Below, piece after piece: positions 1-64,000 of a stretch of DNA of 64,000 nucleotides (its first letter is position 1; each line of letters opens with the position of its first letter). Origin of the DNA: an uncultured delta proteobacterium (GTDB lineage: Bacteria; Myxococcota_A; Polyangia; Fen-1088). The DNA is taken from assembly GCA_963767925.1 (NCBI GenBank), contig CAVYGB010000008.1, positions 128,001 to 192,000 on the forward strand. The letters are read 5' to 3'. The notes beneath the pieces are model-generated. The model saw only the letters and a program-made list of their open reading frames with translations. It did no database searches and was not told the DNA's origin. The position numbers and the translations under genes are program-made.

Positions 1-2974
1 GGCGGCCAGGCCGAGCAGGGCGATGATCCCCACCCACACCGCCGTCGACAGCCGGTAGTCGAGCAGCCAGAGCAGCCAGAAGCTCCCCACCAGGGCGAAG
101 GGGAGGGAGAGCAGCACGATCAGCACCTCGACGAAGTTCCGGAACTGGAGGAACAGGAGCAGCACGACGATCGCCACCGTCAGCGGGATGACGACCTTCA
201 TGCGCGCCACCATCTGCTGGAGCTGCTCGTACTGGCCGGTCCACTTGAGGTGGCTCCCCTGGGGCAACACCAGGTCCCCGCTCGCCAGGGCCGCCGCCAC
301 CACCGCCTTGGCCTCCTCGACGTAGCCGCCGATGTCGCGCTGGCCCTGATCGATGTCGACGTAGACGTAGCCCACGAGCAGGCCGGCCTCGTCCCGCACC
401 ATGGGGGGCCCGTCCGCGATCGCGATGTCGGCGAGCTGCCCCAGGGGGATGAAGGCCTGCGGCCCCCGGCCGGCGGGCCGCAGCGGGTCGCTCCCCGCCA
501 TCGGCATGCCGGCGGCGCCGCGCGGCTCGGGGACGGGCAGGGGGACCAGCACCTCGCGCAGCCGGGGCAGATCGCTGCGCAGGTCCTGGGGGTACCGGAC
601 GTTGATGGTGAAGCGGGCCCGCCCCTCGATGGTGAGGCCGATCGGCGTGCCGCCGATGGCCCCCTCGATGACGTCCTGCACGTCCCCCACCCGCAGGCCG
701 TGGCGGGCCAGCGCCTCGGGCCGGGGCACGATGTCGACGTAGAGGCCCCCCAGGCTGCGCTCGTAGAGCACGCTGCGGGTGCCGCGGATCGGGGCGATGA
801 GGTGCTCGAGTCCGGGTCCCCACCTTCTCGATCTCCTGCAGGTCGGTGCCGAAGACCTTCACGCCGATGGGGGTGCGCACGCCGGTGGTCAACATGTCGA
901 TGCGGGTCTTGATCGGCATGGTCCAGGCGTTGGTCCAGCCGGGGAGCTGCATGCGGTCGTTCATCTCGGCGGTGAGCTCCTCCCAGGTCAGCGGGCGCTG
1001 CTCCGGCCAGAGCGGGCGCAGGGCGACCGCCAGCCAGCCGGGCGCCCAGCCCGAATACCAGCGCCGCTCCGGGCGGGTCCGCCAGCGCTCGACCGGCTTG
1101 AGCCGCACCGTGGTCTCCACCATCGACAGGGGGGCGGGATCGGTGGCCGACTCCACCCGCCCGATCTTGCCGAACACCGACTCCACCTCGGGGAAGGAGC
1201 GCAGGATGCGGTCCTGGATCTGGAGCTGGCGCTTGGCCTCCTCGATCGAGATGTTGGGGAAGGTGATCGGCATGTACAGGATGTCCCCCTCGTTGAGGGG
1301 GGGCATGAACTCGTGGCCCAGCCGGGAGGCGACCGGCACCGTCGACAGCAGGGCGAACAGGCCGATCGCGACCGTCGACTTGGGCCGCCGCAGGGCCACG
1401 TAGACGAAGGGCTCGTACAGCCGCACGATGAAGCGCGAGACCGGGTGGCGCTGCTCGGGTCGGATCTTGCCCCGGATGAGCAGGTCGCGCAGGGCGGGGG
1501 CGAAGGTGATCGACAGCAGCGCCGAGATCAACATGACGAAGGTCTTGGTGTAGGCCAGGGGCTGGAACAGGCGCCCGGCCTGGCCGGTGAGGGTGAAGAC
1601 CGGCAGGAAGGCCACGGCGATGATGAGCAGCGAGAAGAAGATGGCCGGCGTGACCTCCCGGGCCGCCTCGGCCAGCAGGGCGTGGCGATCGGCGCCCGGT
1701 CCGGCCTGCTCGAGCTTGCTGTGGGAGGCCTCGATCATGACGATCTCGGCGTCGACGGTGGCGCCGATGGCGATGGCGATCCCCCCCAGGCTCATGATGG
1801 TGGAGGGGATGTCGAGCAGGTACATCGGGATGAAGGAGAGGGCCACCGCGATGGGCAGCGACAGGATCGGCAGCAGCGCGCTGCGGAAGTGCAGCAGGAA
1901 CACGATGATCACCAGGCTCACCACGATCGCCTCCTCGATCAGGGCCTGCATGAGGGTGTCGATGGCCCGGTGGATGAGGTCGGAGCGGTCGTAGGCGATC
2001 TTCACCTCCACCCCGGGGGGCAGGCTGGGGGCCAGGTCGGCCAGCTTGCGCTTGACCCGCTCGATCACCTCGAGGGCGTTCTCGCCGTAGCGCATCACAA
2101 CGATGGCCCCCACCGCCTCGCCCTCGCCGTTCCACTCCAGCAGGCCCCGGCGGATCTCCGGCCCGAAGCGCACGCTGGCCACGTCCCGCACCAGCAGCGG
2201 CGTGCCGGCCGGCCCGCTGGCCCGCAGGGCGATGTTCTCCAGGCTGGCCAGGTCCCGGATGTAGCCCCGGCCGCGCACGTAGTATTCGCGCCCCGACATC
2301 TCGAGGATGCGCCCGCCGACGTCGTTGTTGGAGGCGCGGATGGCGGCGGAGACCTCCGCCAGGGTGACGCCGTAGGCCCGCAGCTTGGCCGGGTCGACGG
2401 TGACCTGGTACTGCTTCTGGTAGCCCCCCACGCTGGCCACCTCGGCCACCCCCGGCACGCTGACCCCAGGGCGTAGCGCAGGGTGAAGTCCTGGAAGGTG
2501 CGCAGCTCGTCGAGGCTGTGTTTGCCGGTGCGGTCCTCGAGGGTGTACTGGAACACCCAGCCGACCCCGGTGGCGTCGGGGCCCAGGGTGGGGCTCACCC
2601 CGGGCGGGCAGCTGCCCCTGCAGGCCGTTCAGGTACTCCAGCACCCGGCTGCGGGCCCAGTAGATGTCGGTCCCCTCCTGGAACACGACGTAGATGAACG
2701 ACATGCCGAACATGGAGTAGCCGCGCACGTCGGCCACCTTGGGGGTCCCGATCAGCTTGGCGGCGATGGGGTAGGTGACCTGGTCCTCGATGAGGGTGGG
2801 GCTGCGCCCCATCCACTCGGTGAACACGATCACCTGGGGGTCGGAGAGGTCGGGGATGGCGTCCAGCTTGATCCGGCGGATCGAGGCGAAGGCCCCCAGC
2901 AGGGCGAGCCCCACCCCCAGCAGGACCAGCAGCCGGTGCCGGGCGCAGCCTTCGATGATGCGGGCGACGATCAT
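1..2974 (-). CDS. cusA: CusA/CzcA family heavy-metal efflux RND permease (3' end runs off the window; apparent frameshifts near 2600, 2460 and 810)
   Basis: ATG at 2974 overlaps the adaptor stop (ATGA). Reading across frames gives LDAIPDLSDPQVIV, LGPDATGVGWVFQY, VPGVAEVASVGG, PLNEGDILYMP and WTMPIKTRIDML, typical CusA motifs. Confidence 0.9.
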   Translation of the reverse strand, partial: MIVARIIEGCARHRLLVLLGVGLALLGAFASIRRIKLDAIPDLSDPQVIVFTEWMGRSPTLIEDQVTYPIAAKLIGTPKVADVRGYSMFGMSFIYVVFQEGTDIYWARSRVLEYLNGLQGQLPARGEPHPGPRRHRGRLGVPVHPRGPHRQTQPRRAAHLPGLHPALRPGVSVPGVAEVASVGGYQKQYQVTVDPAKLRAYGVTLAEVSAAIRASNNDVGGRILEMSGREYYVRGRGYIRDLASLENIALRASGPAGTPLLVRDVASVRFGPEIRRGLLEWNGEGEAVGAIVVMRYGENALEVIERVKRKLADLAPSLPPGVEVKIAYDRSDLIHRAIDTLMQALIEEAIVVSLVIIVFLLHFRSALLPILSLPIAVALSFIPMYLLDIPSTIMSLGGIAIAIGATVDAEIVMIEASHSKLEQAGPGADRHALLAEAAREVTPAIFFSLLIIAVAFLPVFTLTGQAGRLFQPLAYTKTFVMLISALLSITFAPALRDLLIRGKIRPEQRHPVSRFIVRLYEPFVYVALRRPKSTVAIGLFALLSTVPVASRLGHEFMPPLNEGDILYMPITFPNISIEEAKRQLQIQDRILRSFPEVESVFGKIGRVESATDPAPLSMVETTVRLKPVERWRTRPERRWYSGWAPGWLAVALRPLWPEQRPLTWEELTAEMNDRMQLPGWTNAWTMPIKTRIDMLTTGVRTPIGVKVFGTDLQEIEKVGTRTRAPHRPDPRHPQRALRAQPGGPLRRHRAPARGAGPPRPAGGGRAGRHRGGHRRHADRPHHRGAGPLHHQRPVPPGPAQRSAPAARGAGPPARPRAARRRRHADGGERPAAARRPGAAGLHPPGAARRHRDRGRAPHGAGRGRPARGLRLRRHRSGPARHRRLRRGGQGGGGGGPGERGPGVAPGEPPQVDRPVRAAPADGGAHEGRHPADGGDRRAAPVPPVPELRRGADRAALPPLRPGGELLAALAARLPAVDGGVGGDHRPARPGR

Positions 2975-4458
2975 CGGGCCGCCCGCCCCTCGATTGTCGC
3001 CCGCAGCCGGCTCTCCGAGTCGATGAGGAAGTTGGCGGTCGTCACGACCGTCTCGCCCTCGGCCACCCCGCTGCGCACCTCGATCCGCGCGCCGACCCGG
3101 GCGCCCAGCGCGACCCGCCGGGGCTCGAAGCGGCCGCCGGGGCGGGCCACGAAGACGTATTGCAGGTCGCCGGTGTCGACGACCGCCTCGGCCGGCAGGG
3201 TCAGGCCGCTGGCAGCCGGCAGATCCAGCACCACGGTGCCGTACAGGCCCGGGCGCAGCTTCAGCCCGCCCGGCCCGGTCCGGTTGCGCAGCTCGAGCCG
3301 CAGCCGGAGCGTGCGCGACTGGGCGTCGAGGGTGGGGTAGACGAACTGGACCTTGCCGGCGAAGGTTTCGCCGGGATAGGCCGTGGCCTCGAAGCGGGCC
3401 GGCTGCCCGATCCGCACCCGCGGCACGTCCGCCTCGTAGACCTCGGCCACCACCCAGACGGTGCGCAGGTCGGCCACCTCGAACAGGGGCACGCCGGCGG
3501 CGGCGTTCATGCCCAGCACGGCGTTCTTGGCGATCACGTGCCCGGCCACCGGCGAGCGGATGGCGATGGCCCGCAACGGCTCGCGGCGGGCGACGACCAG
3601 GTCGATCTCCCGGGGGGAGATGCCGAGCAGCTCGAGCCGGCGGCGGGCGTCGTTCACCATCCCCTCGAGGGGGGCCACGTTGCCCTGGTGGGGCAGCGCC
3701 GTGCCCTGGGGGCTCGCGCTCCAGCCGAGGGCGGTGAGCAGCTCCTGCTGGGCCTGCAGCACCTCGGGGCTGTAGATGGTGGCCAGCGCCTGGCCGCGCG
3801 CGACCCGCTGGCCGGTCTCGGAGACGTGCAGCTCCTCGATCCAGCCCGAGAAGCGGGGGGAGATCTGGGCCTGGCCCCGCTCGTTTGCCTGCACCACCCC
3901 CACCACCCGCAGGCCGTCGACGAGCGAGGTGCGCGTGACGGGGGCGGTGCGAACGCCGATCTTCTGCACCCGCTCGTCCGTGAGATCGACCGGCACCAGC
4001 CCCGGGATCGACGCCCCGGCGGCGGCGCCTCCGTCGGGACGGGGGATCAGCTTCATGCCGCCGCACAGGTCGCAGCGGGCGCTGGCGTCGTCGGAGGCGA
4101 TCTGGGGGTGCATCGGGCACCAGTAGGCGCCGGAGGCGGGCTTGCCCGCCGGGGCCGGCGCGCTGGTCGCCGCCGCGGGTCGGGCCGATCCCGCGGGGCG
4201 GGGCACCAGGTTCATGCTGCAGATCGGGCACTGGCCCGCGTGGTCCTGGACGATCTGGGGGTGCATCGGGCAATAGAACGTCTGCCCGGTCCGCTCCGAG
4301 CGGGCGGCGAGCCAGCCCGCAGGCCCCGCCAGGTGGGAGGCGACGGCGCCGGCGGCCACCAGGCCCATCGCGACGACGAGGATCCAGCGCAGGACGGCCA
4401 TCTTGCGGGTGCCCGGCGGCGGGCTCTCCAGGCGGGCGCTGTCGTCGTGGGCGTTCAT
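2971..4458 (-). CDS. cusB: CusB-like efflux RND periplasmic adaptor with two heavy-metal-binding domains
   Basis: N-terminal TM helix; FYCPMHPQI..CPICSMNL and YWCPMHPQI..CDLCGGMKL; YSPEVLQAQQE; ANFLIDSESRL. ATG 4458 overlaps the TolC stop. Confidence 0.9.
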   Translation of the reverse strand: MNAHDDSARLESPPPGTRKMAVLRWILVVAMGLVAAGAVASHLAGPAGWLAARSERTGQTFYCPMHPQIVQDHAGQCPICSMNLVPRPAGSARPAAATSAPAPAGKPASGAYWCPMHPQIASDDASARCDLCGGMKLIPRPDGGAAAGASIPGLVPVDLTDERVQKIGVRTAPVTRTSLVDGLRVVGVVQANERGQAQISPRFSGWIEELHVSETGQRVARGQALATIYSPEVLQAQQELLTALGWSASPQGTALPHQGNVAPLEGMVNDARRRLELLGISPREIDLVVARREPLRAIAIRSPVAGHVIAKNAVLGMNAAAGVPLFEVADLRTVWVVAEVYEADVPRVRIGQPARFEATAYPGETFAGKVQFVYPTLDAQSRTLRLRLELRNRTGPGGLKLRPGLYGTVVLDLPAASGLTLPAEAVVDTGDLQYVFVARPGGRFEPRRVALGARVGARIEVRSGVAEGETVVTTANFLIDSESRLRATIEGRAAR

Positions 4459-5732
4459 GGCGCCACCTCGGCGGGCAGGGCCCGGGCCAGGTCGGCGGCG
4501 GCCTCTTCCAGGTGGACCAGGCTCTGCACCCGGTCGAGCCGCGTGTCGAGGTAGCTGCGCAGGGCATCGACCAGCACGCTGGCGTCGCCCCGCCCGGCGC
4601 CGTAGCCGGCCTGGGCGGTCTCCAGGTTGCGGCCGGCGATGGGCAGCAGGTCCCGATCGATGATGTCGAAGGTGGCGCGCGCCGCCGCGAAGCGGGCGCC
4701 CGCGTCGCGGGCCTGGTAGGCCAGGCCGTTGCGCACCGACTGCACCGCGAGGCGATCGGCGGCCAGCGCGTGTTCGGCGGCGGCGACGGCGTCGCGGCGG
4801 CCCGCGCTCAGCCAGGGTAGGTTCATCATGACCATCAGCCCGTAGCCGTGGGGCGCGGCCATCATCGGCATGTACATGTAGTCGACCCCCAGGGTGACGG
4901 TCGGCCAGCGCCCCTCGCGCTGGACCAGCTCGAGGGTGGCCTCGCTGCGGGCCAGATCGGCGCCGGCGGCCACCAGCTCCGATCGTCCCCGTGCGGAACC
5001 CGCGTCGCCCGGCGGCGCGGCCGCGGGCGGCAGCTCGGCCGGGACGCCCAGGGGCGCCTCCAGCGGCCGGTTCATCAGCAGGTTCAAGCGGGCGGAGGCC
5101 GAGATGCGCTCCTGCTCGACGTGGGCCAGATCGCGGTGCAGGCGGGACAGCTCGAGGGTGAGGCGCAGGACGTCCTGCTGCGAGCGCTGCCCGGCCCGGT
5201 AGCTCGAGCGCGCCAGCTCGACCAGGCGCCCGGTCAGCTCGACGTGCTCCCGATGCAGGGCCACCTCCCGGTCGGCCCGGAAATATTCGGCGAACCCGCG
5301 CCGCACCTCCGCGGTGAGGTCCCGCCGCCGCGTCTCCGCCCCCGCCGCCGCGCGGACCGCCTCCTGATCGGCCGCCCGCGCCCGCGCGGATCGCGTCCCC
5401 GCTGCGGGCAGGGTCTGGCTCAGCCCCACCATGAGGGCGTTGCCCTCGCGCCAGGCCAGCGGCCGGCGCAGCGGCAGCCCCCACTGCTCGTATTTCACCT
5501 GGGCCTCCGGCAGCCGCCCGGCCAGCCGGGCCTGGGCGCGGGCGGCGGCGATGCGCGCCTCGGCCTCGGCCAGGTCGGGGTTGGCGCGCAGGACCAGCGG
5601 CAGGATCAGCTCCAGCCGGGCCTCGCGGGCCAGCGCCTCGCCGGTGGGATCGGCGGCGGCGACGCCGGGGAGCAGGGCGGTGATCAGCAGCAGGGCCGGG
5701 ATCACGAGACGGACGTCAGCGAACGTGGACAT
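4455..5732 (-). CDS. TolC/CusC family outer-membrane efflux protein
   Basis: Signal peptide, helical OEP-like repeats, Met-rich segment YMYMPMMAAPHGYGLMVMM; lies upstream of the cusB/cusA-like genes. Confidence 0.85.
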   Translation of the reverse strand: MSTFADVRLVIPALLLITALLPGVAAADPTGEALAREARLELILPLVLRANPDLAEAEARIAAARAQARLAGRLPEAQVKYEQWGLPLRRPLAWREGNALMVGLSQTLPAAGTRSARARAADQEAVRAAAGAETRRRDLTAEVRRGFAEYFRADREVALHREHVELTGRLVELARSSYRAGQRSQQDVLRLTLELSRLHRDLAHVEQERISASARLNLLMNRPLEAPLGVPAELPPAAAPPGDAGSARGRSELVAAGADLARSEATLELVQREGRWPTVTLGVDYMYMPMMAAPHGYGLMVMMNLPWLSAGRRDAVAAAEHALAADRLAVQSVRNGLAYQARDAGARFAAARATFDIIDRDLLPIAGRNLETAQAGYGAGRGDASVLVDALRSYLDTRLDRVQSLVHLEEAAADLARALPAEVAP

Positions 5733-5966
5733 GGCTCGGGTTCCTCGACGAGCGGGCAGGGAGACGGTGCGCGACGGCGCCGGCGCCCGCCCGGGGGGCA
5801 GGCACGCGACGATGGGCCGGCCAGCGGGCAGGACGCCGCGCGATCAGCCGGGGAGAGGGCAGCCGGCCCGGTCGAGCGACCGGGCGGCGAGCGCAGCGGG
5901 GTCAGCGGGACCCCGCGCACCCGTGGATCGACCGCGCCCGCAGGGCGGTCGGCCGACGGCGATCGC

Positions 5967-6389
5967 TCAGATCAGGAAGGCTTGCTTCTGCAGGACGAGG
6001 AGGCGGCCCCCGGCGGATCGCTCCCGATCGGGCGCGCGGACCGGGAGGGGCCGCAGCCGGGGGAAGGGATCGGGGACGGTGGCCACCGGCCGGGCCACCA
6101 GGGCGTCGACCACCGTGAGCTGGGCGGCCGCCTGCTTGCGGGGCAGGTCGCTGGGGGCCTTGTCGAAGTGGCTCTGCTCGACCTGGCAGCAGCTCAGGCT
6201 GGACAGGGTCGGGCCGGCGTGGCTCCGCTCGGCCGCCGCGCCGACCTTCTTCTTGGGGCAGCAGCAGGCGTCGCGGGCGACCCCGTCGGACCGGCAGCGC
6301 CAGCTCGCGAAGCTGGTCCCGGCGACGGCAAACAGCAGCACCGGCAGCAGCAGCGCCGCGGTCAGGATCTGTCTGGCCGTCCTCGCCAT
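5967..6389 (-). CDS. Small Cys-rich exported/membrane protein upstream of the metal efflux operon
   Basis: Hydrophobic N-terminus, CRSDGVARDACCCP and SCCQ, C-terminal ..LQKQAFLI; GGAGG RBS upstream of ATG 6389. Confidence 0.65.
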   Translation of the reverse strand: MARTARQILTAALLLPVLLFAVAGTSFASWRCRSDGVARDACCCPKKKVGAAAERSHAGPTLSSLSCCQVEQSHFDKAPSDLPRKQAAAQLTVVDALVARPVATVPDPFPRLRPLPVRAPDRERSAGGRLLVLQKQAFLI

Positions 6390-6459
6390 GGGTGCCTCCG
6401 AGCATGATTGGCGATCGCACCGGCTGTCAAGGCGCGCCGACCACACCCACCCCCCCCGG

Positions 6460-6491
6460 CGCGGAATCCGCACCCCGCTGCAGAAAGCGCA
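6460..6491 (+). promoter_or_regulatory. Tandem palindromic enhancer-binding-protein sites (YGCR-N5-CGCA x2)
   Basis: CGCGGAATCCGCA (6460-6472) and TGCAGAAAGCGCA (6479-6491), upstream of a sigma-54 promoter; similar pair at 38673-38706. Confidence 0.55.
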
Positions 6492-6533
6492 GCCCGGCGC
6501 GCCCCAAAGCCCCGGATCCGGCCGCCGCGCGCG

Positions 6534-6549
6534 CGGCACGGCCGGTGCA
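6534..6549 (+). promoter_or_regulatory. Sigma-54 (-24/-12) promoter of the MacAB-type operon
   Basis: CGGCACGGCCGGTGCA = GG-N10-GC with a GGCACG core, 25 nt before ATG 6575. Confidence 0.7.
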
Positions 6550-6574
6550 ATACCTCGCGGCAAAGAGACATCCC

Positions 6575-7933
6575 ATGAATGAAGCATTTGCCCCCCGCTG
6601 GAACCACGAACCGGAACCGTCCGCCGAGGAGGCCGCCGCGCCGCCGGAGCCCTTCCTCGAGGAGCCCGCCCGCCGCCGCTGGCGCTGGCCGCTGATCGCG
6701 ATCCTGGTGCTGGCCGCGGCCGGCGGCGGCGTCGCCACCTGGAAGTGGCAGGCCAAGCCGGTCCCGCCCAGCTTCGAGACCGCGCGCGTGGACCGCGGGC
6801 GCATCGCCGTGCAGGTCTCCGCCAGCGGCACCCTGTCGGGCCTGCGCACGGTCCTCGTCGGCAGCCAGGTCTCCGGTCGCATCGCCGAGCTGAACGCCGA
6901 CTTCAACGACACGGTGAAGAAGGGGCAGCTCCTGGCCCGTCTCGACACCCAGATCTTCAAGGCCGCCCTGGAGCAGTCCCGGGCCAGCTTCGTGGTGGCC
7001 AAGAGCAGCGTGGCCCGGGCCCAGGCCCAGGCCGCCGACGCCGAACGGCAGCTCGCCCGCCAGCAGAAGCTGGGCGAGGCGCAGCTCCTGGCCCCCGAGG
7101 TGGTCGAGAGCGCCACCACCAGCGCCGAGGTGGCGCGGGCCGCCCTGGCGGGGGCCCGGGCGCAGGCCCAGCAGTCGGCGGCGTCGTTGCGCCAGGCCGA
7201 GCTGAACCTGGCCATGACCGCCATCTACTCCCCCATCGACGGGGTGGTCATCTCGCGCAGCGTGGACGTGGGCCAGACGGTGGCCGCCTCCCTGCAGGCG
7301 CCGACCATCTTCACCCTCGCCGAGGACCTGCGCAAGATGCAGGTGGAGGCCCACGTCAGCGAGGCGGACGTGGCCAAGCTGACCGCCGGGATGCCGGTCA
7401 ACTTCACCGTCGACGCCTTCCCCGGCCGCACCTTCTCCGGCACGCTCCGCCAGGTCCGCAACGCCGCCGAGACGGTCCAGAACGTCGTCACCTACGACGC
7501 CATCGTCGACGTGGACAACCCCGACCTGCAGCTCCGGCCGGGGATGACCGCCAACGTGACCTTCGTGGTGGCCGAGCGGAAGGACGTCCTGCGCATCCCC
7601 AACGCCGCCCTCCGCTTCCGTCCCGGCGCCGCGACCGGCCGTTCCGCCCAGCCGTCCCGCGAGGGGGGCCGCACCGTGTTCGCCCTGCAGGGCACCACCT
7701 TGCAGCCCAAGCGGGTGCGGGTGGGCATCACCGACGGCAGCTTCACCGAGCTCGTCGAGGGGGACCTGGTCGACGGCCTGGCCCTGGTCACCGACATGGG
7801 CGGCACCACCCCCGCCGCCGGCACCCGCGGCACCGGGGGCGAGCGCCCGGGCATGGGGGCGGGCGGCCCGCCCGGACTGTCCCCCGTGAACACCCCGGGG
7901 CTGGGGGGCGGCGGCCGCCGGCGCGGCGGTTGA
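6575..7933 (+). CDS. MacA-like efflux periplasmic adaptor subunit
   Basis: TM anchor, VGSQVSGRI, IYSPIDGVVISRSVDVGQTVAASLQAP, LRPGMTANV. Confidence 0.9.
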   Translation: MNEAFAPRWNHEPEPSAEEAAAPPEPFLEEPARRRWRWPLIAILVLAAAGGGVATWKWQAKPVPPSFETARVDRGRIAVQVSASGTLSGLRTVLVGSQVSGRIAELNADFNDTVKKGQLLARLDTQIFKAALEQSRASFVVAKSSVARAQAQAADAERQLARQQKLGEAQLLAPEVVESATTSAEVARAALAGARAQAQQSAASLRQAELNLAMTAIYSPIDGVVISRSVDVGQTVAASLQAPTIFTLAEDLRKMQVEAHVSEADVAKLTAGMPVNFTVDAFPGRTFSGTLRQVRNAAETVQNVVTYDAIVDVDNPDLQLRPGMTANVTFVVAERKDVLRIPNAALRFRPGAATGRSAQPSREGGRTVFALQGTTLQPKRVRVGITDGSFTELVEGDLVDGLALVTDMGGTTPAAGTRGTGGERPGMGAGGPPGLSPVNTPGLGGGGRRRGG

Positions 7934-7980
7934 AGCGCGACCCTCGTCAGCAACCTCGACCCGGACAGGAGACCACCGCC

Positions 7981-8760
7981 ATGAAGCCAATCATCGAGCT
8001 TTCTCACATTCGCAAGCTCTACCGACTGGGAGACAGCACGGTCAACGCACTCGACGACGTCAGCCTGCGCATCGACGCCGGCGAGTTCGTGGCCATCATG
8101 GGCCCCTCGGGCTCTGGCAAGTCGACCCTGATGAACGTCGTGGGCTGCCTCGACGTCCCCGACTCGGGCAGCTACCGCCTGGCCGGGCGGGAGGTGGCCC
8201 GGCTGACCCGGGCCGACCAGGCCAGCGTGCGCAACCGGGTCCTGGGGTTCGTGTTCCAGGGCTTCAACCTGCTGGCTCGCAGCAGCGCCCGCGAGAACGT
8301 CGAGCTGCCGCTCCTCTACGCCGGCGTCAGCCACTGCGAGCGCAAGCTGCGGGCCCAGCGCGCCCTGGCCAGCGTCGGTCTGGCCGCCCGGATGGACCAC
8401 CTGCCCAGCCAGCTCTCGGGCGGTCAGCAGCAGCGGGTGGCCATCGCCCGGGCCCTGGTGGGACGCCCGCGCATCATCCTGGCCGACGAGCCCACCGGCG
8501 CCCTCGACTCGCGCACCAGCCTGGAGATCATGGCTCTCTTCCGCGACCTGGCCCAGGCCGGCATGACCATCGTGCTCGTCACCCACGAGCCCGACATCGC
8601 CGCCCACGCCTCGCGGGTGCTGGTGTTTCGCGACGGGCAGGTGGTCTCCGACCGCCAGCAGACCGCCGCGCCGGTGCTGTCGCTGTCCCGTGGAGAAGCC
8701 GCCGGCGCCCCGGCGCGGGAGCGGCGAATTTCCCAGGTTCCGGATCGGGAGGCCGTCTGA
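7981..8760 (+). CDS. MacB/LolD-like ABC transporter ATP-binding protein
   Basis: Walker A GPSGSGKST, LSGGQQQRVAIARAL, ILADEPTGALD, VTHE. Confidence 0.95.
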   Translation: MKPIIELSHIRKLYRLGDSTVNALDDVSLRIDAGEFVAIMGPSGSGKSTLMNVVGCLDVPDSGSYRLAGREVARLTRADQASVRNRVLGFVFQGFNLLARSSARENVELPLLYAGVSHCERKLRAQRALASVGLAARMDHLPSQLSGGQQQRVAIARALVGRPRIILADEPTGALDSRTSLEIMALFRDLAQAGMTIVLVTHEPDIAAHASRVLVFRDGQVVSDRQQTAAPVLSLSRGEAAGAPARERRISQVPDREAV

Positions 8761-9986
8761 TGCTGTCCAACACGTTCCTGCTCGCCGCCCAGGGTCTGTA
8801 CCGGGCCAAGGCCCGCTCGCTGCTGACCGCCCTCGGCATCATCATCGGGGTGGCCGCCGTCATCGCCACGGTGGCGATGGGGGAGGGGGCCCGCGCCCGG
8901 GTCGAGCAGGCCTTCTCCGCACTCGGCACCAACCTGCTCATCGTGATGCCGGGCAGCTCCAACGCCGGTGGCGTGCGGGGCGGCGGCGGCTCCGCCTCCA
9001 CCCTGACCTGGGCCGACCTGCGGGCCATCCAGACCGAGATCCCGAGCGTGCGCTACGCCGCCCCCATGTTGCGCAGCTCGGCCCAGGTCGTGAGCGAGGA
9101 GCAGAACTGGTTCACCCAGGTCTACGGCGTCACCGCCGACTTCTACGGCATCCGCCAGTGGCAGGCCAGCCGGGGCACCGTGCCCACCGCCGCCGAGGAC
9201 GAGAGCCGGGACAAGGTGGCCGTCCTGGGCCAGACCGTCGTCGACCGCCTGTTCGGCCCGGGGGTCGATCCGGTCGGACGATCGGTGCGGGTGCGGGGCA
9301 TTCCCTTCATGGTCACGGGCGTGCTCGACCGCAAGGGCCAGTCCAGCAGCGGGCAGGACCACGACGACGGCATCTACCTCCCGGTGAAGACCTTCCAGGC
9401 CACCATCCAGGGCGGCTTCGGCAACTTCATAACCGGCCCCCTGCTGGTGGGCGCCACCTCGGCCGAGACCACCAGCCGCGCCGAGCGGCAGGTGACCGAG
9501 CTGCTGCGCGACCGGCACCAGATCGGGCCGGGGGGCAGCGACGACTTCTCCATCCGCAACCTGACCGAGACCGCCTCCGCCCAGGACGAGAGCGCCCGCG
9601 CCCTCACCCTGTTGCTGGCCGGAATCGCCGCCGTCTCGCTGCTGGTGGGCGGCATCGGCATCATGAACATCATGCTGGTGGGGGTCACCGAGCGGACGCG
9701 CGAGATCGGCGTGCGCATGGCGGTGGGGGCCAAGCCCTGGCACATCCTGGCCCAGTTTCTCACCGAGTCGCTCGCCCTCTCCGCCGCCGGCGGCCTGCTC
9801 GGCATCGCCCTGGGCCTCGGCACCTCGGGCCGCCTGGCCGACTACTTCGGCTGGCCCAGCCGCTTGCGCCTCGACGTCCCGCTCTACGCGATGGGCTTCT
9901 CGGTCGCGGTGGGCGTCGTGTTCGGGATGTACCCGGCCTGGAAGGCCTCCCGCCTGCACCCCATCCAGGCCCTCCGTCACGAGTAG
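8760..9986 (+). CDS. MacB-like ABC transporter permease
   Basis: RSLLTALGIIIGVAAVI, SLLVGGIGIMNIML..VTERTREIGVRMAVGA, PAWKASRLHPIQALRHE. Confidence 0.95.
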   Translation: MLSNTFLLAAQGLYRAKARSLLTALGIIIGVAAVIATVAMGEGARARVEQAFSALGTNLLIVMPGSSNAGGVRGGGGSASTLTWADLRAIQTEIPSVRYAAPMLRSSAQVVSEEQNWFTQVYGVTADFYGIRQWQASRGTVPTAAEDESRDKVAVLGQTVVDRLFGPGVDPVGRSVRVRGIPFMVTGVLDRKGQSSSGQDHDDGIYLPVKTFQATIQGGFGNFITGPLLVGATSAETTSRAERQVTELLRDRHQIGPGGSDDFSIRNLTETASAQDESARALTLLLAGIAAVSLLVGGIGIMNIMLVGVTERTREIGVRMAVGAKPWHILAQFLTESLALSAAGGLLGIALGLGTSGRLADYFGWPSRLRLDVPLYAMGFSVAVGVVFGMYPAWKASRLHPIQALRHE

Positions 9987-11233
9987 CGGTGGTCGGGGGC
10001 GGTCAGGCGATCCAGGTGGGCGCGGATGTGGGCCGCCTCGGCGGCGGTGTTGGCGAGGGCGATGGCCCGGTTGAGCGCCTCCCGGGCCTCCTCCTGGCGG
10101 CCGAGCTGCATCAGCAAGGCGCCCTTGACCCCGAAGAAGTGAAAGTAGCCGGCGAGCGGGGCGGCCAGGGGCTCGATCAGCGCCAGCGCCGCCGCCGGCC
10201 CCTGCACCTTGGCCACCGCCACCGCCCGGTTCAGCGTGATCACCGGGGAGGGCTTCATGCGCTCGAGGGTGGCGTAGAGCAGATCGATCTGGGCCCAGTC
10301 GGTGTCCTGGGCCCGGGCCGCCCGGGCGTGAGTGGCGGCGATGGCCGCCTGCACCTGGTAAGGTCCCGGCCGCCGTTGGCCCATGGCCGCGTCGATCAGC
10401 GCGAGCCCCTCGTCGATGAGGGGCCGTTGCCAGAGCCCGCGGTCCTGCTCCTCGAGCAGGACGATCGCCCCCTGGGCGTCCAGCCGGGCCGGCGCGCGCG
10501 CGTGCTGCAGCAGGAGCAGGGCCAGCAGGCCCATCCGCTCCGGCTCGTCCGGGTACAGCCCCAGCAGCAGGCGGGCCAGCCGGATCGCCTCCTCGCACAG
10601 GGAGACCCGGATGTGAGCCTCGCCGCCGGTGGCTGAGTACCCCTCGTTGAAGACGAGGTAGATCATCGCCGACACGGTGGCCAGGCGGCTGTCCCGCTCG
10701 CTGGCGTCGGGGGCCTCGAAGGGGACGTGAGCGTCGCTCACCCGGTGTTTGGCCCGGGTGATCCGCTGCTCCATCGCGCTGTCCCCCACCAGGAAGGCGC
10801 GGGCGATCTGCTTGACGGTCAGCCCCGAGACGATGCGCAGGGCGAGGGCGATCTGCTGGGTGGCCGGCAGGTCGGGGTGGCAACAGATGAACAGCAGCCG
10901 GAGGATGTCGTCGCGGTAGTCGGCGTCGTCGAGCTGCTCGACCAGCGCGGCTTCGTTGTCGTCGCCGTCCGCCGGCCCCTCGTCGTCGGGCAGCGGCTCC
11001 TGTTTGCTGCGCCGGCGGGCGGCGTCGATGGCGGAGTTGCGGCCGACGAAGATGAGCCAGGCGGCTGGATCGCGGGGGGGACCGCTCCGGGGCCAGGCCT
11101 TCAGCGCCGACAGGCAGGCCTCCTGGAAGGCCTCCTCGGCCGCGTCCAGGTCCCGGAAGTAGCGCAGCAAGGCCCCCACCACCCGCGGGCGGGCCGAGCG
11201 CAGCGCCAGATCGATCCAGCCGATCTCGCTCAC
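9977..11233 (-). CDS. ECF42-type RNA polymerase sigma factor with C-terminal TPR extension
   Basis: AEEAFQEA, DDILRLLFICCHP, QRITRAK, YLVFNEGY, GPYQVQAAIAA; GTG start overlaps the YciI stop. Confidence 0.9.
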   Translation of the reverse strand: MSEIGWIDLALRSARPRVVGALLRYFRDLDAAEEAFQEACLSALKAWPRSGPPRDPAAWLIFVGRNSAIDAARRRSKQEPLPDDEGPADGDDNEAALVEQLDDADYRDDILRLLFICCHPDLPATQQIALALRIVSGLTVKQIARAFLVGDSAMEQRITRAKHRVSDAHVPFEAPDASERDSRLATVSAMIYLVFNEGYSATGGEAHIRVSLCEEAIRLARLLLGLYPDEPERMGLLALLLLQHARAPARLDAQGAIVLLEEQDRGLWQRPLIDEGLALIDAAMGQRRPGPYQVQAAIAATHARAARAQDTDWAQIDLLYATLERMKPSPVITLNRAVAVAKVQGPAAALALIEPLAAPLAGYFHFFGVKGALLMQLGRQEEAREALNRAIALANTAAEAAHIRAHLDRLTAPDHRYS

Positions 11234-11628
11234 CGGAGCGCGACCCCCGGCAGATACAGCGACACCGGGCGCACCTCGTAGGCCCCGCCCGGGTTGGCCT
11301 GGGCCAGCTCCCGGGCGACCGCGAGCGCCTCTTCCAGGGTGGCGCAGTCGAGGGTGTAAAAGCCGAGGAGCTGCTCCTTGGTCTCGGCGTAGGGCCCGTC
11401 GGTCACCAGGGGCGGCTCGAGGCTGGCCTCGAGCCGGCGTCCCTTGCCCGACTTGCGCAGAGTCGTGGCGGTGGTGGTCGCCATCAGCCGCATGGTCGGG
11501 CCGAGCTTGCCGGCGGCGGCCAGCTTCTCGTGCACCACCGCCAGCCGGGCCATCACCTGGTCGTCCTCCTCCTTGCTCCAGGAGCCGACGATCTCTTCGT
11601 TGTTGTAACACAGGAGGGCATAGAGCAT
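11230..11628 (-). CDS. YciI/DGPF family protein
   Basis: VTDGPYAETKEQLLGFY..YEVRPV; the usual ECF42 partner. Confidence 0.9.
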   Translation of the reverse strand: MLYALLCYNNEEIVGSWSKEEDDQVMARLAVVHEKLAAAGKLGPTMRLMATTTATTLRKSGKGRRLEASLEPPLVTDGPYAETKEQLLGFYTLDCATLEEALAVARELAQANPGGAYEVRPVSLYLPGVALR

Positions 11629-11649
11629 GGGTCCATCGTCCTTTCGTAG

Positions 11650-11676
11650 GACGACGGAGTATGGTCGGCGCCGACA
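11650..11676 (-). promoter_or_regulatory. Putative ECF42-dependent autoregulatory promoter
   Basis: TGTCGG-N17-CGTC just upstream of the YciI RBS; resembles the reported ECF42 consensus TGTCGA..CG(A/T)C. Confidence 0.5.
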
Positions 11677-11737
11677 GGCTCCCGAAAAAAACCGCCCCCG
11701 CCGCGCTGCCCGGTCCGCGCCAACGCTCGGGGGTCTC

Positions 11738-12130
11738 CCCAGCCGGGCATCGACCGCGCGCGGGGCCCCCGCGGGGTCCACGTCCCGGAACACGACCAGC
11801 ACGTAGGCGCTGGCGTTCACCTCGGTGATGCTCCCCTGGGCGAGAGTGACGTCGAGGCGGTGCTGCCGGCGGCGCCCGACAACCACGTGATCGAAAGAGC
11901 GGCGCTCGACAACCGCCGGCACCGCGACGACCTCGCCGGGCAGGTCGGGGCGGGTCTCGGTGGGAGCTGGCGGCGAGGCGAAGCCGTCGAGCAGGTGGCG
12001 CCGGTCGCGCCCGCTCAGCTCGGTGCCGCGCCGGCCGCCGAAGGGGTCGACCCGCAGGTCCCGGTCGGCCCGGGCCCGCCGGAGCGCGCCGCGGGGGGCG
12101 CTCCAGTGGCCCGGCAGGCGGTCGATTGTG
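11738..12130 (-). pseudogene. Internal fragment of a large (possibly CHAT-domain-associated) protein
   Basis: Protein-like stretch RRRQHRLDVTLAQGSITEVNASAYVLVVFRDVDPAGAPRAVDARLG with no credible start or own stop; family assignment is from recollection only. Confidence 0.35.
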
Positions 12131-12395
12131 ACAGCGCCCGCTCCCCCTCGTCGTCCGCAGGCAAAAGCCCTGGTAGGAGGTGGGGGCGGGCGGTCGCGGC
12201 GGGGTGGGACGGTTGGCCCGGGGCTGCGGCGGCGCGGTTGGTGCTTCCGTTCCTGGCTGGCGCGGCGGGCACGCGCGGCACGCATGGGGACCCCCTCTGG
12301 TTCGGTAATCCAGCGAACGCCCATCGGACAGACCCGCCGGGCCCTTGATGGTCGCGCGCGGGGGTCAGATTGCGTAGTCTGAGGGCCCTACCGCG

Positions 12396-13025
12396 ATGGC
12401 AACTCTATCTCGCGCGCTGCTGTTCCTGGCGCCGTTGCTGCTCGGCAGCACCCGCGCCGAAGCCCAGGGTCGGGTGCAGGCCGACATCCAGCGGGCGCTC
12501 ACCGAGCTGCAGGTCGAGGACCGGGTGCAGCGGACCCTGGGGGCCATCGCCGCCCAGCACGTGGTCAAGGGCCGCTGGCGCTTCAGCCTGCTCGACCGCA
12601 CCGAGCTGCGCTGGTGGCAGCGCGACCTCGAGCCGGCCATCCCCCACCTGGTCCAGCTCCTGGACGACGACTCGGGCCTGGAGTGGATCGACGGCAACGG
12701 CATGACCGAACGGGTGACCACCCCCCGCAAGGAGGCGACCCTGGCCCTGGTGGGGCTGGAGCGGGCCTCGATCGGCCCCCTCATCGCGGCCCTCGATCGC
12801 CCCGGGCTGACCCGCAAGGCCGACCTGGTCCTGCGGGAGATCGTGGGGCGGGGCCCAGCCGGCGCCGATCAGGCGAGCTGGCGGGCCTGGTGGCAGGCGC
12901 ACGGCTCGGAGCCGCTGCCCCGGGAACACGGCCAGCTCTGGAAGGCGGCGCTCGCCGTGCTCGCGCTGGGCGGTGGCCTGTCGCTGGTGATCTGGCGCCA
13001 GCGCAAGGCGGCCGCCGCCGCCTGA
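12396..13025 (+). CDS. Hypothetical exported protein with C-terminal membrane anchor
   Basis: Signal peptide (..TRAEA), helical HEAT-like core, C-terminal TM followed by RQRK. Confidence 0.7.
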   Translation: MATLSRALLFLAPLLLGSTRAEAQGRVQADIQRALTELQVEDRVQRTLGAIAAQHVVKGRWRFSLLDRTELRWWQRDLEPAIPHLVQLLDDDSGLEWIDGNGMTERVTTPRKEATLALVGLERASIGPLIAALDRPGLTRKADLVLREIVGRGPAGADQASWRAWWQAHGSEPLPREHGQLWKAALAVLALGGGLSLVIWRQRKAAAAA

Positions 13026-13047
13026 TCGCCGGGGCGGGCCGGGCCCG

Positions 13048-13290
13048 TCACAGCCGCTGAAGCTTCACCGTCCGGGGCGCCGCCCCCCGGCGACTTCACG
13101 ACGAGGGATCTCCCGGCCCGGGTCGCCGCGCAGGGCGGCCGTCACCGCCAGCAGGTCAGCGCCCGCGAGCTTCTTGCGGTCCACCTCCAGCACGGCGTCG
13201 CCGGCGCGCAGCCCGGCCCGGGCGCCGGGCGCGTCGGGCTGGACCGCGCTGATGACGACCGCCGTCGCGCTCGCTGAAGCTCAGGCCCAT
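13048..13290 (-). pseudogene. Stand-alone PDZ-domain gene or fragment with frameshifts
   Basis: AGGAGG RBS + ATG (MGLSFSERDG); shifted frame gives VVISAVQPDAPGARAGLRAGDAVLEVD..ALRGDPG, a PDZ signature; ends ..RTVKLQRL* after further shifts. Confidence 0.55.
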
Positions 13291-13386
13291 CGTCGCCTCC
13301 TTCGTGACGATAGGCTAACAGGCTGCGCCTGCCCGGTATGTCAGGGCCATCACAGACCGGACTGGCAGGAGGGATAATGTGAAGCC

Positions 13387-14315
13387 GTGACAACCGGCCG
13401 TTCGACCCGATCGCGGAAGCCGGCCCCGGTGGCCGAGGGCGGTCCCACCCCGGTGTTGCTGTTCGACGGGTTCTCCCTGCTCTACCGGGCCTTCTTCGCG
13501 CTTCCCCCATGAACACGGCCAGCGGCGAGCCGACCTCCGCGCTCTACGGCCTGTGTGTCCTGGTGCTGAAGCTGCTGCGGGAGACCCGCCCGCGGGGCGC
13601 CGCCTTCGCCCTCGATCGCCCGGGACCGTCGTTGCGTCGGGCGGCCTTCGCCGGCTACAAGGCGAACCGGCCGGCTGCCCCGAGCCCGCTGTCACGGCAG
13701 GTGGCCCGCCTGCCCGAGGTGCTGGCCGCCTTCGGTTTCCCCGCCTACTCCGGCGCCGGCTACGAGGCCGACGATGTGCTCGCGACCCTGGCCCGCGAGC
13801 TGCGGGCTGTCGGGGAGGCGCCGCTGGTGGTGACCGGCGACCTGGATCTGCTCCAGTGCGCGATCGGGCCGGCGCGGGTCCACGTCGTCGGGCGGGGCAG
13901 CGAGGGCCGCACCTACGACGAGGCCGCGGTCTGGTCGCGCTTCGGCGTCGCCCCCCGCGAGCTGCCCGACTGGAAGGCGCTGGCCGGCGACGTGACCGAC
14001 GAGATCCCCGGTGTCCCCGGCGTCGGGGCTCGGACCGCCAGCGCGTTGGTCCGCCGCTTCGGGAGCGTGGCGGGGCTGCTCGCGCGCACCGACGAGGTCG
14101 AGTCGGCCCCGCTGCGCAGCGCCCTGCTGCAGCTTCGCGAGGAGCTGCCGCTGTGGCGCGAGCTCACCCGGCTGGCCGAGGACGTGCCGTTGCCCGAAGG
14201 CCCGCGCTTCGGCCCGCTGTCCGGGGACGCCCGAGCCCGGACCCGGGCGCTGTTCGAGGCCCTGGAGTTCCGGACGCTGATCCCCCGGCTGGACGCGCTC
14301 GCGCCGCCGGCCTGA
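13387..14315 (+). CDS. 5'-3' exonuclease / flap endonuclease (Pol I N-terminal-like); frameshift near 13505
   Basis: VLLFDGFSLLYRAFFALP in one frame joins MNTASGEPT..YKANR..YEADDVLATL..TGDLD..LAGDVTDEIPGVPGVG (H3TH) if one C is added to CCCCC. Confidence 0.85.
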
Positions 14316-14321
14316 GCCGGC

Positions 14322-14534
14322 TCAGCGGCGGCGGGGCGGCAGCCGGCCTTCGGGCGCTGGCGCCTCGCTGGCCTGGCCCTGGGCCTTCTTGACCTCGTCG
14401 AGCAGGGCGGCCAGGGCGTCCGGGCTGAGGGCGATCGTCGCCTTCAGGTCCATCTCCGGAGCGTCGTCCTCCGCGACCGGCGCGGGGGTCTCCGGGACGG
14501 CCGGACGCTCGCTCGCTGCGTTAAGCTTGGCCAT
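14322..14534 (-). CDS. Small hypothetical protein
   Basis: 70-aa ORF with GC-biased codons; no recognisable motif. Confidence 0.4.
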   Translation of the reverse strand: MAKLNAASERPAVPETPAPVAEDDAPEMDLKATIALSPDALAALLDEVKKAQGQASEAPAPEGRLPPRRR

Positions 14535-14619
14535 GGAGGAAAGGTGCATCTCGCGACGGGGATACGCCGGGGAAAAAATGCGCTCGGGACCACGGGCTAC
14601 CGCCCAGGTGCGACGCCGG

Positions 14620-15588
14620 TCACGGATCGACGAGGAAGTCGACGATCGCGTCAAACAGCTTCAGCGCGTCTTCCGTCAGGAGGTTCTCGGTGGGGCTGTC
14701 GCGCACGAAGAAGAACCCGCGCTTGGCCGGCGCCTCCTCGTCGTTCGCCATCTCGTCCCCCTCGTCGTAGACGAACATCGCCACCTCGTTCGCGTTGCCT
14801 GCGACGGTGGCGATCCGCTCCGCCTCCGGGCCGGGCACGCCCCAGCCGATGTCGAAGGCGACGTTGAAGATGGTGACCGTCCCGCTGAGGCCCGCCGTCA
14901 AGCCGGCGCCGGCCGCGGCCAGGATCGCCACCTGGGTTCCGTCGGTGGTGCCGTGATCGGTGCCGGCCGCCGAGGTCAGGTTCAGAAACGGCTCCAAATT
15001 CTCGTCCATCGCCAGCAGGGGCACCTCCAGCTCCGCCGCCTCGGGCAGGGACATCATCGTGTTGGCCAGGGAGGTGCTGCCGCTCAGGAGCACGGCGCCT
15101 TTCCCCGCGGTGTCGGCCTCGCGCACCACCAGGTCGGTGCGGACGGTGACGGTGAACCCGCGGCTGGTTAGCCGCTCGATCATCGTCATGTCGCTGAGGA
15201 ACATCGCCACCGATCCGGTGACGAAGAGGATCTGCTTGTTCGGCGCACCGCCGGTGTCGGGCGGGCCGGCGTCCGGCGGGGGAGGGGGCGGCGGCGTGGG
15301 CGCTGGAGCCGGCGGCGCCGGCGGGGGAGCCGGGGGAGACGGCGGCGGGGGGGGGGCCCGATCGGGGGGACGCGCGTCGGGGGCGCGTCCGGGGCCACCT
15401 CCGGTTCCGGCCGCGCCCGGCGCACCGGAGGATCCACCCGCGCCCCCCACGCCCCCGGTGCCGGGGGTCGCCGGGCGGGCGTCTCCGCTTGCCCCGCCGA
15501 GGCTAGGCCCGATCGGTTTCACCGATGCCGGGGAGCAGGCCGCCACGATCACCAGCAACAGCGGGGCTCGCAACCACCCGTACTTCAT
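14620..15588 (-). CDS. Putative lipoprotein with Gly/Pro-rich linker
   Basis: Lipobox VAAC, GG/PP linker, about 200-aa globular C-terminal domain. Confidence 0.75.
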   Translation of the reverse strand: MKYGWLRAPLLLVIVAACSPASVKPIGPSLGGASGDARPATPGTGGVGGAGGSSGAPGAAGTGGGPGRAPDARPPDRAPPPPPSPPAPPPAPPAPAPTPPPPPPPDAGPPDTGGAPNKQILFVTGSVAMFLSDMTMIERLTSRGFTVTVRTDLVVREADTAGKGAVLLSGSTSLANTMMSLPEAAELEVPLLAMDENLEPFLNLTSAAGTDHGTTDGTQVAILAAAGAGLTAGLSGTVTIFNVAFDIGWGVPGPEAERIATVAGNANEVAMFVYDEGDEMANDEEAPAKRGFFFVRDSPTENLLTEDALKLFDAIVDFLVDP

Positions 15589-15868
15589 GTTTCGTGTTTA
15601 ACACGGGGCGAGCGGCCTCCCACCCCGGAACCCGGCCGCATCGGCGCGGCCGACGCGTCGGAAACCGTTGTCGTGCGCCGGTGACCGCCGGTCCGCGCAC
15701 CCCGGGCCAGTCCCGAATCTGCCGCTCGGGTCGCATGACCCGGCGCGCAGCCCGGGCCGGGCCCCTTGCCGAGTAGACCTTCGGACCCATTGTCTGCCGG
15801 CAAGAAGGCCGGTGTGCAGCAATCGAGGACCCGCGGGTACGGCCGCCCGCTGAAACGGGCGTGTTCAC

Positions 15869-16114
15869 ATGACTCAGTACTGGCTCATCATCTTTGCAAC
15901 CCTCGGTCTGGCGATGACCCTCATCGCGCTCGCCGGCCTGTGTTTCGTGGCCGGCCTGCGCTGGGCGATGGTCGAAGGCCGCTGGAGCCGGACGCGCGTG
16001 GAAGCGCTGTCGGCCAGCGCGCGTCTCTGGCTCGGCCGCGGCCGCTTTCTGCTCGCTCGGATCATCGGCCGCAGCCCCTGGCCCGTGACCCGCGGCTACC
16101 GTTACCGCGCCTGA
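15869..16114 (+). CDS. Small membrane protein
   Basis: 81 aa, strong N-terminal TM, Arg-rich tail. Confidence 0.5.
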   Translation: MTQYWLIIFATLGLAMTLIALAGLCFVAGLRWAMVEGRWSRTRVEALSASARLWLGRGRFLLARIIGRSPWPVTRGYRYRA

Positions 16115-16704
16115 GCGGCCGACTTCATCGGGGTGGGCTGCGGTGAGCCCGGCGCCCCGGGACGGCGCTCGAAGACCAGCGTGGAGGTGTCCTGATAGGT
16201 CGCGGTTCCTGCTGCCACGAAGCCACACTTCTGCGCCACCCGGATCGAAGTCAGGTTTTCAGGGGCGATCAGGCAGACGATCCGGCTGCTTCCGAAGCGG
16301 GTCTCGCCCCAGGAGAGGGCGGCGCGCATCGCCTCCGTCGCATAGCCGCGGCCGTGTGACCAGGGCGCGAGCACCCAGCCCGCCTCCGGCTCACCGTTCA
16401 GCGGGGGCTGCAGGTCGCGCTTGAAGTCCGCGAACCCGACCTCGCCCACCAGGCGGCCGGAGTCCTTCTCGATCACCACCCAGAAGCCGTAGCCCTGCCA
16501 GCACCAGTGGCCCACGTAGCGCAGCAGGCGCTGCCACACCTCCTCCCCCGACTGGGGCCGCCCACCGATGTGCCGGGTGACCTTCGGATCGCCCCACAGT
16601 GCCTGGCAGTCCGGGTAGTCCTCCTGCCGGTGCGCGCGCAGCAACAGCCGGGCGGTCTCGAGGCAGGGGATGGCGATCGTCGTGGCGACGGGCGGTATCG
16701 ACAT
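16102..16704 (-). CDS. GNAT family N-acetyltransferase (RimJ/RimL-like)
   Basis: LETARLLLR, GYGFWVV, PEAGWVLAPWSHGRGYATEA, NLTSIRVAQKCGF. Confidence 0.9.
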   Translation of the reverse strand: MSIPPVATTIAIPCLETARLLLRAHRQEDYPDCQALWGDPKVTRHIGGRPQSGEEVWQRLLRYVGHWCWQGYGFWVVIEKDSGRLVGEVGFADFKRDLQPPLNGEPEAGWVLAPWSHGRGYATEAMRAALSWGETRFGSSRIVCLIAPENLTSIRVAQKCGFVAAGTATYQDTSTLVFERRPGAPGSPQPTPMKSAAQAR

Positions 16705-16772
16705 GGTCGGCTCCCGCCCCCGAACATGGCACAGGTCGCCCGGGTGATGGGCAGCGCCGGCCCTTCCGACCG

Positions 16773-17117
16773 TCAGATGCGGCGGAGCTCGCGGCCCAGG
16801 AAGTAGCGGCTCGCCGCCCCGCCCACCCGGCAGAGGGCGTGAATGGTGAGCGCGTGGATCAGCACGGCCAGTCCCCAGCCGAACATCGGCCAGACGAACC
16901 ACAGCCGATCGGGCGCCTGCGAGAGGTTCAGCACCGCGAGCAGCGCGATCACGAGGGCGTAGGTGCCGGCGTGGGCGTAGAGGCCGAGCTTGGCCCGGGA
17001 TCGGGCGCGCTCTGACTCCTCCTCCTCGAGGTCCCCGGGCGAGGACTCGGCCCAGTAGGGAACGCCGTACGGCACGCTCGGCTCGCTCCTGCGTCGAACT
17101 TCCAACTGTCTCATCAT
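16773..17117 (-). CDS. 2TM domain-containing protein
   Basis: GLYAHAGTYALVIALLAVLNL..WFVWPMFGWGLAVLIHAL. Confidence 0.75.
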   Translation of the reverse strand: MMRQLEVRRRSEPSVPYGVPYWAESSPGDLEEEESERARSRAKLGLYAHAGTYALVIALLAVLNLSQAPDRLWFVWPMFGWGLAVLIHALTIHALCRVGGAASRYFLGRELRRI

Positions 17118-17217
17118 GGCTCTCCTCCCGCCGCCCACGTACGGCACGTCCTGTGTCGGCCCACACCGAATATGAGTCCGGCGGGAGGCGCATCCATCGG
17201 GAACCGTCCTCAGACGG

Positions 17218-18192
17218 TCAGCGCCGGCGCGGGGTGGCAGCGGCGAAGGTCCGGAGCTGGCGGCCGACCAGCGCCTCCAGCTCCTCGAGCTGGTCTCCGG
17301 CGATCAGCAGGACGTCGGCCCCGCCGGCCAGGGTGCGCACCGCCGGGGTGACGCGGGCGTTGGTGATGAGCCAGACCGCGTGACAGCCGTACGACTCGCG
17401 GGCCGCTTCGGCCTGACGAATCATCCGGTTCGTCGCGGCGGTGTCCGGACCCTTGAGCTGGACGACGACCTTGCGCCCGCGCCAGGAGAACAGCAGGTCG
17501 GCGCCGTGGGGGCCGGTCAAGGGCCAGGACGACACGTCGGTCACTCCGGCCGCCTCGAGCAGGGCCGCCACGTGCAAGGCGAGCTGGGTGGCGGTCATGG
17601 TCCGGAGGGCCGCCGGATCGCGGACCGGGCTCCGGGGCCGGTGCTCGTCGAAGTACGACTGGAACCGCCCGCTGACCGATTGCGTGCGGCGCCGGCGCCG
17701 GCCACCCTCCGGCGGCGGCTCGTCGCCCGGCTGCTCGTCCAGGCGAGCCGCGATGGCGGCGTGGGCCCGGTGGCGCAGGTTCTGGAGCTCGGCGGGGGCG
17801 TCCCGGTCGTCCCAGTCGCGCAGGCGTTCGCCCGGCTCGGGCCGATGGCGGCTGGTTTCGGGCAGGAAGTAGCGCAGGAAATCCACGGTCGCGTCCGCGG
17901 CTTGCACCGGGCGGGCCTGGATCATCCCGGCCAGGCGAGCCAGGTAGGTCTTCAAGGCCGCCTCCTCGGATCGTTGCGGCCGCTCCCGGCTGAGGGCCAC
18001 CAGCCGCTCCGCCGTGTCGTCGGCGCCCGGCTTGCGGGCGAAGCTGCGCATCGCCCGCCGGGCTACCGGCGGCACCTCCACCCCCAGCGCCGCCGAGAGG
18101 CGCCGCGGCCGCCCTGCGGTGGCGCAGGCGGCGCGCGGGCAGAAGTTCGCGTCCGGCTGGTACTTCTTTCCGCAGCCCGAGCAGACCTTCAT
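17218..18192 (-). CDS. Zinc-ribbon + Mrr-like restriction endonuclease domain protein
   Basis: N-terminal CSGCG..NFCPRAAC; C-terminal GADLL..VVQLK..AVWLITNARVT (Mrr_cat D..QxK). Confidence 0.65.
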   Translation of the reverse strand: MKVCSGCGKKYQPDANFCPRAACATAGRPRRLSAALGVEVPPVARRAMRSFARKPGADDTAERLVALSRERPQRSEEAALKTYLARLAGMIQARPVQAADATVDFLRYFLPETSRHRPEPGERLRDWDDRDAPAELQNLRHRAHAAIAARLDEQPGDEPPPEGGRRRRRTQSVSGRFQSYFDEHRPRSPVRDPAALRTMTATQLALHVAALLEAAGVTDVSSWPLTGPHGADLLFSWRGRKVVVQLKGPDTAATNRMIRQAEAARESYGCHAVWLITNARVTPAVRTLAGGADVLLIAGDQLEELEALVGRQLRTFAAATPRRR

Positions 18193-18488
18193 CGCGAGCG
18201 AGCCCCGCGCTGCAAGCAGCGCCGGCAGCCCGCCCGGTTGGCCGCGCGGTCCATCATGGTCAGCGGTCGACATCCCGGTCAAACACCGATCTACCGAACT
18301 GCAGTCTACCGTGACCCGGCCCGGCGAGCGATCCGGCTCAGGGTTGTGCCGGCGATTCCCGGAGGTGTCGGCGGAGGTGGCAGGTCGGGGCTCGGCGCCG
18401 TTCCAGGTCGGGCCGCGAGACGAAGGCCGGCATCAGGCCCACGCCAGGCACCATCTGGAAGCGCAGGTGCCCGCGGGCCGGGAGGCGG

Positions 18489-18827
18489 TCAGGAACCGAG
18501 CGGCCCGCGGGGGTGCGTGCTGCTCGATTCGGAGACCACCCGGGCCAGGCGGGGCCGCGCCGTGCGCTTGACCCGTTCCAGGGTGCGCGTGATCAGGCTC
18601 CGGATGCGCAGGAGGAGTCGTTCGGCCCAGGCGAACTCGGTCGCCAGGATCGCCACCCCGAACGGGATGACGACGATGGCCGGTCCGGGCAACACGATGA
18701 GGACGATCCCGAGCGCGACGACACACCCCCCGGCGATCGCCACCGCCACCTTCCGCAAGATCCGGAGCAGCGGACGGCAGGTCAGACGCTTCGTGACGGT
18801 ACTCCCGGGAGCGAAGCGGCCGCTCAT
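18489..18827 (-). CDS. PGPGW-domain membrane protein
   Basis: GIVLIVLPGPAIVVIPFGVAILATEFAWA. Confidence 0.85.
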   Translation of the reverse strand: MSGRFAPGSTVTKRLTCRPLLRILRKVAVAIAGGCVVALGIVLIVLPGPAIVVIPFGVAILATEFAWAERLLLRIRSLITRTLERVKRTARPRLARVVSESSSTHPRGPLGS

Positions 18828-19014
18828 CGATCCCTTCCTACGCTTCCTGCTGCAACCGGGAGACGCTTCGACATACCCACCAAGTTAACCATCAACATAG
18901 TCACCGTGACTTGATGAGGGTAGCAGTCAGACACAGGTGAGGCTCGTGAGCAGCCCTCGAAAGAAGGGAAACCACCGGTGTCCGGGCGGTCGCGGCGGAC
19001 GATCGGCGATCGCG

Positions 19015-19058
19015 ATCGACCGACAGATTTTTGGCGGTGAAAATCCGTCGATCGGATC
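19015..19058 (-). terminator. Possible terminator-like hairpin after the Ser/Thr kinase
   Basis: CGAC-A-GATTTT..AAAATC-C-GTCG imperfect inverted repeat just past the stop at 19065; no clear U-tract. Confidence 0.3.
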
Positions 19059-19064
19059 TCAAGC

Positions 19065-20876
19065 TCAGATGTCGAGGATCGGTCCCGGCGATGGGGAGCG
19101 CACCGGTTGATTGGGGACCAGCGGGGGACGCAGGTTCACCGGCGCGCGCGGCCGGGGCAGCGGGCGCAAGCGCAACGTCAGGATTGTTTCGTCCGTGGGT
19201 CGAACCGTGATCAGGCGGGTCTCGTAGCCGGGCGCGCGGAAGGTCACGGTGAATGGTGGAGAGCCGGCCGGCAGGCGCAGCGGCAAGGCGACCGGCACGC
19301 CATCGACGAGCGCGACGAGGTCGGGCGGCGCGTCGGCGATCTCGAAGGTGACCGCAGCGACAGGTCCCGGCGCGGAGCCGGGTGAAGCCGGCGCTGCCGC
19401 AGCCGCTGACGACGGTGCTGCCGCATCCGACGCGGGCGCCGCCACCGCCGGTGTCTGGGGGGCGAGCGGGGCGTCGGCGCTCCCTGCGGTCAGGGGATCG
19501 GCCGCGCGGAGGGGCTCGTCGCCCGGGGCTTCGGCGAGGCGCATCAGCAGCCGGCCGGCGGTGGCGAGCACCAGGACCGCCGCCAGCGCCGGCAGCAACA
19601 AGCTCCGGGCGCGGGGGCCGTCCTGGGCCGCCGAGAGCGGATGCGCCGGACGCGGCGAGGTGAAGGTGTCGGCGGCCGCGGCGACCTGCGGGGCCGACGG
19701 TGGCGGCGTGTGCTCGCGCGTCGGAGGGGGAGCGGCGGGCGGCGGCGGGGCCGCGGCGGGGCGGCGGGACTTGCGCGTCGCCAGGCGCGGGTCGCGTGGC
19801 GGAGGCGCGGCCAGGAGCTGGGTGTCGAGCAACGGCGCCGGCCGGGCCGCGGGCGGACCGGAAGATGGCGCGGGCGGCGCTGCCGGAGCCGGGGCCGCCG
19901 CTGGCGCTGCGTAGTAGTCGGACCAGGCCACCTGCTTCTTTGCCGAAGCGTGGGCGAGCAGGGCCGCCCCGAACGCGCGCGCGCTGGCGAAGCGCTGCTC
20001 CGGGTCGGGCGCCATCGCGCGGAGCACCGCCGCCTCGAGCGCGGGCGGCAGCTCCGGCCGCAACCGGGCGGGCGCCACGAACGCACCCGCGGCGATGGCC
20101 CGCAGGACGGCCGGCGCCGTGTCGCCCTCGTACGGCCGCCGCGCCGTGAGGCACTCGTAAAGGACGACGCCCAGCGCGTGCTGGTCGGTGCGGGCGTCGA
20201 CCGGCCGGCCCTGGACCTGCTCGGGCGCCAGGTAATGCGTCGTGCCCAGCAGCGCGCCGGGGTCGGTGAGGGGCGCCCCGCCGGTCAGGTCCTCGACCTT
20301 CGAGATGCCGAAGTCCAGCACCCGCGGCGACACCTCGTCGGCGGACTGGCGGGCGAGGAAGATGTTCCTCGGCTTGAGGTCGCGGTGGATGACCCCCGCC
20401 CCGTGGGCCGCGAACACGCCCGCACACACCGCCAGCAGGATGTCGGCGGCCTCCGCGATCGGCAGGCCGCGCGGGTGGCGATCCAGGCGGTCGCTGAGAT
20501 CCTCGCCACGCAGGAGCTGCATGACGATGAAGGGGCGCTCTCCCTCGGCGCCGTAGTCGATGACGTTGACCACGTGGGGGTGCTGGATCCGCGAGGAGGC
20601 GGCGGCCTCGCGCAGGAACCGCGCCCGGGCCTGGGGATCGGCGGCGGCCTCGTCGCGCAGGACCTTGAGGGCGACAAGCTTGCCCATCTCGGTGTGGACC
20701 GCCTCGTAGACCGAGCCCATGCCCCCCGCGCCCAGCAGGCGCAAGATGCGGTAGCGGCCGAGGGTGAACCCCTCGGGGAGGACGGCGTCGTCGCGGAGCC
20801 GGGGCCGGACCGCCCGGCGGGGGCGCTCGGCCCGCGTGGGGAGGGTGCCGGGCGTGGGTGGGTCGGACCGCTTCAT
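19065..20876 (-). CDS. Hanks-type Ser/Thr protein kinase with TM and PEGA-like C-terminus
   Basis: LGAGGMGSVY, VALKVL, HRDLKPRN, LDFGISK, YLAPEQ, TM helix, APGYET. Confidence 0.95.
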   Translation of the reverse strand: MKRSDPPTPGTLPTRAERPRRAVRPRLRDDAVLPEGFTLGRYRILRLLGAGGMGSVYEAVHTEMGKLVALKVLRDEAAADPQARARFLREAAASSRIQHPHVVNVIDYGAEGERPFIVMQLLRGEDLSDRLDRHPRGLPIAEAADILLAVCAGVFAAHGAGVIHRDLKPRNIFLARQSADEVSPRVLDFGISKVEDLTGGAPLTDPGALLGTTHYLAPEQVQGRPVDARTDQHALGVVLYECLTARRPYEGDTAPAVLRAIAAGAFVAPARLRPELPPALEAAVLRAMAPDPEQRFASARAFGAALLAHASAKKQVAWSDYYAAPAAAPAPAAPPAPSSGPPAARPAPLLDTQLLAAPPPRDPRLATRKSRRPAAAPPPPAAPPPTREHTPPPSAPQVAAAADTFTSPRPAHPLSAAQDGPRARSLLLPALAAVLVLATAGRLLMRLAEAPGDEPLRAADPLTAGSADAPLAPQTPAVAAPASDAAAPSSAAAAAPASPGSAPGPVAAVTFEIADAPPDLVALVDGVPVALPLRLPAGSPPFTVTFRAPGYETRLITVRPTDETILTLRLRPLPRPRAPVNLRPPLVPNQPVRSPSPGPILDI

Positions 20877-21000
20877 GGCTCGCGTCGAGCGCGAGATTGT
20901 ACCCCCCTGTTGCAGGGCGGATGCCAGGGCGCCTACCGGAAAGCGGAAGAAAAAGCGACAGTCGCCCGCAACTCCCGACCGTCCGCACCGAAACCTGCGC

Positions 21001-22644
21001 GTGGCTCTCCTTGGCGATTCGACAAAGGTTCCGGCGCTCGACGGCTCGACTCGGGGCGGGGCTCCCCAGGTGGTCCCCGCCCTGACCATCGTCTGGCACC
21101 CCGATCCGGCGCGGGTAGGGGAGCTGTGCCCGCTGCCGGGGCTGGCCAGCGGGGAGCCGGTGTCGCTGGCCCGCCTGGCGCCGCTGTTCAGCCAGCCGGG
21201 CGCGCGCGACCCCCGGGGCCTGGAGGACAACCACCTCAGCCGCTCGACCCCCGCCCTGCTGATCCTGACCGACGCGCACGGCCAGCTCGAGCTCCGGCCC
21301 GGCGGGGGCGAAGTCCCCGCCGAGGTGCACGGGGCTCCCCTGCAGCGGCCGACCACCCTGGCCGCCGCCGAGCTGGAGGCGGGGGTCATCGTGACCCTCG
21401 CCCGCCGGATCGTCCTCTGCCTGCACCTGGTGCGCCTGCCGGTGGTGCGCGGACCCCAGCTCGGCCTCTGTGGCGGCAGCGACGCCATGGAGCGCGTGCG
21501 CCAGCTCATCGGCCGGGTGGCCAACCTCGACGTGCCCGTGCTCGTGCGCGGGGAGACCGGCACCGGCAAGGAGATGGTGGCGCGGGCCCTCGTCGAGTCG
21601 GGCGCCCGCGCGAGCCGACCCCTCGTCTCGGTCAACATGGCGGCGGTCTCGCCGAGCACGGCGGTCGCCGAGCTGTTCGGCCACGAGCGGGGCGCCTTCA
21701 CCGGGGCGGCGGTCGCCCGCAGCGGCTACTTCGGTCAGGCCGCTGGTGGCACCCTGTTCCTCGACGAGGTCGGCCTGACCCCCCGCGAGCTGCAGACCAT
21801 GTTGCTGCGGGTGCTGGAGACCGGCGAGGTGATGCCGGTGGGGGCCGCCCGGGGACAGCGGAGCGACGTCCGCGTGGTCTCCGCCACCGACGCCGACCTG
21901 GAGCGGGACATCGCCGCCCGCACCTTCTCCGAACCCCTGTTTCACCGCCTGGCGGGCTTCCAGATCGTCCTGCCTCCCCTGCGCGAGCGGCGCGAGGACA
22001 TCGGCTCGCTCCTCCTGCTCTTCCTCCAGCGCGAGCTGGAGGCGGTCGGCGCCGCCGAGCAGCTCGAGGCGGAGGCGGGGGGCCGGCCCTGGCTGTCCGC
22101 GGCCCAGGTCGCCCGCCTGGCCATGGCCGCCTGGCCGGGGAACGTGCGGGCCCTCCGCAACGCCGTCCGGCAGATGGTGATCGCCGGCCACTCCGAGCCC
22201 CGGGCCTGCCTCGACGAGGCCGTCGAGCGCCTGATGGATCCGGCGGCGGTCCGCAGCGAGACGCCGACCCCCACGCCGGTGCGGACCCCCACCCCGACCG
22301 TCACGCCCACGCCCGTGCGCAGCGGGCGCGAGATCGACCTCGATGCCTTCTACGCCTGCTACCAGCGCAACGGCTGGAGCGCGACCGCCACCGCGGCCGA
22401 GCTGGGGATTCCCCGCACCACCGTGATCGCCCTCCGCGACCGCCACCCGCGCCTGCGCAACCCCAACCGCATCCCTCCGTCGGAGCTGCAGGTCGCCCTG
22501 CGCGAATGCAACGGCGATCTCTCGCTGCTGGCCGAGCGGCTGAAGGTCTCCCGCCGCGGGCTGCAGCTCCGGCTGTCGCAGATCTCCAACGACGAGGCGG
22601 ACCGGGAGCCGGTGCCAGCCGGTCGGTCCGGCGCCGCCGGCTGA
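21001..22644 (+). CDS. Sigma-54-dependent Fis-family regulator with FHA-like N-terminus (no receiver)
   Basis: DNHLSR (FHA-like), [36 protein letters not shown]; start approximate (GTG 21001). Confidence 0.9.
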   Translation: MALLGDSTKVPALDGSTRGGAPQVVPALTIVWHPDPARVGELCPLPGLASGEPVSLARLAPLFSQPGARDPRGLEDNHLSRSTPALLILTDAHGQLELRPGGGEVPAEVHGAPLQRPTTLAAAELEAGVIVTLARRIVLCLHLVRLPVVRGPQLGLCGGSDAMERVRQLIGRVANLDVPVLVRGETGTGKEMVARALVESGARASRPLVSVNMAAVSPSTAVAELFGHERGAFTGAAVARSGYFGQAAGGTLFLDEVGLTPRELQTMLLRVLETGEVMPVGAARGQRSDVRVVSATDADLERDIAARTFSEPLFHRLAGFQIVLPPLRERREDIGSLLLLFLQRELEAVGAAEQLEAEAGGRPWLSAAQVARLAMAAWPGNVRALRNAVRQMVIAGHSEPRACLDEAVERLMDPAAVRSETPTPTPVRTPTPTVTPTPVRSGREIDLDAFYACYQRNGWSATATAAELGIPRTTVIALRDRHPRLRNPNRIPPSELQVALRECNGDLSLLAERLKVSRRGLQLRLSQISNDEADREPVPAGRSGAAG

Positions 22645-22668
22645 GGCTCGCGGTCGGTCCGGCGCGGT

Positions 22669-23460
22669 CTACTTCTCGACGAAGGCGCGCTCGATGACGT
22701 ATTGGCCCTGGCCGTCGCTGCTCCCCTCCTCGAAGCCGCGGGGCTCGAGCAGGCTGACGAGGTCGCCGAGGGCCGAGGGGCTGCCGCAGATCATCACCCG
22801 GTCGTGCTCCGGCGCGAGCGGGGGCAGGCCCAGGTCGGCGCACATCTTGCCGTTCTCCACCAGGTTGGTGATGCGCCCCTGGTTGCGGAAGGGCTCGCGG
22901 GTGACGGTGGGGTAATAGAGGAGCTGCTGGGCGGCCGCGTCGCCGACCAGCTCGTGCCGGGCCAGCTCGCTCTCGATGTATTCGCGGTAGCCGAGGTCGC
23001 TGATGCGGCGGACGCCGTGGGCGACGATCACCTGCTCGTAGCGCTCGTAGGTCTCGGGATCGCGGATGATGCTCATGAACGGCGCCAGGCCCGTGCCGGT
23101 GGCGAACAGGTACAGGCGCTTGCCGGGCTGGAGGTTGTCGAGGAGCAGGGTGCCGGTTGGCTTGCGGCTGACCAGCACGGAGTGGCCGGGCGCGACGTGT
23201 TGCAGCCGGGAGGTGAGGGCGCCGTCAGCGACCTTGATGCTGAAGAACTCCAGGTGCTCGTCGTAGTTCGCGCTCACCAGGCTGTAGGCCCGCAGCAGCG
23301 GCCGGCCGTCGACCTCGAGGCCCATCATGACGAAGTGGCCGTTGCGGAAGCGGAACCCGGGGTTGCGGGTGGTCTTGAAGCTGAACAGCGAGTCGTTCCA
23401 GTGGTGCACACTGATGACGCGTTCTTCGTTGAAGGCCTGGCGGGGATTGGCGGTTGTCAC
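22669..23460 (-). CDS. fpr: Ferredoxin--NADP+ reductase (bacterial subclass I)
   Basis: VHHWNDSLFSF, RAYS, GALTSRL, TGTGLAPF, VTRE, MICGSP, terminal RAFVEK. Confidence 0.95.
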   Translation of the reverse strand: MTTANPRQAFNEERVISVHHWNDSLFSFKTTRNPGFRFRNGHFVMMGLEVDGRPLLRAYSLVSANYDEHLEFFSIKVADGALTSRLQHVAPGHSVLVSRKPTGTLLLDNLQPGKRLYLFATGTGLAPFMSIIRDPETYERYEQVIVAHGVRRISDLGYREYIESELARHELVGDAAAQQLLYYPTVTREPFRNQGRITNLVENGKMCADLGLPPLAPEHDRVMICGSPSALGDLVSLLEPRGFEEGSSDGQGQYVIERAFVEK

Positions 23461-23545
23461 GGCTGGGGTCCTCGGCAGCGGTTGATGTCCGTCAGTCTAG
23501 GGGTGGGCCCTTGATTGGCAAAACCGGATGTTTTGATATAGACGT

Positions 23546-23558
23546 TCGGAAATACCGA
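23546..23558. promoter_or_regulatory. LysR T-N11-A operator between fpr and finR
   Basis: TCGG-AAATA-CCGA dyad in an AT-rich divergent promoter, abutting the finR start. Confidence 0.55.
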
Positions 23559-23559
23559 T

Positions 23560-24462
23560 ATGCGATACAGCCTGCGGCAGCTCGAGGTGTTTCTGGCCGT
23601 CGCCCGCGTGGAGAGCGTGCGGCGGGCCGCCCAGGCGCTCGCCATGTCGCAGTCGGCCGCCAGCGGGTCGCTGGCCGAGCTGGAGCGCCAGTTCGGGATC
23701 CAGCTCTTCGATCGAGTGGGCAAGCGGTTGCAGCTCAGCGAGCTGGGGCGGGGCTTGCGGGCCCAGGCCGAGGCCACCCTGGACCAGGCCCGCGACCTCG
23801 AGCGGGCGCTGGCCAGCCAGGCGGGGGTGGGACGGCTGCGGATCGGCGCCACTCTCACCATCGGCAACTACCTGGCGGTGCCGCTGATGGCCCGGTTCAT
23901 GCGCGAGAACCCCGAGGCCGAGCTGACCCTCGCGGTGGCCAACACCGAGGAGATCGCCCGCCAGGTGGCCAACTTCGAGATCGACGTGGCCCTCATCGAG
24001 GGGGAGGTCGAGCACCCCGAGCTGGAGGTGAGCCCCTGGCGCGACGACGAGCTGGTCGTGTTCTGCGCCCCGGGGCACCCCTTCGCCCGCAAGCGGTCGC
24101 TCCGGGACGAGGACCTGCAGCGGGCGGCCTGGATCGTGCGCGAGCAGGGCTCGGGCACCCGCCAGACCTTCGACCGGGCCATGCGGGGGCTGCTGCCCGG
24201 GCTGCACATCGCCCTGGCCCTGCAGCACACCGAGGCCATCAAGGAGGCGGTGGCCGCCCGGCTGGGGCTGGGCTGCGTCTCCCGCATCGCCCTGCGCGAG
24301 CCCTTCTCCCGGGGTCTCCTGCGCCCGTGCCGGGTGCCCCACCGCGACTTCCGGCGGAAGTTCTACTTTCTCCTCCACAAGCGCAAGTTCCGTGGCACCG
24401 GCATCAAGCGCTGGCTCCAGCTCTGTCAGGAGAGCCCCGGCGAGGAGCGGCCGCTCGGCTGA
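23560..24462 (+). CDS. finR: LysR-type regulator FinR, divergent from fpr
   Basis: MRYSLRQLEVF HTH, GATLTIGNYL, REQGSGTR, LQHTEAIK; same arrangement as Pseudomonas finR-fpr. Confidence 0.85.
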   Translation: MRYSLRQLEVFLAVARVESVRRAAQALAMSQSAASGSLAELERQFGIQLFDRVGKRLQLSELGRGLRAQAEATLDQARDLERALASQAGVGRLRIGATLTIGNYLAVPLMARFMRENPEAELTLAVANTEEIARQVANFEIDVALIEGEVEHPELEVSPWRDDELVVFCAPGHPFARKRSLRDEDLQRAAWIVREQGSGTRQTFDRAMRGLLPGLHIALALQHTEAIKEAVAARLGLGCVSRIALREPFSRGLLRPCRVPHRDFRRKFYFLLHKRKFRGTGIKRWLQLCQESPGEERPLG

Positions 24463-24877
24463 GGCCAAGGCCCGGCCGTTCCGGTCAGCCCCGGGCGCGG
24501 CTGACCGGTGTCGATCACCAGCCCCGGCCCGCGCCCCATCGGGGGGCACCAGGATCACGAGGCCCGCGGCGAGCAGAGGGACCAGCGCCCGGGCCAGCAT
24601 GCGGTCCCGCGGGCGATTCAGCGATGTCGGCTGTCGTCGGCGCACCGCCATAAACGCAGCCTCGGGTGGGAACGTTTCGGGCCAGCCGGGAAATTCAGGC
24701 CGAACGCGCAGTTAACCCCGGCGGGCTCCGTCGGGTCGCCGCTGGCCCCGCGAAAGATTTGCGGCCCGCGCCGGAGGCGAGCTTCGTGCTTCCTCGCGAT
24801 CGGCCCGATGGCTCTCGCCCCGCGCGAGCCCATGTTCTCCCGGCGCCCCTTTTCGCGGGGCGCGAGGAGGTTGCCCC

Positions 24878-26044
24878 GTGCGCTTCGTGATGTTTTACCA
24901 CTCGCTCGTCTCGGACTGGAACAACGGGAACGCCCACTTCCTCCGGGGGATCGCCAGCGAGCTGCAGGCCCGGGGCCACGAGGTGATCGTCCGGGAGCCC
25001 GCCGGTGGCTGGAGCCGGCACAACCTGCTCGTCGATCACGGCCCCGGCGCCCTCGACGCCTTCGCCCGGGCCTATCCCGGCCTGCGCAGTGAGCTCTACG
25101 AGGCCGGAGAGCTCGACCTCGAGGCGGCCATCGCCGGCGCCGACGTGGTCATCGTCCACACCTGGAACGAGCGCCCGCTCGTCGAGGACCTCGGGCGGCT
25201 GGTGGCCCGCCTCCGCCCGGGCGGCCCCCGGCTGCTGTTTCACGACACCCACCACCGACTGGTCTCCGACCCGGAGGCCATGGCGGCCCTCGATCTCGCC
25301 GGCTACGACGGGGTGCTCGCCTTCGGGGCGGTCCTGGCCGACCGGTACCGCGCCGGTGGACGCTGCCGCCGGGCCTACGTCTGGCACGAGGCGGCCGACA
25401 CGCGGGTCTTCTTTCCCCGGGCCCGTCCGGTCGAGGCCGATCTGGTCTGGGTGGGAAACTGGGGGGACGACGAGCGGATCCGGCAGCTCGAGGAGCTCCT
25501 GATCGAACCGGTGCGCGAGCTGGGGCTGTCGGCGCGCGTGTACGGCGTCCGCTATCCCAGCTCGGCCCAGGGCGCGCTGGCCCGGGCGGGCATCGAATAC
25601 CGGGGCCGGATCGCCAACTTCGAGGTGCCCGAGGTGTTCGCCCGCCACCGCCTCACCCTGCACATCCCCCCCCGGCCGTACACAACGATGTTGCCTGGCA
25701 TCCCAACCATCCGCCCCTTCGAGGCCCTGGCCTGCGCCATCCCGCTCGTCTCGGCCCCCTGGTCGGATCGAGAGGCCCTGTTCTCCGCGGACCGTGACTA
25801 CCTTGTCGCCCGCGACGGCCGCGAGATGAAGCGCCAGATCGCCCGCCTGCTGGCCCAGCCCGCCGCCGCCCGCCGGCTCGCCGACGCCGGGCTGGCCCGC
25901 ATCCGGGAGGCCCACACCTGCGGCCACCGGGTCGACCGGCTGCTCGCCATCCTGGCCGACATCCAGCGCCAGGATCGCGCCGCCGAGCGCGCCGCCGATC
26001 GCGCCGAACGGGCCGCCGCCCGGACCGGAGCGTCCCCGCCCTGA
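24878..26044 (+). CDS. CgeB-like glycosyltransferase (Glyco_trans_1_2)
   Basis: HSLVSDWNNGNAHFLRG, HDTHHR, WHEAAD, GNWGDDER, PTIRPFEALAC. Confidence 0.85.
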   Translation: MRFVMFYHSLVSDWNNGNAHFLRGIASELQARGHEVIVREPAGGWSRHNLLVDHGPGALDAFARAYPGLRSELYEAGELDLEAAIAGADVVIVHTWNERPLVEDLGRLVARLRPGGPRLLFHDTHHRLVSDPEAMAALDLAGYDGVLAFGAVLADRYRAGGRCRRAYVWHEAADTRVFFPRARPVEADLVWVGNWGDDERIRQLEELLIEPVRELGLSARVYGVRYPSSAQGALARAGIEYRGRIANFEVPEVFARHRLTLHIPPRPYTTMLPGIPTIRPFEALACAIPLVSAPWSDREALFSADRDYLVARDGREMKRQIARLLAQPAAARRLADAGLARIREAHTCGHRVDRLLAILADIQRQDRAAERAADRAERAAARTGASPP

Positions 26045-26190
26045 CATCCAACCGGCACCTGACGCGCCCTGGGCGCCGGGCGATGCGCCGTGTCCCCCTG
26101 CCGATCCGCAGCGGACGCAAACGTTGTCCGAGCGGCGGTCCGGCCGGACGGCCTTTCCCGACGCCGGGTGGGTGGTAGGCTCGCGCCACC

Positions 26191-27186
26191 ATGAGACACG
26201 CCAAAGCAGCCCTTCGCTTTCTGCCGGTCCCCGGCGTGGCCCTCGCCGCCGCGCTGCTGGTCGCCGCGCCCGCGGTGTCCACCGCGGCGCCGGCCAAGAT
26301 GAAGATCGGTTACAACACCGACGACCTCGAGAAAGCCAAGACCACCGGCTTCGACTACGCCGAGATCCTCGTCCGCAACTTCACCCGCATGAGCGACGAG
26401 GAGTTCGCCAAGCTCCTCGAGAAGCACAAGGCGGTGGGGCTGCCCACGCCGGTCGGCAACAACTTCATCCCCGCCGACCTCAAGATGGTCGGGCCCGAGA
26501 TCGACAAGGAAAAGCAGATGGAGTACGTGCGCAAGGCCTTCGACCGGGCGCAGAAGCTGGGCGTGAAGGTCATCGTGCTCGGCAGCGGCGGCGCCCGCAA
26601 GGTGCCCGACGGGTTCTCCAAGGACGAGGCCTGGAAGCAGCTCGTGGAGTTCGCCAAGCGCATCGCGCCCGAGGCGAAGAAGAAGGGCGTTGTGGTGGCG
26701 GTCGAGCCGCTGCAGACCCGCGAGACGAACACCATCAACACGGCGGCCGAGGGCCTCAAGTGGGTCCAGGCGGTGGGTCACCCGAACTTCCAGCTCATGG
26801 TCGACTTCTATCACCTGTCCCTGGAGAAGGAGGACCCGGCCATCCTCGTGACCGCGCGCAAGCACATCAAGCACATCCACATCGCAAACCCCAACCAGCG
26901 GCGCTTCCCCCAGTCGTCCGAGGAGTTCGACTACTCGACCTTCTTCGCCAACCTCAAGAAGATCAAGTACACGGGTGGCATCAGCATCGAGGGGCGCACC
27001 AGCGACTACGACAACGAGGGCCCCAAGGCGCTGGCCTTCCTCCGCTCGGCGGTAGCCTCCGAGGTCAAGCCCCCGACCAACCCGCCGCCCGCCGCCGCCC
27101 CCGCCGCCCCGGCCCCCACCGCCGCCCCCGCCGCGCCCGCCCCCTCGGCCACGCCGACCAACACCAAGCCCCCGGCCACGCCGTGA
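26191..27186 (+). CDS. Sugar phosphate isomerase/epimerase family TIM barrel with signal peptide
   Basis: VLGSGGAR, VEPL..ETN, DFYH, HIHIA, ISIE; Pro/Ala tail. Confidence 0.85.
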   Translation: MRHAKAALRFLPVPGVALAAALLVAAPAVSTAAPAKMKIGYNTDDLEKAKTTGFDYAEILVRNFTRMSDEEFAKLLEKHKAVGLPTPVGNNFIPADLKMVGPEIDKEKQMEYVRKAFDRAQKLGVKVIVLGSGGARKVPDGFSKDEAWKQLVEFAKRIAPEAKKKGVVVAVEPLQTRETNTINTAAEGLKWVQAVGHPNFQLMVDFYHLSLEKEDPAILVTARKHIKHIHIANPNQRRFPQSSEEFDYSTFFANLKKIKYTGGISIEGRTSDYDNEGPKALAFLRSAVASEVKPPTNPPPAAAPAAPAPTAAPAAPAPSATPTNTKPPATP

Positions 27187-27190
27187 GGCA

Positions 27191-27354
27191 CTAGTGCACC
27201 GCTCTCGAAATAGCGTCAAGGATCCGCCGACAAGCCTGCGGCCCCGCGAGGCGCGACGACGACGAATATCCGGCATATTCCGAGGAGGAGCAACGAAGCG
27301 GGGGCGCAGGATTGTCGGCGCAGCCTTGACGATATTTCGCGAGCGGTGCACTAG
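27191..27354. mobile_element. MITE-like non-autonomous element, 164 bp, long terminal inverted repeats bounded by CTAG
   Basis: 27191-27247 matches the reverse complement of 27298-27354 at 51/57 nt (manual count); internal GAATAT..ATATTC mini-hairpin; non-coding. Confidence 0.65.
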
Positions 27355-27384
27355 ACTAGTCCCCTGGAACGGTGGGCCCGACCG

Positions 27385-27452
27385 CTCACCCTCCCTCTCC
27401 GCCGAATGTTCGCCCTCGCCCCGCGGCAGCGGGGAGAGGGAGGGGTGAGGGG
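27385..27452. repeat. REP-like CCCTCTCCC/GGGAGAGGG palindrome
   Basis: CTCACCCTCCCTCTCC..CCCTCGCCCCGC-GGCA-GCGGGGAGAGGG-AGGGGTGAG nested inverted repeats between convergent genes. Confidence 0.55.
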
Positions 27453-27506
27453 TCTCCGCACGAACCGGGCGGTGAACCAGCAGACAGATCGCGGCCGCTG
27501 CCCGGG

Positions 27507-28457
27507 TCAGCGGAGGCCGAGCACCTGACACTCGGGCGCCGCCAGTTGCTGGCGGTCGAGCTCGCGCAGCAAGCGGCCAAGCTGGGCCACCCCCGCGGGG
27601 ATGGCTCGGCAGCCGTTGGGGCTGGCGCAGCCCTGGCCGATCAGCACCCCGCGGCCGTCGGCCCGCTTCACCTCGAGGACGGTGCCGTCGACCGGTCTCG
27701 TGTCGCGGCCGAACAGGGGCGGCGCCGCCTCGGCGAGCGCGCTGCGGACGTCGGGGTGCCGGAAGGCGCCCTCGATCTCGCTGGCGGTGATGGCGCCGCT
27801 GGTCCCGCAGGCGGGCAGCGCCGGCGCGCAGGAGAGGAGGGGGGTTCCCACCACGACGGGTGAGCGCACGCGGGAGTAGCGGTTGCCGGGCTCGAGGAAC
27901 GACCGTTCGGTGAACAGGCGCAGTCCGCCGATGTCTCCGTATTCGTAGCGGGCGGCCAGCTCGCACACCGGCGGGCAGCCGATGCGGGTGCAGGCGGCCT
28001 GACCGCCGGCCAGGCAGGTGCAGGTGTTGCAGCCATCTTCGGCGGGGAAGCGCTCACCTGGCTGGTACATCGCGCTGCCCACCACACACACGGCCAGCTC
28101 GCTCGCGTCCGCTCCGGGTGCGGCGGCGTCCGGCGTCGCCACCAGTGGGCCTTCGGGCCCGGGCGAGGGGCCGGCGTCCGGCGCCGGCGAGGAGGCGGGC
28201 GGTGGCAGCGCGGGCGTCGGCACCGCGGCCCCGTCCACGCAGGCCACCTTCGTGCAGGAGACGGTCGCGTCCCCGTTGCACGCGCAGGTATTGCAGCCGT
28301 CGGTGGCGGGGAAGGTGGATCCGGCCGCGTGCTCGCTGCCGCCGTAGCTGCAGGCGAGGACCGGCGGATCGACCCCCCGACAGGCCCCCCCGAGGCCGGC
28401 GGCCAGCGCGAGCATCAGGGGGATGAGCCGGACGTTGCCAGTCGGCGCGCGGTTCAT
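27507..28457 (-). CDS. Lipoprotein with two pacifastin-like (I19) Cys domains
   Basis: Lipobox LGGAC; C..GSTFPATDGCNTCACNGDATVSCTKVAC and C..PGERFPAEDGCNTCTCLAGGQAACTRIGC; GGAGGA RBS. Confidence 0.75.
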   Translation of the reverse strand: MNRAPTGNVRLIPLMLALAAGLGGACRGVDPPVLACSYGGSEHAAGSTFPATDGCNTCACNGDATVSCTKVACVDGAAVPTPALPPPASSPAPDAGPSPGPEGPLVATPDAAAPGADASELAVCVVGSAMYQPGERFPAEDGCNTCTCLAGGQAACTRIGCPPVCELAARYEYGDIGGLRLFTERSFLEPGNRYSRVRSPVVVGTPLLSCAPALPACGTSGAITASEIEGAFRHPDVRSALAEAAPPLFGRDTRPVDGTVLEVKRADGRGVLIGQGCASPNGCRAIPAGVAQLGRLLRELDRQQLAAPECQVLGLR

Positions 28458-28493
28458 GGTCTCCTCCAGCATGACCTATGGACACGCTGGTCG

Positions 28494-28509
28494 TGCAGAA
28501 CGTGTACCA
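28494..28509 (-). promoter_or_regulatory. Sigma-54 promoter of the pacifastin-domain lipoprotein
   Basis: Minus strand TGGTACACGTTCTGCA = GG-N10-GC, 36 nt upstream of ATG 28457. Confidence 0.6.
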
Positions 28510-28511
28510 GG

Positions 28512-29222
28512 GTGCGCCGTGACAAGCAGCCCACCCCCGCGGCGCCCGGACCGGGCGCGCGCCACGAAAAACCGAGGGGCGCAGCGGCGGCAGCGTCAGA
28601 GCGGGCGTCGGGCCGCCCCCTGGCGCGCTACCTTCTCCGGACCTTCGTGTTCTGGGCCCTGGCGCTACCCATCGCAGCTCTGCTGGCGGCCAATGCCGCC
28701 GGGCTGACGGCGGCGGAAGAACCCGGCCCGCCCGGGCCGCTGCTGCTCGGCCGGGCGCTGGGGCTGCTGGCCCTGGTGGCTGTAGCCCTCGGGGTGGCGG
28801 CGGTAGCCACCCCCGTGCCGGCGGGCCTCATCTGTTACACCGGCTTCCTGCCGTTCCTGCGCGGCTTTCGCCAGCTCACGTCGGGGCGCTTCCGTCCCGA
28901 GCCCCCGCCCGCGGCGCCGTCTTCCGGCCGGCGGCCCTGGCTTCGCGCCGCCCGCGCGACGGTGGCCCGGGGCGCCGACCTGCTCGCGGTCGCCGTCCCG
29001 CTGTTCGCCACCCGCACCGGCGCGGAGGTAGGCGCTCTGCTGGCGGCCTGCGCCCTGGCCCTCCCGGCCGACTTGATCCGCGGCCCGCTCGAACGGCGAG
29101 GGGAGGCGGGGCTCCGGCTGCGGGCCCGGGCCGCCGGGCTTCAGCCCTGGTGCCTGGTCGCGATCGGGGCCCACGTCCTGATCGAGGGCGGGGTCTTCAA
29201 CTGGCTGATGCCCGGGCGTTGA
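28512..29222 (+). CDS. Divergent CadD-like (cadmium resistance transporter family) membrane protein; start uncertain
   Basis: Several TMs; GRALGLLALVAVAL, GFLPFLRG, ATVARGADLLAVAVPLFA resemble CadD GQYLG / GGDNIGVYVPLF segments. Confidence 0.5.
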   Translation: MRRDKQPTPAAPGPGARHEKPRGAAAAASERASGRPLARYLLRTFVFWALALPIAALLAANAAGLTAAEEPGPPGPLLLGRALGLLALVAVALGVAAVATPVPAGLICYTGFLPFLRGFRQLTSGRFRPEPPPAAPSSGRRPWLRAARATVARGADLLAVAVPLFATRTGAEVGALLAACALALPADLIRGPLERRGEAGLRLRARAAGLQPWCLVAIGAHVLIEGGVFNWLMPGR

Positions 29223-30021
29223 GCCGGCTGGTCACCGGCTTCTTCCGCAGCTTCCAGCCCGGCGGCGGCCGGCGGTTGGGATCGTCGGGATCGGTGGGCG
29301 AGTAGTCGATCCAGCGGTAGCTGGGCGGCGGTCGGATGTCGACGTGCACGAACCCCCCGCGGGGATAGAGCCCCACACCCATGCCGCCGGAATCGAGGGT
29401 CTCGATGAAGGCGCTCAGCCTGGCGGCGTCCACCCCCTGCACGTGGATGTCGGTGGCCGAGCCGCGGTAGTGGTTGCTCGTCGTGCGGAGCTGGTTGCGG
29501 TAGCCCGAGGTGACCTCGATGCGGCGCCCGCCGAACCGGTCGTGGATGTGCGACAGCACGACGAACAGGCGGGGCTCGATCAACGTCTCGAGGTCGGTGC
29601 GCTTGCAGCGCAGGAGCCGGGACAGCGCCGCCAGCGCATCGACGTTGTACGAGCCGTCGCGGTTGAAGATGTTCACCTTCAGCGACTCGCGCCGGTAGAG
29701 GTTGTGCAGGAAGATGTTGCCCGAGGGAGGTGGAGGCAGCCGCCTGCGCAGCCGCTCGTCCGGGACCACGTGGCCCTGGGTGTTGCGGATCCCGGCGAAG
29801 CGCTTGTTCGGCGGGGCCGGCTTGCTCCCCGCCTCCGGCGCCCCCGCGGGATCGACGGTGGGCTGCTCCGCCTCCTCGGGCATCTCGACCTCGGGGGGCG
29901 TCTCTGCCTCTTCGGCCTCCGGCTCGGCGCTCGGCGCGGGCGGCTGCGCGTGCGCGGGCCCAAGGGACCCGGTGGCGCCGCCAAGCGCCAAAACCACGAG
30001 CGCGGATCGCAGGCTGACCAC
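29197..30021 (-). CDS. YcbK/DUF882 family peptidase M15A (MepK-like)
   Basis: Signal peptide, LLRCKRT, IEVTSGYR, SNHYRGSATD, GVGLYPRGGFVHVD. Confidence 0.85.
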   Translation of the reverse strand: MVSLRSALVVLALGGATGSLGPAHAQPPAPSAEPEAEEAETPPEVEMPEEAEQPTVDPAGAPEAGSKPAPPNKRFAGIRNTQGHVVPDERLRRRLPPPPSGNIFLHNLYRRESLKVNIFNRDGSYNVDALAALSRLLRCKRTDLETLIEPRLFVVLSHIHDRFGGRRIEVTSGYRNQLRTTSNHYRGSATDIHVQGVDAARLSAFIETLDSGGMGVGLYPRGGFVHVDIRPPPSYRWIDYSPTDPDDPNRRPPPGWKLRKKPVTSRLNARASAS

Positions 30022-30130
30022 GACTCGATGAGAGTCGGCCGGCCGCCCTCACCCTGTCAATAGCGGCGTTCGCCCGCCAGGCCCCGTCCTTCCCGCGTAA
30101 GATGCGCGCCCCCATCCAAAAGGAGTCGCG

Positions 30131-31194
30131 ATGTTCGAGGAGCAAGCGGGAAACGAGGCCGCCGGGTTGCCCAGCAACCCCCGCATCCATTTTGCGGTGA
30201 TCGGCTTGAACCATCCGCACATCTACCGCCAGGTCGAGGCCCTCGCCCGGGGCGGCGGCGAGCTGGTCTCCTTCTTCGCCCGTGAGCCAGATCTCTCGGC
30301 CGCGTTCTCCAAGCGGTACCCCCACGCCCGCCTCGCCAGCAACGAGAAGGAGCTCCTGGAGTCCGACGACATCCAGCTCATCGCCAGCGCCGCCATCCCC
30401 GACGAGCGCGCGCCCCTGGGGATCGAGGCCATGCGCCACGGCAAGGACTTCCTCTCGGACAAGCCGGGGATGACCTCGCTGCAGCAGCTCGCCGAGGTCC
30501 GGCGCGTGCAGGCCAAGACCCGCCGGATCTATTCGATCATGTACAGCGAGCGGCACGAGAACCGGGCCACCGTGAAGGCGGGCGAGCTGGTCAAGGCCGG
30601 CGCCATCGGCAAGGTGGTCCACGTGCTCGGCGTCGGGCCCCACCGGCTGAACAGCAAGACCCGCCCGTCCTGGTTCTTCGAGAAGAAGCGCTACGGGGGC
30701 GTGCTGTGTGATCTGGCCTCGCACCAGTTCGACCAGTTCCTCTTCCTGACCGGCTCGACCAGGGCCGACATCGTGACCGCCCAGGTGGGCAACCTGCACC
30801 ACCCCGAACACGCCGGGCTCGAGGACTTCGGCGAGGTGCTGGTGCGGGGCGAAAACGCCACCGGCTACATCCGGGTCGACTGGTTCACCCCCGACGGCCT
30901 GCCCACCTGGGGCGACGGGCGCCTGCTCATCCAGGGGACCGACGGTCACATCGAGGTCCGCAAGAACGTCGACCTGGCCGGCCGCCCCGGCGGCGAGCAC
31001 CTGTTCCTCGTCGACAAGAAGGAGACCCGTTACTTCGACTGCAAGAACGAGCCGCTGCCCTACGGCGAGCGCCTGGTCGACGACGTCATCAACCGCACCG
31101 AGACCGCCATGCCCCAGGCCCACTGCTTTTACGCCATGGAGCTCGCCCTGCGCGCCCAGAAGTCCGCCCGCCGCCTGTCGCCCCAGCGCCCCGG

Positions 31195-31198
<4 letters not shown>
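30131..31198 (+). CDS. Gfo/Idh/MocA family oxidoreductase
   Basis: IGLNHPHI, GKDFLSDKP, DLASHQFD, RVDWFTPDGLPTWGDGR. Confidence 0.9.
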
Positions 31199-33589
<2,391 letters not shown>

Positions 33590-33733
33590 GCTGGCGCCCC
33601 GGGGGGGGCTCGACCTGTGCGCCTGCGACGGGAGGAGCGGGGCGCGGCGCGAGGTGTTCCGCAGCATGCCGACGCGGTGGTTGCGTTTGCCCGCGCTGAC
33701 TGAGAGAACATCAGGCCCACTCTGGAGGTGACG

Positions 33734-35504
33734 ATGAGGATCTCGGTCCCTGTGCTCTCCGCCCTGCTCGCCGGCGCCCTGGGCGCCGGTACGGTCCACG
33801 CCGCCGACGACTACGTCCCGGGGCCCGACTCGAAGCCCCAGCCGGGCGTCCCCAAGGGCGAGGTGCTGAAGTTCAGCCTCGGCCAGAGCAGCCACTTCCC
33901 GGGGACCCAGCGCGACTACTGGCTGTACGTGCCCGCGCAGTACAAGCCCGACCAGCCCGCCTGCGTCTACGTCGGGCAAGACGGCATCCGCTTCGACGCG
34001 CCGGCCGTGTTCGACAACCTCATCCACAAGAAGCAGATGCCGGTCGTGATCGGCGATCTTCGTCATGCCGGGCAAGGTCCCCGCCATCAAGCCCGACGCC
34101 GCCCTCGACCGGATGAACCGCAGCTACGAATACGACACCCCCGGCGACACCTACGCCCGCTTCCTGGCCGAGGACCTGCTGCCCGACGTGGAGAAGCGCC
34201 AGGCCTCCGACGGGCGGGCCATCCACCTGTCGAAGAACGGCAACGACCGGGCCATCGGGGGCGGCAGCAGCGGCGCTATCGCCGCCTTCACCGCCGCCTG
34301 GGAGCGCCCCGAGGAGTGGAGCCGGGTGTTCAGCGCCATCGGCACCTACGTGGGGCTGCGGGGCGGCGACGGCTACCCGACCCTCATCCGCAAGTTCGAG
34401 CCCCGGCCGATCCGGATCTTCTTGCAGGACGGCTCGAACGACAACAACCGCTACGGCGGCGACTGGTGGATGGCCAACCAGACCATGCAGCGGGCCCTGA
34501 CCTTCGCCGGCTACGAGGTGGAGCACGCCTGGGGCGACGGCGGCCACACGCCGAAACACGCCACCGCCATCTTCCCCGATGCCATGCGCTTCCTCTGGAA
34601 GGACTGGCCCAAACCCGTCAAGGGCGGCAAGAGCGGGAACCACGTGCTGGCCGAACTGCTCGTCCCCGGCGAGGACTGGCAGCTCGTCGGCGAGGGCTAC
34701 CGCTTCACCGAGGGCCCCGCGGTCAACGCCCGCGGCGAGGTGTTCTTCAACGACATCCCGAACGCCAAGACCTACAAGGTCGGCCTCGACGGCAAGGTCA
34801 GCGTCTTCCTCGAGGACTCGCAGAAGGCCAACGGACAGGCCTTCGGGCCCGACGGGCGCCTCTACCAGCTCACCGGCACCGAGGGCAAGCTGGTGGCGGT
34901 CGACGACAAGCGCCAGACCAAGGTCATCGCCGAGGGGTTCATGGGCAACGACCTCGTGGTGGCCCACAACGGCAACATCTACGCCACCAACCCGCCCGAC
35001 AACCGCAACCCGGCCGCCCCCAGCAACGTCATCCTCATCCGCAAGAGCGGCGAGAAGCTGCCCGTCGACACGGGGCTACGCTACGCCAACGGGGTCACCC
35101 TCTCGCCCGACCAGACCCTGCTCTTCGTGGACGACCACCGCTCGCACTGGGTCTACAGCTACCAGATCCAGCCCGACGGCACCCTGGCCAACAAGCAGCG
35201 CTTCTACGCCTTGCAGACCCTGGAGACCGCCGACGACAGCTCGGCCGATGGCATGAAGGTCGACCGCGAGGGCCGGCTCTACGTCGCCACCCGCGCCGGC
35301 CTGCTGCAGATCTGCGATCAGGCGGGGCGGGTCAACGCGATCTTGTCCACCCCAAACCGCCGCATCTCCAACGTCACCTTCGGGGGCAAGAACTTCGACA
35401 CGATCTTCGCTACCGCGGGCGACAAGGTCTACAAGCGCAAGCTCCGCACCCGGGGGGCCAACGCCTGGGCGGCCCCCTTCAAGCCGGCGCCGCCCCGCAT
35501 GTGA
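33734..35504 (+). CDS. Esterase + SMP-30/gluconolactonase fusion protein, secreted; frameshift near 34055
   Basis: Signal peptide, RDYWLYVP, NRSYEYD, GGSSG nucleophile elbow, then FTEGP, ANGVTLSPD, DGMKVD (beta-propeller). Confidence 0.88.
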
Positions 35505-35511
35505 CCCCTTC

Positions 35512-37419
35512 TCAGGCCGTCTCGAAGTCGAGGTTTCGGGTGATGCGGGTGCCTTCCTGCTCGAAGGTCCCCAGGTAGTCGGAGATGCGGGCCTTGGCCT
35601 GGCCGAGATCGATCAGGCCGAGGTTGAGATTGAGCAGGTCGATGTACCAGGGCGCCTTGCGGGGCGAGGTGACGTAGCGGCGCACGATCTCGCGGGCGAT
35701 GGGCAGCGTCGTCGCCTTCGAGTCGTCGTGCACGTCGCGGTTCCCTGCGGCCAGCAGCTTGGCGTACTCCTGCTCGAGGAGTCGATCGAAGAGGGCGGCG
35801 CCGAAGAGGTCCCCCGCCTGGCTGCCGGTCCCGGCGTCGGCCTCGCTGAGGGGGGCGCCCTTGTGCAGCCACTCCCAGAGGATGGACAGGCGGATCTCTC
35901 CGGTGGCCATGTCCTCCATGAGGTAGAGGACGTCGTCCTGGCCGAAGAAGTCGGCCGGCTTCAGGGCGGCGGCCTGGAAGCCTTGCAGGAAGGCGTTGCC
36001 GTATTGCAGAGCCACGCTGAGCAGATCCCGGGCGCCCCGCACCGTGCGGGGGGCCGCCTCCAGCGCCACCAGGGCCTCGGCCTCGGCCTCGCCGTACCCG
36101 AGCGGCGGGAAGGAACGGCCGAGCTGGTTCTCCTGGCCAGCCTTCTCCCAGACCGGCCGCACGATGTGGACCATCTTCCAGTGGGCCACCCACTTGCCGC
36201 TGGCCCCCTCGCGCTGCTCGCGCTCGGCCCCCGCCACCGCCCGCTTCATCCCGCTCGCCACCCCCGCCGCCGACCCGACCGGGATGTTGGGCTCCATGCC
36301 CCCCTGCCACAACGCAAACCGCCCGTTGCGGTCGGGCGTGTTGACCGCCCGGCGCACCCGATCCTCGTAGTTGCGCATGTACCCGTAGGTCATCGTGATG
36401 GCGTCGATGTTGGGGTTCTGAAAGCCGGGATCCCAGGCCAGCGCGTCCGACACGCTGTTGATGTAGTCCCAGCGCCCGGTGTTGAAGCCCACGAAGTGCC
36501 GCCCCAGGGCCGCCCGGATCTCCATGAGCTGGAAGCTCGCCTCGAGCTGCTCGACCAGCACGTACACCTTCACCGTCCCCGCCGGCAGGCCCAGGTGCTG
36601 CTCGAGGGTGTTGAGCAGCCGGTTCCACAGCGCCGCCTCCTCGGCGGTCTGGATCTTCGGCAGGTAGAGCACGATCGAGGCGCCGGTGCTGCGCAGGCGC
36701 TCGTGGTTGTTGACCACGTAGAGGGCGGCGTCGACGATCGACGCCGAGAACCCCATGCCGTCGGCCCAGCGCACGTGGCGGTCGTCGAGGTGCAGGCCCC
36801 GGGCCCGGAAGATCACCGTCGTGAACCCGAGCTGGCTGCGGTGGTCGTCGATGATGGCTCGCCCCAGGAAGCCGCGGGCCCAGCCGTTCATCTCCTCGGC
36901 GACCTGGGCGGCGATCTTCAGGAAGCGGGGGTCCCGATCGATGGCCAGCTTCAGGTTGCGCTGGTTGTCGAGCGACATGGTCGACACCTGGCCCAGGGCG
37001 TCCTCCCCGTCGAACATCCAGCCGTCCGCCCCCGACAGCAGGGCGTAGGCCACGTTGCGCAGGCTCGTCTCGGTGGGCTGCCCGGGGCGGGTGGCCGGTC
37101 CGGTCCCCTGCACCCACTGCCGCTGCAGGTCGGCGGGGATCTCGCCGCCGGCGAACTGGCCCTCCCGGGCCTGCTGCACGGTGAGGTCGGTCCCGGCGAT
37201 GGTGGCGCCCGGATCCAGGAAGCCGAGGCGCTGGCGCCCGCGGGCCCGCCCCTGGCGCCGGTCGAGCCGGGCCTGCATCAGCGCCCGGCGGGTCTCATCG
37301 AGGGGGGCCAGCTCGGCCAGGGCGGCCATCGCCGCGGGCGTGTAGACGTCGGGGTAAGCGCGTTCGAGGCCGCCCCGGACCTGCAGGGCCAGCGACTCGC
37401 CCAGGATGGTGTTGCTCAT
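35512..37419 (-). CDS. Malate synthase
   Basis: [58 protein letters not shown]. Confidence 0.9.
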
Positions 37420-37484
37420 GATCTCCTCGGCGGCCGCGCGGGTCGTGCCGGCGGGCTGCGCGGTCGCCTGGGCCCAGTTTACCC

Positions 37485-38524
37485 TCAACCGGGCCGCTCG
37501 ACGCGCCCCGAGGCGTGGCGGGCGAAGCGCCCCTCCTCGCGCGGGTGGACCGGATCGTCGCTGGGCCAGGGCCAGCCACCGAACTGGGTGCGCTGGTAGT
37601 CGATCATCGCCTGCTGGATCTCGGCCCGCGTGTTCATCACGAAGGGCCCGTACTGGGCCACCGGCTCCTGGATCGGCCGCCCCTGCAGCAAGAGCAGCTC
37701 GCTCGGTCCCACGCTCCGGAGCGGCACCGGCAGGTGGGCGGCGAGCTCCGCACCCTGGGGCGCGGCCAGCACCTCGCCGGCCACGTGCAGGCGGTCGCCG
37801 CGGAAGAAGTACAGGCTGCGGTTGGTCCCAGGCTGGGCGGGGGGCAAGGTGAAGCGGGCGCCGGCCTCGAGGCGCAGGGTCCAGATGGCGACGTCGCTGT
37901 CGGGGCGGGCGGCCCAGGACCGGGGCGGCGGCGCGGGCGCCACCCGATCGCCGAGCCGTCCGGCCACCAGCGCCACCTCGGTGGCGCGCCCCTCGGCGTC
38001 GCGCTCGACCTGGCGGGGGATGGCCTCGTCCCACAACATCGAGAAGTGGGGCTCGGCCAGCTTGTCGGCCCGCGGGCAGGTTGAGCCAGATCTGGAACAG
38101 CTCGAGGGGGTTGTCCTGCTCGCGCTCGAGCAGGGGAAACATCTCGGCGTGCACGATCCCCTTGCCGGCGGTCAGCCACTGCACGTCGCCCCGCCCGAAG
38201 CGAGCGGCAGCCCCCAGCGAGTCCGAGTGGTCGATGCAGCCCGCGGCGCACGATGGTGACGGTCTCGAAGCCGCGGTGCGGGTGCTGGGGAAATCCGGGA
38301 ACCACCTGGCCGTGGTACATGCGCCAGCCCTCGCGCACGGCCGCCTCGCTGGCGAAGTCCTGTCCCAGGTCGCGCCCCGACAGCGAGGCCGCCGGCCCCA
38401 GCAGGTCGTTTCCGCGCGGGTAGGCGTCGTCGTGGTGCACGCAGAACAGGAACGGATCCGCCGTCTCCCAGGGAAAGCCGAGCGGGCGGATGCGAAGGAC
38501 GGGATTGGCGTGCGGGTCGGCCAC
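37485..38524 (-). CDS. Pirin family protein; frameshifts near 38237 and 38072
   Basis: [59 protein letters not shown] across frames. Confidence 0.88.
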
Positions 38525-38671
38525 GTCCTGTGAAACCTAGGAGACCGACCGGGCCCCCGCAACCCCGGCTCCGACGGGCGCCCGGTTGCGGACAGCGTGT
38601 CGCTCCTGGCCCGCCGTCGAGCCGATCGGGGTGGCTTCCCGACATGAAAGGCTGCCCGGTCGCGCCGCCGC

Positions 38672-38707
38672 CTGCGGATTTCGCAGGAGCCGCTGCGATT
38701 TTCGCAG
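38672..38707. promoter_or_regulatory. Tandem palindromic enhancer sites CTGCG-N5-CGCAG x2
   Basis: CTGCGGATTTCGCAG and CTGCGATTTTCGCAG, centres 21 bp apart, about 130 bp upstream of a sigma-54 promoter. Confidence 0.65.
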
Positions 38708-38834
38708 TCACCGCGCGGGCGAGAACCGCGCGGCAACGGGAGGGGCTCGAAGCGCTCGAAGCGCCCGCTGCGCTCGAACGTCAGGCGGCGGCCCCGCGGG
38801 GCCAGGGGGTGGGGACCGGCGCCGCGGGCGGGTT

Positions 38835-38850
38835 TGGTATCGTCTGTGCT
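38835..38850 (+). promoter_or_regulatory. Sigma-54 promoter of the HK/RR operon
   Basis: TGGTATCGTCTGTGCT = GG-N10-GC, 22 nt before ATG 38873. Confidence 0.6.
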
Positions 38851-38872
38851 TCGAGTCTCGCTTCGTGCACCC

Positions 38873-40177
<1,305 letters not shown>

Positions 40178-40192
40178 TCGGGGGATCGCTGC

Positions 40193-41548
40193 ATGTCGCG
40201 CATTCTGGTGGTCGACGACGAGGAAGGGATCCGGACCTTCGTGGCCGAGGCCCTCGAGGCCGAGGGCGCCGAGATCGAGAGCGCCGCCAGCGGCGACGAG
40301 GCGGCGGCGCTGCTCGACCGCCAGGGGTTCGACGTGGTGGTGACCGATCTCAAGATGCCGGGTCGGGATGGCATGTCTCTGCTGGCGAAGGTGCGGGCCG
40401 ACCAGCCGGAGACCCAGGTGATCCTGCTGACCGCCCACGGCACCGTCGAGACCGCGGTGCAGGCCATGAAGGCCGGCGCCTTCGATTACCTGCAAAAGCC
40501 CATCGGCAGCCCCGACGAGCTGCGGCTGGTGGTGGCCCGCGCGCTCGAGCGGCGGCAGCTTTTGGCTTCGCGGGAGGGCACCACCCGGGCCGAGGCCGAG
40601 GCCACTTTTCCGCTGACCTACGGCGATCCGGCCATGACTCCCATCAAGGCCGCGCTCGACAAGGTGGCCCGCACCGACGCCACCGTGCTGCTGCTGGGAG
40701 AGACCGGCACCGGCAAGGAGGTGGCGGCGCGGGCCCTGCACGCGGCCAGCGCGCGGGCCGGGCGCCCCTTCGTGGCGGTCAACTGCGCCGCGCTCAGCGA
40801 GTCGCTGCTGGAGAGCGAGCTGTTCGGCCACGAGAAGGGGGCCTTCACGGGGGCTCACGCCCAGCGCCGGGGCCGTCTCGAGCTGGCCGAGGGCGGGACC
40901 TTCTTTCTCGACGAGGTGGGCGAGCTGAAGCTCGATCTGCAGGCCAAGCTGCTGCGGGTCCTGCAGGAGCGGCGCTTCGAGCGGGTGGGCGGCACGCGCA
41001 CCCTGGCCGCCGACGTGCGCTGGGTGGCCGCCACCAACCGCGACCTGCGCGCGATGATCGAGGCGGGGACCTTCCGCGAGGACCTCTACCACCGGCTGGC
41101 CGTCTTCCCCATCCGCCTGCCGACCCTGCGCGAACGCCCGGGCGACATCTTGCCCCTGGCCGATCTGCTCCTGCGCCGGGCCGCCGCCGAGCTGGGGCGT
41201 CCGCCGCTGCGGCTCACCGAAGAGGCCCGGGCCCGGGTGCAGGCGGCTCCGCTGCGGGGAAACATCCGCGAGCTCAAGAACATGCTCGAGCGCGCCGCCA
41301 TCCTGGCCGACGGCGGGGTGGTGCAGGCCGAGCACATCTGGCTCGACCCCTCGGGGACCGTTGGCGCGCCGGCGCCCCCCTCGGGGCCACCCCTTCCCGA
41401 GGCCTCGGGGTCCCTCGACGACCTGGAGAAGGCCGCCATCCAGCGGGCGCTGGCCGAGACCGGGGGCAACCGGCGCCGGGCCGCCGAGCGGCTGGGCATC
41501 GGCCTGCGCACCTTGTACGAAAAGCTCAAGCGCTACGACCTGAGCTAG
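40193..41548 (+). CDS. Sigma-54-dependent response regulator (NtrC/AtoC family)
   Basis: VVDDE..DLKMP receiver, [14 protein letters not shown], Fis HTH. Confidence 0.95.
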
Positions 41549-41746
41549 CCGGGCCCTCGCGGAGCGAGGGAACCCGGCCACTTTTGCAACCGTCTCGCAG
41601 CCATCCCTTCCCGGTTCCCCGCTCGGGGGTGGAGTGTGGAGTGTGAGCGCGGACGGATCTGTCACCGCGGGGGCGTGGACGCCGCGCTCCGCATCCGATA
41701 CGATCGCGCCGACATTTCAGAGTTTCGTTGTCGAAAGGAGATCCGC

Positions 41747-42562
41747 ATGCGCGCTTTGGCCAGTTGGGCGTTGGTTCTTGTCGTGTCGAGCGCGGCGCTG
41801 CCCGCCTGTGACCCCGGTGAGGACGGCACGAGCGACGGCGCTGCCGGCACGGGTGGAGGCGGGGGCACCGGTGGATCGGGTGGCTCCGGTGGATCGGGCG
41901 GCTCCGGCGGATCGGGCGGACGGACGCCAGACGCCCGGGCTCCCGACACGGCGGCCGGCTCGGCCTACCAGTGGATCGGCATCTTCGACAACGATAAGGT
42001 CGCCGTGTGCACCGGGAGCGGACCGGGGCCGGACATCGACTCGGTCGACCTGCGGCGGGCCGGGGCGAACATCGGTGTGGGGCTCCGGAGCTCGGCGATC
42101 TTCTCCCCCGACCGCCCCGGTGAGACAGTCAGCGCCTGCACCATGTGCGCGGGGACGACGTGCGCCCACTCCGGCACCCAGGCCCAGGCGCGCGCCGAGG
42201 GGATCCCGGACGCGATGTTTTACACGAACATGTCCGACATCGGATACATCTCGCTGAACAGCGGCGTGTTGTGGATCCAGATCGGCCAGGCCAACGGCAA
42301 CAACCCGGCCCAGGAGATCCGCTCCGGGGACACCGTGATCGTGCGCGAGGTGGATCAGGTGTACAAGGCCGAGGGCGGAGCGCCCTGGACTGGCTGCGGC
42401 TGCGTTCCCGAGAAATACGCGGCCTACGCCTACGTCACGCGGGACGTGAACGCGACCCGCGTCCAGCTCGTGCCGACCGCCTACCGCGCCGAAAACCAGA
42501 GCGCCTGCGGCGCCGTCGCCAACAACCTCGGCTGCGGCACCACCGACTTCACCGTTCCCTAG
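41747..42562 (+). CDS. Cys-rich lipoprotein with GGS linker
   Basis: AGGAG RBS, lipobox LPAC, (GGS)n linker, GPDIDSV motif, several Cys. Confidence 0.75.
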   Translation: MRALASWALVLVVSSAALPACDPGEDGTSDGAAGTGGGGGTGGSGGSGGSGGSGGSGGRTPDARAPDTAAGSAYQWIGIFDNDKVAVCTGSGPGPDIDSVDLRRAGANIGVGLRSSAIFSPDRPGETVSACTMCAGTTCAHSGTQAQARAEGIPDAMFYTNMSDIGYISLNSGVLWIQIGQANGNNPAQEIRSGDTVIVREVDQVYKAEGGAPWTGCGCVPEKYAAYAYVTRDVNATRVQLVPTAYRAENQSACGAVANNLGCGTTDFTVP

Positions 42563-42655
42563 CCGCCGCTGGGCGGGGGCGACCGACCGACCGCTCCACC
42601 ATCCGCGCCGGCGCGCGGATGGTGGGCGAACCAGGCACGCCAGTACGGGTTGCGG

Positions 42656-43705
42656 CTAGACCACGTCCTCGCGTTTCACTCCGGGGAACTCGAGGATGAG
42701 GTCGCGGCCGTAGACGCCGGCGGGGGTCTGGAACCCGGCGGGCGCCTCTCCGGCGAGGGCCCGCTGGGCCAGGGCCACCGCGCTCAGGCGGGTGAGCTCG
42801 TACCCCTCGGGCACCACCAGCCGCGAGGTCACCTTCCTTCCGGCGGCGTCTGTCGCCTCTCCCCACACGAGGCTGCGACCCCGGCGGCGCGCCTCGGCCG
42901 ACGGGCCGGGAGCTCCGGCGCGGATGCGGGCCGCCAGCAGGCGCTGCACCCGCCGTAGCCGGAGCAGCGGCGCCATCAGCCGCGCCACCCGCACGGCGGC
43001 CCGGATCGCCCAGGGCACGCCGATGTAGACCTCGACGTTGGGGATCCCCGTGGTCACCGTCGCGGTGAACACGTCGCCCCAGGGGATGGCGATGGCCCGG
43101 GTGGCCCCCCGGCCGAAGTCCACCCGGATCGTCCGGTGGCCGAGCGGGACGGGGGTCAAGACCCCGTCCCGGCGGATCATGCCCTGGCTCCCGGCCGCCT
43201 CGAGCGTGCTGAGCGCCGTTCCCCGGGAGGCTTTGCCCCCCGGCTGGAACGCCAGGCGCAGGTGGGTGGCGCCGGGGAGCCGGTGGCGCAGGTGGGCCGC
43301 CAGGCAGTCCGTGGGCACGACGTCGAACCCCGCCCCGGGCAGCAACATCACGCCCGCCGCCCGCGCCTGGGCGTCCAGCCCGGCCAGGGCGGCGAAGACC
43401 GCCACCTCGCCGGTGATGTCGAGGTAGTGGGCCCGCAGGCGAAGGCAGGCCGCGGCCAGCGGACCCGCGGTCCGGGTGAAGGGCCCGGCACAGCTCAGCA
43501 GCACCGTGGCCCCGGCCAGCCCGGCGTCGACGGCCGCCGGGTCGTCCAGGGCGAAGGCCCGGGCCGGGACCCCCAGCTCGGCGGCCAGCGCCGCCAGCGG
43601 CTCGAGCCGCCGGCCCGCCAGCACCGGCCGCAGGCCACACTCCACCGCCCGCCGGGCGACCAGCTCACCCGAATAGCCATTGGCCCCGTAGATCAGCAAG
43701 CCCAT
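42656..43705 (-). CDS. Saccharopine dehydrogenase-like NAD(P)-binding oxidoreductase
   Basis: IYGANGYSG, LAGR, CAGPF, HYLDITGE, GFDVVPTDCL. Confidence 0.88.
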   Translation of the reverse strand: MGLLIYGANGYSGELVARRAVECGLRPVLAGRRLEPLAALAAELGVPARAFALDDPAAVDAGLAGATVLLSCAGPFTRTAGPLAAACLRLRAHYLDITGEVAVFAALAGLDAQARAAGVMLLPGAGFDVVPTDCLAAHLRHRLPGATHLRLAFQPGGKASRGTALSTLEAAGSQGMIRRDGVLTPVPLGHRTIRVDFGRGATRAIAIPWGDVFTATVTTGIPNVEVYIGVPWAIRAAVRVARLMAPLLRLRRVQRLLAARIRAGAPGPSAEARRRGRSLVWGEATDAAGRKVTSRLVVPEGYELTRLSAVALAQRALAGEAPAGFQTPAGVYGRDLILEFPGVKREDVV

Positions 43706-43737
43706 GTCGGGCCGACGTTAGCCGAGGGGCCGCCCGC

Positions 43738-45324
43738 TCACCAGCCTGGCAAGCGCGAGCGGGCGGTGATGGTCGGATCGACGATCGCGCGCGGGAGCTC
43801 GATGGTGAAGGTCGAGCCCTTGCCCGACTCGCTCTCCACCTCGATCGAGCCGCCCATCCCCTCGACGATCTGGCGGGTGATCCAGAGCCCCAGGCCCAGC
43901 CCGCCGTAGTGCCGGCTGGACACCGCCCGCTCGAAGCGCCCGAAGATCCGCGGCTGGTCGACGGCGGCGATGCCGATCCCGCGATCCACGACCCGCAGGC
44001 GGGCCCGGGCCTCGGTCCCCACCACCTGCACGTGGATGGGCTGGTTGCCCCCGTATTTCACGGCGTTCGATAGCAGGTTGTTGAGCACCTGCTCGAGCCG
44101 GAGGCGATCCCAGGTGCCCGGCAGCTCGGCGGGCAGGTCGGTCGTGAACTCGGTCTCGTCGGCCGGCGCCGGGTTGACCTCGCCGGGCCGCCGGCCGGCC
44201 GCCTGCCGCCAGCGCTCGACCGTGCCCTGCACGAGGTCGACGAGGTCGAACTCGCTGCAGTCGAAGCGCAGGCGCCCCGAGTTGATGCGGGAGACGTCGA
44301 GCAGCAGCTCGACCAGCTCGGTCAGCCGCTGGGCCTGCTCGGCCACCGCGGCCGCGTTGCTGTCGAGCCGCCCGCTGCGCAGGGCGGGGCCGGGGGATCG
44401 CTTCAGGGTGCGGTGCAGGTTGTCGATCTGGAGCTGCAGCGCGGTCAAGGGGGTCTTGAGCTCGTGGGAGGCGATCGACAGGAACTCGTCGCGCACCTGC
44501 ACCGCGCGCCGCAGCTCGCTCTCGAGGGCCCGCCGCTCGGTGATGTCGATGCAGGAGCCGATGAAGCCGGCGAAGGTCCCGTCCGGCATGTAGCGGGGGG
44601 TGCCCCGGTCGAGGATCCAGCGGTGCGCCCCGTCCCGCCGCCGCAGGCGGTACTCCAGCTCGAAAACTCGCCGCTCGTTGAAGGCCTCGACGTAGGTGTC
44701 GAGGCAGCGTTGCAGGTCCTCGAAGTGCACCCCCTCGGCCCAGCCCACCCCCCACTCCTGTTCGAGCGTGCGGCCGGTAAAGTCGAGCCAGGTCTGGTTG
44801 AAGAAGGTGCACATCCCGTCCGGCTCGGACATCCAGAGCAGGACCGGAGCCGCGTCGGCCATGGTGCGGAAGCGCCCCTCGGTCTCCTTCACCTGCTCGG
44901 CAGCCCAGTGGGCCTCGCTGACGTCGCGGATGATGGCGATGCCGCCCTGGATCGCGCCGGCGTCGTCGCGCAGCGGCCCGTAGCTGCCATCGAAGAAGCC
45001 CCGGCGCAGGGTGCGGGAGACGACGAAGGGGCGGGCCCGCGACCAGACCTCCTCGCCCGCCAGCGCCCGCTGGTAATACTGGTCCTCGCCGATGTCGACG
45101 AGGAAGGGAAACAGGTCGAAGGCCCGCTGGCCCAGCACCTCGCTGGCCGGCAGCCCCGACAGGCGCTCCATGGCCGCGTTCCAGTAGGTGTAGCGGCACT
45201 CCCGATCGAAGGCGAGGATGCCGTCGGCGCTCTGGGCCAGCACGCGGGCGGCGAGCGGCAGGATGAGCGGGGTGGGGGGCGCGGCGGCCGGCGCGGGCAG
45301 GGCGCGCTGGCCGGCGGTGGTCAT
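43738..45324 (-). CDS. Cytoplasmic PAS-PAS sensor histidine kinase
   Basis: Two PAS/PAC domains (WNAAMERLSG; FFNQTWLDFTG..VHFED), ASHELKTPL, NLLSNAVKY, DRGIGI, GLGLGL; no TM; ATG overlaps the beta-subunit stop. Confidence 0.93.
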   Translation of the reverse strand: MTTAGQRALPAPAAAPPTPLILPLAARVLAQSADGILAFDRECRYTYWNAAMERLSGLPASEVLGQRAFDLFPFLVDIGEDQYYQRALAGEEVWSRARPFVVSRTLRRGFFDGSYGPLRDDAGAIQGGIAIIRDVSEAHWAAEQVKETEGRFRTMADAAPVLLWMSEPDGMCTFFNQTWLDFTGRTLEQEWGVGWAEGVHFEDLQRCLDTYVEAFNERRVFELEYRLRRRDGAHRWILDRGTPRYMPDGTFAGFIGSCIDITERRALESELRRAVQVRDEFLSIASHELKTPLTALQLQIDNLHRTLKRSPGPALRSGRLDSNAAAVAEQAQRLTELVELLLDVSRINSGRLRFDCSEFDLVDLVQGTVERWRQAAGRRPGEVNPAPADETEFTTDLPAELPGTWDRLRLEQVLNNLLSNAVKYGGNQPIHVQVVGTEARARLRVVDRGIGIAAVDQPRIFGRFERAVSSRHYGGLGLGLWITRQIVEGMGGSIEVESESGKGSTFTIELPRAIVDPTITARSRLPGW

Positions 45325-46298
45325 CGCGGCTCCCCCAGGCCGAGGTCCTCCAGCCAGGCGCGGACCGAGCCCTCGACGCGGGCGAGGGCGGGGGCGCCCG
45401 CCGGCCCCCAGAAGCTGGCCAGCGCCGCCGTCGCCTCGCGGGCCGGCGGCAGCCAGGTCCGCACCCAGCCCTGCAAGGTGGCCTGGTTGTCGGCCGACTC
45501 GGCCGCCACCAGCCGCACCAGCGCCGCTGCCCAGGCCCGGTGCCAGCGGCCGTCTTCGGCCAGCGAGGCGAGGATCTCCCCGAGGAAGAAGTCCTGCCGG
45601 TCGCGGGCCAGGGTGGCCAGCTCATCGAGGGCGAGCTGGTCGAGCAGGGGCTTGAGGCAGAGGCAGAGGGCCACGAACGATTCGCCCCAGTCGTAGCGGA
45701 CCAGGCCTTGTTCGAGCGTGCGCCGCAGGGGCTGCCAGACGGGAGCTTCCTGCCAGTCGCCGAGGGCGGCGCCGGCAAACCCGGGCCCGGTGTGGCGGAG
45801 CTGCCCCAGGCGGTGGGCGATGCGGTGGATCCGCCGCATCTCGTCCGCCGCCTGGAACATGGCCACCAGGGTGAGGCGCCCGCTGGGCGCCATCTGGCCG
45901 ACGTAGGCGGCCTGCATCTGCAACCCATGCCAGAAGTAACGCAGGGGCGACAGGAGGCCATCGAGCAACGCCCGCCACTCGGGCGCCAGCTTGCGATCGT
46001 GGTCGGTGCTCTCGATCGAGCTCATGAGCGCGTCGAGGTGCCGCTCGCGATCGGCCTGCAGAGAGGTGTAAGAGGAGTAGGTTGTCTCGCGGGGATCGGC
46101 GAAGCGTTCCCAGTCGGTGCAGCGCAGGGCCGCCTCTCGCTGGTACCGCTGATAAAAAGGTCCCAGCGGGACGTCGATCGCGAAGCCCCGCTCGACGTGA
46201 TAGAGCAGGCGCGAGCTGACGATGTCGTATTCGCTCGGCACCTTCCGGCGCTGCTCCAGGTGCGAATAGGTGCGCAGGGGCGGGATGGTCCGGCTCAC
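45321..46298 (-). CDS. tmoE: Aromatic/alkene monooxygenase hydroxylase beta subunit (TmoE-like)
   Basis: LRTYSHL..RKVPSEYDIVS, DWERFADP..TY, PLRY..HGLQM..YVGQMAPS, FQAADEMRRI, DWGESFVAL. Confidence 0.9.
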   Translation of the reverse strand: MSRTIPPLRTYSHLEQRRKVPSEYDIVSSRLLYHVERGFAIDVPLGPFYQRYQREAALRCTDWERFADPRETTYSSYTSLQADRERHLDALMSSIESTDHDRKLAPEWRALLDGLLSPLRYFWHGLQMQAAYVGQMAPSGRLTLVAMFQAADEMRRIHRIAHRLGQLRHTGPGFAGAALGDWQEAPVWQPLRRTLEQGLVRYDWGESFVALCLCLKPLLDQLALDELATLARDRQDFFLGEILASLAEDGRWHRAWAAALVRLVAAESADNQATLQGWVRTWLPPAREATAALASFWGPAGAPALARVEGSVRAWLEDLGLGEPR

Positions 46299-46594
46299 GT
46301 CCAGAAGGCCTCCTCCTGGGACATCGAGAGGGTCCCGGCGAAGGAGACCATCACCTCCTCGAGATCGGCCGGCAGGTGAAAGCTCTCGCCCAGGTGTCGC
46401 TCGACCGCCGAGCGGGTGAGGTGGCAGCGATATTTGACCAGCACGCGCAGGTAGGCCCCCCGATCGATGACCTCCACCTCGCCGTTCAGCTCGCGGATGG
46501 CGGCCAGCACCGCCTGGCTGCGGGGGCCGGCCGAGAGGACCGGCCCCACCACCGCCGTCGCCCCGCCTTCACCGGCTGGAGCTGTCCGCCCCAT
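46295..46594 (-). CDS. tmoD: MmoB/DmpM family effector protein (TmoD-like)
   Basis: VGPVL..AVLAAIRELN..IDRGAYLRV..LGESF..LEEVMVSFAG; true start may be GTG 46572 if one G is missing from a homopolymer. Confidence 0.88.
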   Translation of the reverse strand: MGRTAPAGEGGATAVVGPVLSAGPRSQAVLAAIRELNGEVEVIDRGAYLRVLVKYRCHLTRSAVERHLGESFHLPADLEEVMVSFAGTLSMSQEEAFWT

Positions 46595-46892
46595 CGACGT
46601 CGATCCAGATGGCATCGTCTTGCACCTTTACTTCGAAGCGCCGGAGGGCGACTTTCCGGGGGTTGAGGCCCGCGCCGGTGCGGGCGTCGTATTGCCACTC
46701 GTGGGCCGCGCAGGTCAGGGTGGTCCCCACCAGCCGCCCCCGGTGCAGCGGAAACGCCTGATGCGGGCAGCGGTCGGAGAAGGCGCTCACCTGGCCGAGG
46801 GTGTTGATCAGCACGACCGGCTGTTCCGCCACCGAGCAGGGGCGCATCTCTCCCTCCCACAGCTCGTCCAGGGCGCAGACCCGCCGGAGCAT
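46569..46892 (-). CDS. tmoC: Rieske [2Fe-2S] ferredoxin (TmoC-like)
   Basis: VCALDELWEGEM, CPH, CAAHEWQYDARTGAGLNP; ATG overlaps the tmoB stop (TGATG). Confidence 0.92.
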   Translation of the reverse strand: MLRRVCALDELWEGEMRPCSVAEQPVVLINTLGQVSAFSDRCPHQAFPLHRGRLVGTTLTCAAHEWQYDARTGAGLNPRKVALRRFEVKVQDDAIWIDVDGADSSSR

Positions 46893-47131
46893 CAGGGCGT
46901 CTCCTCCACGACGTCGATGCGGTCGAGCGGTCCGATCTCGGCCTCCTGGACGGTGGTGCCCGCCGGCAGGCGGCGCCCGCGATGGATCACAACCGGACGG
47001 GCCAGGGGAGCTACCCGTACGGAAGCGGCGGACTGGAGCTTGTGGCACAAGGTGGCGGTGTCGTCCTCGGGCTGGGCGAGCACGAGCATCCCGATCGTGT
47101 CGCCGGCCAGAAAGCCGTAAAGGGGGATCAC
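46892..47131 (-). CDS. tmoB: Monooxygenase gamma subunit (TmoB-like)
   Basis: 79 aa VIPLYGFLAGD..SVRVAP..TVQEAEIGPLDRIDV; GTG overlaps the alpha stop. Confidence 0.85.
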   Translation of the reverse strand: MIPLYGFLAGDTIGMLVLAQPEDDTATLCHKLQSAASVRVAPLARPVVIHRGRRLPAGTTVQEAEIGPLDRIDVVEETP

Positions 47132-48606
47132 CGCTCTCCCCGATCGATGAACCCGTAGCGCCCGCCGTGGGCGTCTTTGCCCCAGGAGTGGTAGTCGAGG
47201 CCGAAGTACTCCCGGAGCATCGCCACCAGGTTGGCGGGGGCCTCCCCCGCGAGCACCCGCCGCACGACGTCCTTGTGCCGCTTGTAGCGCTCGGGCTGGC
47301 TCTCGAAGATGACCCGGCAGGGCTCCGAGCAGAAGATGAGCCGCTGGCCCTCCCGGTCCACCACGACGGCGCTGTTGTGGCCCGGCCGCCCGCCGCACAG
47401 CACGAGCTGGCACAGGCAGCAGAAGGTCACGATGGCCGATCCGTGCACGGCGAAGTCGTTGCCCGGGTCGGCCTTCTGCCAGCGGGAGGTGATGCGCGAC
47501 CAGACCGGATCGAGCTCCGGCCAGGAGCCGGGGTACTTGCGGCGCAGCCAGGCCCGCTCCTCGGGGCCGGGCAACACGAAGTTGAACCAGACCGAGGCCC
47601 GGTAGGTGTAGGCGCTCGCGTAGACCATGTGGTGGTAGTAGTCGAGCGACTCGAGGAAGGTGTCCCAGTACCAGGGTTTGCGCAGGCCGTGCTGCTCGAG
47701 GGCGGGCACGAACTGGCCGATCACCCACTCCTGCATGAACTCCTTGAAGGACTGGGTGCGGGCGTGCAGGGGGGTCAGGTAGTCCATGCTGAAGCCGGTG
47801 ACCACCGCGAACATCAGCCAGCTCCGCCAGAACCACTTGTCGATGAGCTGCTGAGCGTACTCCCGATCGTGCTCCACCACGATGCGCAGCACCGCCGAGC
47901 CGATCTGGGCGTGGCGGGCCTCGTCGGTCTGGATGCTGGTCACCATCTTCTCGAACATCTTGTCGCCCGCGCCGTGGGCCATCGCCGCCAGCCCCACGAA
48001 CTGCAGGTTGGTGAACCCGGTCTCGAAGACGAAGTGGGTGGCGATGGCGAACTCGATGGCGTCGCAGCCGAGCAGCAGCTCGTCGGTGAGGTGACGGGCG
48101 GCGATCGCTACCCAGTTGTTGGAGTGGTAAAAGCGCCAGGTCCAGTCGAACTGGCGATCCCAGCCCACCAGCTCGTGCATGAGCAGCAGGGGGATCTGGG
48201 TGTGGCGGAACTCGTCGAGCGCGCCCAGCAGTGAGGTGCTGCGCCAGGCGCTGCTGCGCCCGAAGCGGGCGCCCCGCAGATTGCCGATCACCGCGGCGAA
48301 CTCGGCCAGGGGCAAGGTGGCGGCGTGCAGCTTCAGCCCGTTGACCCACTCGGGCGCCAGCTTGGCGTAGTCGTCGGGCTTGCCGAGGGCGTCGCGAACC
48401 GCGTAGACCGAGGCGTCCTTGTCGCGCTGCTTGATGACGTATTCGGCGTAGTGCGTCCGGTAAGGCTCCTGCCAGCCGGCCCAGTCGGCGGCGGGCAGCC
48501 AGGGCTGCCCGGACAGCGCCGCCGGGAAGACCTCCTCCTCGCGCACGTAGGAGAACCGCCAGTCGAGCTGACCGGCCAGATCGAGCCAGACGTCGCGTCC
48601 CAGCAC
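47128..48606 (-). CDS. tmoA: Soluble di-iron monooxygenase alpha subunit (TmoA/IsoA-like, group 1) with YHS domain
   Basis: Iron ligands LAEFAA, DEFRH, FETGFTN, DEARH; DKWFWRSW, MDYLTP, KPWYWD, FCSEPC. Confidence 0.93.
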   Translation of the reverse strand: MLGRDVWLDLAGQLDWRFSYVREEEVFPAALSGQPWLPAADWAGWQEPYRTHYAEYVIKQRDKDASVYAVRDALGKPDDYAKLAPEWVNGLKLHAATLPLAEFAAVIGNLRGARFGRSSAWRSTSLLGALDEFRHTQIPLLLMHELVGWDRQFDWTWRFYHSNNWVAIAARHLTDELLLGCDAIEFAIATHFVFETGFTNLQFVGLAAMAHGAGDKMFEKMVTSIQTDEARHAQIGSAVLRIVVEHDREYAQQLIDKWFWRSWLMFAVVTGFSMDYLTPLHARTQSFKEFMQEWVIGQFVPALEQHGLRKPWYWDTFLESLDYYHHMVYASAYTYRASVWFNFVLPGPEERAWLRRKYPGSWPELDPVWSRITSRWQKADPGNDFAVHGSAIVTFCCLCQLVLCGGRPGHNSAVVVDREGQRLIFCSEPCRVIFESQPERYKRHKDVVRRVLAGEAPANLVAMLREYFGLDYHSWGKDAHGGRYGFIDRGER

Positions 48607-48626
48607 CAGGACAAGCCCCCCGTCGC

Positions 48627-48632
48627 ATTATA
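48627..48632 (-). promoter_or_regulatory. Candidate sigma-70 -10 box for the monooxygenase operon
   Basis: Perfect TATAAT on the minus strand, 20 nt upstream of the tmoA GTG, in very GC-rich DNA; no clear -35. Confidence 0.45.
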
Positions 48633-48774
48633 CCCACGCGGATCCCCTCGCCGCTTCGATCCCGTCCGGCAAGGAGGAGTCCAGTCCGCACCGTACGGGG
48701 TGCTCACTCGTCGGGGTCGGGTGGTCTCCTGGTCCTCCTTTTGGTCTGCCTTGTGCCGTAGTAGAAGACCCCAC

Positions 48775-50502
48775 ATGAAGAGCCCCGCGGTCGCGGCCGT
48801 GCCCCGTCGTGTCTGCCGCTTTCTGTCCTGCTGCACGCTGACGTTCCTCGTCGTCCTGCCGAACGTCCTGCCGAACGTGGCGACAGCCGCGCCCAAGGCT
48901 CCTCCGGCGCCCAAGCTCGTCGTCCTGCTGGCGGTCGATCAGATGCGCGGCGACTACATCGAGCGCTACGGCGGCACCTGGAAACACGGCCTGCGCACCC
49001 TCGTGGATCGGGGGGCCCTGTTTCGCAAGGCCCGCTTCCCCTACCTCGCCACCGTGACCTGCCCGGGCCACGTCACCCTCGGCACCGGCGCTTACCCCCA
49101 CACCCACGGAATGGTCCTCAACGGCTGGTGGGACCGGGCCCAGAACAAGCTTGTCGAGTGCACCGCCGACCCCAGCTCGGCCATCGTTTCGTACGGGGAG
49201 TCGCGGGCCCGCAACGGGGACAGCGCGAAGAACATGCTGGTCCCCACCCTGGCCGACGAGATGAAGGCCCAGCTCACCCCGACCCCCCGGGTCGTGTCGT
49301 TTTCGCACAAGGCCCGCTCGGCCATCGGCCTCGCCGGGCACAAGCCGGACCTCGTCACCTGGTACGAGGACGGCGGCTGGGTCACCGCCCAGGCCTTCAC
49401 CGCCGAGCCCAGCCCGGTGGTGGCCAAGCTGATCAAGGACAACCCCATCGACGCCGTGATGGGCAGCGCCTGGGAGAAGATCCTCCCCGCGGCCGCCTAC
49501 AAATACAGCGACGACGCGCCCGAGGAGCCCTCTTCCTCCCAGTGGACGCGCACCTTCCCCAAGACGCTGGTCTACGCCAACGCCACCACCACCCCCGGCA
49601 ACCCCGCGGCCGCCTCCGGCTCCCGGCGCTATTCGCTGTGGGAGCGCAGCCCGCTGCCCGACGATCTGCTGGGTCGGTTCGCCGCGGGCGCCATCACCGA
49701 GCTGAAGCTCGGCCAGGGGCCCGGCACCGATTTCCTGGCGGTCAGCTTCTCCGCCCTCGACACCGTGGGGCACGCCTACGGCCCCCTCAGCCACGAGGTG
49801 CAGGACGTGCTCGCCCGCCTCGACCGGGTGCTGGGCAAGCTCCTCGAGACGCTCGACAAGCAGGTGGGGCGCGGCAAATACGTCCTGGCCCTCAGCGCCG
49901 ATCACGGCGTGGCCGTGTACCCCGAACGCCTCAAGGCCGAGGGCAAAGACGCCGGCCGGATCGCCATGCGCGAGCTGGCCGAGAAGGTCAACGCCGCGCT
50001 GGAGGAGGAGATCGGCCCCGGCAAACACATCGCGACCATCAGCTACACCGACGTCTACTTCGCGCCGGGCGTGCTCGAGAAGCTCGAGGCCAAGCCGGGC
50101 GCGGTCGACCGGGTCAAGGCGGTGGCGGCCGGGCTGGCCGGGGTGGCGGCGGTGTTCTCCACCCGCGAGCTCCGGGATCTGGCCCGAGCCACCGATCCCA
50201 CCCAGCGGGCCGCCACCCTCAGCCACTACGCGGGCCGCAGCGGCGACCTGATCGTCGTGCCGAAGAGCAACTGGCTCAACACCAGCGCCGGCACCACCCA
50301 CGGCACGCCGTACGACTACGATCAGCACGTGCCGGTGCTGTTTTACGGGGCTGGCATCCGCCGGGGAAAGTACGACGTTCCGGCCAGCCCCGCGGACATC
50401 GCGCCCACCCTGGGCAGCCTGGTGGGCGTCACCCTGGGCAAGGCCGAGGGGACCGTGCTGAAGCAGGCCCTGCTCAAGCCGCCTGCTGCGCCCCGGCCCT
50501 GA
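48775..50502 (+). CDS. Alkaline phosphatase family protein (PafA-like)
   Basis: AVDQMRGDY, TVTCPGH (Thr nucleophile), SHKARSAI, DTVGHAYGP, SADHG, THGTPYDYDQHVP. Confidence 0.9.
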   Translation: MKSPAVAAVPRRVCRFLSCCTLTFLVVLPNVLPNVATAAPKAPPAPKLVVLLAVDQMRGDYIERYGGTWKHGLRTLVDRGALFRKARFPYLATVTCPGHVTLGTGAYPHTHGMVLNGWWDRAQNKLVECTADPSSAIVSYGESRARNGDSAKNMLVPTLADEMKAQLTPTPRVVSFSHKARSAIGLAGHKPDLVTWYEDGGWVTAQAFTAEPSPVVAKLIKDNPIDAVMGSAWEKILPAAAYKYSDDAPEEPSSSQWTRTFPKTLVYANATTTPGNPAAASGSRRYSLWERSPLPDDLLGRFAAGAITELKLGQGPGTDFLAVSFSALDTVGHAYGPLSHEVQDVLARLDRVLGKLLETLDKQVGRGKYVLALSADHGVAVYPERLKAEGKDAGRIAMRELAEKVNAALEEEIGPGKHIATISYTDVYFAPGVLEKLEAKPGAVDRVKAVAAGLAGVAAVFSTRELRDLARATDPTQRAATLSHYAGRSGDLIVVPKSNWLNTSAGTTHGTPYDYDQHVPVLFYGAGIRRGKYDVPASPADIAPTLGSLVGVTLGKAEGTVLKQALLKPPAAPRP

Positions 50503-50503
50503 C

Positions 50504-51643
50504 TCATCCCCGCAGGGCGTGGACCAGGAGGCTGGTGGCCGCGCCCCCCAGCACGAGGTAGGCCGAGCTGGTCCGCCGCCACAGGAGGAGAGCCAGCGCC
50601 GCGGCGGCGAGCACCGCGGTCAGCGGGTCGACGATGGCGGCGCGGCCGAGCTCCCAGGAGACGACGGCCATGGCCGCCAGCGAGCCGACGTTCACCCCGT
50701 CGAGCAGCGCGCTCGCGGTGGGCGACCGGCGCAAGCGGGGGATCAATGGCGCGCTCGCGGCCACGAACACGAAGGCGGGCAGGAAGATCGCCACCGTGGC
50801 CAGGCTGGCGCCCGCCCCTCCGCCCAGCAGGTAGCCGATGAAGGTGGCGCTGGTCGAGACCGGTCCGGGGGTCATCTGACCCACCGCCACCGCGTCGATG
50901 AGCTGCGCCTCGCTCAGCCAGCCGGTCCGCTCGACGAAGTCGGCGCGCAGGAAGGCCAGCAACACGTAGCCGCTGCCGAAGAGGACCGAGCCGATCTTGA
51001 GGAAGATGAGGAAGAGCGCGCCCAGGTCGAAGCCCGGCGGGGCCGCCCCACCGGCCGCCAGCGCCAGCGGGAGGGGCAGGGCGATGAGAGACGCGGCCGG
51101 CCCGGGCGTTCCCCGCCGGCGCGCCAGGGCGGGCGCCGCCGCGACCAGCCCGGCGCCGAAGATCACGAGCAGCTCGTGCACCCCGAGGGCCGCCGCCCCG
51201 GTGGCGGCCAGGGCCAGCGCCGCCAGCCAGCGGGTCCTGAGCGCGGTCCGCCCGAGGGTCCCCACCGCCTGGGCAACGACCGCGATGATGACCGGCTTGA
51301 TGCCGTACAGGGCGGCCTCGGCCCGGGGCAGGCGGCCGTAGCGCTGGTAGGCCCAGGCCAGGGCCAGCACCAGCACGAACGAAGGGAGGATGAAGCAGAC
51401 CCCGCCGAGGATCAGCCCCCTCCAGCCCGCCCGCTCGCGGCCCAGGTGGATGGCCAGCTCGGTCGAGTTGGGGCCCGGGATCAGGTTGGTGGCCCCCAGC
51501 AGATCGAGGAACCGGTCGCGCGAGAGCCAGCCCCGCTTGCCGACCAGCTCGTCCTCCATGAGGGCGACGTGGGCGGCCGGTCCTCCGAAACCGAGCAGGC
51601 CCAGCTTCAGGAAGGTGAGCGCCACCTCGCCGAGCGCGCCCAC
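50504..51643 (-). CDS. chrA: Chromate efflux transporter (long-chain CHR)
   Basis: FLKLGLLGFGGPAAH, PGPNSTE, FGSGYVL, GQMTPGP. Confidence 0.93.
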   Translation of the reverse strand: MGALGEVALTFLKLGLLGFGGPAAHVALMEDELVGKRGWLSRDRFLDLLGATNLIPGPNSTELAIHLGRERAGWRGLILGGVCFILPSFVLVLALAWAYQRYGRLPRAEAALYGIKPVIIAVVAQAVGTLGRTALRTRWLAALALAATGAAALGVHELLVIFGAGLVAAAPALARRRGTPGPAASLIALPLPLALAAGGAAPPGFDLGALFLIFLKIGSVLFGSGYVLLAFLRADFVERTGWLSEAQLIDAVAVGQMTPGPVSTSATFIGYLLGGGAGASLATVAIFLPAFVFVAASAPLIPRLRRSPTASALLDGVNVGSLAAMAVVSWELGRAAIVDPLTAVLAAAALALLLWRRTSSAYLVLGGAATSLLVHALRG

Positions 51644-51647
51644 CGGC

Positions 51648-52136
51648 TCAGCCGATCTCCTCGAAGAAGCCCAGGTCGCGGTTCTTTCGCACGTTGTTCC
51701 AGAGAAAATAGCGCCCGTTCATGGCGACGTAGGTGCCAGGTGGCAAGGCCTGGGCGAAGGCGAGGGCGCTGCCGAGGTTGAACAGCCCGTCCGAGCTGCC
51801 AAAGGTATAGGGGATCATGGCCCCGGTGAGCACGACCGTCTTGTTCAGCCCGGCCTGGCCCAGGGCCCGGGCGGTCAGCTCCATGGTGTCGGTGCCGTGG
51901 GTGATGACGATCCGCTCGGCCGGCGCCGCCCGACAGGCGTCGACGATCTGCGCCCGGTCGGCCTCGGTCATGTCGAGGCTGTCGATCAGCATCAGCGTCT
52001 GCACGTCGACCTTCAGGCCGCAGCGGCCCAGGGCCAGCATCTCCGGCACCCGGGTCTCGGCGAAGTAGAGCTTTCCCCCGATCTCGTCGTAGTCCTTGTC
52101 GAAGGTGCCGCCGGTTACCAGGATCCGGACTTCCAT
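51648..52136 (-). CDS. Short single-domain L-asparaginase
   Basis: VTGGTFDK, IDSLDM, THGTDTM, LTGAMIP, SDGLFNLG; 162 aa. Confidence 0.85.
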   Translation of the reverse strand: MEVRILVTGGTFDKDYDEIGGKLYFAETRVPEMLALGRCGLKVDVQTLMLIDSLDMTEADRAQIVDACRAAPAERIVITHGTDTMELTARALGQAGLNKTVVLTGAMIPYTFGSSDGLFNLGSALAFAQALPPGTYVAMNGRYFLWNNVRKNRDLGFFEEIG

Positions 52137-52260
52137 CGGCGCATCATAACGTCCGTCGACGGGTCCCTGGGTCCGGGCGGGGAAAAAAACAAGTGACTTT
52201 CTTGCCAGCCGCTCTGGCTGGTGTTTGATGGAAAAAAGAGCGGGGCCTGCGGAGGTAGGC

Positions 52261-53262
52261 ATGAGCAACACGCTGTGCATGAAAGTCGACGACCAGCTGG
52301 CGACGCCGATCGGCGAGGAAACTCTGGATGAATCGATCCCGCAGGCGGACGACCCGGAGCCTCTGGCGGCGGCCGAGCCGGCGCGGGCGGTGACCGGGGA
52401 GGTCGCCACGCCCGAGCCCGAAGGATCGATCGTCCTGCACGAGTCGCTCCTCCGGGAGCCGACCGTCGACGAGCCGGACCCCGAGATCGCCGCCGCGATC
52501 GCCGCGATCCAGTCCGCGCCGGTTGCCACCGCCCTGGCGGTCGCCACCGCGGTCGAGACGCCCGAGGAGCCGGTCCCCGAGGGCAACCCCCGGGGCGGCA
52601 CCTCCGAGGTTCGCCAGTTCATCGCCATGCTCCGGAGCGAGCGCAAGGCCCGGGTGCGCACCCGCCGGCTCAAACGGCTGGGCTGGGTGGTGGCCGCCGC
52701 CGGCGCCGCCGGCTGGCTGGCCGCCCGATCGAGCGACCCCTCCGAGGGCGGGGTGGCCGCCGGCCCTCCGGCCGCGCTGGCCACCGTCACCGAGAGCTTG
52801 CCCCCGGTGGCCTTCGAGGTCGACCCGGCGGGCGCACTGCTGGCGCCCGCGAGCGCCGAGCCGCTCGGCGAGCCCGCCCAGTGCCAGGCGCACTTCGCCC
52901 AGCAGCGATGGCGCTCGGCGGTCGAGAGCTGCACCCGCGTCTTCGAGCAGGCGCCTGCCGCGGCCCTGGCGCTCCGGATCGCCCACGCCCACTACTCACG
53001 GGGTCAGGCCACGCCGGCCGGGTTCTGGGCGCGCACCGCGCTCGGCCTCGGCACCAAGGACGCCGACGCCTTCGTGTTGATCGGCCACTCCGAGCGCGAG
53101 GCGGGCCACACCCAGAACGCCGTCGACGCTTACCAGAAATACCTGCAGGCCTCGCCGCGGGGCTGGCACGCCAAGCGGCTGCGCGCAGCGCTCCGCGAGC
53201 TGAAACCCCGCCCCGCCTACCGCCAGCCCTCCGCGCGTCGAGACACCCGCCCCCCGGCCTGA
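52261..53262 (+). CDS. Membrane-anchored TPR-like protein
   Basis: GGAGG RBS, acidic N-terminus, TM, C-terminal helical TPR ending YQKYLQASPRG. Confidence 0.7.
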   Translation: MSNTLCMKVDDQLATPIGEETLDESIPQADDPEPLAAAEPARAVTGEVATPEPEGSIVLHESLLREPTVDEPDPEIAAAIAAIQSAPVATALAVATAVETPEEPVPEGNPRGGTSEVRQFIAMLRSERKARVRTRRLKRLGWVVAAAGAAGWLAARSSDPSEGGVAAGPPAALATVTESLPPVAFEVDPAGALLAPASAEPLGEPAQCQAHFAQQRWRSAVESCTRVFEQAPAAALALRIAHAHYSRGQATPAGFWARTALGLGTKDADAFVLIGHSEREAGHTQNAVDAYQKYLQASPRGWHAKRLRAALRELKPRPAYRQPSARRDTRPPA

Positions 53263-53445
53263 CCGTCGCTCGCCGCGTCCAGCCCGTCGCGTTGGCAGCG
53301 GCCGTCGGCCGCGACCCGACCGCTGGAACAAATCCCCGCGCCGCCCGTTACCGGGTTTGCCGGGGGATTTCGGTCGTGAAAGGTAGGCGGCGAAGGTACG
53401 CTCCCGGCTCGTCGGACAGTTCAGCCAGCCAGCCGGGGGTCGACC

Positions 53446-55236
53446 ATGCACATCCGCCATCTGGGAGCCCGATCGAGGATTCGCCTGCTGCGCGCGGCCG
53501 TCGCGCTGGCGGCGGGAGCGGGCGGCCTGCTCCCGGGCGGCCACCTCCACGCCGAGGAGCCGGTGGACCGGGCGGCCATCCACCAGATCAAGCAGGAGGG
53601 CCTGCGGCGGTCGAAGGTCATGGACTACGCCTCCATGTTGACCGACGTGCACGGGCCCCGCCTGACCGGCTCGCCCAACCTGCGGGCCTCCGCGGAGTGG
53701 GCCCGGAAGACTTTCCAGGAGCTCGGTCTCGAGCGGCCCCGCCTCGAGCCCTGGGGACCGTTCGGCCGGGGTTGGAGCCAGGAGTACTTCGAGGCCCATG
53801 TGGTGAGCCCGCAGCGCTTCTCCCTGGTCGGGTTCCCGAAGGCCTGGACGCCGGGGACGGCCGGACGGGTCGCGGGCGAGGTGGTGATGGTGACGGCGCT
53901 GACCCGGGACGAGGACCTCAAGGCCTGGGAAGGCAAGCTCCGGGGCAAGTTCGTGTTCTTCGCCCCGCCGCGCCCGGCCTCGCCGCCCTTCCAGGCACCG
54001 GCCCGGCGGCTCACCGATCAGGAGCTCGTCGACCTATCGTTCGAGGCCGACCCGTCGCGGGTCGGACCCAGCCTGCCAGGCATGGGGCAGGGCACGTCCG
54101 AAGGCGCCCAGCCCCCGGCGGCGCCGCAGCTCCCGCTCTACCTCCCGCCCCGCGACGGCCCGGCCGGCGCTCCCGGCGGGGGCGAGGGGGGCGACCGCCG
54201 GGAGTTCGTGGCCCGCCGGATGAAGTTCCTCCTCGATCAGGGGGTGCTGGCCGTGCTCGAGCCCGGTCGGGGCGACTCGGGCGTGTTCGTGGTGGCGAGC
54301 GGCGGCCCCCGCGATCGCAAGGAGCCGCCGGTGGTCCCCCAGGTCGTCTTGACCATGGACCACTACAATCGGATGGCCCGCCTGCTGGCCCGGAAGATCC
54401 CCGTCAAGCTGGAGATGGAGGTGCGCAACCGCTTCCACGACGAGGACCCGATGGCCTTCAACGTGCTCGCCGATCTGCCCGGCACCGACAAGCGCGGCGA
54501 GGTGGTGATGCTGGGCGCCCACCTCGACTCCTGGCACGCGGGCACCGGCGCCACCGACAACGCTGCCGGGGTGGCGGTGGTGATGGAGGCGATCCGCATC
54601 CTCAAGGCCACCGGCCTCAAGCTGCGCCGGACGGTGCGGGTGGGCCTGTGGACCGGCGAGGAGCAGGGGATCTTCGGCTCGCGGGCCTACGTGAAGGCCC
54701 ACTTCGCCGATCGGGCCGACATGAAGCCCCGGCCCGATCACGCGCGGCTGGCCGGCTACTTCAACCTCGACAACGGCACTGGCGCCATCCGCGGGATCTT
54801 CGCCCAGAGCAACGACGCCGTGGTCCCGATCTTCGAGGACTGGTGCGCGCCCCTGCGCAGCCTGGGGGTGACGACGGTCAGCCCGCGCAACACCGGCGGC
54901 ACCGACCATCTGCCCTTCGACGAGGTGGGCCTGCCCGGCTTCCAGTTCATCCAGGACCCGGTCGACTACCAGTCGCGCACCCACCACACCAACCTCGACA
55001 CCTACGAGCGGCTGGTGGCCAACGACATGACGAAAAACGCGGTCGTCATGGCCAGCTTCGCCTACCACACCGCCAACCGGGCGGAGCGGCTCCCCCGCAA
55101 GCCGATGCCGAAGGCGCCCGCGCGGCCGGCACCGCCTGCCGCACCCGCCGCTCCCGGCCGCCAGCCCACCGCTCAGCCGCCCGCCGGGTCCGCCCCTCAG
55201 GCGCAGACGCAGGGGCCCACCACGGGCGGGCTATGA
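53446..55236 (+). CDS. M28 family metallopeptidase (carboxypeptidase Q-like), secreted
   Basis: GPRLTGS, GAHLDSW, GATDNAAG, TGEEQG, FNLDNG, HHTNLDT. Confidence 0.9.
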   Translation: MHIRHLGARSRIRLLRAAVALAAGAGGLLPGGHLHAEEPVDRAAIHQIKQEGLRRSKVMDYASMLTDVHGPRLTGSPNLRASAEWARKTFQELGLERPRLEPWGPFGRGWSQEYFEAHVVSPQRFSLVGFPKAWTPGTAGRVAGEVVMVTALTRDEDLKAWEGKLRGKFVFFAPPRPASPPFQAPARRLTDQELVDLSFEADPSRVGPSLPGMGQGTSEGAQPPAAPQLPLYLPPRDGPAGAPGGGEGGDRREFVARRMKFLLDQGVLAVLEPGRGDSGVFVVASGGPRDRKEPPVVPQVVLTMDHYNRMARLLARKIPVKLEMEVRNRFHDEDPMAFNVLADLPGTDKRGEVVMLGAHLDSWHAGTGATDNAAGVAVVMEAIRILKATGLKLRRTVRVGLWTGEEQGIFGSRAYVKAHFADRADMKPRPDHARLAGYFNLDNGTGAIRGIFAQSNDAVVPIFEDWCAPLRSLGVTTVSPRNTGGTDHLPFDEVGLPGFQFIQDPVDYQSRTHHTNLDTYERLVANDMTKNAVVMASFAYHTANRAERLPRKPMPKAPARPAPPAAPAAPGRQPTAQPPAGSAPQAQTQGPTTGGL

Positions 55237-55284
55237 CCGCCGCGAGGCGCCACCGCCGATGATCGGCCCGGCCGATTTTCTCGC

Positions 55285-55310
55285 GAACAAACCGGGCGCG
55301 GCGCCGTGTA
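55285..55310 (+). promoter_or_regulatory. Putative ECF autoregulatory promoter
   Basis: GAAC-N16-CGTGTA immediately upstream of the ECF sigma gene. Confidence 0.45.
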
Positions 55311-55323
55311 ACGCCTGGCCTAC

Positions 55324-55920
55324 ATGCGAACCATGCCCCTGAGATCTCCCGCCTCGGCCGAGCGTGAGCGGGAGCTGGACGAGGCCACCCTCCGGCGGGC
55401 CCAGGCCGGTGACCAGTCGGCGCAGGCCGCCCTGATCGAGCGCTACCAGCGCCCGGTGTTCGCCCTGCTGTCGCGCATGGTGGGCGGCGATCCGGAGCTG
55501 GTCGAGGACCTGGCCCAGGAGACCTTCTTGCGGGTGCTGGGCGCGCTGGCCGGCTTCGACCCCCGGGGGGAGGCCCGCCTGGTGACCTGGATCCTCACCA
55601 TCGCCGGGCATCTGGCCATCGATCACCTGCGCGCGGCCGGCTCGCGGGGGGACGCCAGCGCGGCGGCGGGCGGCCTGCCGTCGACGTTGCCCCGCCCGGA
55701 TCAGGACGCCCAGCGGCGCGACCTGGCGGTCGCCCTGGCCACCGCCGTCGACGAGCTGGGTCCCCACTTCCGGGCCGCCTTCGTGCTGCGCGAGGTGCAG
55801 GGGCTCAGCTACGAGGAGATCGCCACCGTGCTCGACATCCAGGTCGGCACGGTCAAGTCGCGGCTGTCGCGGGCGCGCTGGGCCCTCAAGCGGGCCCTGG
55901 CGGAGCTGCACGATGAGTGA
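55324..55920 (+). CDS. ECF RNA polymerase sigma factor
   Basis: EDLAQETFLR, TWILTIA, GLSYEEIA, GTVKSRLSRAR. Confidence 0.92.
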   Translation: MRTMPLRSPASAERERELDEATLRRAQAGDQSAQAALIERYQRPVFALLSRMVGGDPELVEDLAQETFLRVLGALAGFDPRGEARLVTWILTIAGHLAIDHLRAAGSRGDASAAAGGLPSTLPRPDQDAQRRDLAVALATAVDELGPHFRAAFVLREVQGLSYEEIATVLDIQVGTVKSRLSRARWALKRALAELHDE

Positions 55921-57313
55921 CCGGCGCGATCCCCGGTCGATCGAGGAGCTCCCGCTCGAGCAGCTCATCGACGAGCTGTGGCCCTTCCCGCAGCCCCCGC
56001 CCGGGTTTGCCGCCCGCGTGCTGGCCGCCCACCACCGCCGGGGCGCGCTCGCGGCGCCGGCCGGCCGCCGCCCGGAGGAGCAGCGGACCGCCCGCTGGCC
56101 GCTGCTCGTCGCCCTCGGCGCCGGGGGAGCCCTGGCCGCCGCCCTCGTGCTCCTGGTGGTGACCCGGGGCGGAGGCAGCGGGGCCATCGTGCGGACCGAC
56201 GGGCAGCTAAGAGCCGACGAGCGGCAGACCGTCCGTCTCGACGACCGGGTGCTGGCGGTCGCCGAGAAGGGCAGCGAGATCGCCTGGAGCGCGCGCGCCG
56301 ACGGCCTGCGCGTCGACCAGCCGCGCGGCGAGGTCTTCTATCGCGTCGACAAGGGGGACCAGTTCCTCGTCGTCACGCCCGCCGGGGAGGTCGAGGTCAC
56401 CGGGACCTGCTTCCGGGTGGCGGTCGACGAGCCCGGGAGTGGCCGCCTGTCGCCCCGCATGCGGGTGGAGGTCTCCGAGGGGTCGGTCCGGGCGCGCAGC
56501 GGCCCCAGCGAGATCGTCCTGCGCGCGGGCGAGGAGGCCCGCCTGTCTCCCGACCAGGTCCCCCTGCGCACCGACCGCAGCGACAGCACCGGACCCGTGG
56601 TCGAGGGGCCCCACGCTGCCAGCGCCGCCGAGCTGCGGGCCTGGGAGCGGGCCAGCCGCATCCGGGCCCTGGAGGCGGAGGCCCGCCTGCGGCGGCTGGA
56701 GCGGACGGTGGCCCTGCAGCCCCGTCCGGCCGAAGCCGCCGGGGCCAGCGCCGGCCTGCCCCCGCGCCGCAAGGTGTACGCCTTCACCGCGGAGGAGCGG
56801 GCGGCCCTGGCCCGCCGCTGCGAGTTTCGCTGGGGTCTGCCCCGCCACCTCACCCACTGGGCTACCCCCTCGGTCGACAAGAAGCTCGTCATCGACGCCG
56901 TCGAGAGCGCTGCGGTGGCCCGGGTCATGGAAGAGCAGCGGACCGAGTTCATGGAGCAGCTCCGGGCCCTGTACCTGGAGGTGGTCGGGGATCGCCAGGC
57001 CGTGGCGACCCTCTCGGCCATGGCCCTGCACCACGAGATCACCAACAAGTCGCGCAGCGGGGATGGTCACGAGGCCCGCCAGAACCTGCTGCTCGAGTGG
57101 GCCGGCCGGCGGCCACCACCGGCCGACCCCGACCGCAGCCCCCCGCTCGAGCGCTTCTGGCGCCTGCAGACGGGCGCGGGCGACGAGCTCGTGCGCCGCC
57201 TGCAGCCCATCCTGGGACCCGAACGGGCTCGCGAGCTGGCCCTGGACCTGACCGACGTCAGCGTCCGGGGCCACGAGCGAAACTGCCCGTCCGGGGATAA
57301 GACCGGCCGCTGA
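55913..57313 (+). CDS. FecR-domain anti-sigma factor
   Basis: Overlaps the ECF stop; PPGFAARVL, TM, VVTPAGEVEVTGTCFRV, VEVSEGSV. Confidence 0.85.
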   Translation: MSDRRDPRSIEELPLEQLIDELWPFPQPPPGFAARVLAAHHRRGALAAPAGRRPEEQRTARWPLLVALGAGGALAAALVLLVVTRGGGSGAIVRTDGQLRADERQTVRLDDRVLAVAEKGSEIAWSARADGLRVDQPRGEVFYRVDKGDQFLVVTPAGEVEVTGTCFRVAVDEPGSGRLSPRMRVEVSEGSVRARSGPSEIVLRAGEEARLSPDQVPLRTDRSDSTGPVVEGPHAASAAELRAWERASRIRALEAEARLRRLERTVALQPRPAEAAGASAGLPPRRKVYAFTAEERAALARRCEFRWGLPRHLTHWATPSVDKKLVIDAVESAAVARVMEEQRTEFMEQLRALYLEVVGDRQAVATLSAMALHHEITNKSRSGDGHEARQNLLLEWAGRRPPPADPDRSPPLERFWRLQTGAGDELVRRLQPILGPERARELALDLTDVSVRGHERNCPSGDKTGR

Positions 57314-57326
57314 GGCGGCCGGCCGC

Positions 57327-57999
57327 TCACTCGGCGGCCTGGGCCTCCGGCAGCGGCTCGCCGTGGACGGGGGTCAGGACCAGGGCCGGCATCCTCGCGC
57401 AGGCGAACAGGGTGGCCGCGACGCCGAGGTAGCTGGCGGCCAGGACCGGCGACTCGGCGAACCCGATCGCCTCGCCGTGCATGAAGCCGAAGAAGGTCAG
57501 CACGGCTCCCACCGCCGCGAAGACCCCCGCCTTGCTGAAGGCCCGGTCGATGATGAAGGCGGCGATCGCGCCGAGGATGAGGCCGCCCAGGATCGAGCCG
57601 CCGCCCAGGACGGACAGGCCCTGGTAGAGCACCCCTCCCTGGCCGAGCTTGTCGAAGCCCACCGCCGCGGCGGAGGTGCCGGCCGCGGCCAGCGAGTTGT
57701 CGATCTGCAGCTTGCCCCAGTGGGCCAGGTGGGGCATCAGCGACAGGATGATGGCGGGGGCGTGGCTCCTGGGCGTCTCCTGGAAGGGCCAGCCGGGCGT
57801 AATACAAGGTCGACAGGCACAACATCAGGCCGGTGGCGGGGATGATGCGCCCGAACACCAGCTCGTCGGGCATGCGCAGGACGAAGCGCAACAGCCCGGT
57901 CAGCACCAGCAGGTTGACGAGGATGTTGGTGCCGAACCCGAAAAACGCGTTCCAGTCACCGGGCGTCCACAGCGCCGGCTTCTTCCCTTCGATCGTCAT
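57327..57999 (-). pseudogene. Nucleobase/NCS2-like permease with large internal deletion
   Basis: N-terminal WTPGDWNAFFGFGTNILVN..YYARLA joins out of frame at about 57785 to C-terminal FQETPRSHAPAII..GGGSILGGL..FFGFMH; only about 224 codons remain. Confidence 0.75.
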
Positions 58000-58027
58000 G
58001 ATTGTCTCCTCCTCCGTCTGCCCTGCA

Positions 58028-58705
58028 CTATTCGAGCGCCGCGAGCACCCGGGCCGAGTCGGTGACCCAGCCGAAGATCCCGCCCTGGGCCTTGATCATC
58101 CGCAGGGCGACCTCGTGAAACTCCGGGAAATACGAGGCGCAGCAGTCGCCGGGCACCAGGCAGCGGTACCCGCGGTCGTTGGCCTCTCGCACCGTCGTGT
58201 GCACGCAGACCTCGGTTGTCACGCCGCACACGATGAGGTCGGCGATGCCCAGGTTCTGCAGGATGGTGTGCAGGTCGGTGGCGAAGAAGGATCCCTTGCC
58301 CGGCTTGTCGATCACCGGCTCGCCCGGCCGGGGGTACAGCTCGGGCACGATGTCGTGGCCGGCCTCGCCGCGCACGAGGATGCGGCCCATGGGGCCGGGG
58401 TCTCCGATGCGTTTCCCGGGCGCGCCCCGCTGCACCTTGGCCGGCGGAGCGTCGCTCAGATCGGGCCGGTGCCCCTCGCGGGTGTGGAGGATCGGCAGGC
58501 CCTTGCGGCGGGCCAGCTCCAGGAGGGCCCGGCAGGGCTTCACCGCGGCCGAGAGCCGCTGCACCTGGTTGCCCAGCGCCTCCCCGAAGCCGCCCGGCTC
58601 GAGGAAGTCCCGCTGCATGTCGATGATGATCAGCGCCGTGCGGGCGAGATCGAGGGAGATGGCCCCTGGCTCGGCGGCAATGCTGACGACTCCGGTGGCC
58701 CCCAT
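58028..58705 (-). CDS. trtA: Isochorismatase-family cysteine hydrolase, triuret hydrolase (TrtA)-like
   Basis: Catalytic D (IDMQ), K (DKPGKG), C (TTEVC); residues GGF, EALGN, TEV, ASY, QGGIFG match the TrtA rather than BiuH signature as I recall it. Confidence 0.75.
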   Translation of the reverse strand: MGATGVVSIAAEPGAISLDLARTALIIIDMQRDFLEPGGFGEALGNQVQRLSAAVKPCRALLELARRKGLPILHTREGHRPDLSDAPPAKVQRGAPGKRIGDPGPMGRILVRGEAGHDIVPELYPRPGEPVIDKPGKGSFFATDLHTILQNLGIADLIVCGVTTEVCVHTTVREANDRGYRCLVPGDCCASYFPEFHEVALRMIKAQGGIFGWVTDSARVLAALE

Positions 58706-58776
58706 GTTCGGTCCTCTCTCCCGGGACCTCTGGGTCTCGGGGCTAGTGACCGTACCGAGCGTACCTGAGCGTCGTT

Positions 58777-61700
58777 TCAGCCATCTTTCGTCGAGGTTAA
58801 ACTCTCCTGCACCACGGCCAGGATCTGGCCCGGCTGCACCGGGCGGCCGGCGACGGCGCGGATCTCCCGCACGGTGCCCGCGCTCGTCGCCGCCACGCTG
58901 ATCTCGGTCTTCATCGCCTCGACGATCGCGAGCGGCTCGCCCTCGGCCACCCGGTCACCCGGGGCCTTGAGGATCTTCCAGAGGTTGCCCGCCACTGGGC
59001 TGAGCACGGGCAGGCAGCCGGGCGGCAAGTCGGCCGCAGGCGGCGGCGGGTCGGCCTCGACGGGATCGTCCGCCGCCAGGTCCTGGCCGGCGGCGGCCCA
59101 GCGCTCGCGCTCGGCGAGGAAGGCCGCCTGCTGCTGGCGCTTGAAGGCGGCGATCTCCCGGGCGCTCTCCCCCAGCAGCCGCTGGTAGGCGGGGAAGTCG
59201 AAGATCCCCTCCTCGATCCGGATCGGGGTGCGGCCGAACAGGAACCCCGCCCGCATGGCCAGCAGCTCGTCCGCCGCCACCGGGTAAAAGCGGATGCGAT
59301 CGAAGGGGCGCAGCAGCCAGGGTTTGCCCTCGCGAAAGGGCGGGGTCTGGCGGTGCGTGTTCCAGACCTGCACCGTCCGGCCGACGAACTGGTAGCCGCC
59401 GGGTCCCTCCATGCCATAGATGCACAGGTAGGCGCCGCCGATCCCCACCGCGTTCTCCGGGGTCCAGGTGCGGGCCGGGTTGTATTTGGTGGTGACGAGC
59501 CGGTGCCGGGGATCGAGGGGCGTGGCCACCGGCGCCCCCAGGTAGACGTCGCCCAGGCCGAGCACGAGGAAGCTGGCGTCGAAGACGATGCCGCGGACGT
59601 CGGCGGTGCTCGCCAGGCCGTTGATGCGGCGGATGAACTCGATGTTGCTCGGGCACCAGGGCGCGTCGCTGCGCACCACCCGCTGGTACTTCTCGATGGC
59701 CTCCAGGGTGGCTGGATCCTCCCAGGACAGCGGCAGGTGCACGGTGCGGCTGGGGATGCGCAGGCTCTCGGGTCCGGGCAGGTCGGCCTCCAGGGCCTTC
59801 AGGGTCTGCAGCAGGGCGGGGGTGGAGAGGCGCCCGGGATCGTGGTGGATCTGCAGCGAGCGGATCCCCGGCGTCAGGTCGACGATCCCCGGCAGGGCCC
59901 GGGCGGCCAGCGCCTCCATGAGGGCGTGGGCCCGCAGGCGCAGGGCCAGGTCGAGGGTGGGGGGGCCGTATTCGACGAGCAGATAGTCGTCGCCCGCTCG
60001 CCGGTACACGACTGGCACCGGGCCCCGGCTGCCCTCGGCCAGGATGGGAGAGTCCTGCTCGATCGGCAGGGCGCGGCCGGCGGGGCGGGGGCGGGGGGGC
60101 TCGAGCTCGTCGATCCAGGATTGCTGATCGGCGAGCAGGGCCGCCCCCTCCTCCGGCGTGATTCGCCGGAAGTGGACCCGGTCGCCGGCCTTGAGCTGGC
60201 CCAGCTTCCAGCGCTCGGCCTGGACCACTGTGGCGGGGCAGACGAACCCGCCGAGGCTGGGCCCGTCGGGGCCGAGGAGGATCGGCATGTCGCCGGTGAA
60301 GTCCACCGTGCCGACCGCGTAGGCGTTGTCGTGGATGTTCGAGGGGTGCAGGCCGGCCTCGCCGCCGTCGGAGCGGGCCCAGGTCGGCCGGGGCCCGATC
60401 AGGCGGACGCCGGTGCGGTCGGAGTTGTGGTGCACGCGGAACGAGGTGGCGAAGAAGGTCTCGATGTCCGCGTCGGTGAAGAAGTCGGGCGCCCCGTGGG
60501 GGCCGTACAGCACGGCCAGATCCCAGCTCCGGGGGTATTCGGGGAGGGCCCGCAGGGGGCTGGTGAGGGGGGCGTGGACGGCGGCGCTGCTGCCCACCCG
60601 CAGGACGTCCCCCGGTCGCAGGGCCCGGCCGCCGTGGCCCCCGAAGCCACCGAGCAGGAAGGTCGCCCGGCTGCCGAACACCTCGGGCACGTCGAGCCCG
60701 CCGCGCACCGCCAGGTAAGCGCGCGCGCCCGCCCGGGGCCCCGCGCTCGCCACCGCCCCCAGGCGCAGCAGCCCACCCGCCGGCACGGTGAAGGCGCAGC
60801 CCTCGGGGACCGGCCGTCCGTCGAGCCGGGCCGCGATCTCGGACCCGGCCAGCGCCACCACCGCCTGCCGGCGAAAGCGCAGGGTGGGCCCGGCCAGCGC
60901 CAGCTCGAGGGCGGGGGCGCCAGGGGCGTTGCCCACCAGGCGGTTGGCCACCCGGAAGGCGAAGTCGTCCATCGGGCCCGAGGGGGGGACGCCCACCGCC
61001 CACAGGCCGAGCCGGCCCGGCCAGTCCTGCACCGTGGTCTGGGTGCCGCCGTCGACGACGTCGATGGCCGCCGCGTCCGGCTGGATCTCGCCCAGCAGGT
61101 CGGTCCGCACGTCGCCCCGGGCGAAGGCGGGGTGCTCGACCACCACCTGCAGGTAGGCGAGGTTCGTCTCGATGCCGTGGATGCGGGTCTGCGCCAGGGC
61201 GTCGGCCAGGCGGGCCAGCGCCTGGCTCCGGTCGGCGCCGGTGGCGATGATCTTCACCAGCAGCGGGTCGTAGTGGGGCGTGATCTCGAGCCCCGGCTCG
61301 ATCCAGCCGTCGCAGCGCACGCCGGGGGGCAGCTCGACCGCGGTGAGGCGCCCGGTGCTGGGCTGGAAGCCCTTGCCCGCGTCCTCGGCGTAGACCCGGG
61401 CCTCCACCGCGGCTCCCCGCGGCCCGGGAGCCCGGGCGGGCAGGGTGAACCCGCCGGCGGCCTGGCGGATCATCCACTCGACGAGATCGATCCCGGTGAC
61501 CGCCTCGGTCACCCCGTGCTCGACCTGCAGCCTCGTGTTGACCTCGAGGAAGAAGACCTCCTGCGAGCGCCCGTCCATCACGAACTCGACCGTGCCGGCC
61601 GAGGCGTAGCGCACGGCCTGCCCCATGCGCACCGCCGCCTCCTGCAGGGCCTGGCGCACCTCCGGCCGCAGGCCCGGGGCGGGCGCCTCTTCGATCACCT

Positions 61701-62406
61701 TCTGGTTGCGGCGCTGGGTGGAGCAGTCACGCTCGCCGAGGGCCAGCACGTTGCCCGTCCCGTCGCCGAAGATCTGCACCTCGATGTGGCGGGCCGGCTC
61801 GAGGAAACGCTCGAGGTAGGCCCCGCCGTCGTCGAAGTTCTGGCGGGACAGGCGCCGGACCGTCTCGAAGGCCTCCTCGAGGGCCCGGGCGTCCCGGCAC
61901 ACGCGCAGGCCGATCCCCCCGCCGCCGGCGGTGCTCTTGCACATCACCGGGTACCCGATCCGCTCGGCCGCCGCGCGGGCCTCCTCGAGATCGGCCAGCA
62001 GGCCGGTCCCCGGCAGCAGGGGGACCCCCTCGCGGACGGCGACCTCCCGGGCCAGGTGCTTGAGGCCGAAGCGGTGGATCTGCTCGGGCGTGGGGCCGAT
62101 GAAGCGGATCCCCGCCGCCTGGCAGGTCCGGGCGAACGCCGCGTTCTCCGAGAGGAACCCGTACCCGGGATGGATCGCCTCCGCGCCGCTGGCCTGGGCG
62201 GCGGCGAGGATGCGCTCGCTCCGCAGGTAGCTCTCGCCCACGGCGGCCCCCCCGATCGGGATCGCCTCGTCGGCCTCCCGCACGTGGCGGGCGTTGGCGT
62301 CCGCCTCCGAGTAGACCGCCACCGACCCGATCCCCATCTCCCGCAAAGTCCGCAACACGCGGCAGGCGATCTCCCCCCGGTTGGCAACCAGAACCTTGCG
62401 AAACAT
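58777..62406 (-). CDS. uca: Urea/guanidine carboxylase
   Basis: Biotin carboxylase (ANRGEIA, GGGGIG, EVNTRLQVEH), CT domain (HNSDRTGVRL, HPSNIHD), biotinyl EAMK. Confidence 0.95.
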   Translation of the reverse strand: MFRKVLVANRGEIACRVLRTLREMGIGSVAVYSEADANARHVREADEAIPIGGAAVGESYLRSERILAAAQASGAEAIHPGYGFLSENAAFARTCQAAGIRFIGPTPEQIHRFGLKHLAREVAVREGVPLLPGTGLLADLEEARAAAERIGYPVMCKSTAGGGGIGLRVCRDARALEEAFETVRRLSRQNFDDGGAYLERFLEPARHIEVQIFGDGTGNVLALGERDCSTQRRNQKVIEEAPAPGLRPEVRQALQEAAVRMGQAVRYASAGTVEFVMDGRSQEVFFLEVNTRLQVEHGVTEAVTGIDLVEWMIRQAAGGFTLPARAPGPRGAAVEARVYAEDAGKGFQPSTGRLTAVELPPGVRCDGWIEPGLEITPHYDPLLVKIIATGADRSQALARLADALAQTRIHGIETNLAYLQVVVEHPAFARGDVRTDLLGEIQPDAAAIDVVDGGTQTTVQDWPGRLGLWAVGVPPSGPMDDFAFRVANRLVGNAPGAPALELALAGPTLRFRRQAVVALAGSEIAARLDGRPVPEGCAFTVPAGGLLRLGAVASAGPRAGARAYLAVRGGLDVPEVFGSRATFLLGGFGGHGGRALRPGDVLRVGSSAAVHAPLTSPLRALPEYPRSWDLAVLYGPHGAPDFFTDADIETFFATSFRVHHNSDRTGVRLIGPRPTWARSDGGEAGLHPSNIHDNAYAVGTVDFTGDMPILLGPDGPSLGGFVCPATVVQAERWKLGQLKAGDRVHFRRITPEEGAALLADQQSWIDELEPPRPRPAGRALPIEQDSPILAEGSRGPVPVVYRRAGDDYLLVEYGPPTLDLALRLRAHALMEALAARALPGIVDLTPGIRSLQIHHDPGRLSTPALLQTLKALEADLPGPESLRIPSRTVHLPLSWEDPATLEAIEKYQRVVRSDAPWCPSNIEFIRRINGLASTADVRGIVFDASFLVLGLGDVYLGAPVATPLDPRHRLVTTKYNPARTWTPENAVGIGGAYLCIYGMEGPGGYQFVGRTVQVWNTHRQTPPFREGKPWLLRPFDRIRFYPVAADELLAMRAGFLFGRTPIRIEEGIFDFPAYQRLLGESAREIAAFKRQQQAAFLAERERWAAAGQDLAADDPVEADPPPPAADLPPGCLPVLSPVAGNLWKILKAPGDRVAEGEPLAIVEAMKTEISVAATSAGTVREIRAVAGRPVQPGQILAVVQESLTSTKDG

Positions 62407-62461
62407 CCTGCGATTGGCTCCGTTCAGCAGACGCTCCCGGGAGAGCGGTTCGAGTCCTCGT

Positions 62462-63115
62462 CTAGATGGGGTTCCAGACCAGGAGCCGGATGGGGGTGGG
62501 GTTGTAGGCGTTGCAGGGGTTGTTGAGCTGGGGGCAGTTGGAGATCAGGCACAACACGTCCATCTCCGCCCGCAGCTCGACGTATTTGCCGCCCGCCGAC
62601 ACGCCGTCCTCGAAGGTGAGCTTGCCCTCGACCGTCACCGGGACGTTCATGAAGAAGTTGATGTTGGCGGTGAGGTCTCGCTTGCCCAGCGGGAGGTTCG
62701 CCCTGGCCGCCGCCAGCAGGAAGCTGTCCCGGCAGTTGTGCATGTTGCGGGTGTGGTGGCCGTAGCGGACGGTGTTGCTCTCGGCCGAGCAGGCGCCGCC
62801 CAGGGTGTCGTGGCGCCCGCAGAGGTCGGCCACGATGGTCAGCAGCTTGCGGTTGCTGGTGGAGCGCAGCTCGCTCCCGGTGCTGAGGTAGAGGTTCCCC
62901 TGGGCCCGGATCGTGTCGACCGCGCTGTACCGTTCCCGGGGGTCCTCGGCGTTGAAGAACAGGGTGTCGACCGCCTGGTTTCCCTCGAGGTCGACGATGC
63001 GCAGGACCTGGCCCCGGTTGATCCGTCGCAGCCAGGCCTCGCCGGCCGGCAGCACCGCGTCCAGCGCGGCCCGGGCGGGATCGAGGCGGCTCTCCTTGAA
63101 GTTGAAAGAACGCAT
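62462..63115 (-). CDS. cgdB: DUF1989 carboxyguanidine deiminase subunit B (UAAP2)
   Basis: [44 protein letters not shown]. Confidence 0.9.
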
Positions 63116-63127
63116 GATCGCTCCGGC

Positions 63128-63877
63128 CTAGAGGAAGAACCGCTCGGTGTTCTGGAAGCCCCGCTCGTTCTCCGGCCGGGAGGTGCGGCAGGGATCGTCG
63201 GGCCCCGGGGGATCCGAACGCCAGAGCAGGAGCTTGATCCGGCGGGGGGCGTACTCCGGGCCGGGGTCGAGCGGGTGGGGGCAGGTGTTGAGCACGAAGA
63301 GCACGTTCAGCTCCGCTCGCAGGTCGACATAGCTGCCGGGTGGGCTGTGCCCGGGCACGAAGCGCAGGCGGCCGTCCGAGTCGGCCGTCACCTTGGAGAA
63401 GAGGTTGAGGTTGGGCATCAGGTCCTGCTGCCCCAGCCCCCACTTGCCCAGCTCGACAAGGAAACAGTCGTGGGCGTTGCGGTGGTAGAGGTTGCGCTTC
63501 TCCTGGTAGCGAGCCACGCCGTAGCGGGCCACCGCGCCGGCGGCGTCGAGGTGGCCGGCCAGCGTGTCGTGCCAGCCGCACGAATCGGCAGGGATCGAGC
63601 AGAGGACCCGCCCCATGTCCGAGTAGAGCGCCCGTCCCTGGGTGAGGAAGGCGGTGTGCTGGGCCTTCAGCGTGTCGGGCATGTTGTAGCGCTCGCCGAG
63701 CAGGTCCCGGTTGTAGAGCATCAGCCCCACGTTGGCCCCGCCGTCGAGGTCGATGAGCCGCAAGGTGTGATGCCGCCGCACCACCTGGGACCACATGGCT
63801 CCACCGGCCAGCTCCTCCTCGAGGAGGATCCGGTCGGGCGCGGGAAGAGACGGCATGGGCGGCGGGATCGACGACAT
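63128..63877 (-). CDS. cgdA: DUF1989 carboxyguanidine deiminase subunit A (UAAP1)
   Basis: ERYNMPDTLKAQH, SDMGRVL, WHDT, NLFSKV, CPHPLDP. Confidence 0.9.
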   Translation of the reverse strand: MSSIPPPMPSLPAPDRILLEEELAGGAMWSQVVRRHHTLRLIDLDGGANVGLMLYNRDLLGERYNMPDTLKAQHTAFLTQGRALYSDMGRVLCSIPADSCGWHDTLAGHLDAAGAVARYGVARYQEKRNLYHRNAHDCFLVELGKWGLGQQDLMPNLNLFSKVTADSDGRLRFVPGHSPPGSYVDLRAELNVLFVLNTCPHPLDPGPEYAPRRIKLLLWRSDPPGPDDPCRTSRPENERGFQNTERFFL

Positions 63878-63924
63878 GGTGCTGCCTTATAACTCAGGTC
63901 ATGGCCGGGCCGAGCGGCGCTCCC

Positions 63925-64000
63925 CTACTCGACATCGTCTCCCGCCATCGTCATGCGCCGGATGGGCAGCCGCTCGATGACCTGGGGGAGGGCGCGGTGG
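63925..64000 (-). CDS. 3' end of an upstream gene (partial)
   Basis: Open frame HRALPQVIERLPIRRMTMAGDDVE* ending at TAG 63925. Confidence 0.4.
   Translation of the reverse strand, partial: HRALPQVIERLPIRRMTMAGDDVE

Follow-up and report, generated by a model that had tools for sequence, protein, structure and literature searches.

Sensor kinases encoded beside aromatic oxygenase operons are well known, the examples being TodS/TodT and TmoS/TmoT, of which the second pair controls the toluene-4-monooxygenase pathway (excerpts of PMC4861429 and PMC8534201). A PAS domain of TodS binds toluene (excerpts of PMC8534201 and PMC4861429), and the protein, a double kinase of seven domains, contains a receiver and has a DNA-binding partner adjacent to it (excerpt of PMC4321377). 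MmoS of Methylococcus capsulatus holds FAD in its PAS-A and has been proposed as a redox sensor (excerpt of PMC8534201). The operon described here, from a soil myxobacterium, encodes the same five proteins in the same order as TmoABCDEF (toluene-4-monooxygenase, Pseudomonas mendocina KR1) and toluene/o-xylene monooxygenase (3dhg, 2inc), but the TmoF reductase gene is missing and a histidine kinase gene takes its place.

Operon organisation

The operon lies at 43738-48606 on the minus strand of the window (the whole stretch of DNA analysed, 64,000 nucleotides) and encodes a toluene-monooxygenase-type di-iron enzyme together with the kinase. Alpha comes first, followed by a TmoB-like gamma, a Rieske ferredoxin, an effector, beta and then a soluble PAS-PAS-HisKA-HATPase kinase:

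47128-48606, minus strand: hydroxylase alpha subunit, TmoA type, 492 aa (Pfam Phenol_Hydrox, 201 bits)
46892-47131, minus strand: hydroxylase gamma subunit, TmoB type, 79 aa (Pfam TmoB, 36 bits)
46569-46892, minus strand: Rieske [2Fe-2S] ferredoxin, TmoC type, 107 aa (Pfam Rieske, 63 bits)
46295-46615, minus strand: effector/coupling protein, TmoD, MmoB/DmpM family, 106 aa or shorter (Pfam MmoB_DmpM, 63 bits, residues 23-105)
45321-46298, minus strand: hydroxylase beta subunit, TmoE type, 325 aa (Pfam Phenol_Hydrox, 195 bits)
43738-45324, minus strand: soluble histidine kinase, 528 aa (Pfam: two PAS, HisKA, HATPase_c)
44905-45252, minus strand: PAS-A, kinase residues about 25-140, variable
44530-44886, minus strand: PAS-B, kinase residues 147-265, highest conservation in the module

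Pfam and a reading of the sequence upheld the five-component order with overlapping junctions that the first-pass annotation had described. Alpha and gamma overlap as GTGA, gamma and Rieske as TGATG and effector and beta again as GTGA, and the Rieske and effector genes share 47 nt, or 26 nt if the second ATG is the effector start. The kinase ATG overlaps the beta stop as ATGA (45321-45324), as had also been claimed. The Rieske ferredoxin translation shows the ligands CPH...CAAH, and the enzyme set is an intact TMO-type di-iron hydroxylase of alpha, beta, gamma, Rieske ferredoxin and effector.

The hydroxylase clade and its linked kinase

The best solved relative of alpha is T4moA (3dhg; E 6.5e-121, residues 4-481 aligned), relative to which 6 of 6 di-iron ligands and the equivalents of Thr201, Asn202 and Gln228 are kept. 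Alpha departs from toluene-4-monooxygenase in the pocket, where Q141 is replaced by P, F176 by T or V and L192 by T, in having a Cys4 motif in its C-terminal part and in its placement in a separate clade. Its identity to alphas from named Pseudomonas, Burkholderia and Xanthobacter strains is 41-44%, and 827 distinct database proteins match it at E <= 1e-150. That tmoABCDE plus kinase without tmoF might be conserved in one clade is borne out by the alpha tree, in which the 33 kinase-linked alphas group together (SH-aLRT 100, stem length 0.48). On this tree the hydroxylase belongs to a distinct clade, found mostly in Myxococcota MAGs; all clade members are from metagenome-assembled genomes.

The kinase follows beta in 13/13 orthologous loci of relatives and in 21/21 public loci that extend past beta (alpha identity of at least 65%; 3 more are cut by contig ends), which excludes close homologues bearing tmoF with a kinase adjacency that is unique to this contig or misassembled. 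A clade alpha occurs in 34 of 401 genomes sampled of the class (29 nearly complete, 5 partial or in fragments), and PAS-B at 62% identity or more is present in all 34, on the same contig as alpha in 33. In 26 of 27 other loci the kinase reading frame, under a heuristic choice of start, begins no later than the beta stop. The arrangement recurs in every orthologous locus examined and is far beyond chance; the operon has permanently incorporated a soluble PAS kinase, whose gene is predicted to be translationally coupled to that of beta.

Sensor domains of the kinase

The kinase lacks a hydrophobic stretch typical of a membrane span (highest 19-residue hydropathy 1.42), and it has the H-box SHELKTPL as well as N, G1, F and G2 boxes. 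As a cytoplasmic PAS histidine kinase whose gene adjoins an aromatic-oxygenase-type operon it resembles TodS and TmoS as the excerpts portray them, but differs in its 528 residues, one transmitter and want of a fixed partner, and a sequence search of the PAS region against solved structures did not find TodS PAS1 at E <= 0.001. With MmoS, again as excerpted, it shares tandem PAS domains and a genetic linkage to a soluble di-iron monooxygenase. The match to MmoS is marginal (3ewk, E 7.6e-4) and falls on the PAS that does not hold FAD. MmoS itself is one of the large hybrid kinases; MmoQ and MmoR are encoded alongside it, and it is not known to be coupled in translation to the hydroxylase genes.

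Across 24 loci the mean pairwise identity of PAS-B is 0.70, against 0.67 for alpha, 0.45 for beta and 0.37-0.43 for the kinase core; outside PAS-B the kinase ranges over 0.32-0.43, and PAS-A stands at 0.32 and is absent or unalignable in L038, L058 and L065. Conservation of Rieske, effector and beta is only 45-54%. Kinase parts follow alpha in pairwise identity about as closely as beta does (rho 0.50-0.54 vs 0.61), and three H-box types occur among the clade kinases, the transmitter having been exchanged while PAS-B stays conserved. The AU test does not reject a single origin for the linked PAS-B domains (p-AU 0.67), and the closest other PAS within the same genome is at most 36% identical to PAS-B. 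The AF2 model of PAS-B (pLDDT 88) has a generic PAS fold, and Foldseek returned generic matches only, which reveal neither ligand nor cofactor. Almost every invariant PAS-B residue is equally fixed in 14 paralogous PAS kinases whose genes have no monooxygenase context, against which only 4 positions are specific to the linked kinases. The high conservation thus belongs in part to the PAS subfamily as a whole and is no pointer to an enzyme-specific ligand.

Electron supply and catabolic genes

In the window the operon is not adjoined by any gene for a Fer2-FNR reductase, for ring cleavage or of the iso type, an absence that had been reported at the outset and that Pfam and TmoF queries confirm. 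Four TmoF-type queries had no match in any clade locus, none of which encodes a dedicated TmoF-type reductase. A genome search for tmoF-like genes agrees: no TmoF-type reductase was found in six module genomes (that of the window and five others), the queries giving only 25-34% identical matches to the FAD/NAD part, from residue 81 onward, none of which covers the ferredoxin domain. About 20 kb from the operon lies a weak FNR-like flavoreductase ORF (22669-23460; FAD_binding_6 27 bits, NAD_binding_1 28 bits), itself with no ferredoxin domain. A nearby reductase is also missing in 28 of 55 outgroup TMO-type loci, including the sister Mycobacteriales and 13 Binatia loci, and so its absence, common among uncharacterised relatives, is not special to the clade. 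Unlike toluene monooxygenase operons, the module loci have no ring-cleavage or catabolic genes in their flanks, and a search of the window's genome for ring-cleavage genes gave no catechol 2,3-dioxygenase that passed the family threshold and a single weak intradiol-dioxygenase match, 2.6 Mb away.

Neighbouring genes and promoter signals

Around the operon the following features were noted:

48607-48774, no strand: divergent intergenic region, 168 bp, between alpha and the phosphodiesterase gene (read from sequence)
42656-43705, minus strand: saccharopine-dehydrogenase-like NAD(P)-binding protein (Pfam Sacchrp_dh_NADP, 39 bits)
38834-41548, plus strand: neighbouring two-component pair, histidine kinase (38834-40177) and NtrC-type sigma-54 response regulator (40193-41548) (Pfam)

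The upstream neighbour is a divergent type I phosphodiesterase/pyrophosphatase gene (start 48775). Some 20 nt ahead of the alpha GTG, at 48627-48632 on the minus strand, is a perfect TATAAT, and at many orthologous loci -10-like boxes lie 15-25 nt ahead of the alpha start. A consensus promoter scan gave no full -35/-10 site, and in 33 loci no sigma-54 -24/-12 match upstream of alpha was better than those of shuffles. The saccharopine-dehydrogenase-like gene begins 32 nt after the kinase stop and is possibly co-transcribed with the module; it is near the module only in a same-genus genome and is not a conserved part of it.

The claim that no response regulator or XylR-type activator is adjacent stands for the immediate neighbours only, since an NtrC-family regulator lies two genes away, 2.2 kb past the kinase stop. 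Its two-component pair is a candidate downstream partner of the module kinase, and four other loci (L032, L033, L046 and L047) have an NtrC-type regulator no more than about 5 kb from the module. Directly beside the window's module there is no receiver or GGDEF gene. Across loci a receiver domain is found in the first neighbour or in the kinase itself in 16/25, a count that includes related genomes and so is not of independent cases, and the receiver, frequently fused to a c-di-GMP enzyme, occurs in at least 8 architectures, including receiver-GGDEF (L031, L032, L049) and receiver-EAL (L047). In L048 and L051 the upstream gene encodes a receiver-kinase hybrid and its stop shares TGATG with the alpha start, and such a gene abuts alpha in L035. 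Neither a receiver gene in a fixed position nor a conserved DNA-binding regulator was found beside the module across loci. The window's genome holds 150 to 306 receiver domains in 9.3 Mb, and single receivers like those beside other modules have many equally similar paralogues there.

A Binatia clade, seen in locus L099, offers a parallel, with a TMO-type operon (alpha, beta, Rieske, effector), no adjacent reductase and a PAS histidine kinase directly after. It differs in gene order and in that a canonical NtrC-type sigma-54 response regulator follows its kinase, the PAS part of which is unrelated to that of the module kinase (27-28% identity, in the transmitter only). This enzyme-kinase-NtrC layout looks like plain operon regulation.

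Possible roles of the module

Every member of a large uncultured clade keeps the kinase and lacks the reductase gene, and this suggests an enzyme that supplies a signalling circuit, not a pathway for growth. The whole reading, that oxidation by a kinase-linked enzyme is wired into signalling and not into a carbon-source pathway, is given a probability of about one half. The enzyme would turn over with electrons passed to its Rieske ferredoxin by a non-dedicated reductase encoded elsewhere, and its substrate would be some hydrophobic compound. Its pocket is unlike that of the toluene enzymes (at T4moA Q141, F176 and L192). The kinase would sense a small molecule or redox cue tied to the reaction, chiefly via PAS-B, and would phosphorylate receivers that vary with lineage (stand-alone, receiver-GGDEF, receiver-EAL, hybrid kinases and perhaps NtrC-type activators), and compound oxidation would thereby be linked to c-di-GMP, behavioural and transcriptional signalling. 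The first-pass annotation had raised the possibility of a signalling module in which the oxygenase might make or remove the ligand of the kinase, and the idea survives in part: the conserved kinase linkage, the missing TmoF and catabolic genes and the receiver-, GGDEF- and EAL-rich loci favour it, while the reductase-less outgroups, the PAS residues shared with paralogues and the Binatia kinase-NtrC operon weaken it.

It is possible, if rather doubtful, that the oxygenase is of a commonplace inducible kind, serving detoxification or co-metabolism, and that the kinase is its substrate sensor and merely switches the operon on. A hydrocarbon-binding kinase like TodS or TmoS would then act via a DNA-binding regulator encoded elsewhere, for instance the NtrC-type protein 2.2 kb away, with the reductase supplied in trans and the receiver-rich surroundings reflecting a general abundance of two-component genes in myxobacteria. 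The TodS/TodT and TmoS/TmoT precedent (excerpts of PMC4861429 and PMC8534201), the Binatia operon, the NtrC-type regulators within about 5 kb in the window and four other loci, the frequency of family operons without a reductase and the at least 150 receiver domains of the genome are consistent with it. However, -10-like sigma-70 boxes are seen instead of a sigma-54 promoter ahead of alpha (33 loci), no conserved DNA-binding regulator adjoins the module and the adjoining receivers (16/25 loci) either stand alone or are fused to GGDEF, EAL or kinase outputs; downstream catabolic genes occur in no locus, and the kinase, with its single transmitter, is not built like TodS or TmoS.

Coupling at the protein level seems unlikely. 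Here the PAS would dock on the hydroxylase, Rieske ferredoxin or effector and report redox or turnover state, so sensing flux, O2 or reductant, and the kinase would be an accessory component of the enzyme complex in the operon position of the classical reductase. The start-stop overlap of beta and kinase (the window and 26/27 other loci), a PAS-B that matches the catalytic subunit in conservation despite exchange of the transmitter, and the absent reductase would all fit. Yet the conserved PAS-B residues are common to paralogous kinases with no monooxygenase nearby, which favours a generic cofactor or ligand over an interface specific to the enzyme, and the putative docking partners Rieske, effector and beta are themselves only modestly conserved.

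That the adjacency is due to chance, to misassembly or to a decaying remnant of no joint function, as the fragmented or truncated copies in G020, G362 and G391 and the origin of all members in metagenome-assembled genomes might be taken to imply, is refuted as a most improbable reading, since the same order recurs on independent contigs in many assemblies and several families, with the catalytic residues and kinase boxes all intact and the alpha matched by hundreds of distinct database proteins.

Operon organisation and the alpha subunit

The operon occupies 43738-48606 of the minus strand, where six genes follow one another in the same direction and the G+C content is about 70%.

Genes of the operon (window coordinates; Pfam assignments) and its two neighbours
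47128-48606, minus strand: alpha hydroxylase subunit (Phenol_Hydrox, 201 bits, and a weak YHS match)
46892-47131, minus strand: gamma subunit, TmoB-type
46569-46892, minus strand: Rieske ferredoxin
46295-46615, minus strand: effector, MmoB/DmpM
45321-46298, minus strand: beta subunit (Phenol_Hydrox, 195 bits)
43738-45324, minus strand: kinase of 528 amino acids (two PAS, HisKA and HATPase_c domains)
Upstream of alpha, divergent: phosphodiesterase-family gene
Downstream, 32 nt past the kinase stop: saccharopine-dehydrogenase-like gene

The junctions reported in the first-pass annotation (GTGA, TGATG, a 47-nt overlap, GTGA and an ATGA at 45321-45324) are as read from the sequence. Taken from the Pfam matches and the junctions, the order alpha, gamma, ferredoxin, coupling protein, beta is that given for the four-component TMO-type SDIMOs (group 1) in section 3.1 of PMC11825192. 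Against NCBIfam, none of the hydroxylase components matched an equivalog. Five clade loci carry the Rieske ferredoxin and the effector as a single ORF of around 200 amino acids (L031:8431-9042, L032, L049, L060 and L062), and in the L031 translation both parts are in one frame, i.e. a Rieske-effector fusion protein.

The closest solved structure to alpha is T4moA, the TmoA of toluene-4-monooxygenase (3dhg, E 6.5e-121), and by alignment the di-iron ligands E102, E132, H135, E195, E229 and H232 correspond to its E104, E134, H137, E197, E231 and H234. Both Glu...Glu-x-x-His di-iron motifs of group 1 are thus present, the six ligands are invariant across 29 clade sequences and the active-site Thr, Asn and Gln residues are retained. 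Identity to 55 outgroup alphas, among them those of named Pseudomonas, Burkholderia, Xanthobacter and Mycobacterium strains, is 39-50%, above the 35% that section 3.1 of PMC11825192 sets as the cut-off for membership of group 1. The pocket differs from that of T4moA at three positions (Q141 to P, F176 to V/T and L192 to T), and because of these changes it suggests a substrate other than toluene without identifying which. Residues 396-430 (window 47317-47421), where the weak YHS match lies, contain a CxxC...CxxxC motif (C396, C399, C426 and C430) that all 33 clade alphas share with 19 of 57 others and that T4moA lacks; this C-terminal motif may be a structural metal site.

Conservation of the kinase linkage

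The host genome (9.3 Mb in 13 contigs, about 84% complete) has close relatives labelled as Myxococcota or Polyangia MAGs. Near full-length orthologous alphas (65-84% identity) occur in 13 of 61 related genomes, and in all 13 loci alpha is followed in the same order by gamma, Rieske, effector, beta and a kinase orthologue, the last 50-75% identical where complete. Scanning of public genomes gave 24 loci with an alpha identity of at least 65%; three end at contig edges, and the kinase directly follows beta in 21/21 of those that reach past it. The module kinase is missing from all 55 outgroup loci, where alpha identity is at most 50%. Class-wide, 34 of 401 sampled genomes carry the clade alpha, 29 of them near full length and five partial or fragmented, and all 34 have a PAS-B (the second, conserved PAS domain of the kinase) at 62% identity or more, in 33 on the same contig as alpha; in G028 the two are split over two contigs. 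A PAS-B of 78-79% identity lies at a contig edge in another two genomes, in which no alpha was found; genome G369 is counted in denominators only. With heuristic start calls, 26 of the 27 other loci have a kinase ORF that starts no later than the beta stop.

The order thus recurs in relatives, in public genomes and across the class, and misassembly or chance as a source of the kinase adjacency is therefore excluded; the linkage is not peculiar to this contig. Of the 90 alphas in a maximum-likelihood tree, the 33 linked to a kinase form one clade (SH-aLRT 100, stem 0.48). Sister to this clade are two Mycobacteriales sequences with no adjoining kinase or reductase. At least 827 distinct database proteins match alpha at E <= 1e-150; the best 120 of these are 67-85% identical to it and, in those cases where the source gives a name, bear only generic ones: 'toluene monooxygenase system protein A', 'YHS domain-containing protein' and 'toluene monooxygenase'.

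At L057 / L149 (G196:C35) effector-beta-kinase lies upstream of alpha-gamma-Rieske on the same strand, and the kinase has an added C-terminal receiver (703 amino acids). L148 (G020:C89:38000-50000, about 4882-7965) is a decayed module with alpha residues 2-132 only and gamma to beta deleted, where a truncated kinase that has kept its PAS-B (80% identity) adjoins the alpha remnant and the upstream receiver-kinase hybrid is also kept. The sister-group locus L066:13402-15039 (Mycobacteriales MAG), the nearest outgroup at 50% alpha identity, has neither reductase nor kinase and is followed by a PucR-type regulator (GGDEF_2 and HTH_30).

The missing reductase

The canonical sixth gene of group 1, in the numbering of PMC11825192, encodes an NADH oxidoreductase with a plant-type ferredoxin and an FNR-type domain (TmoF); here the kinase gene follows beta instead. 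Fer2-FNR reductases after beta were identified in four canonical relatives (L107, L082, L106 and L070), and used as queries these had no match in any clade locus. All four hit a single region of the window's genome, at 27-34% identity and over the FAD/NAD part only, the incompleteness of that genome (about 84% complete) meaning that absence from the organism is not proven. The L082 reductase gave partial matches of 25-32% in five other module genomes, never covering the ferredoxin domain. The claim that the operon goes without a tmoF-like reductase thus extends to the clade loci and, for a full-length match, to six genomes; within the window it stands for the adjoining genes and needs qualifying further out, a weakly scoring reductase candidate, an FNR-like ORF, lying 20 kb from the operon at 22669-23460.

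The clade has lost the reductase gene from its operon. Going without a local reductase does not set the clade apart, because 28 of 55 outgroup loci are also without a TmoF-type gene (25 have one and two are cut by contig ends). The tmoABCDE genes were reportedly shown active in E. coli first and tmoF found later, so that a reductase supplied in trans is plausible. On a different contig the genome has its sole Reductase_C-type ferredoxin reductase, a protein in which a Rieske domain is joined to Pyr_redox_2.

Reductase candidate elsewhere in the window's genome
L120:151-1737 (G000:C13:205971-207557): Rieske and Pyr_redox_2/Reductase_C fusion, 528 amino acids

This fusion occurs in 27 of 61 related genomes (14/16 with the module, 13/45 others) and, within the family, in 13 of 14 module genomes as against 11 of 23 others. 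It was rejected as a dedicated partner because its distribution does not follow the module, being present in those 13 of 45 others and missing from G055, a module genome that is 97% complete.

The kinase and its PAS domains

The kinase has no membrane-like segment and is of the HisKA class (HisKA 46 bits, HATPase_c 102 bits in Pfam), and an alignment of 29 sequences gives the H-box of HisKA and the N, G1, F and G2 boxes of HATPase_c (SHELKTPL, NAVKYG, DRGIGI, FGRFER and GGLGLGL). Conservation is uneven along it.

Mean pairwise identity over the 24 loci with all six genes
PAS-B: 0.70
Alpha: 0.67
Effector: 0.54
Rieske: 0.47
Beta: 0.45
Gamma: 0.44
HATPase: 0.43
HisKA: 0.37
PAS-A (the first, variable PAS domain): 0.32

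PAS-A is absent or unalignable in three loci and the transmitter has three H-box types, one with an HHRVKNNLQ motif; in pairwise identity the parts of the kinase follow alpha about as closely as beta does. Within the window's genome no paralogue of PAS-B exceeds 36% identity, and the data do not reject a single origin for the linked PAS-B domains (p-AU 0.67). Small PAS kinases from unrelated contexts in other Polyangia genomes have PAS domains that are 51-64% identical. Nearly all invariant PAS-B residues are common to 14 such paralogues, which counts against a special role for the domain, and four positions are specific to the linked set, too few against 14 paralogues for a special pocket to be drawn from them. 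The AF2 model of PAS-B (pLDDT 88) has a generic PAS fold with no cofactor signature, LOV, ARNT and other PAS domains match it alike in a fold search, and the LOV cysteine motif is absent. That the kinase docks directly on the enzyme seems improbable.

Neighbourhood and promoter

In 24 clade loci, the flanking genes scanned with Pfam include no reductase, ring-cleavage enzyme or other catabolic gene. No catechol 2,3-dioxygenase scored above cut-off in the window's genome, where the one weak intradiol-dioxygenase match is far away. Receivers are common neighbours. Counting the window among 25 loci, 16 have a receiver domain either in the gene next to the module or in the kinase itself, a count that overstates independent events since the loci are related to one another.

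Receiver domains at clade loci
Single receiver right after the kinase: L042, L046, L062
Single receiver right before alpha: L052; L050 (divergent gene)
GAF-receiver-GGDEF neighbour: L031, L032, L049
Receiver-EAL neighbour: L047
Receiver-kinase hybrid directly upstream of alpha: L035, L046, L047, L051, L058
Other receiver hybrids: L037, L043, L059
Receiver fused to the kinase: L057

At least eight architectures are represented; across the 9.3 Mb of the genome, 150 to 306 receiver domains form the background. The upstream gene ends and alpha starts within an overlapping TGATG at L048 and L051, the L048 gene being known only as a tblastn kinase match. The statement that no response regulator is adjacent stands for the genes directly beside the kinase; 2.2 kb beyond, on the other strand, there is an NtrC-type response regulator with its own kinase (38834-41548). 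The stand-alone receivers beside the L030, L042, L050 and L052 modules are 33-50% alike, and no ortholog of them can be named in the window's genome because several paralogues score equally.

The 168-bp spacer upstream of alpha has a perfect TATAAT (48627-48632) around 20 nt before the start, and -10-like boxes precede alpha in many of the clade loci. Sigma-54 control was considered and rejected, the window spacer having no -24/-12 match and 33 loci none better than shuffles.

Interpretation

The reading that we favour, at a probability of about one half, is of a working TMO-type hydroxylase that would draw its electrons from a non-dedicated reductase, with a PAS kinase permanently attached to the enzyme operon that would pass on a cue tied to the reaction, to receivers that differ between lineages and of which many are non-transcriptional. 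The chief rival, by analogy with TodS/TodT and TmoS/TmoT, substrate-sensing operon regulators described in PMC4861429 and PMC8534201, is that the kinase would be a plain substrate-sensing regulator of its operon, and this we hold to be rather unlikely. TodS and TmoS have seven domains (PAS, kinase, receiver, PAS, kinase) whereas the module kinase is PAS-PAS-HisKA-HATPase only; they have a cognate DNA-binding regulator adjacent and the window kinase has none directly beside it, nor is one conserved beside the kinase in the 24 other loci. Searched by sequence against solved structures, the PAS region of the kinase gave no TodS PAS1 match at E <= 0.001, and a marginal one to MmoS (3ewk, E 7.6e-4), the type of the redox sensors with an FAD-binding PAS-A; in this match PAS-A of the module kinase aligns with chain residues 119-183, the second MmoS PAS, which gives no indication of a cofactor. 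The rival draws support from a Binatia operon because there a PAS kinase and an NtrC regulator accompany the enzyme. In this operon (L099:13330-16526, from a MAG) the TMO-type order is alpha, beta, Rieske, effector with no TmoF-type reductase nearby, followed by a PAS-HisKA-HATPase kinase (603 amino acids) and an NtrC-type sigma-54 regulator (453 amino acids), and it is an independent pairing of the TMO enzyme family with a two-component system.

The favoured reading of a reaction-linked cue can be carried further, to an 'enzymatic chemoreceptor' made from a complete multicomponent oxygenase acting on a hydrophobic cue, which we think less likely than not. An environmental or prey- or plant-derived compound (aromatic, indole-like or an alkene volatile) would be oxidised by the di-iron monooxygenase, the co-translated PAS kinase would read the oxidised product or else the turnover or redox state of the enzyme, and via lineage-specific receivers it would set the c-di-GMP level and behaviour.

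Soluble di-iron monooxygenases have been studied as catabolic and bioremediation enzymes, and SDIMO sensor kinases are regarded as separate regulators. Here a TMO-type monooxygenase and a PAS sensor kinase are fused into one conserved reductase-less operon unit, the kinase being fixed inside the enzyme operon throughout a clade in which c-di-GMP and receiver genes surround this unit. Should the enzyme feed signalling, the known roles of the family would widen from metabolism to sensing, a testable way into hydrocarbon or volatile perception by uncultured soil myxobacteria would be provided, and surveys counting 'tmoA' as biodegradation potential would need a warning. Even on the plainer reading the clade stands apart as a TMO subgroup, uncharacterised and with an altered active-site pocket. 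No account of the kinase-linked clade came up in full-text literature searches or in text passages of a 2025 review of SDIMO diversity. Those passages list 'Planctomycetota' among the sources of the uncharacterised subgroups A and B, and since clade member L062 is also so labelled, clade sequences may already be in the tree of the review, unremarked, under other phylum labels.

Other observations

A long ORF call in the window (35512-39093, minus strand) matches both Pirin (residues 284-337) and malate synthase (residues 759-1119); it probably combines two genes or else has been extended spuriously at the N terminus, as is common in high-GC DNA. Two module genomes have a second, paralogous TMO-type cluster at 41-44% alpha identity and without the PAS-B kinase (L039 in G011:C21 and L040 in G001:C707), that of L039 having upstream of it a double kinase-receiver hybrid, a single receiver and a DJ-1/PfpI protein.
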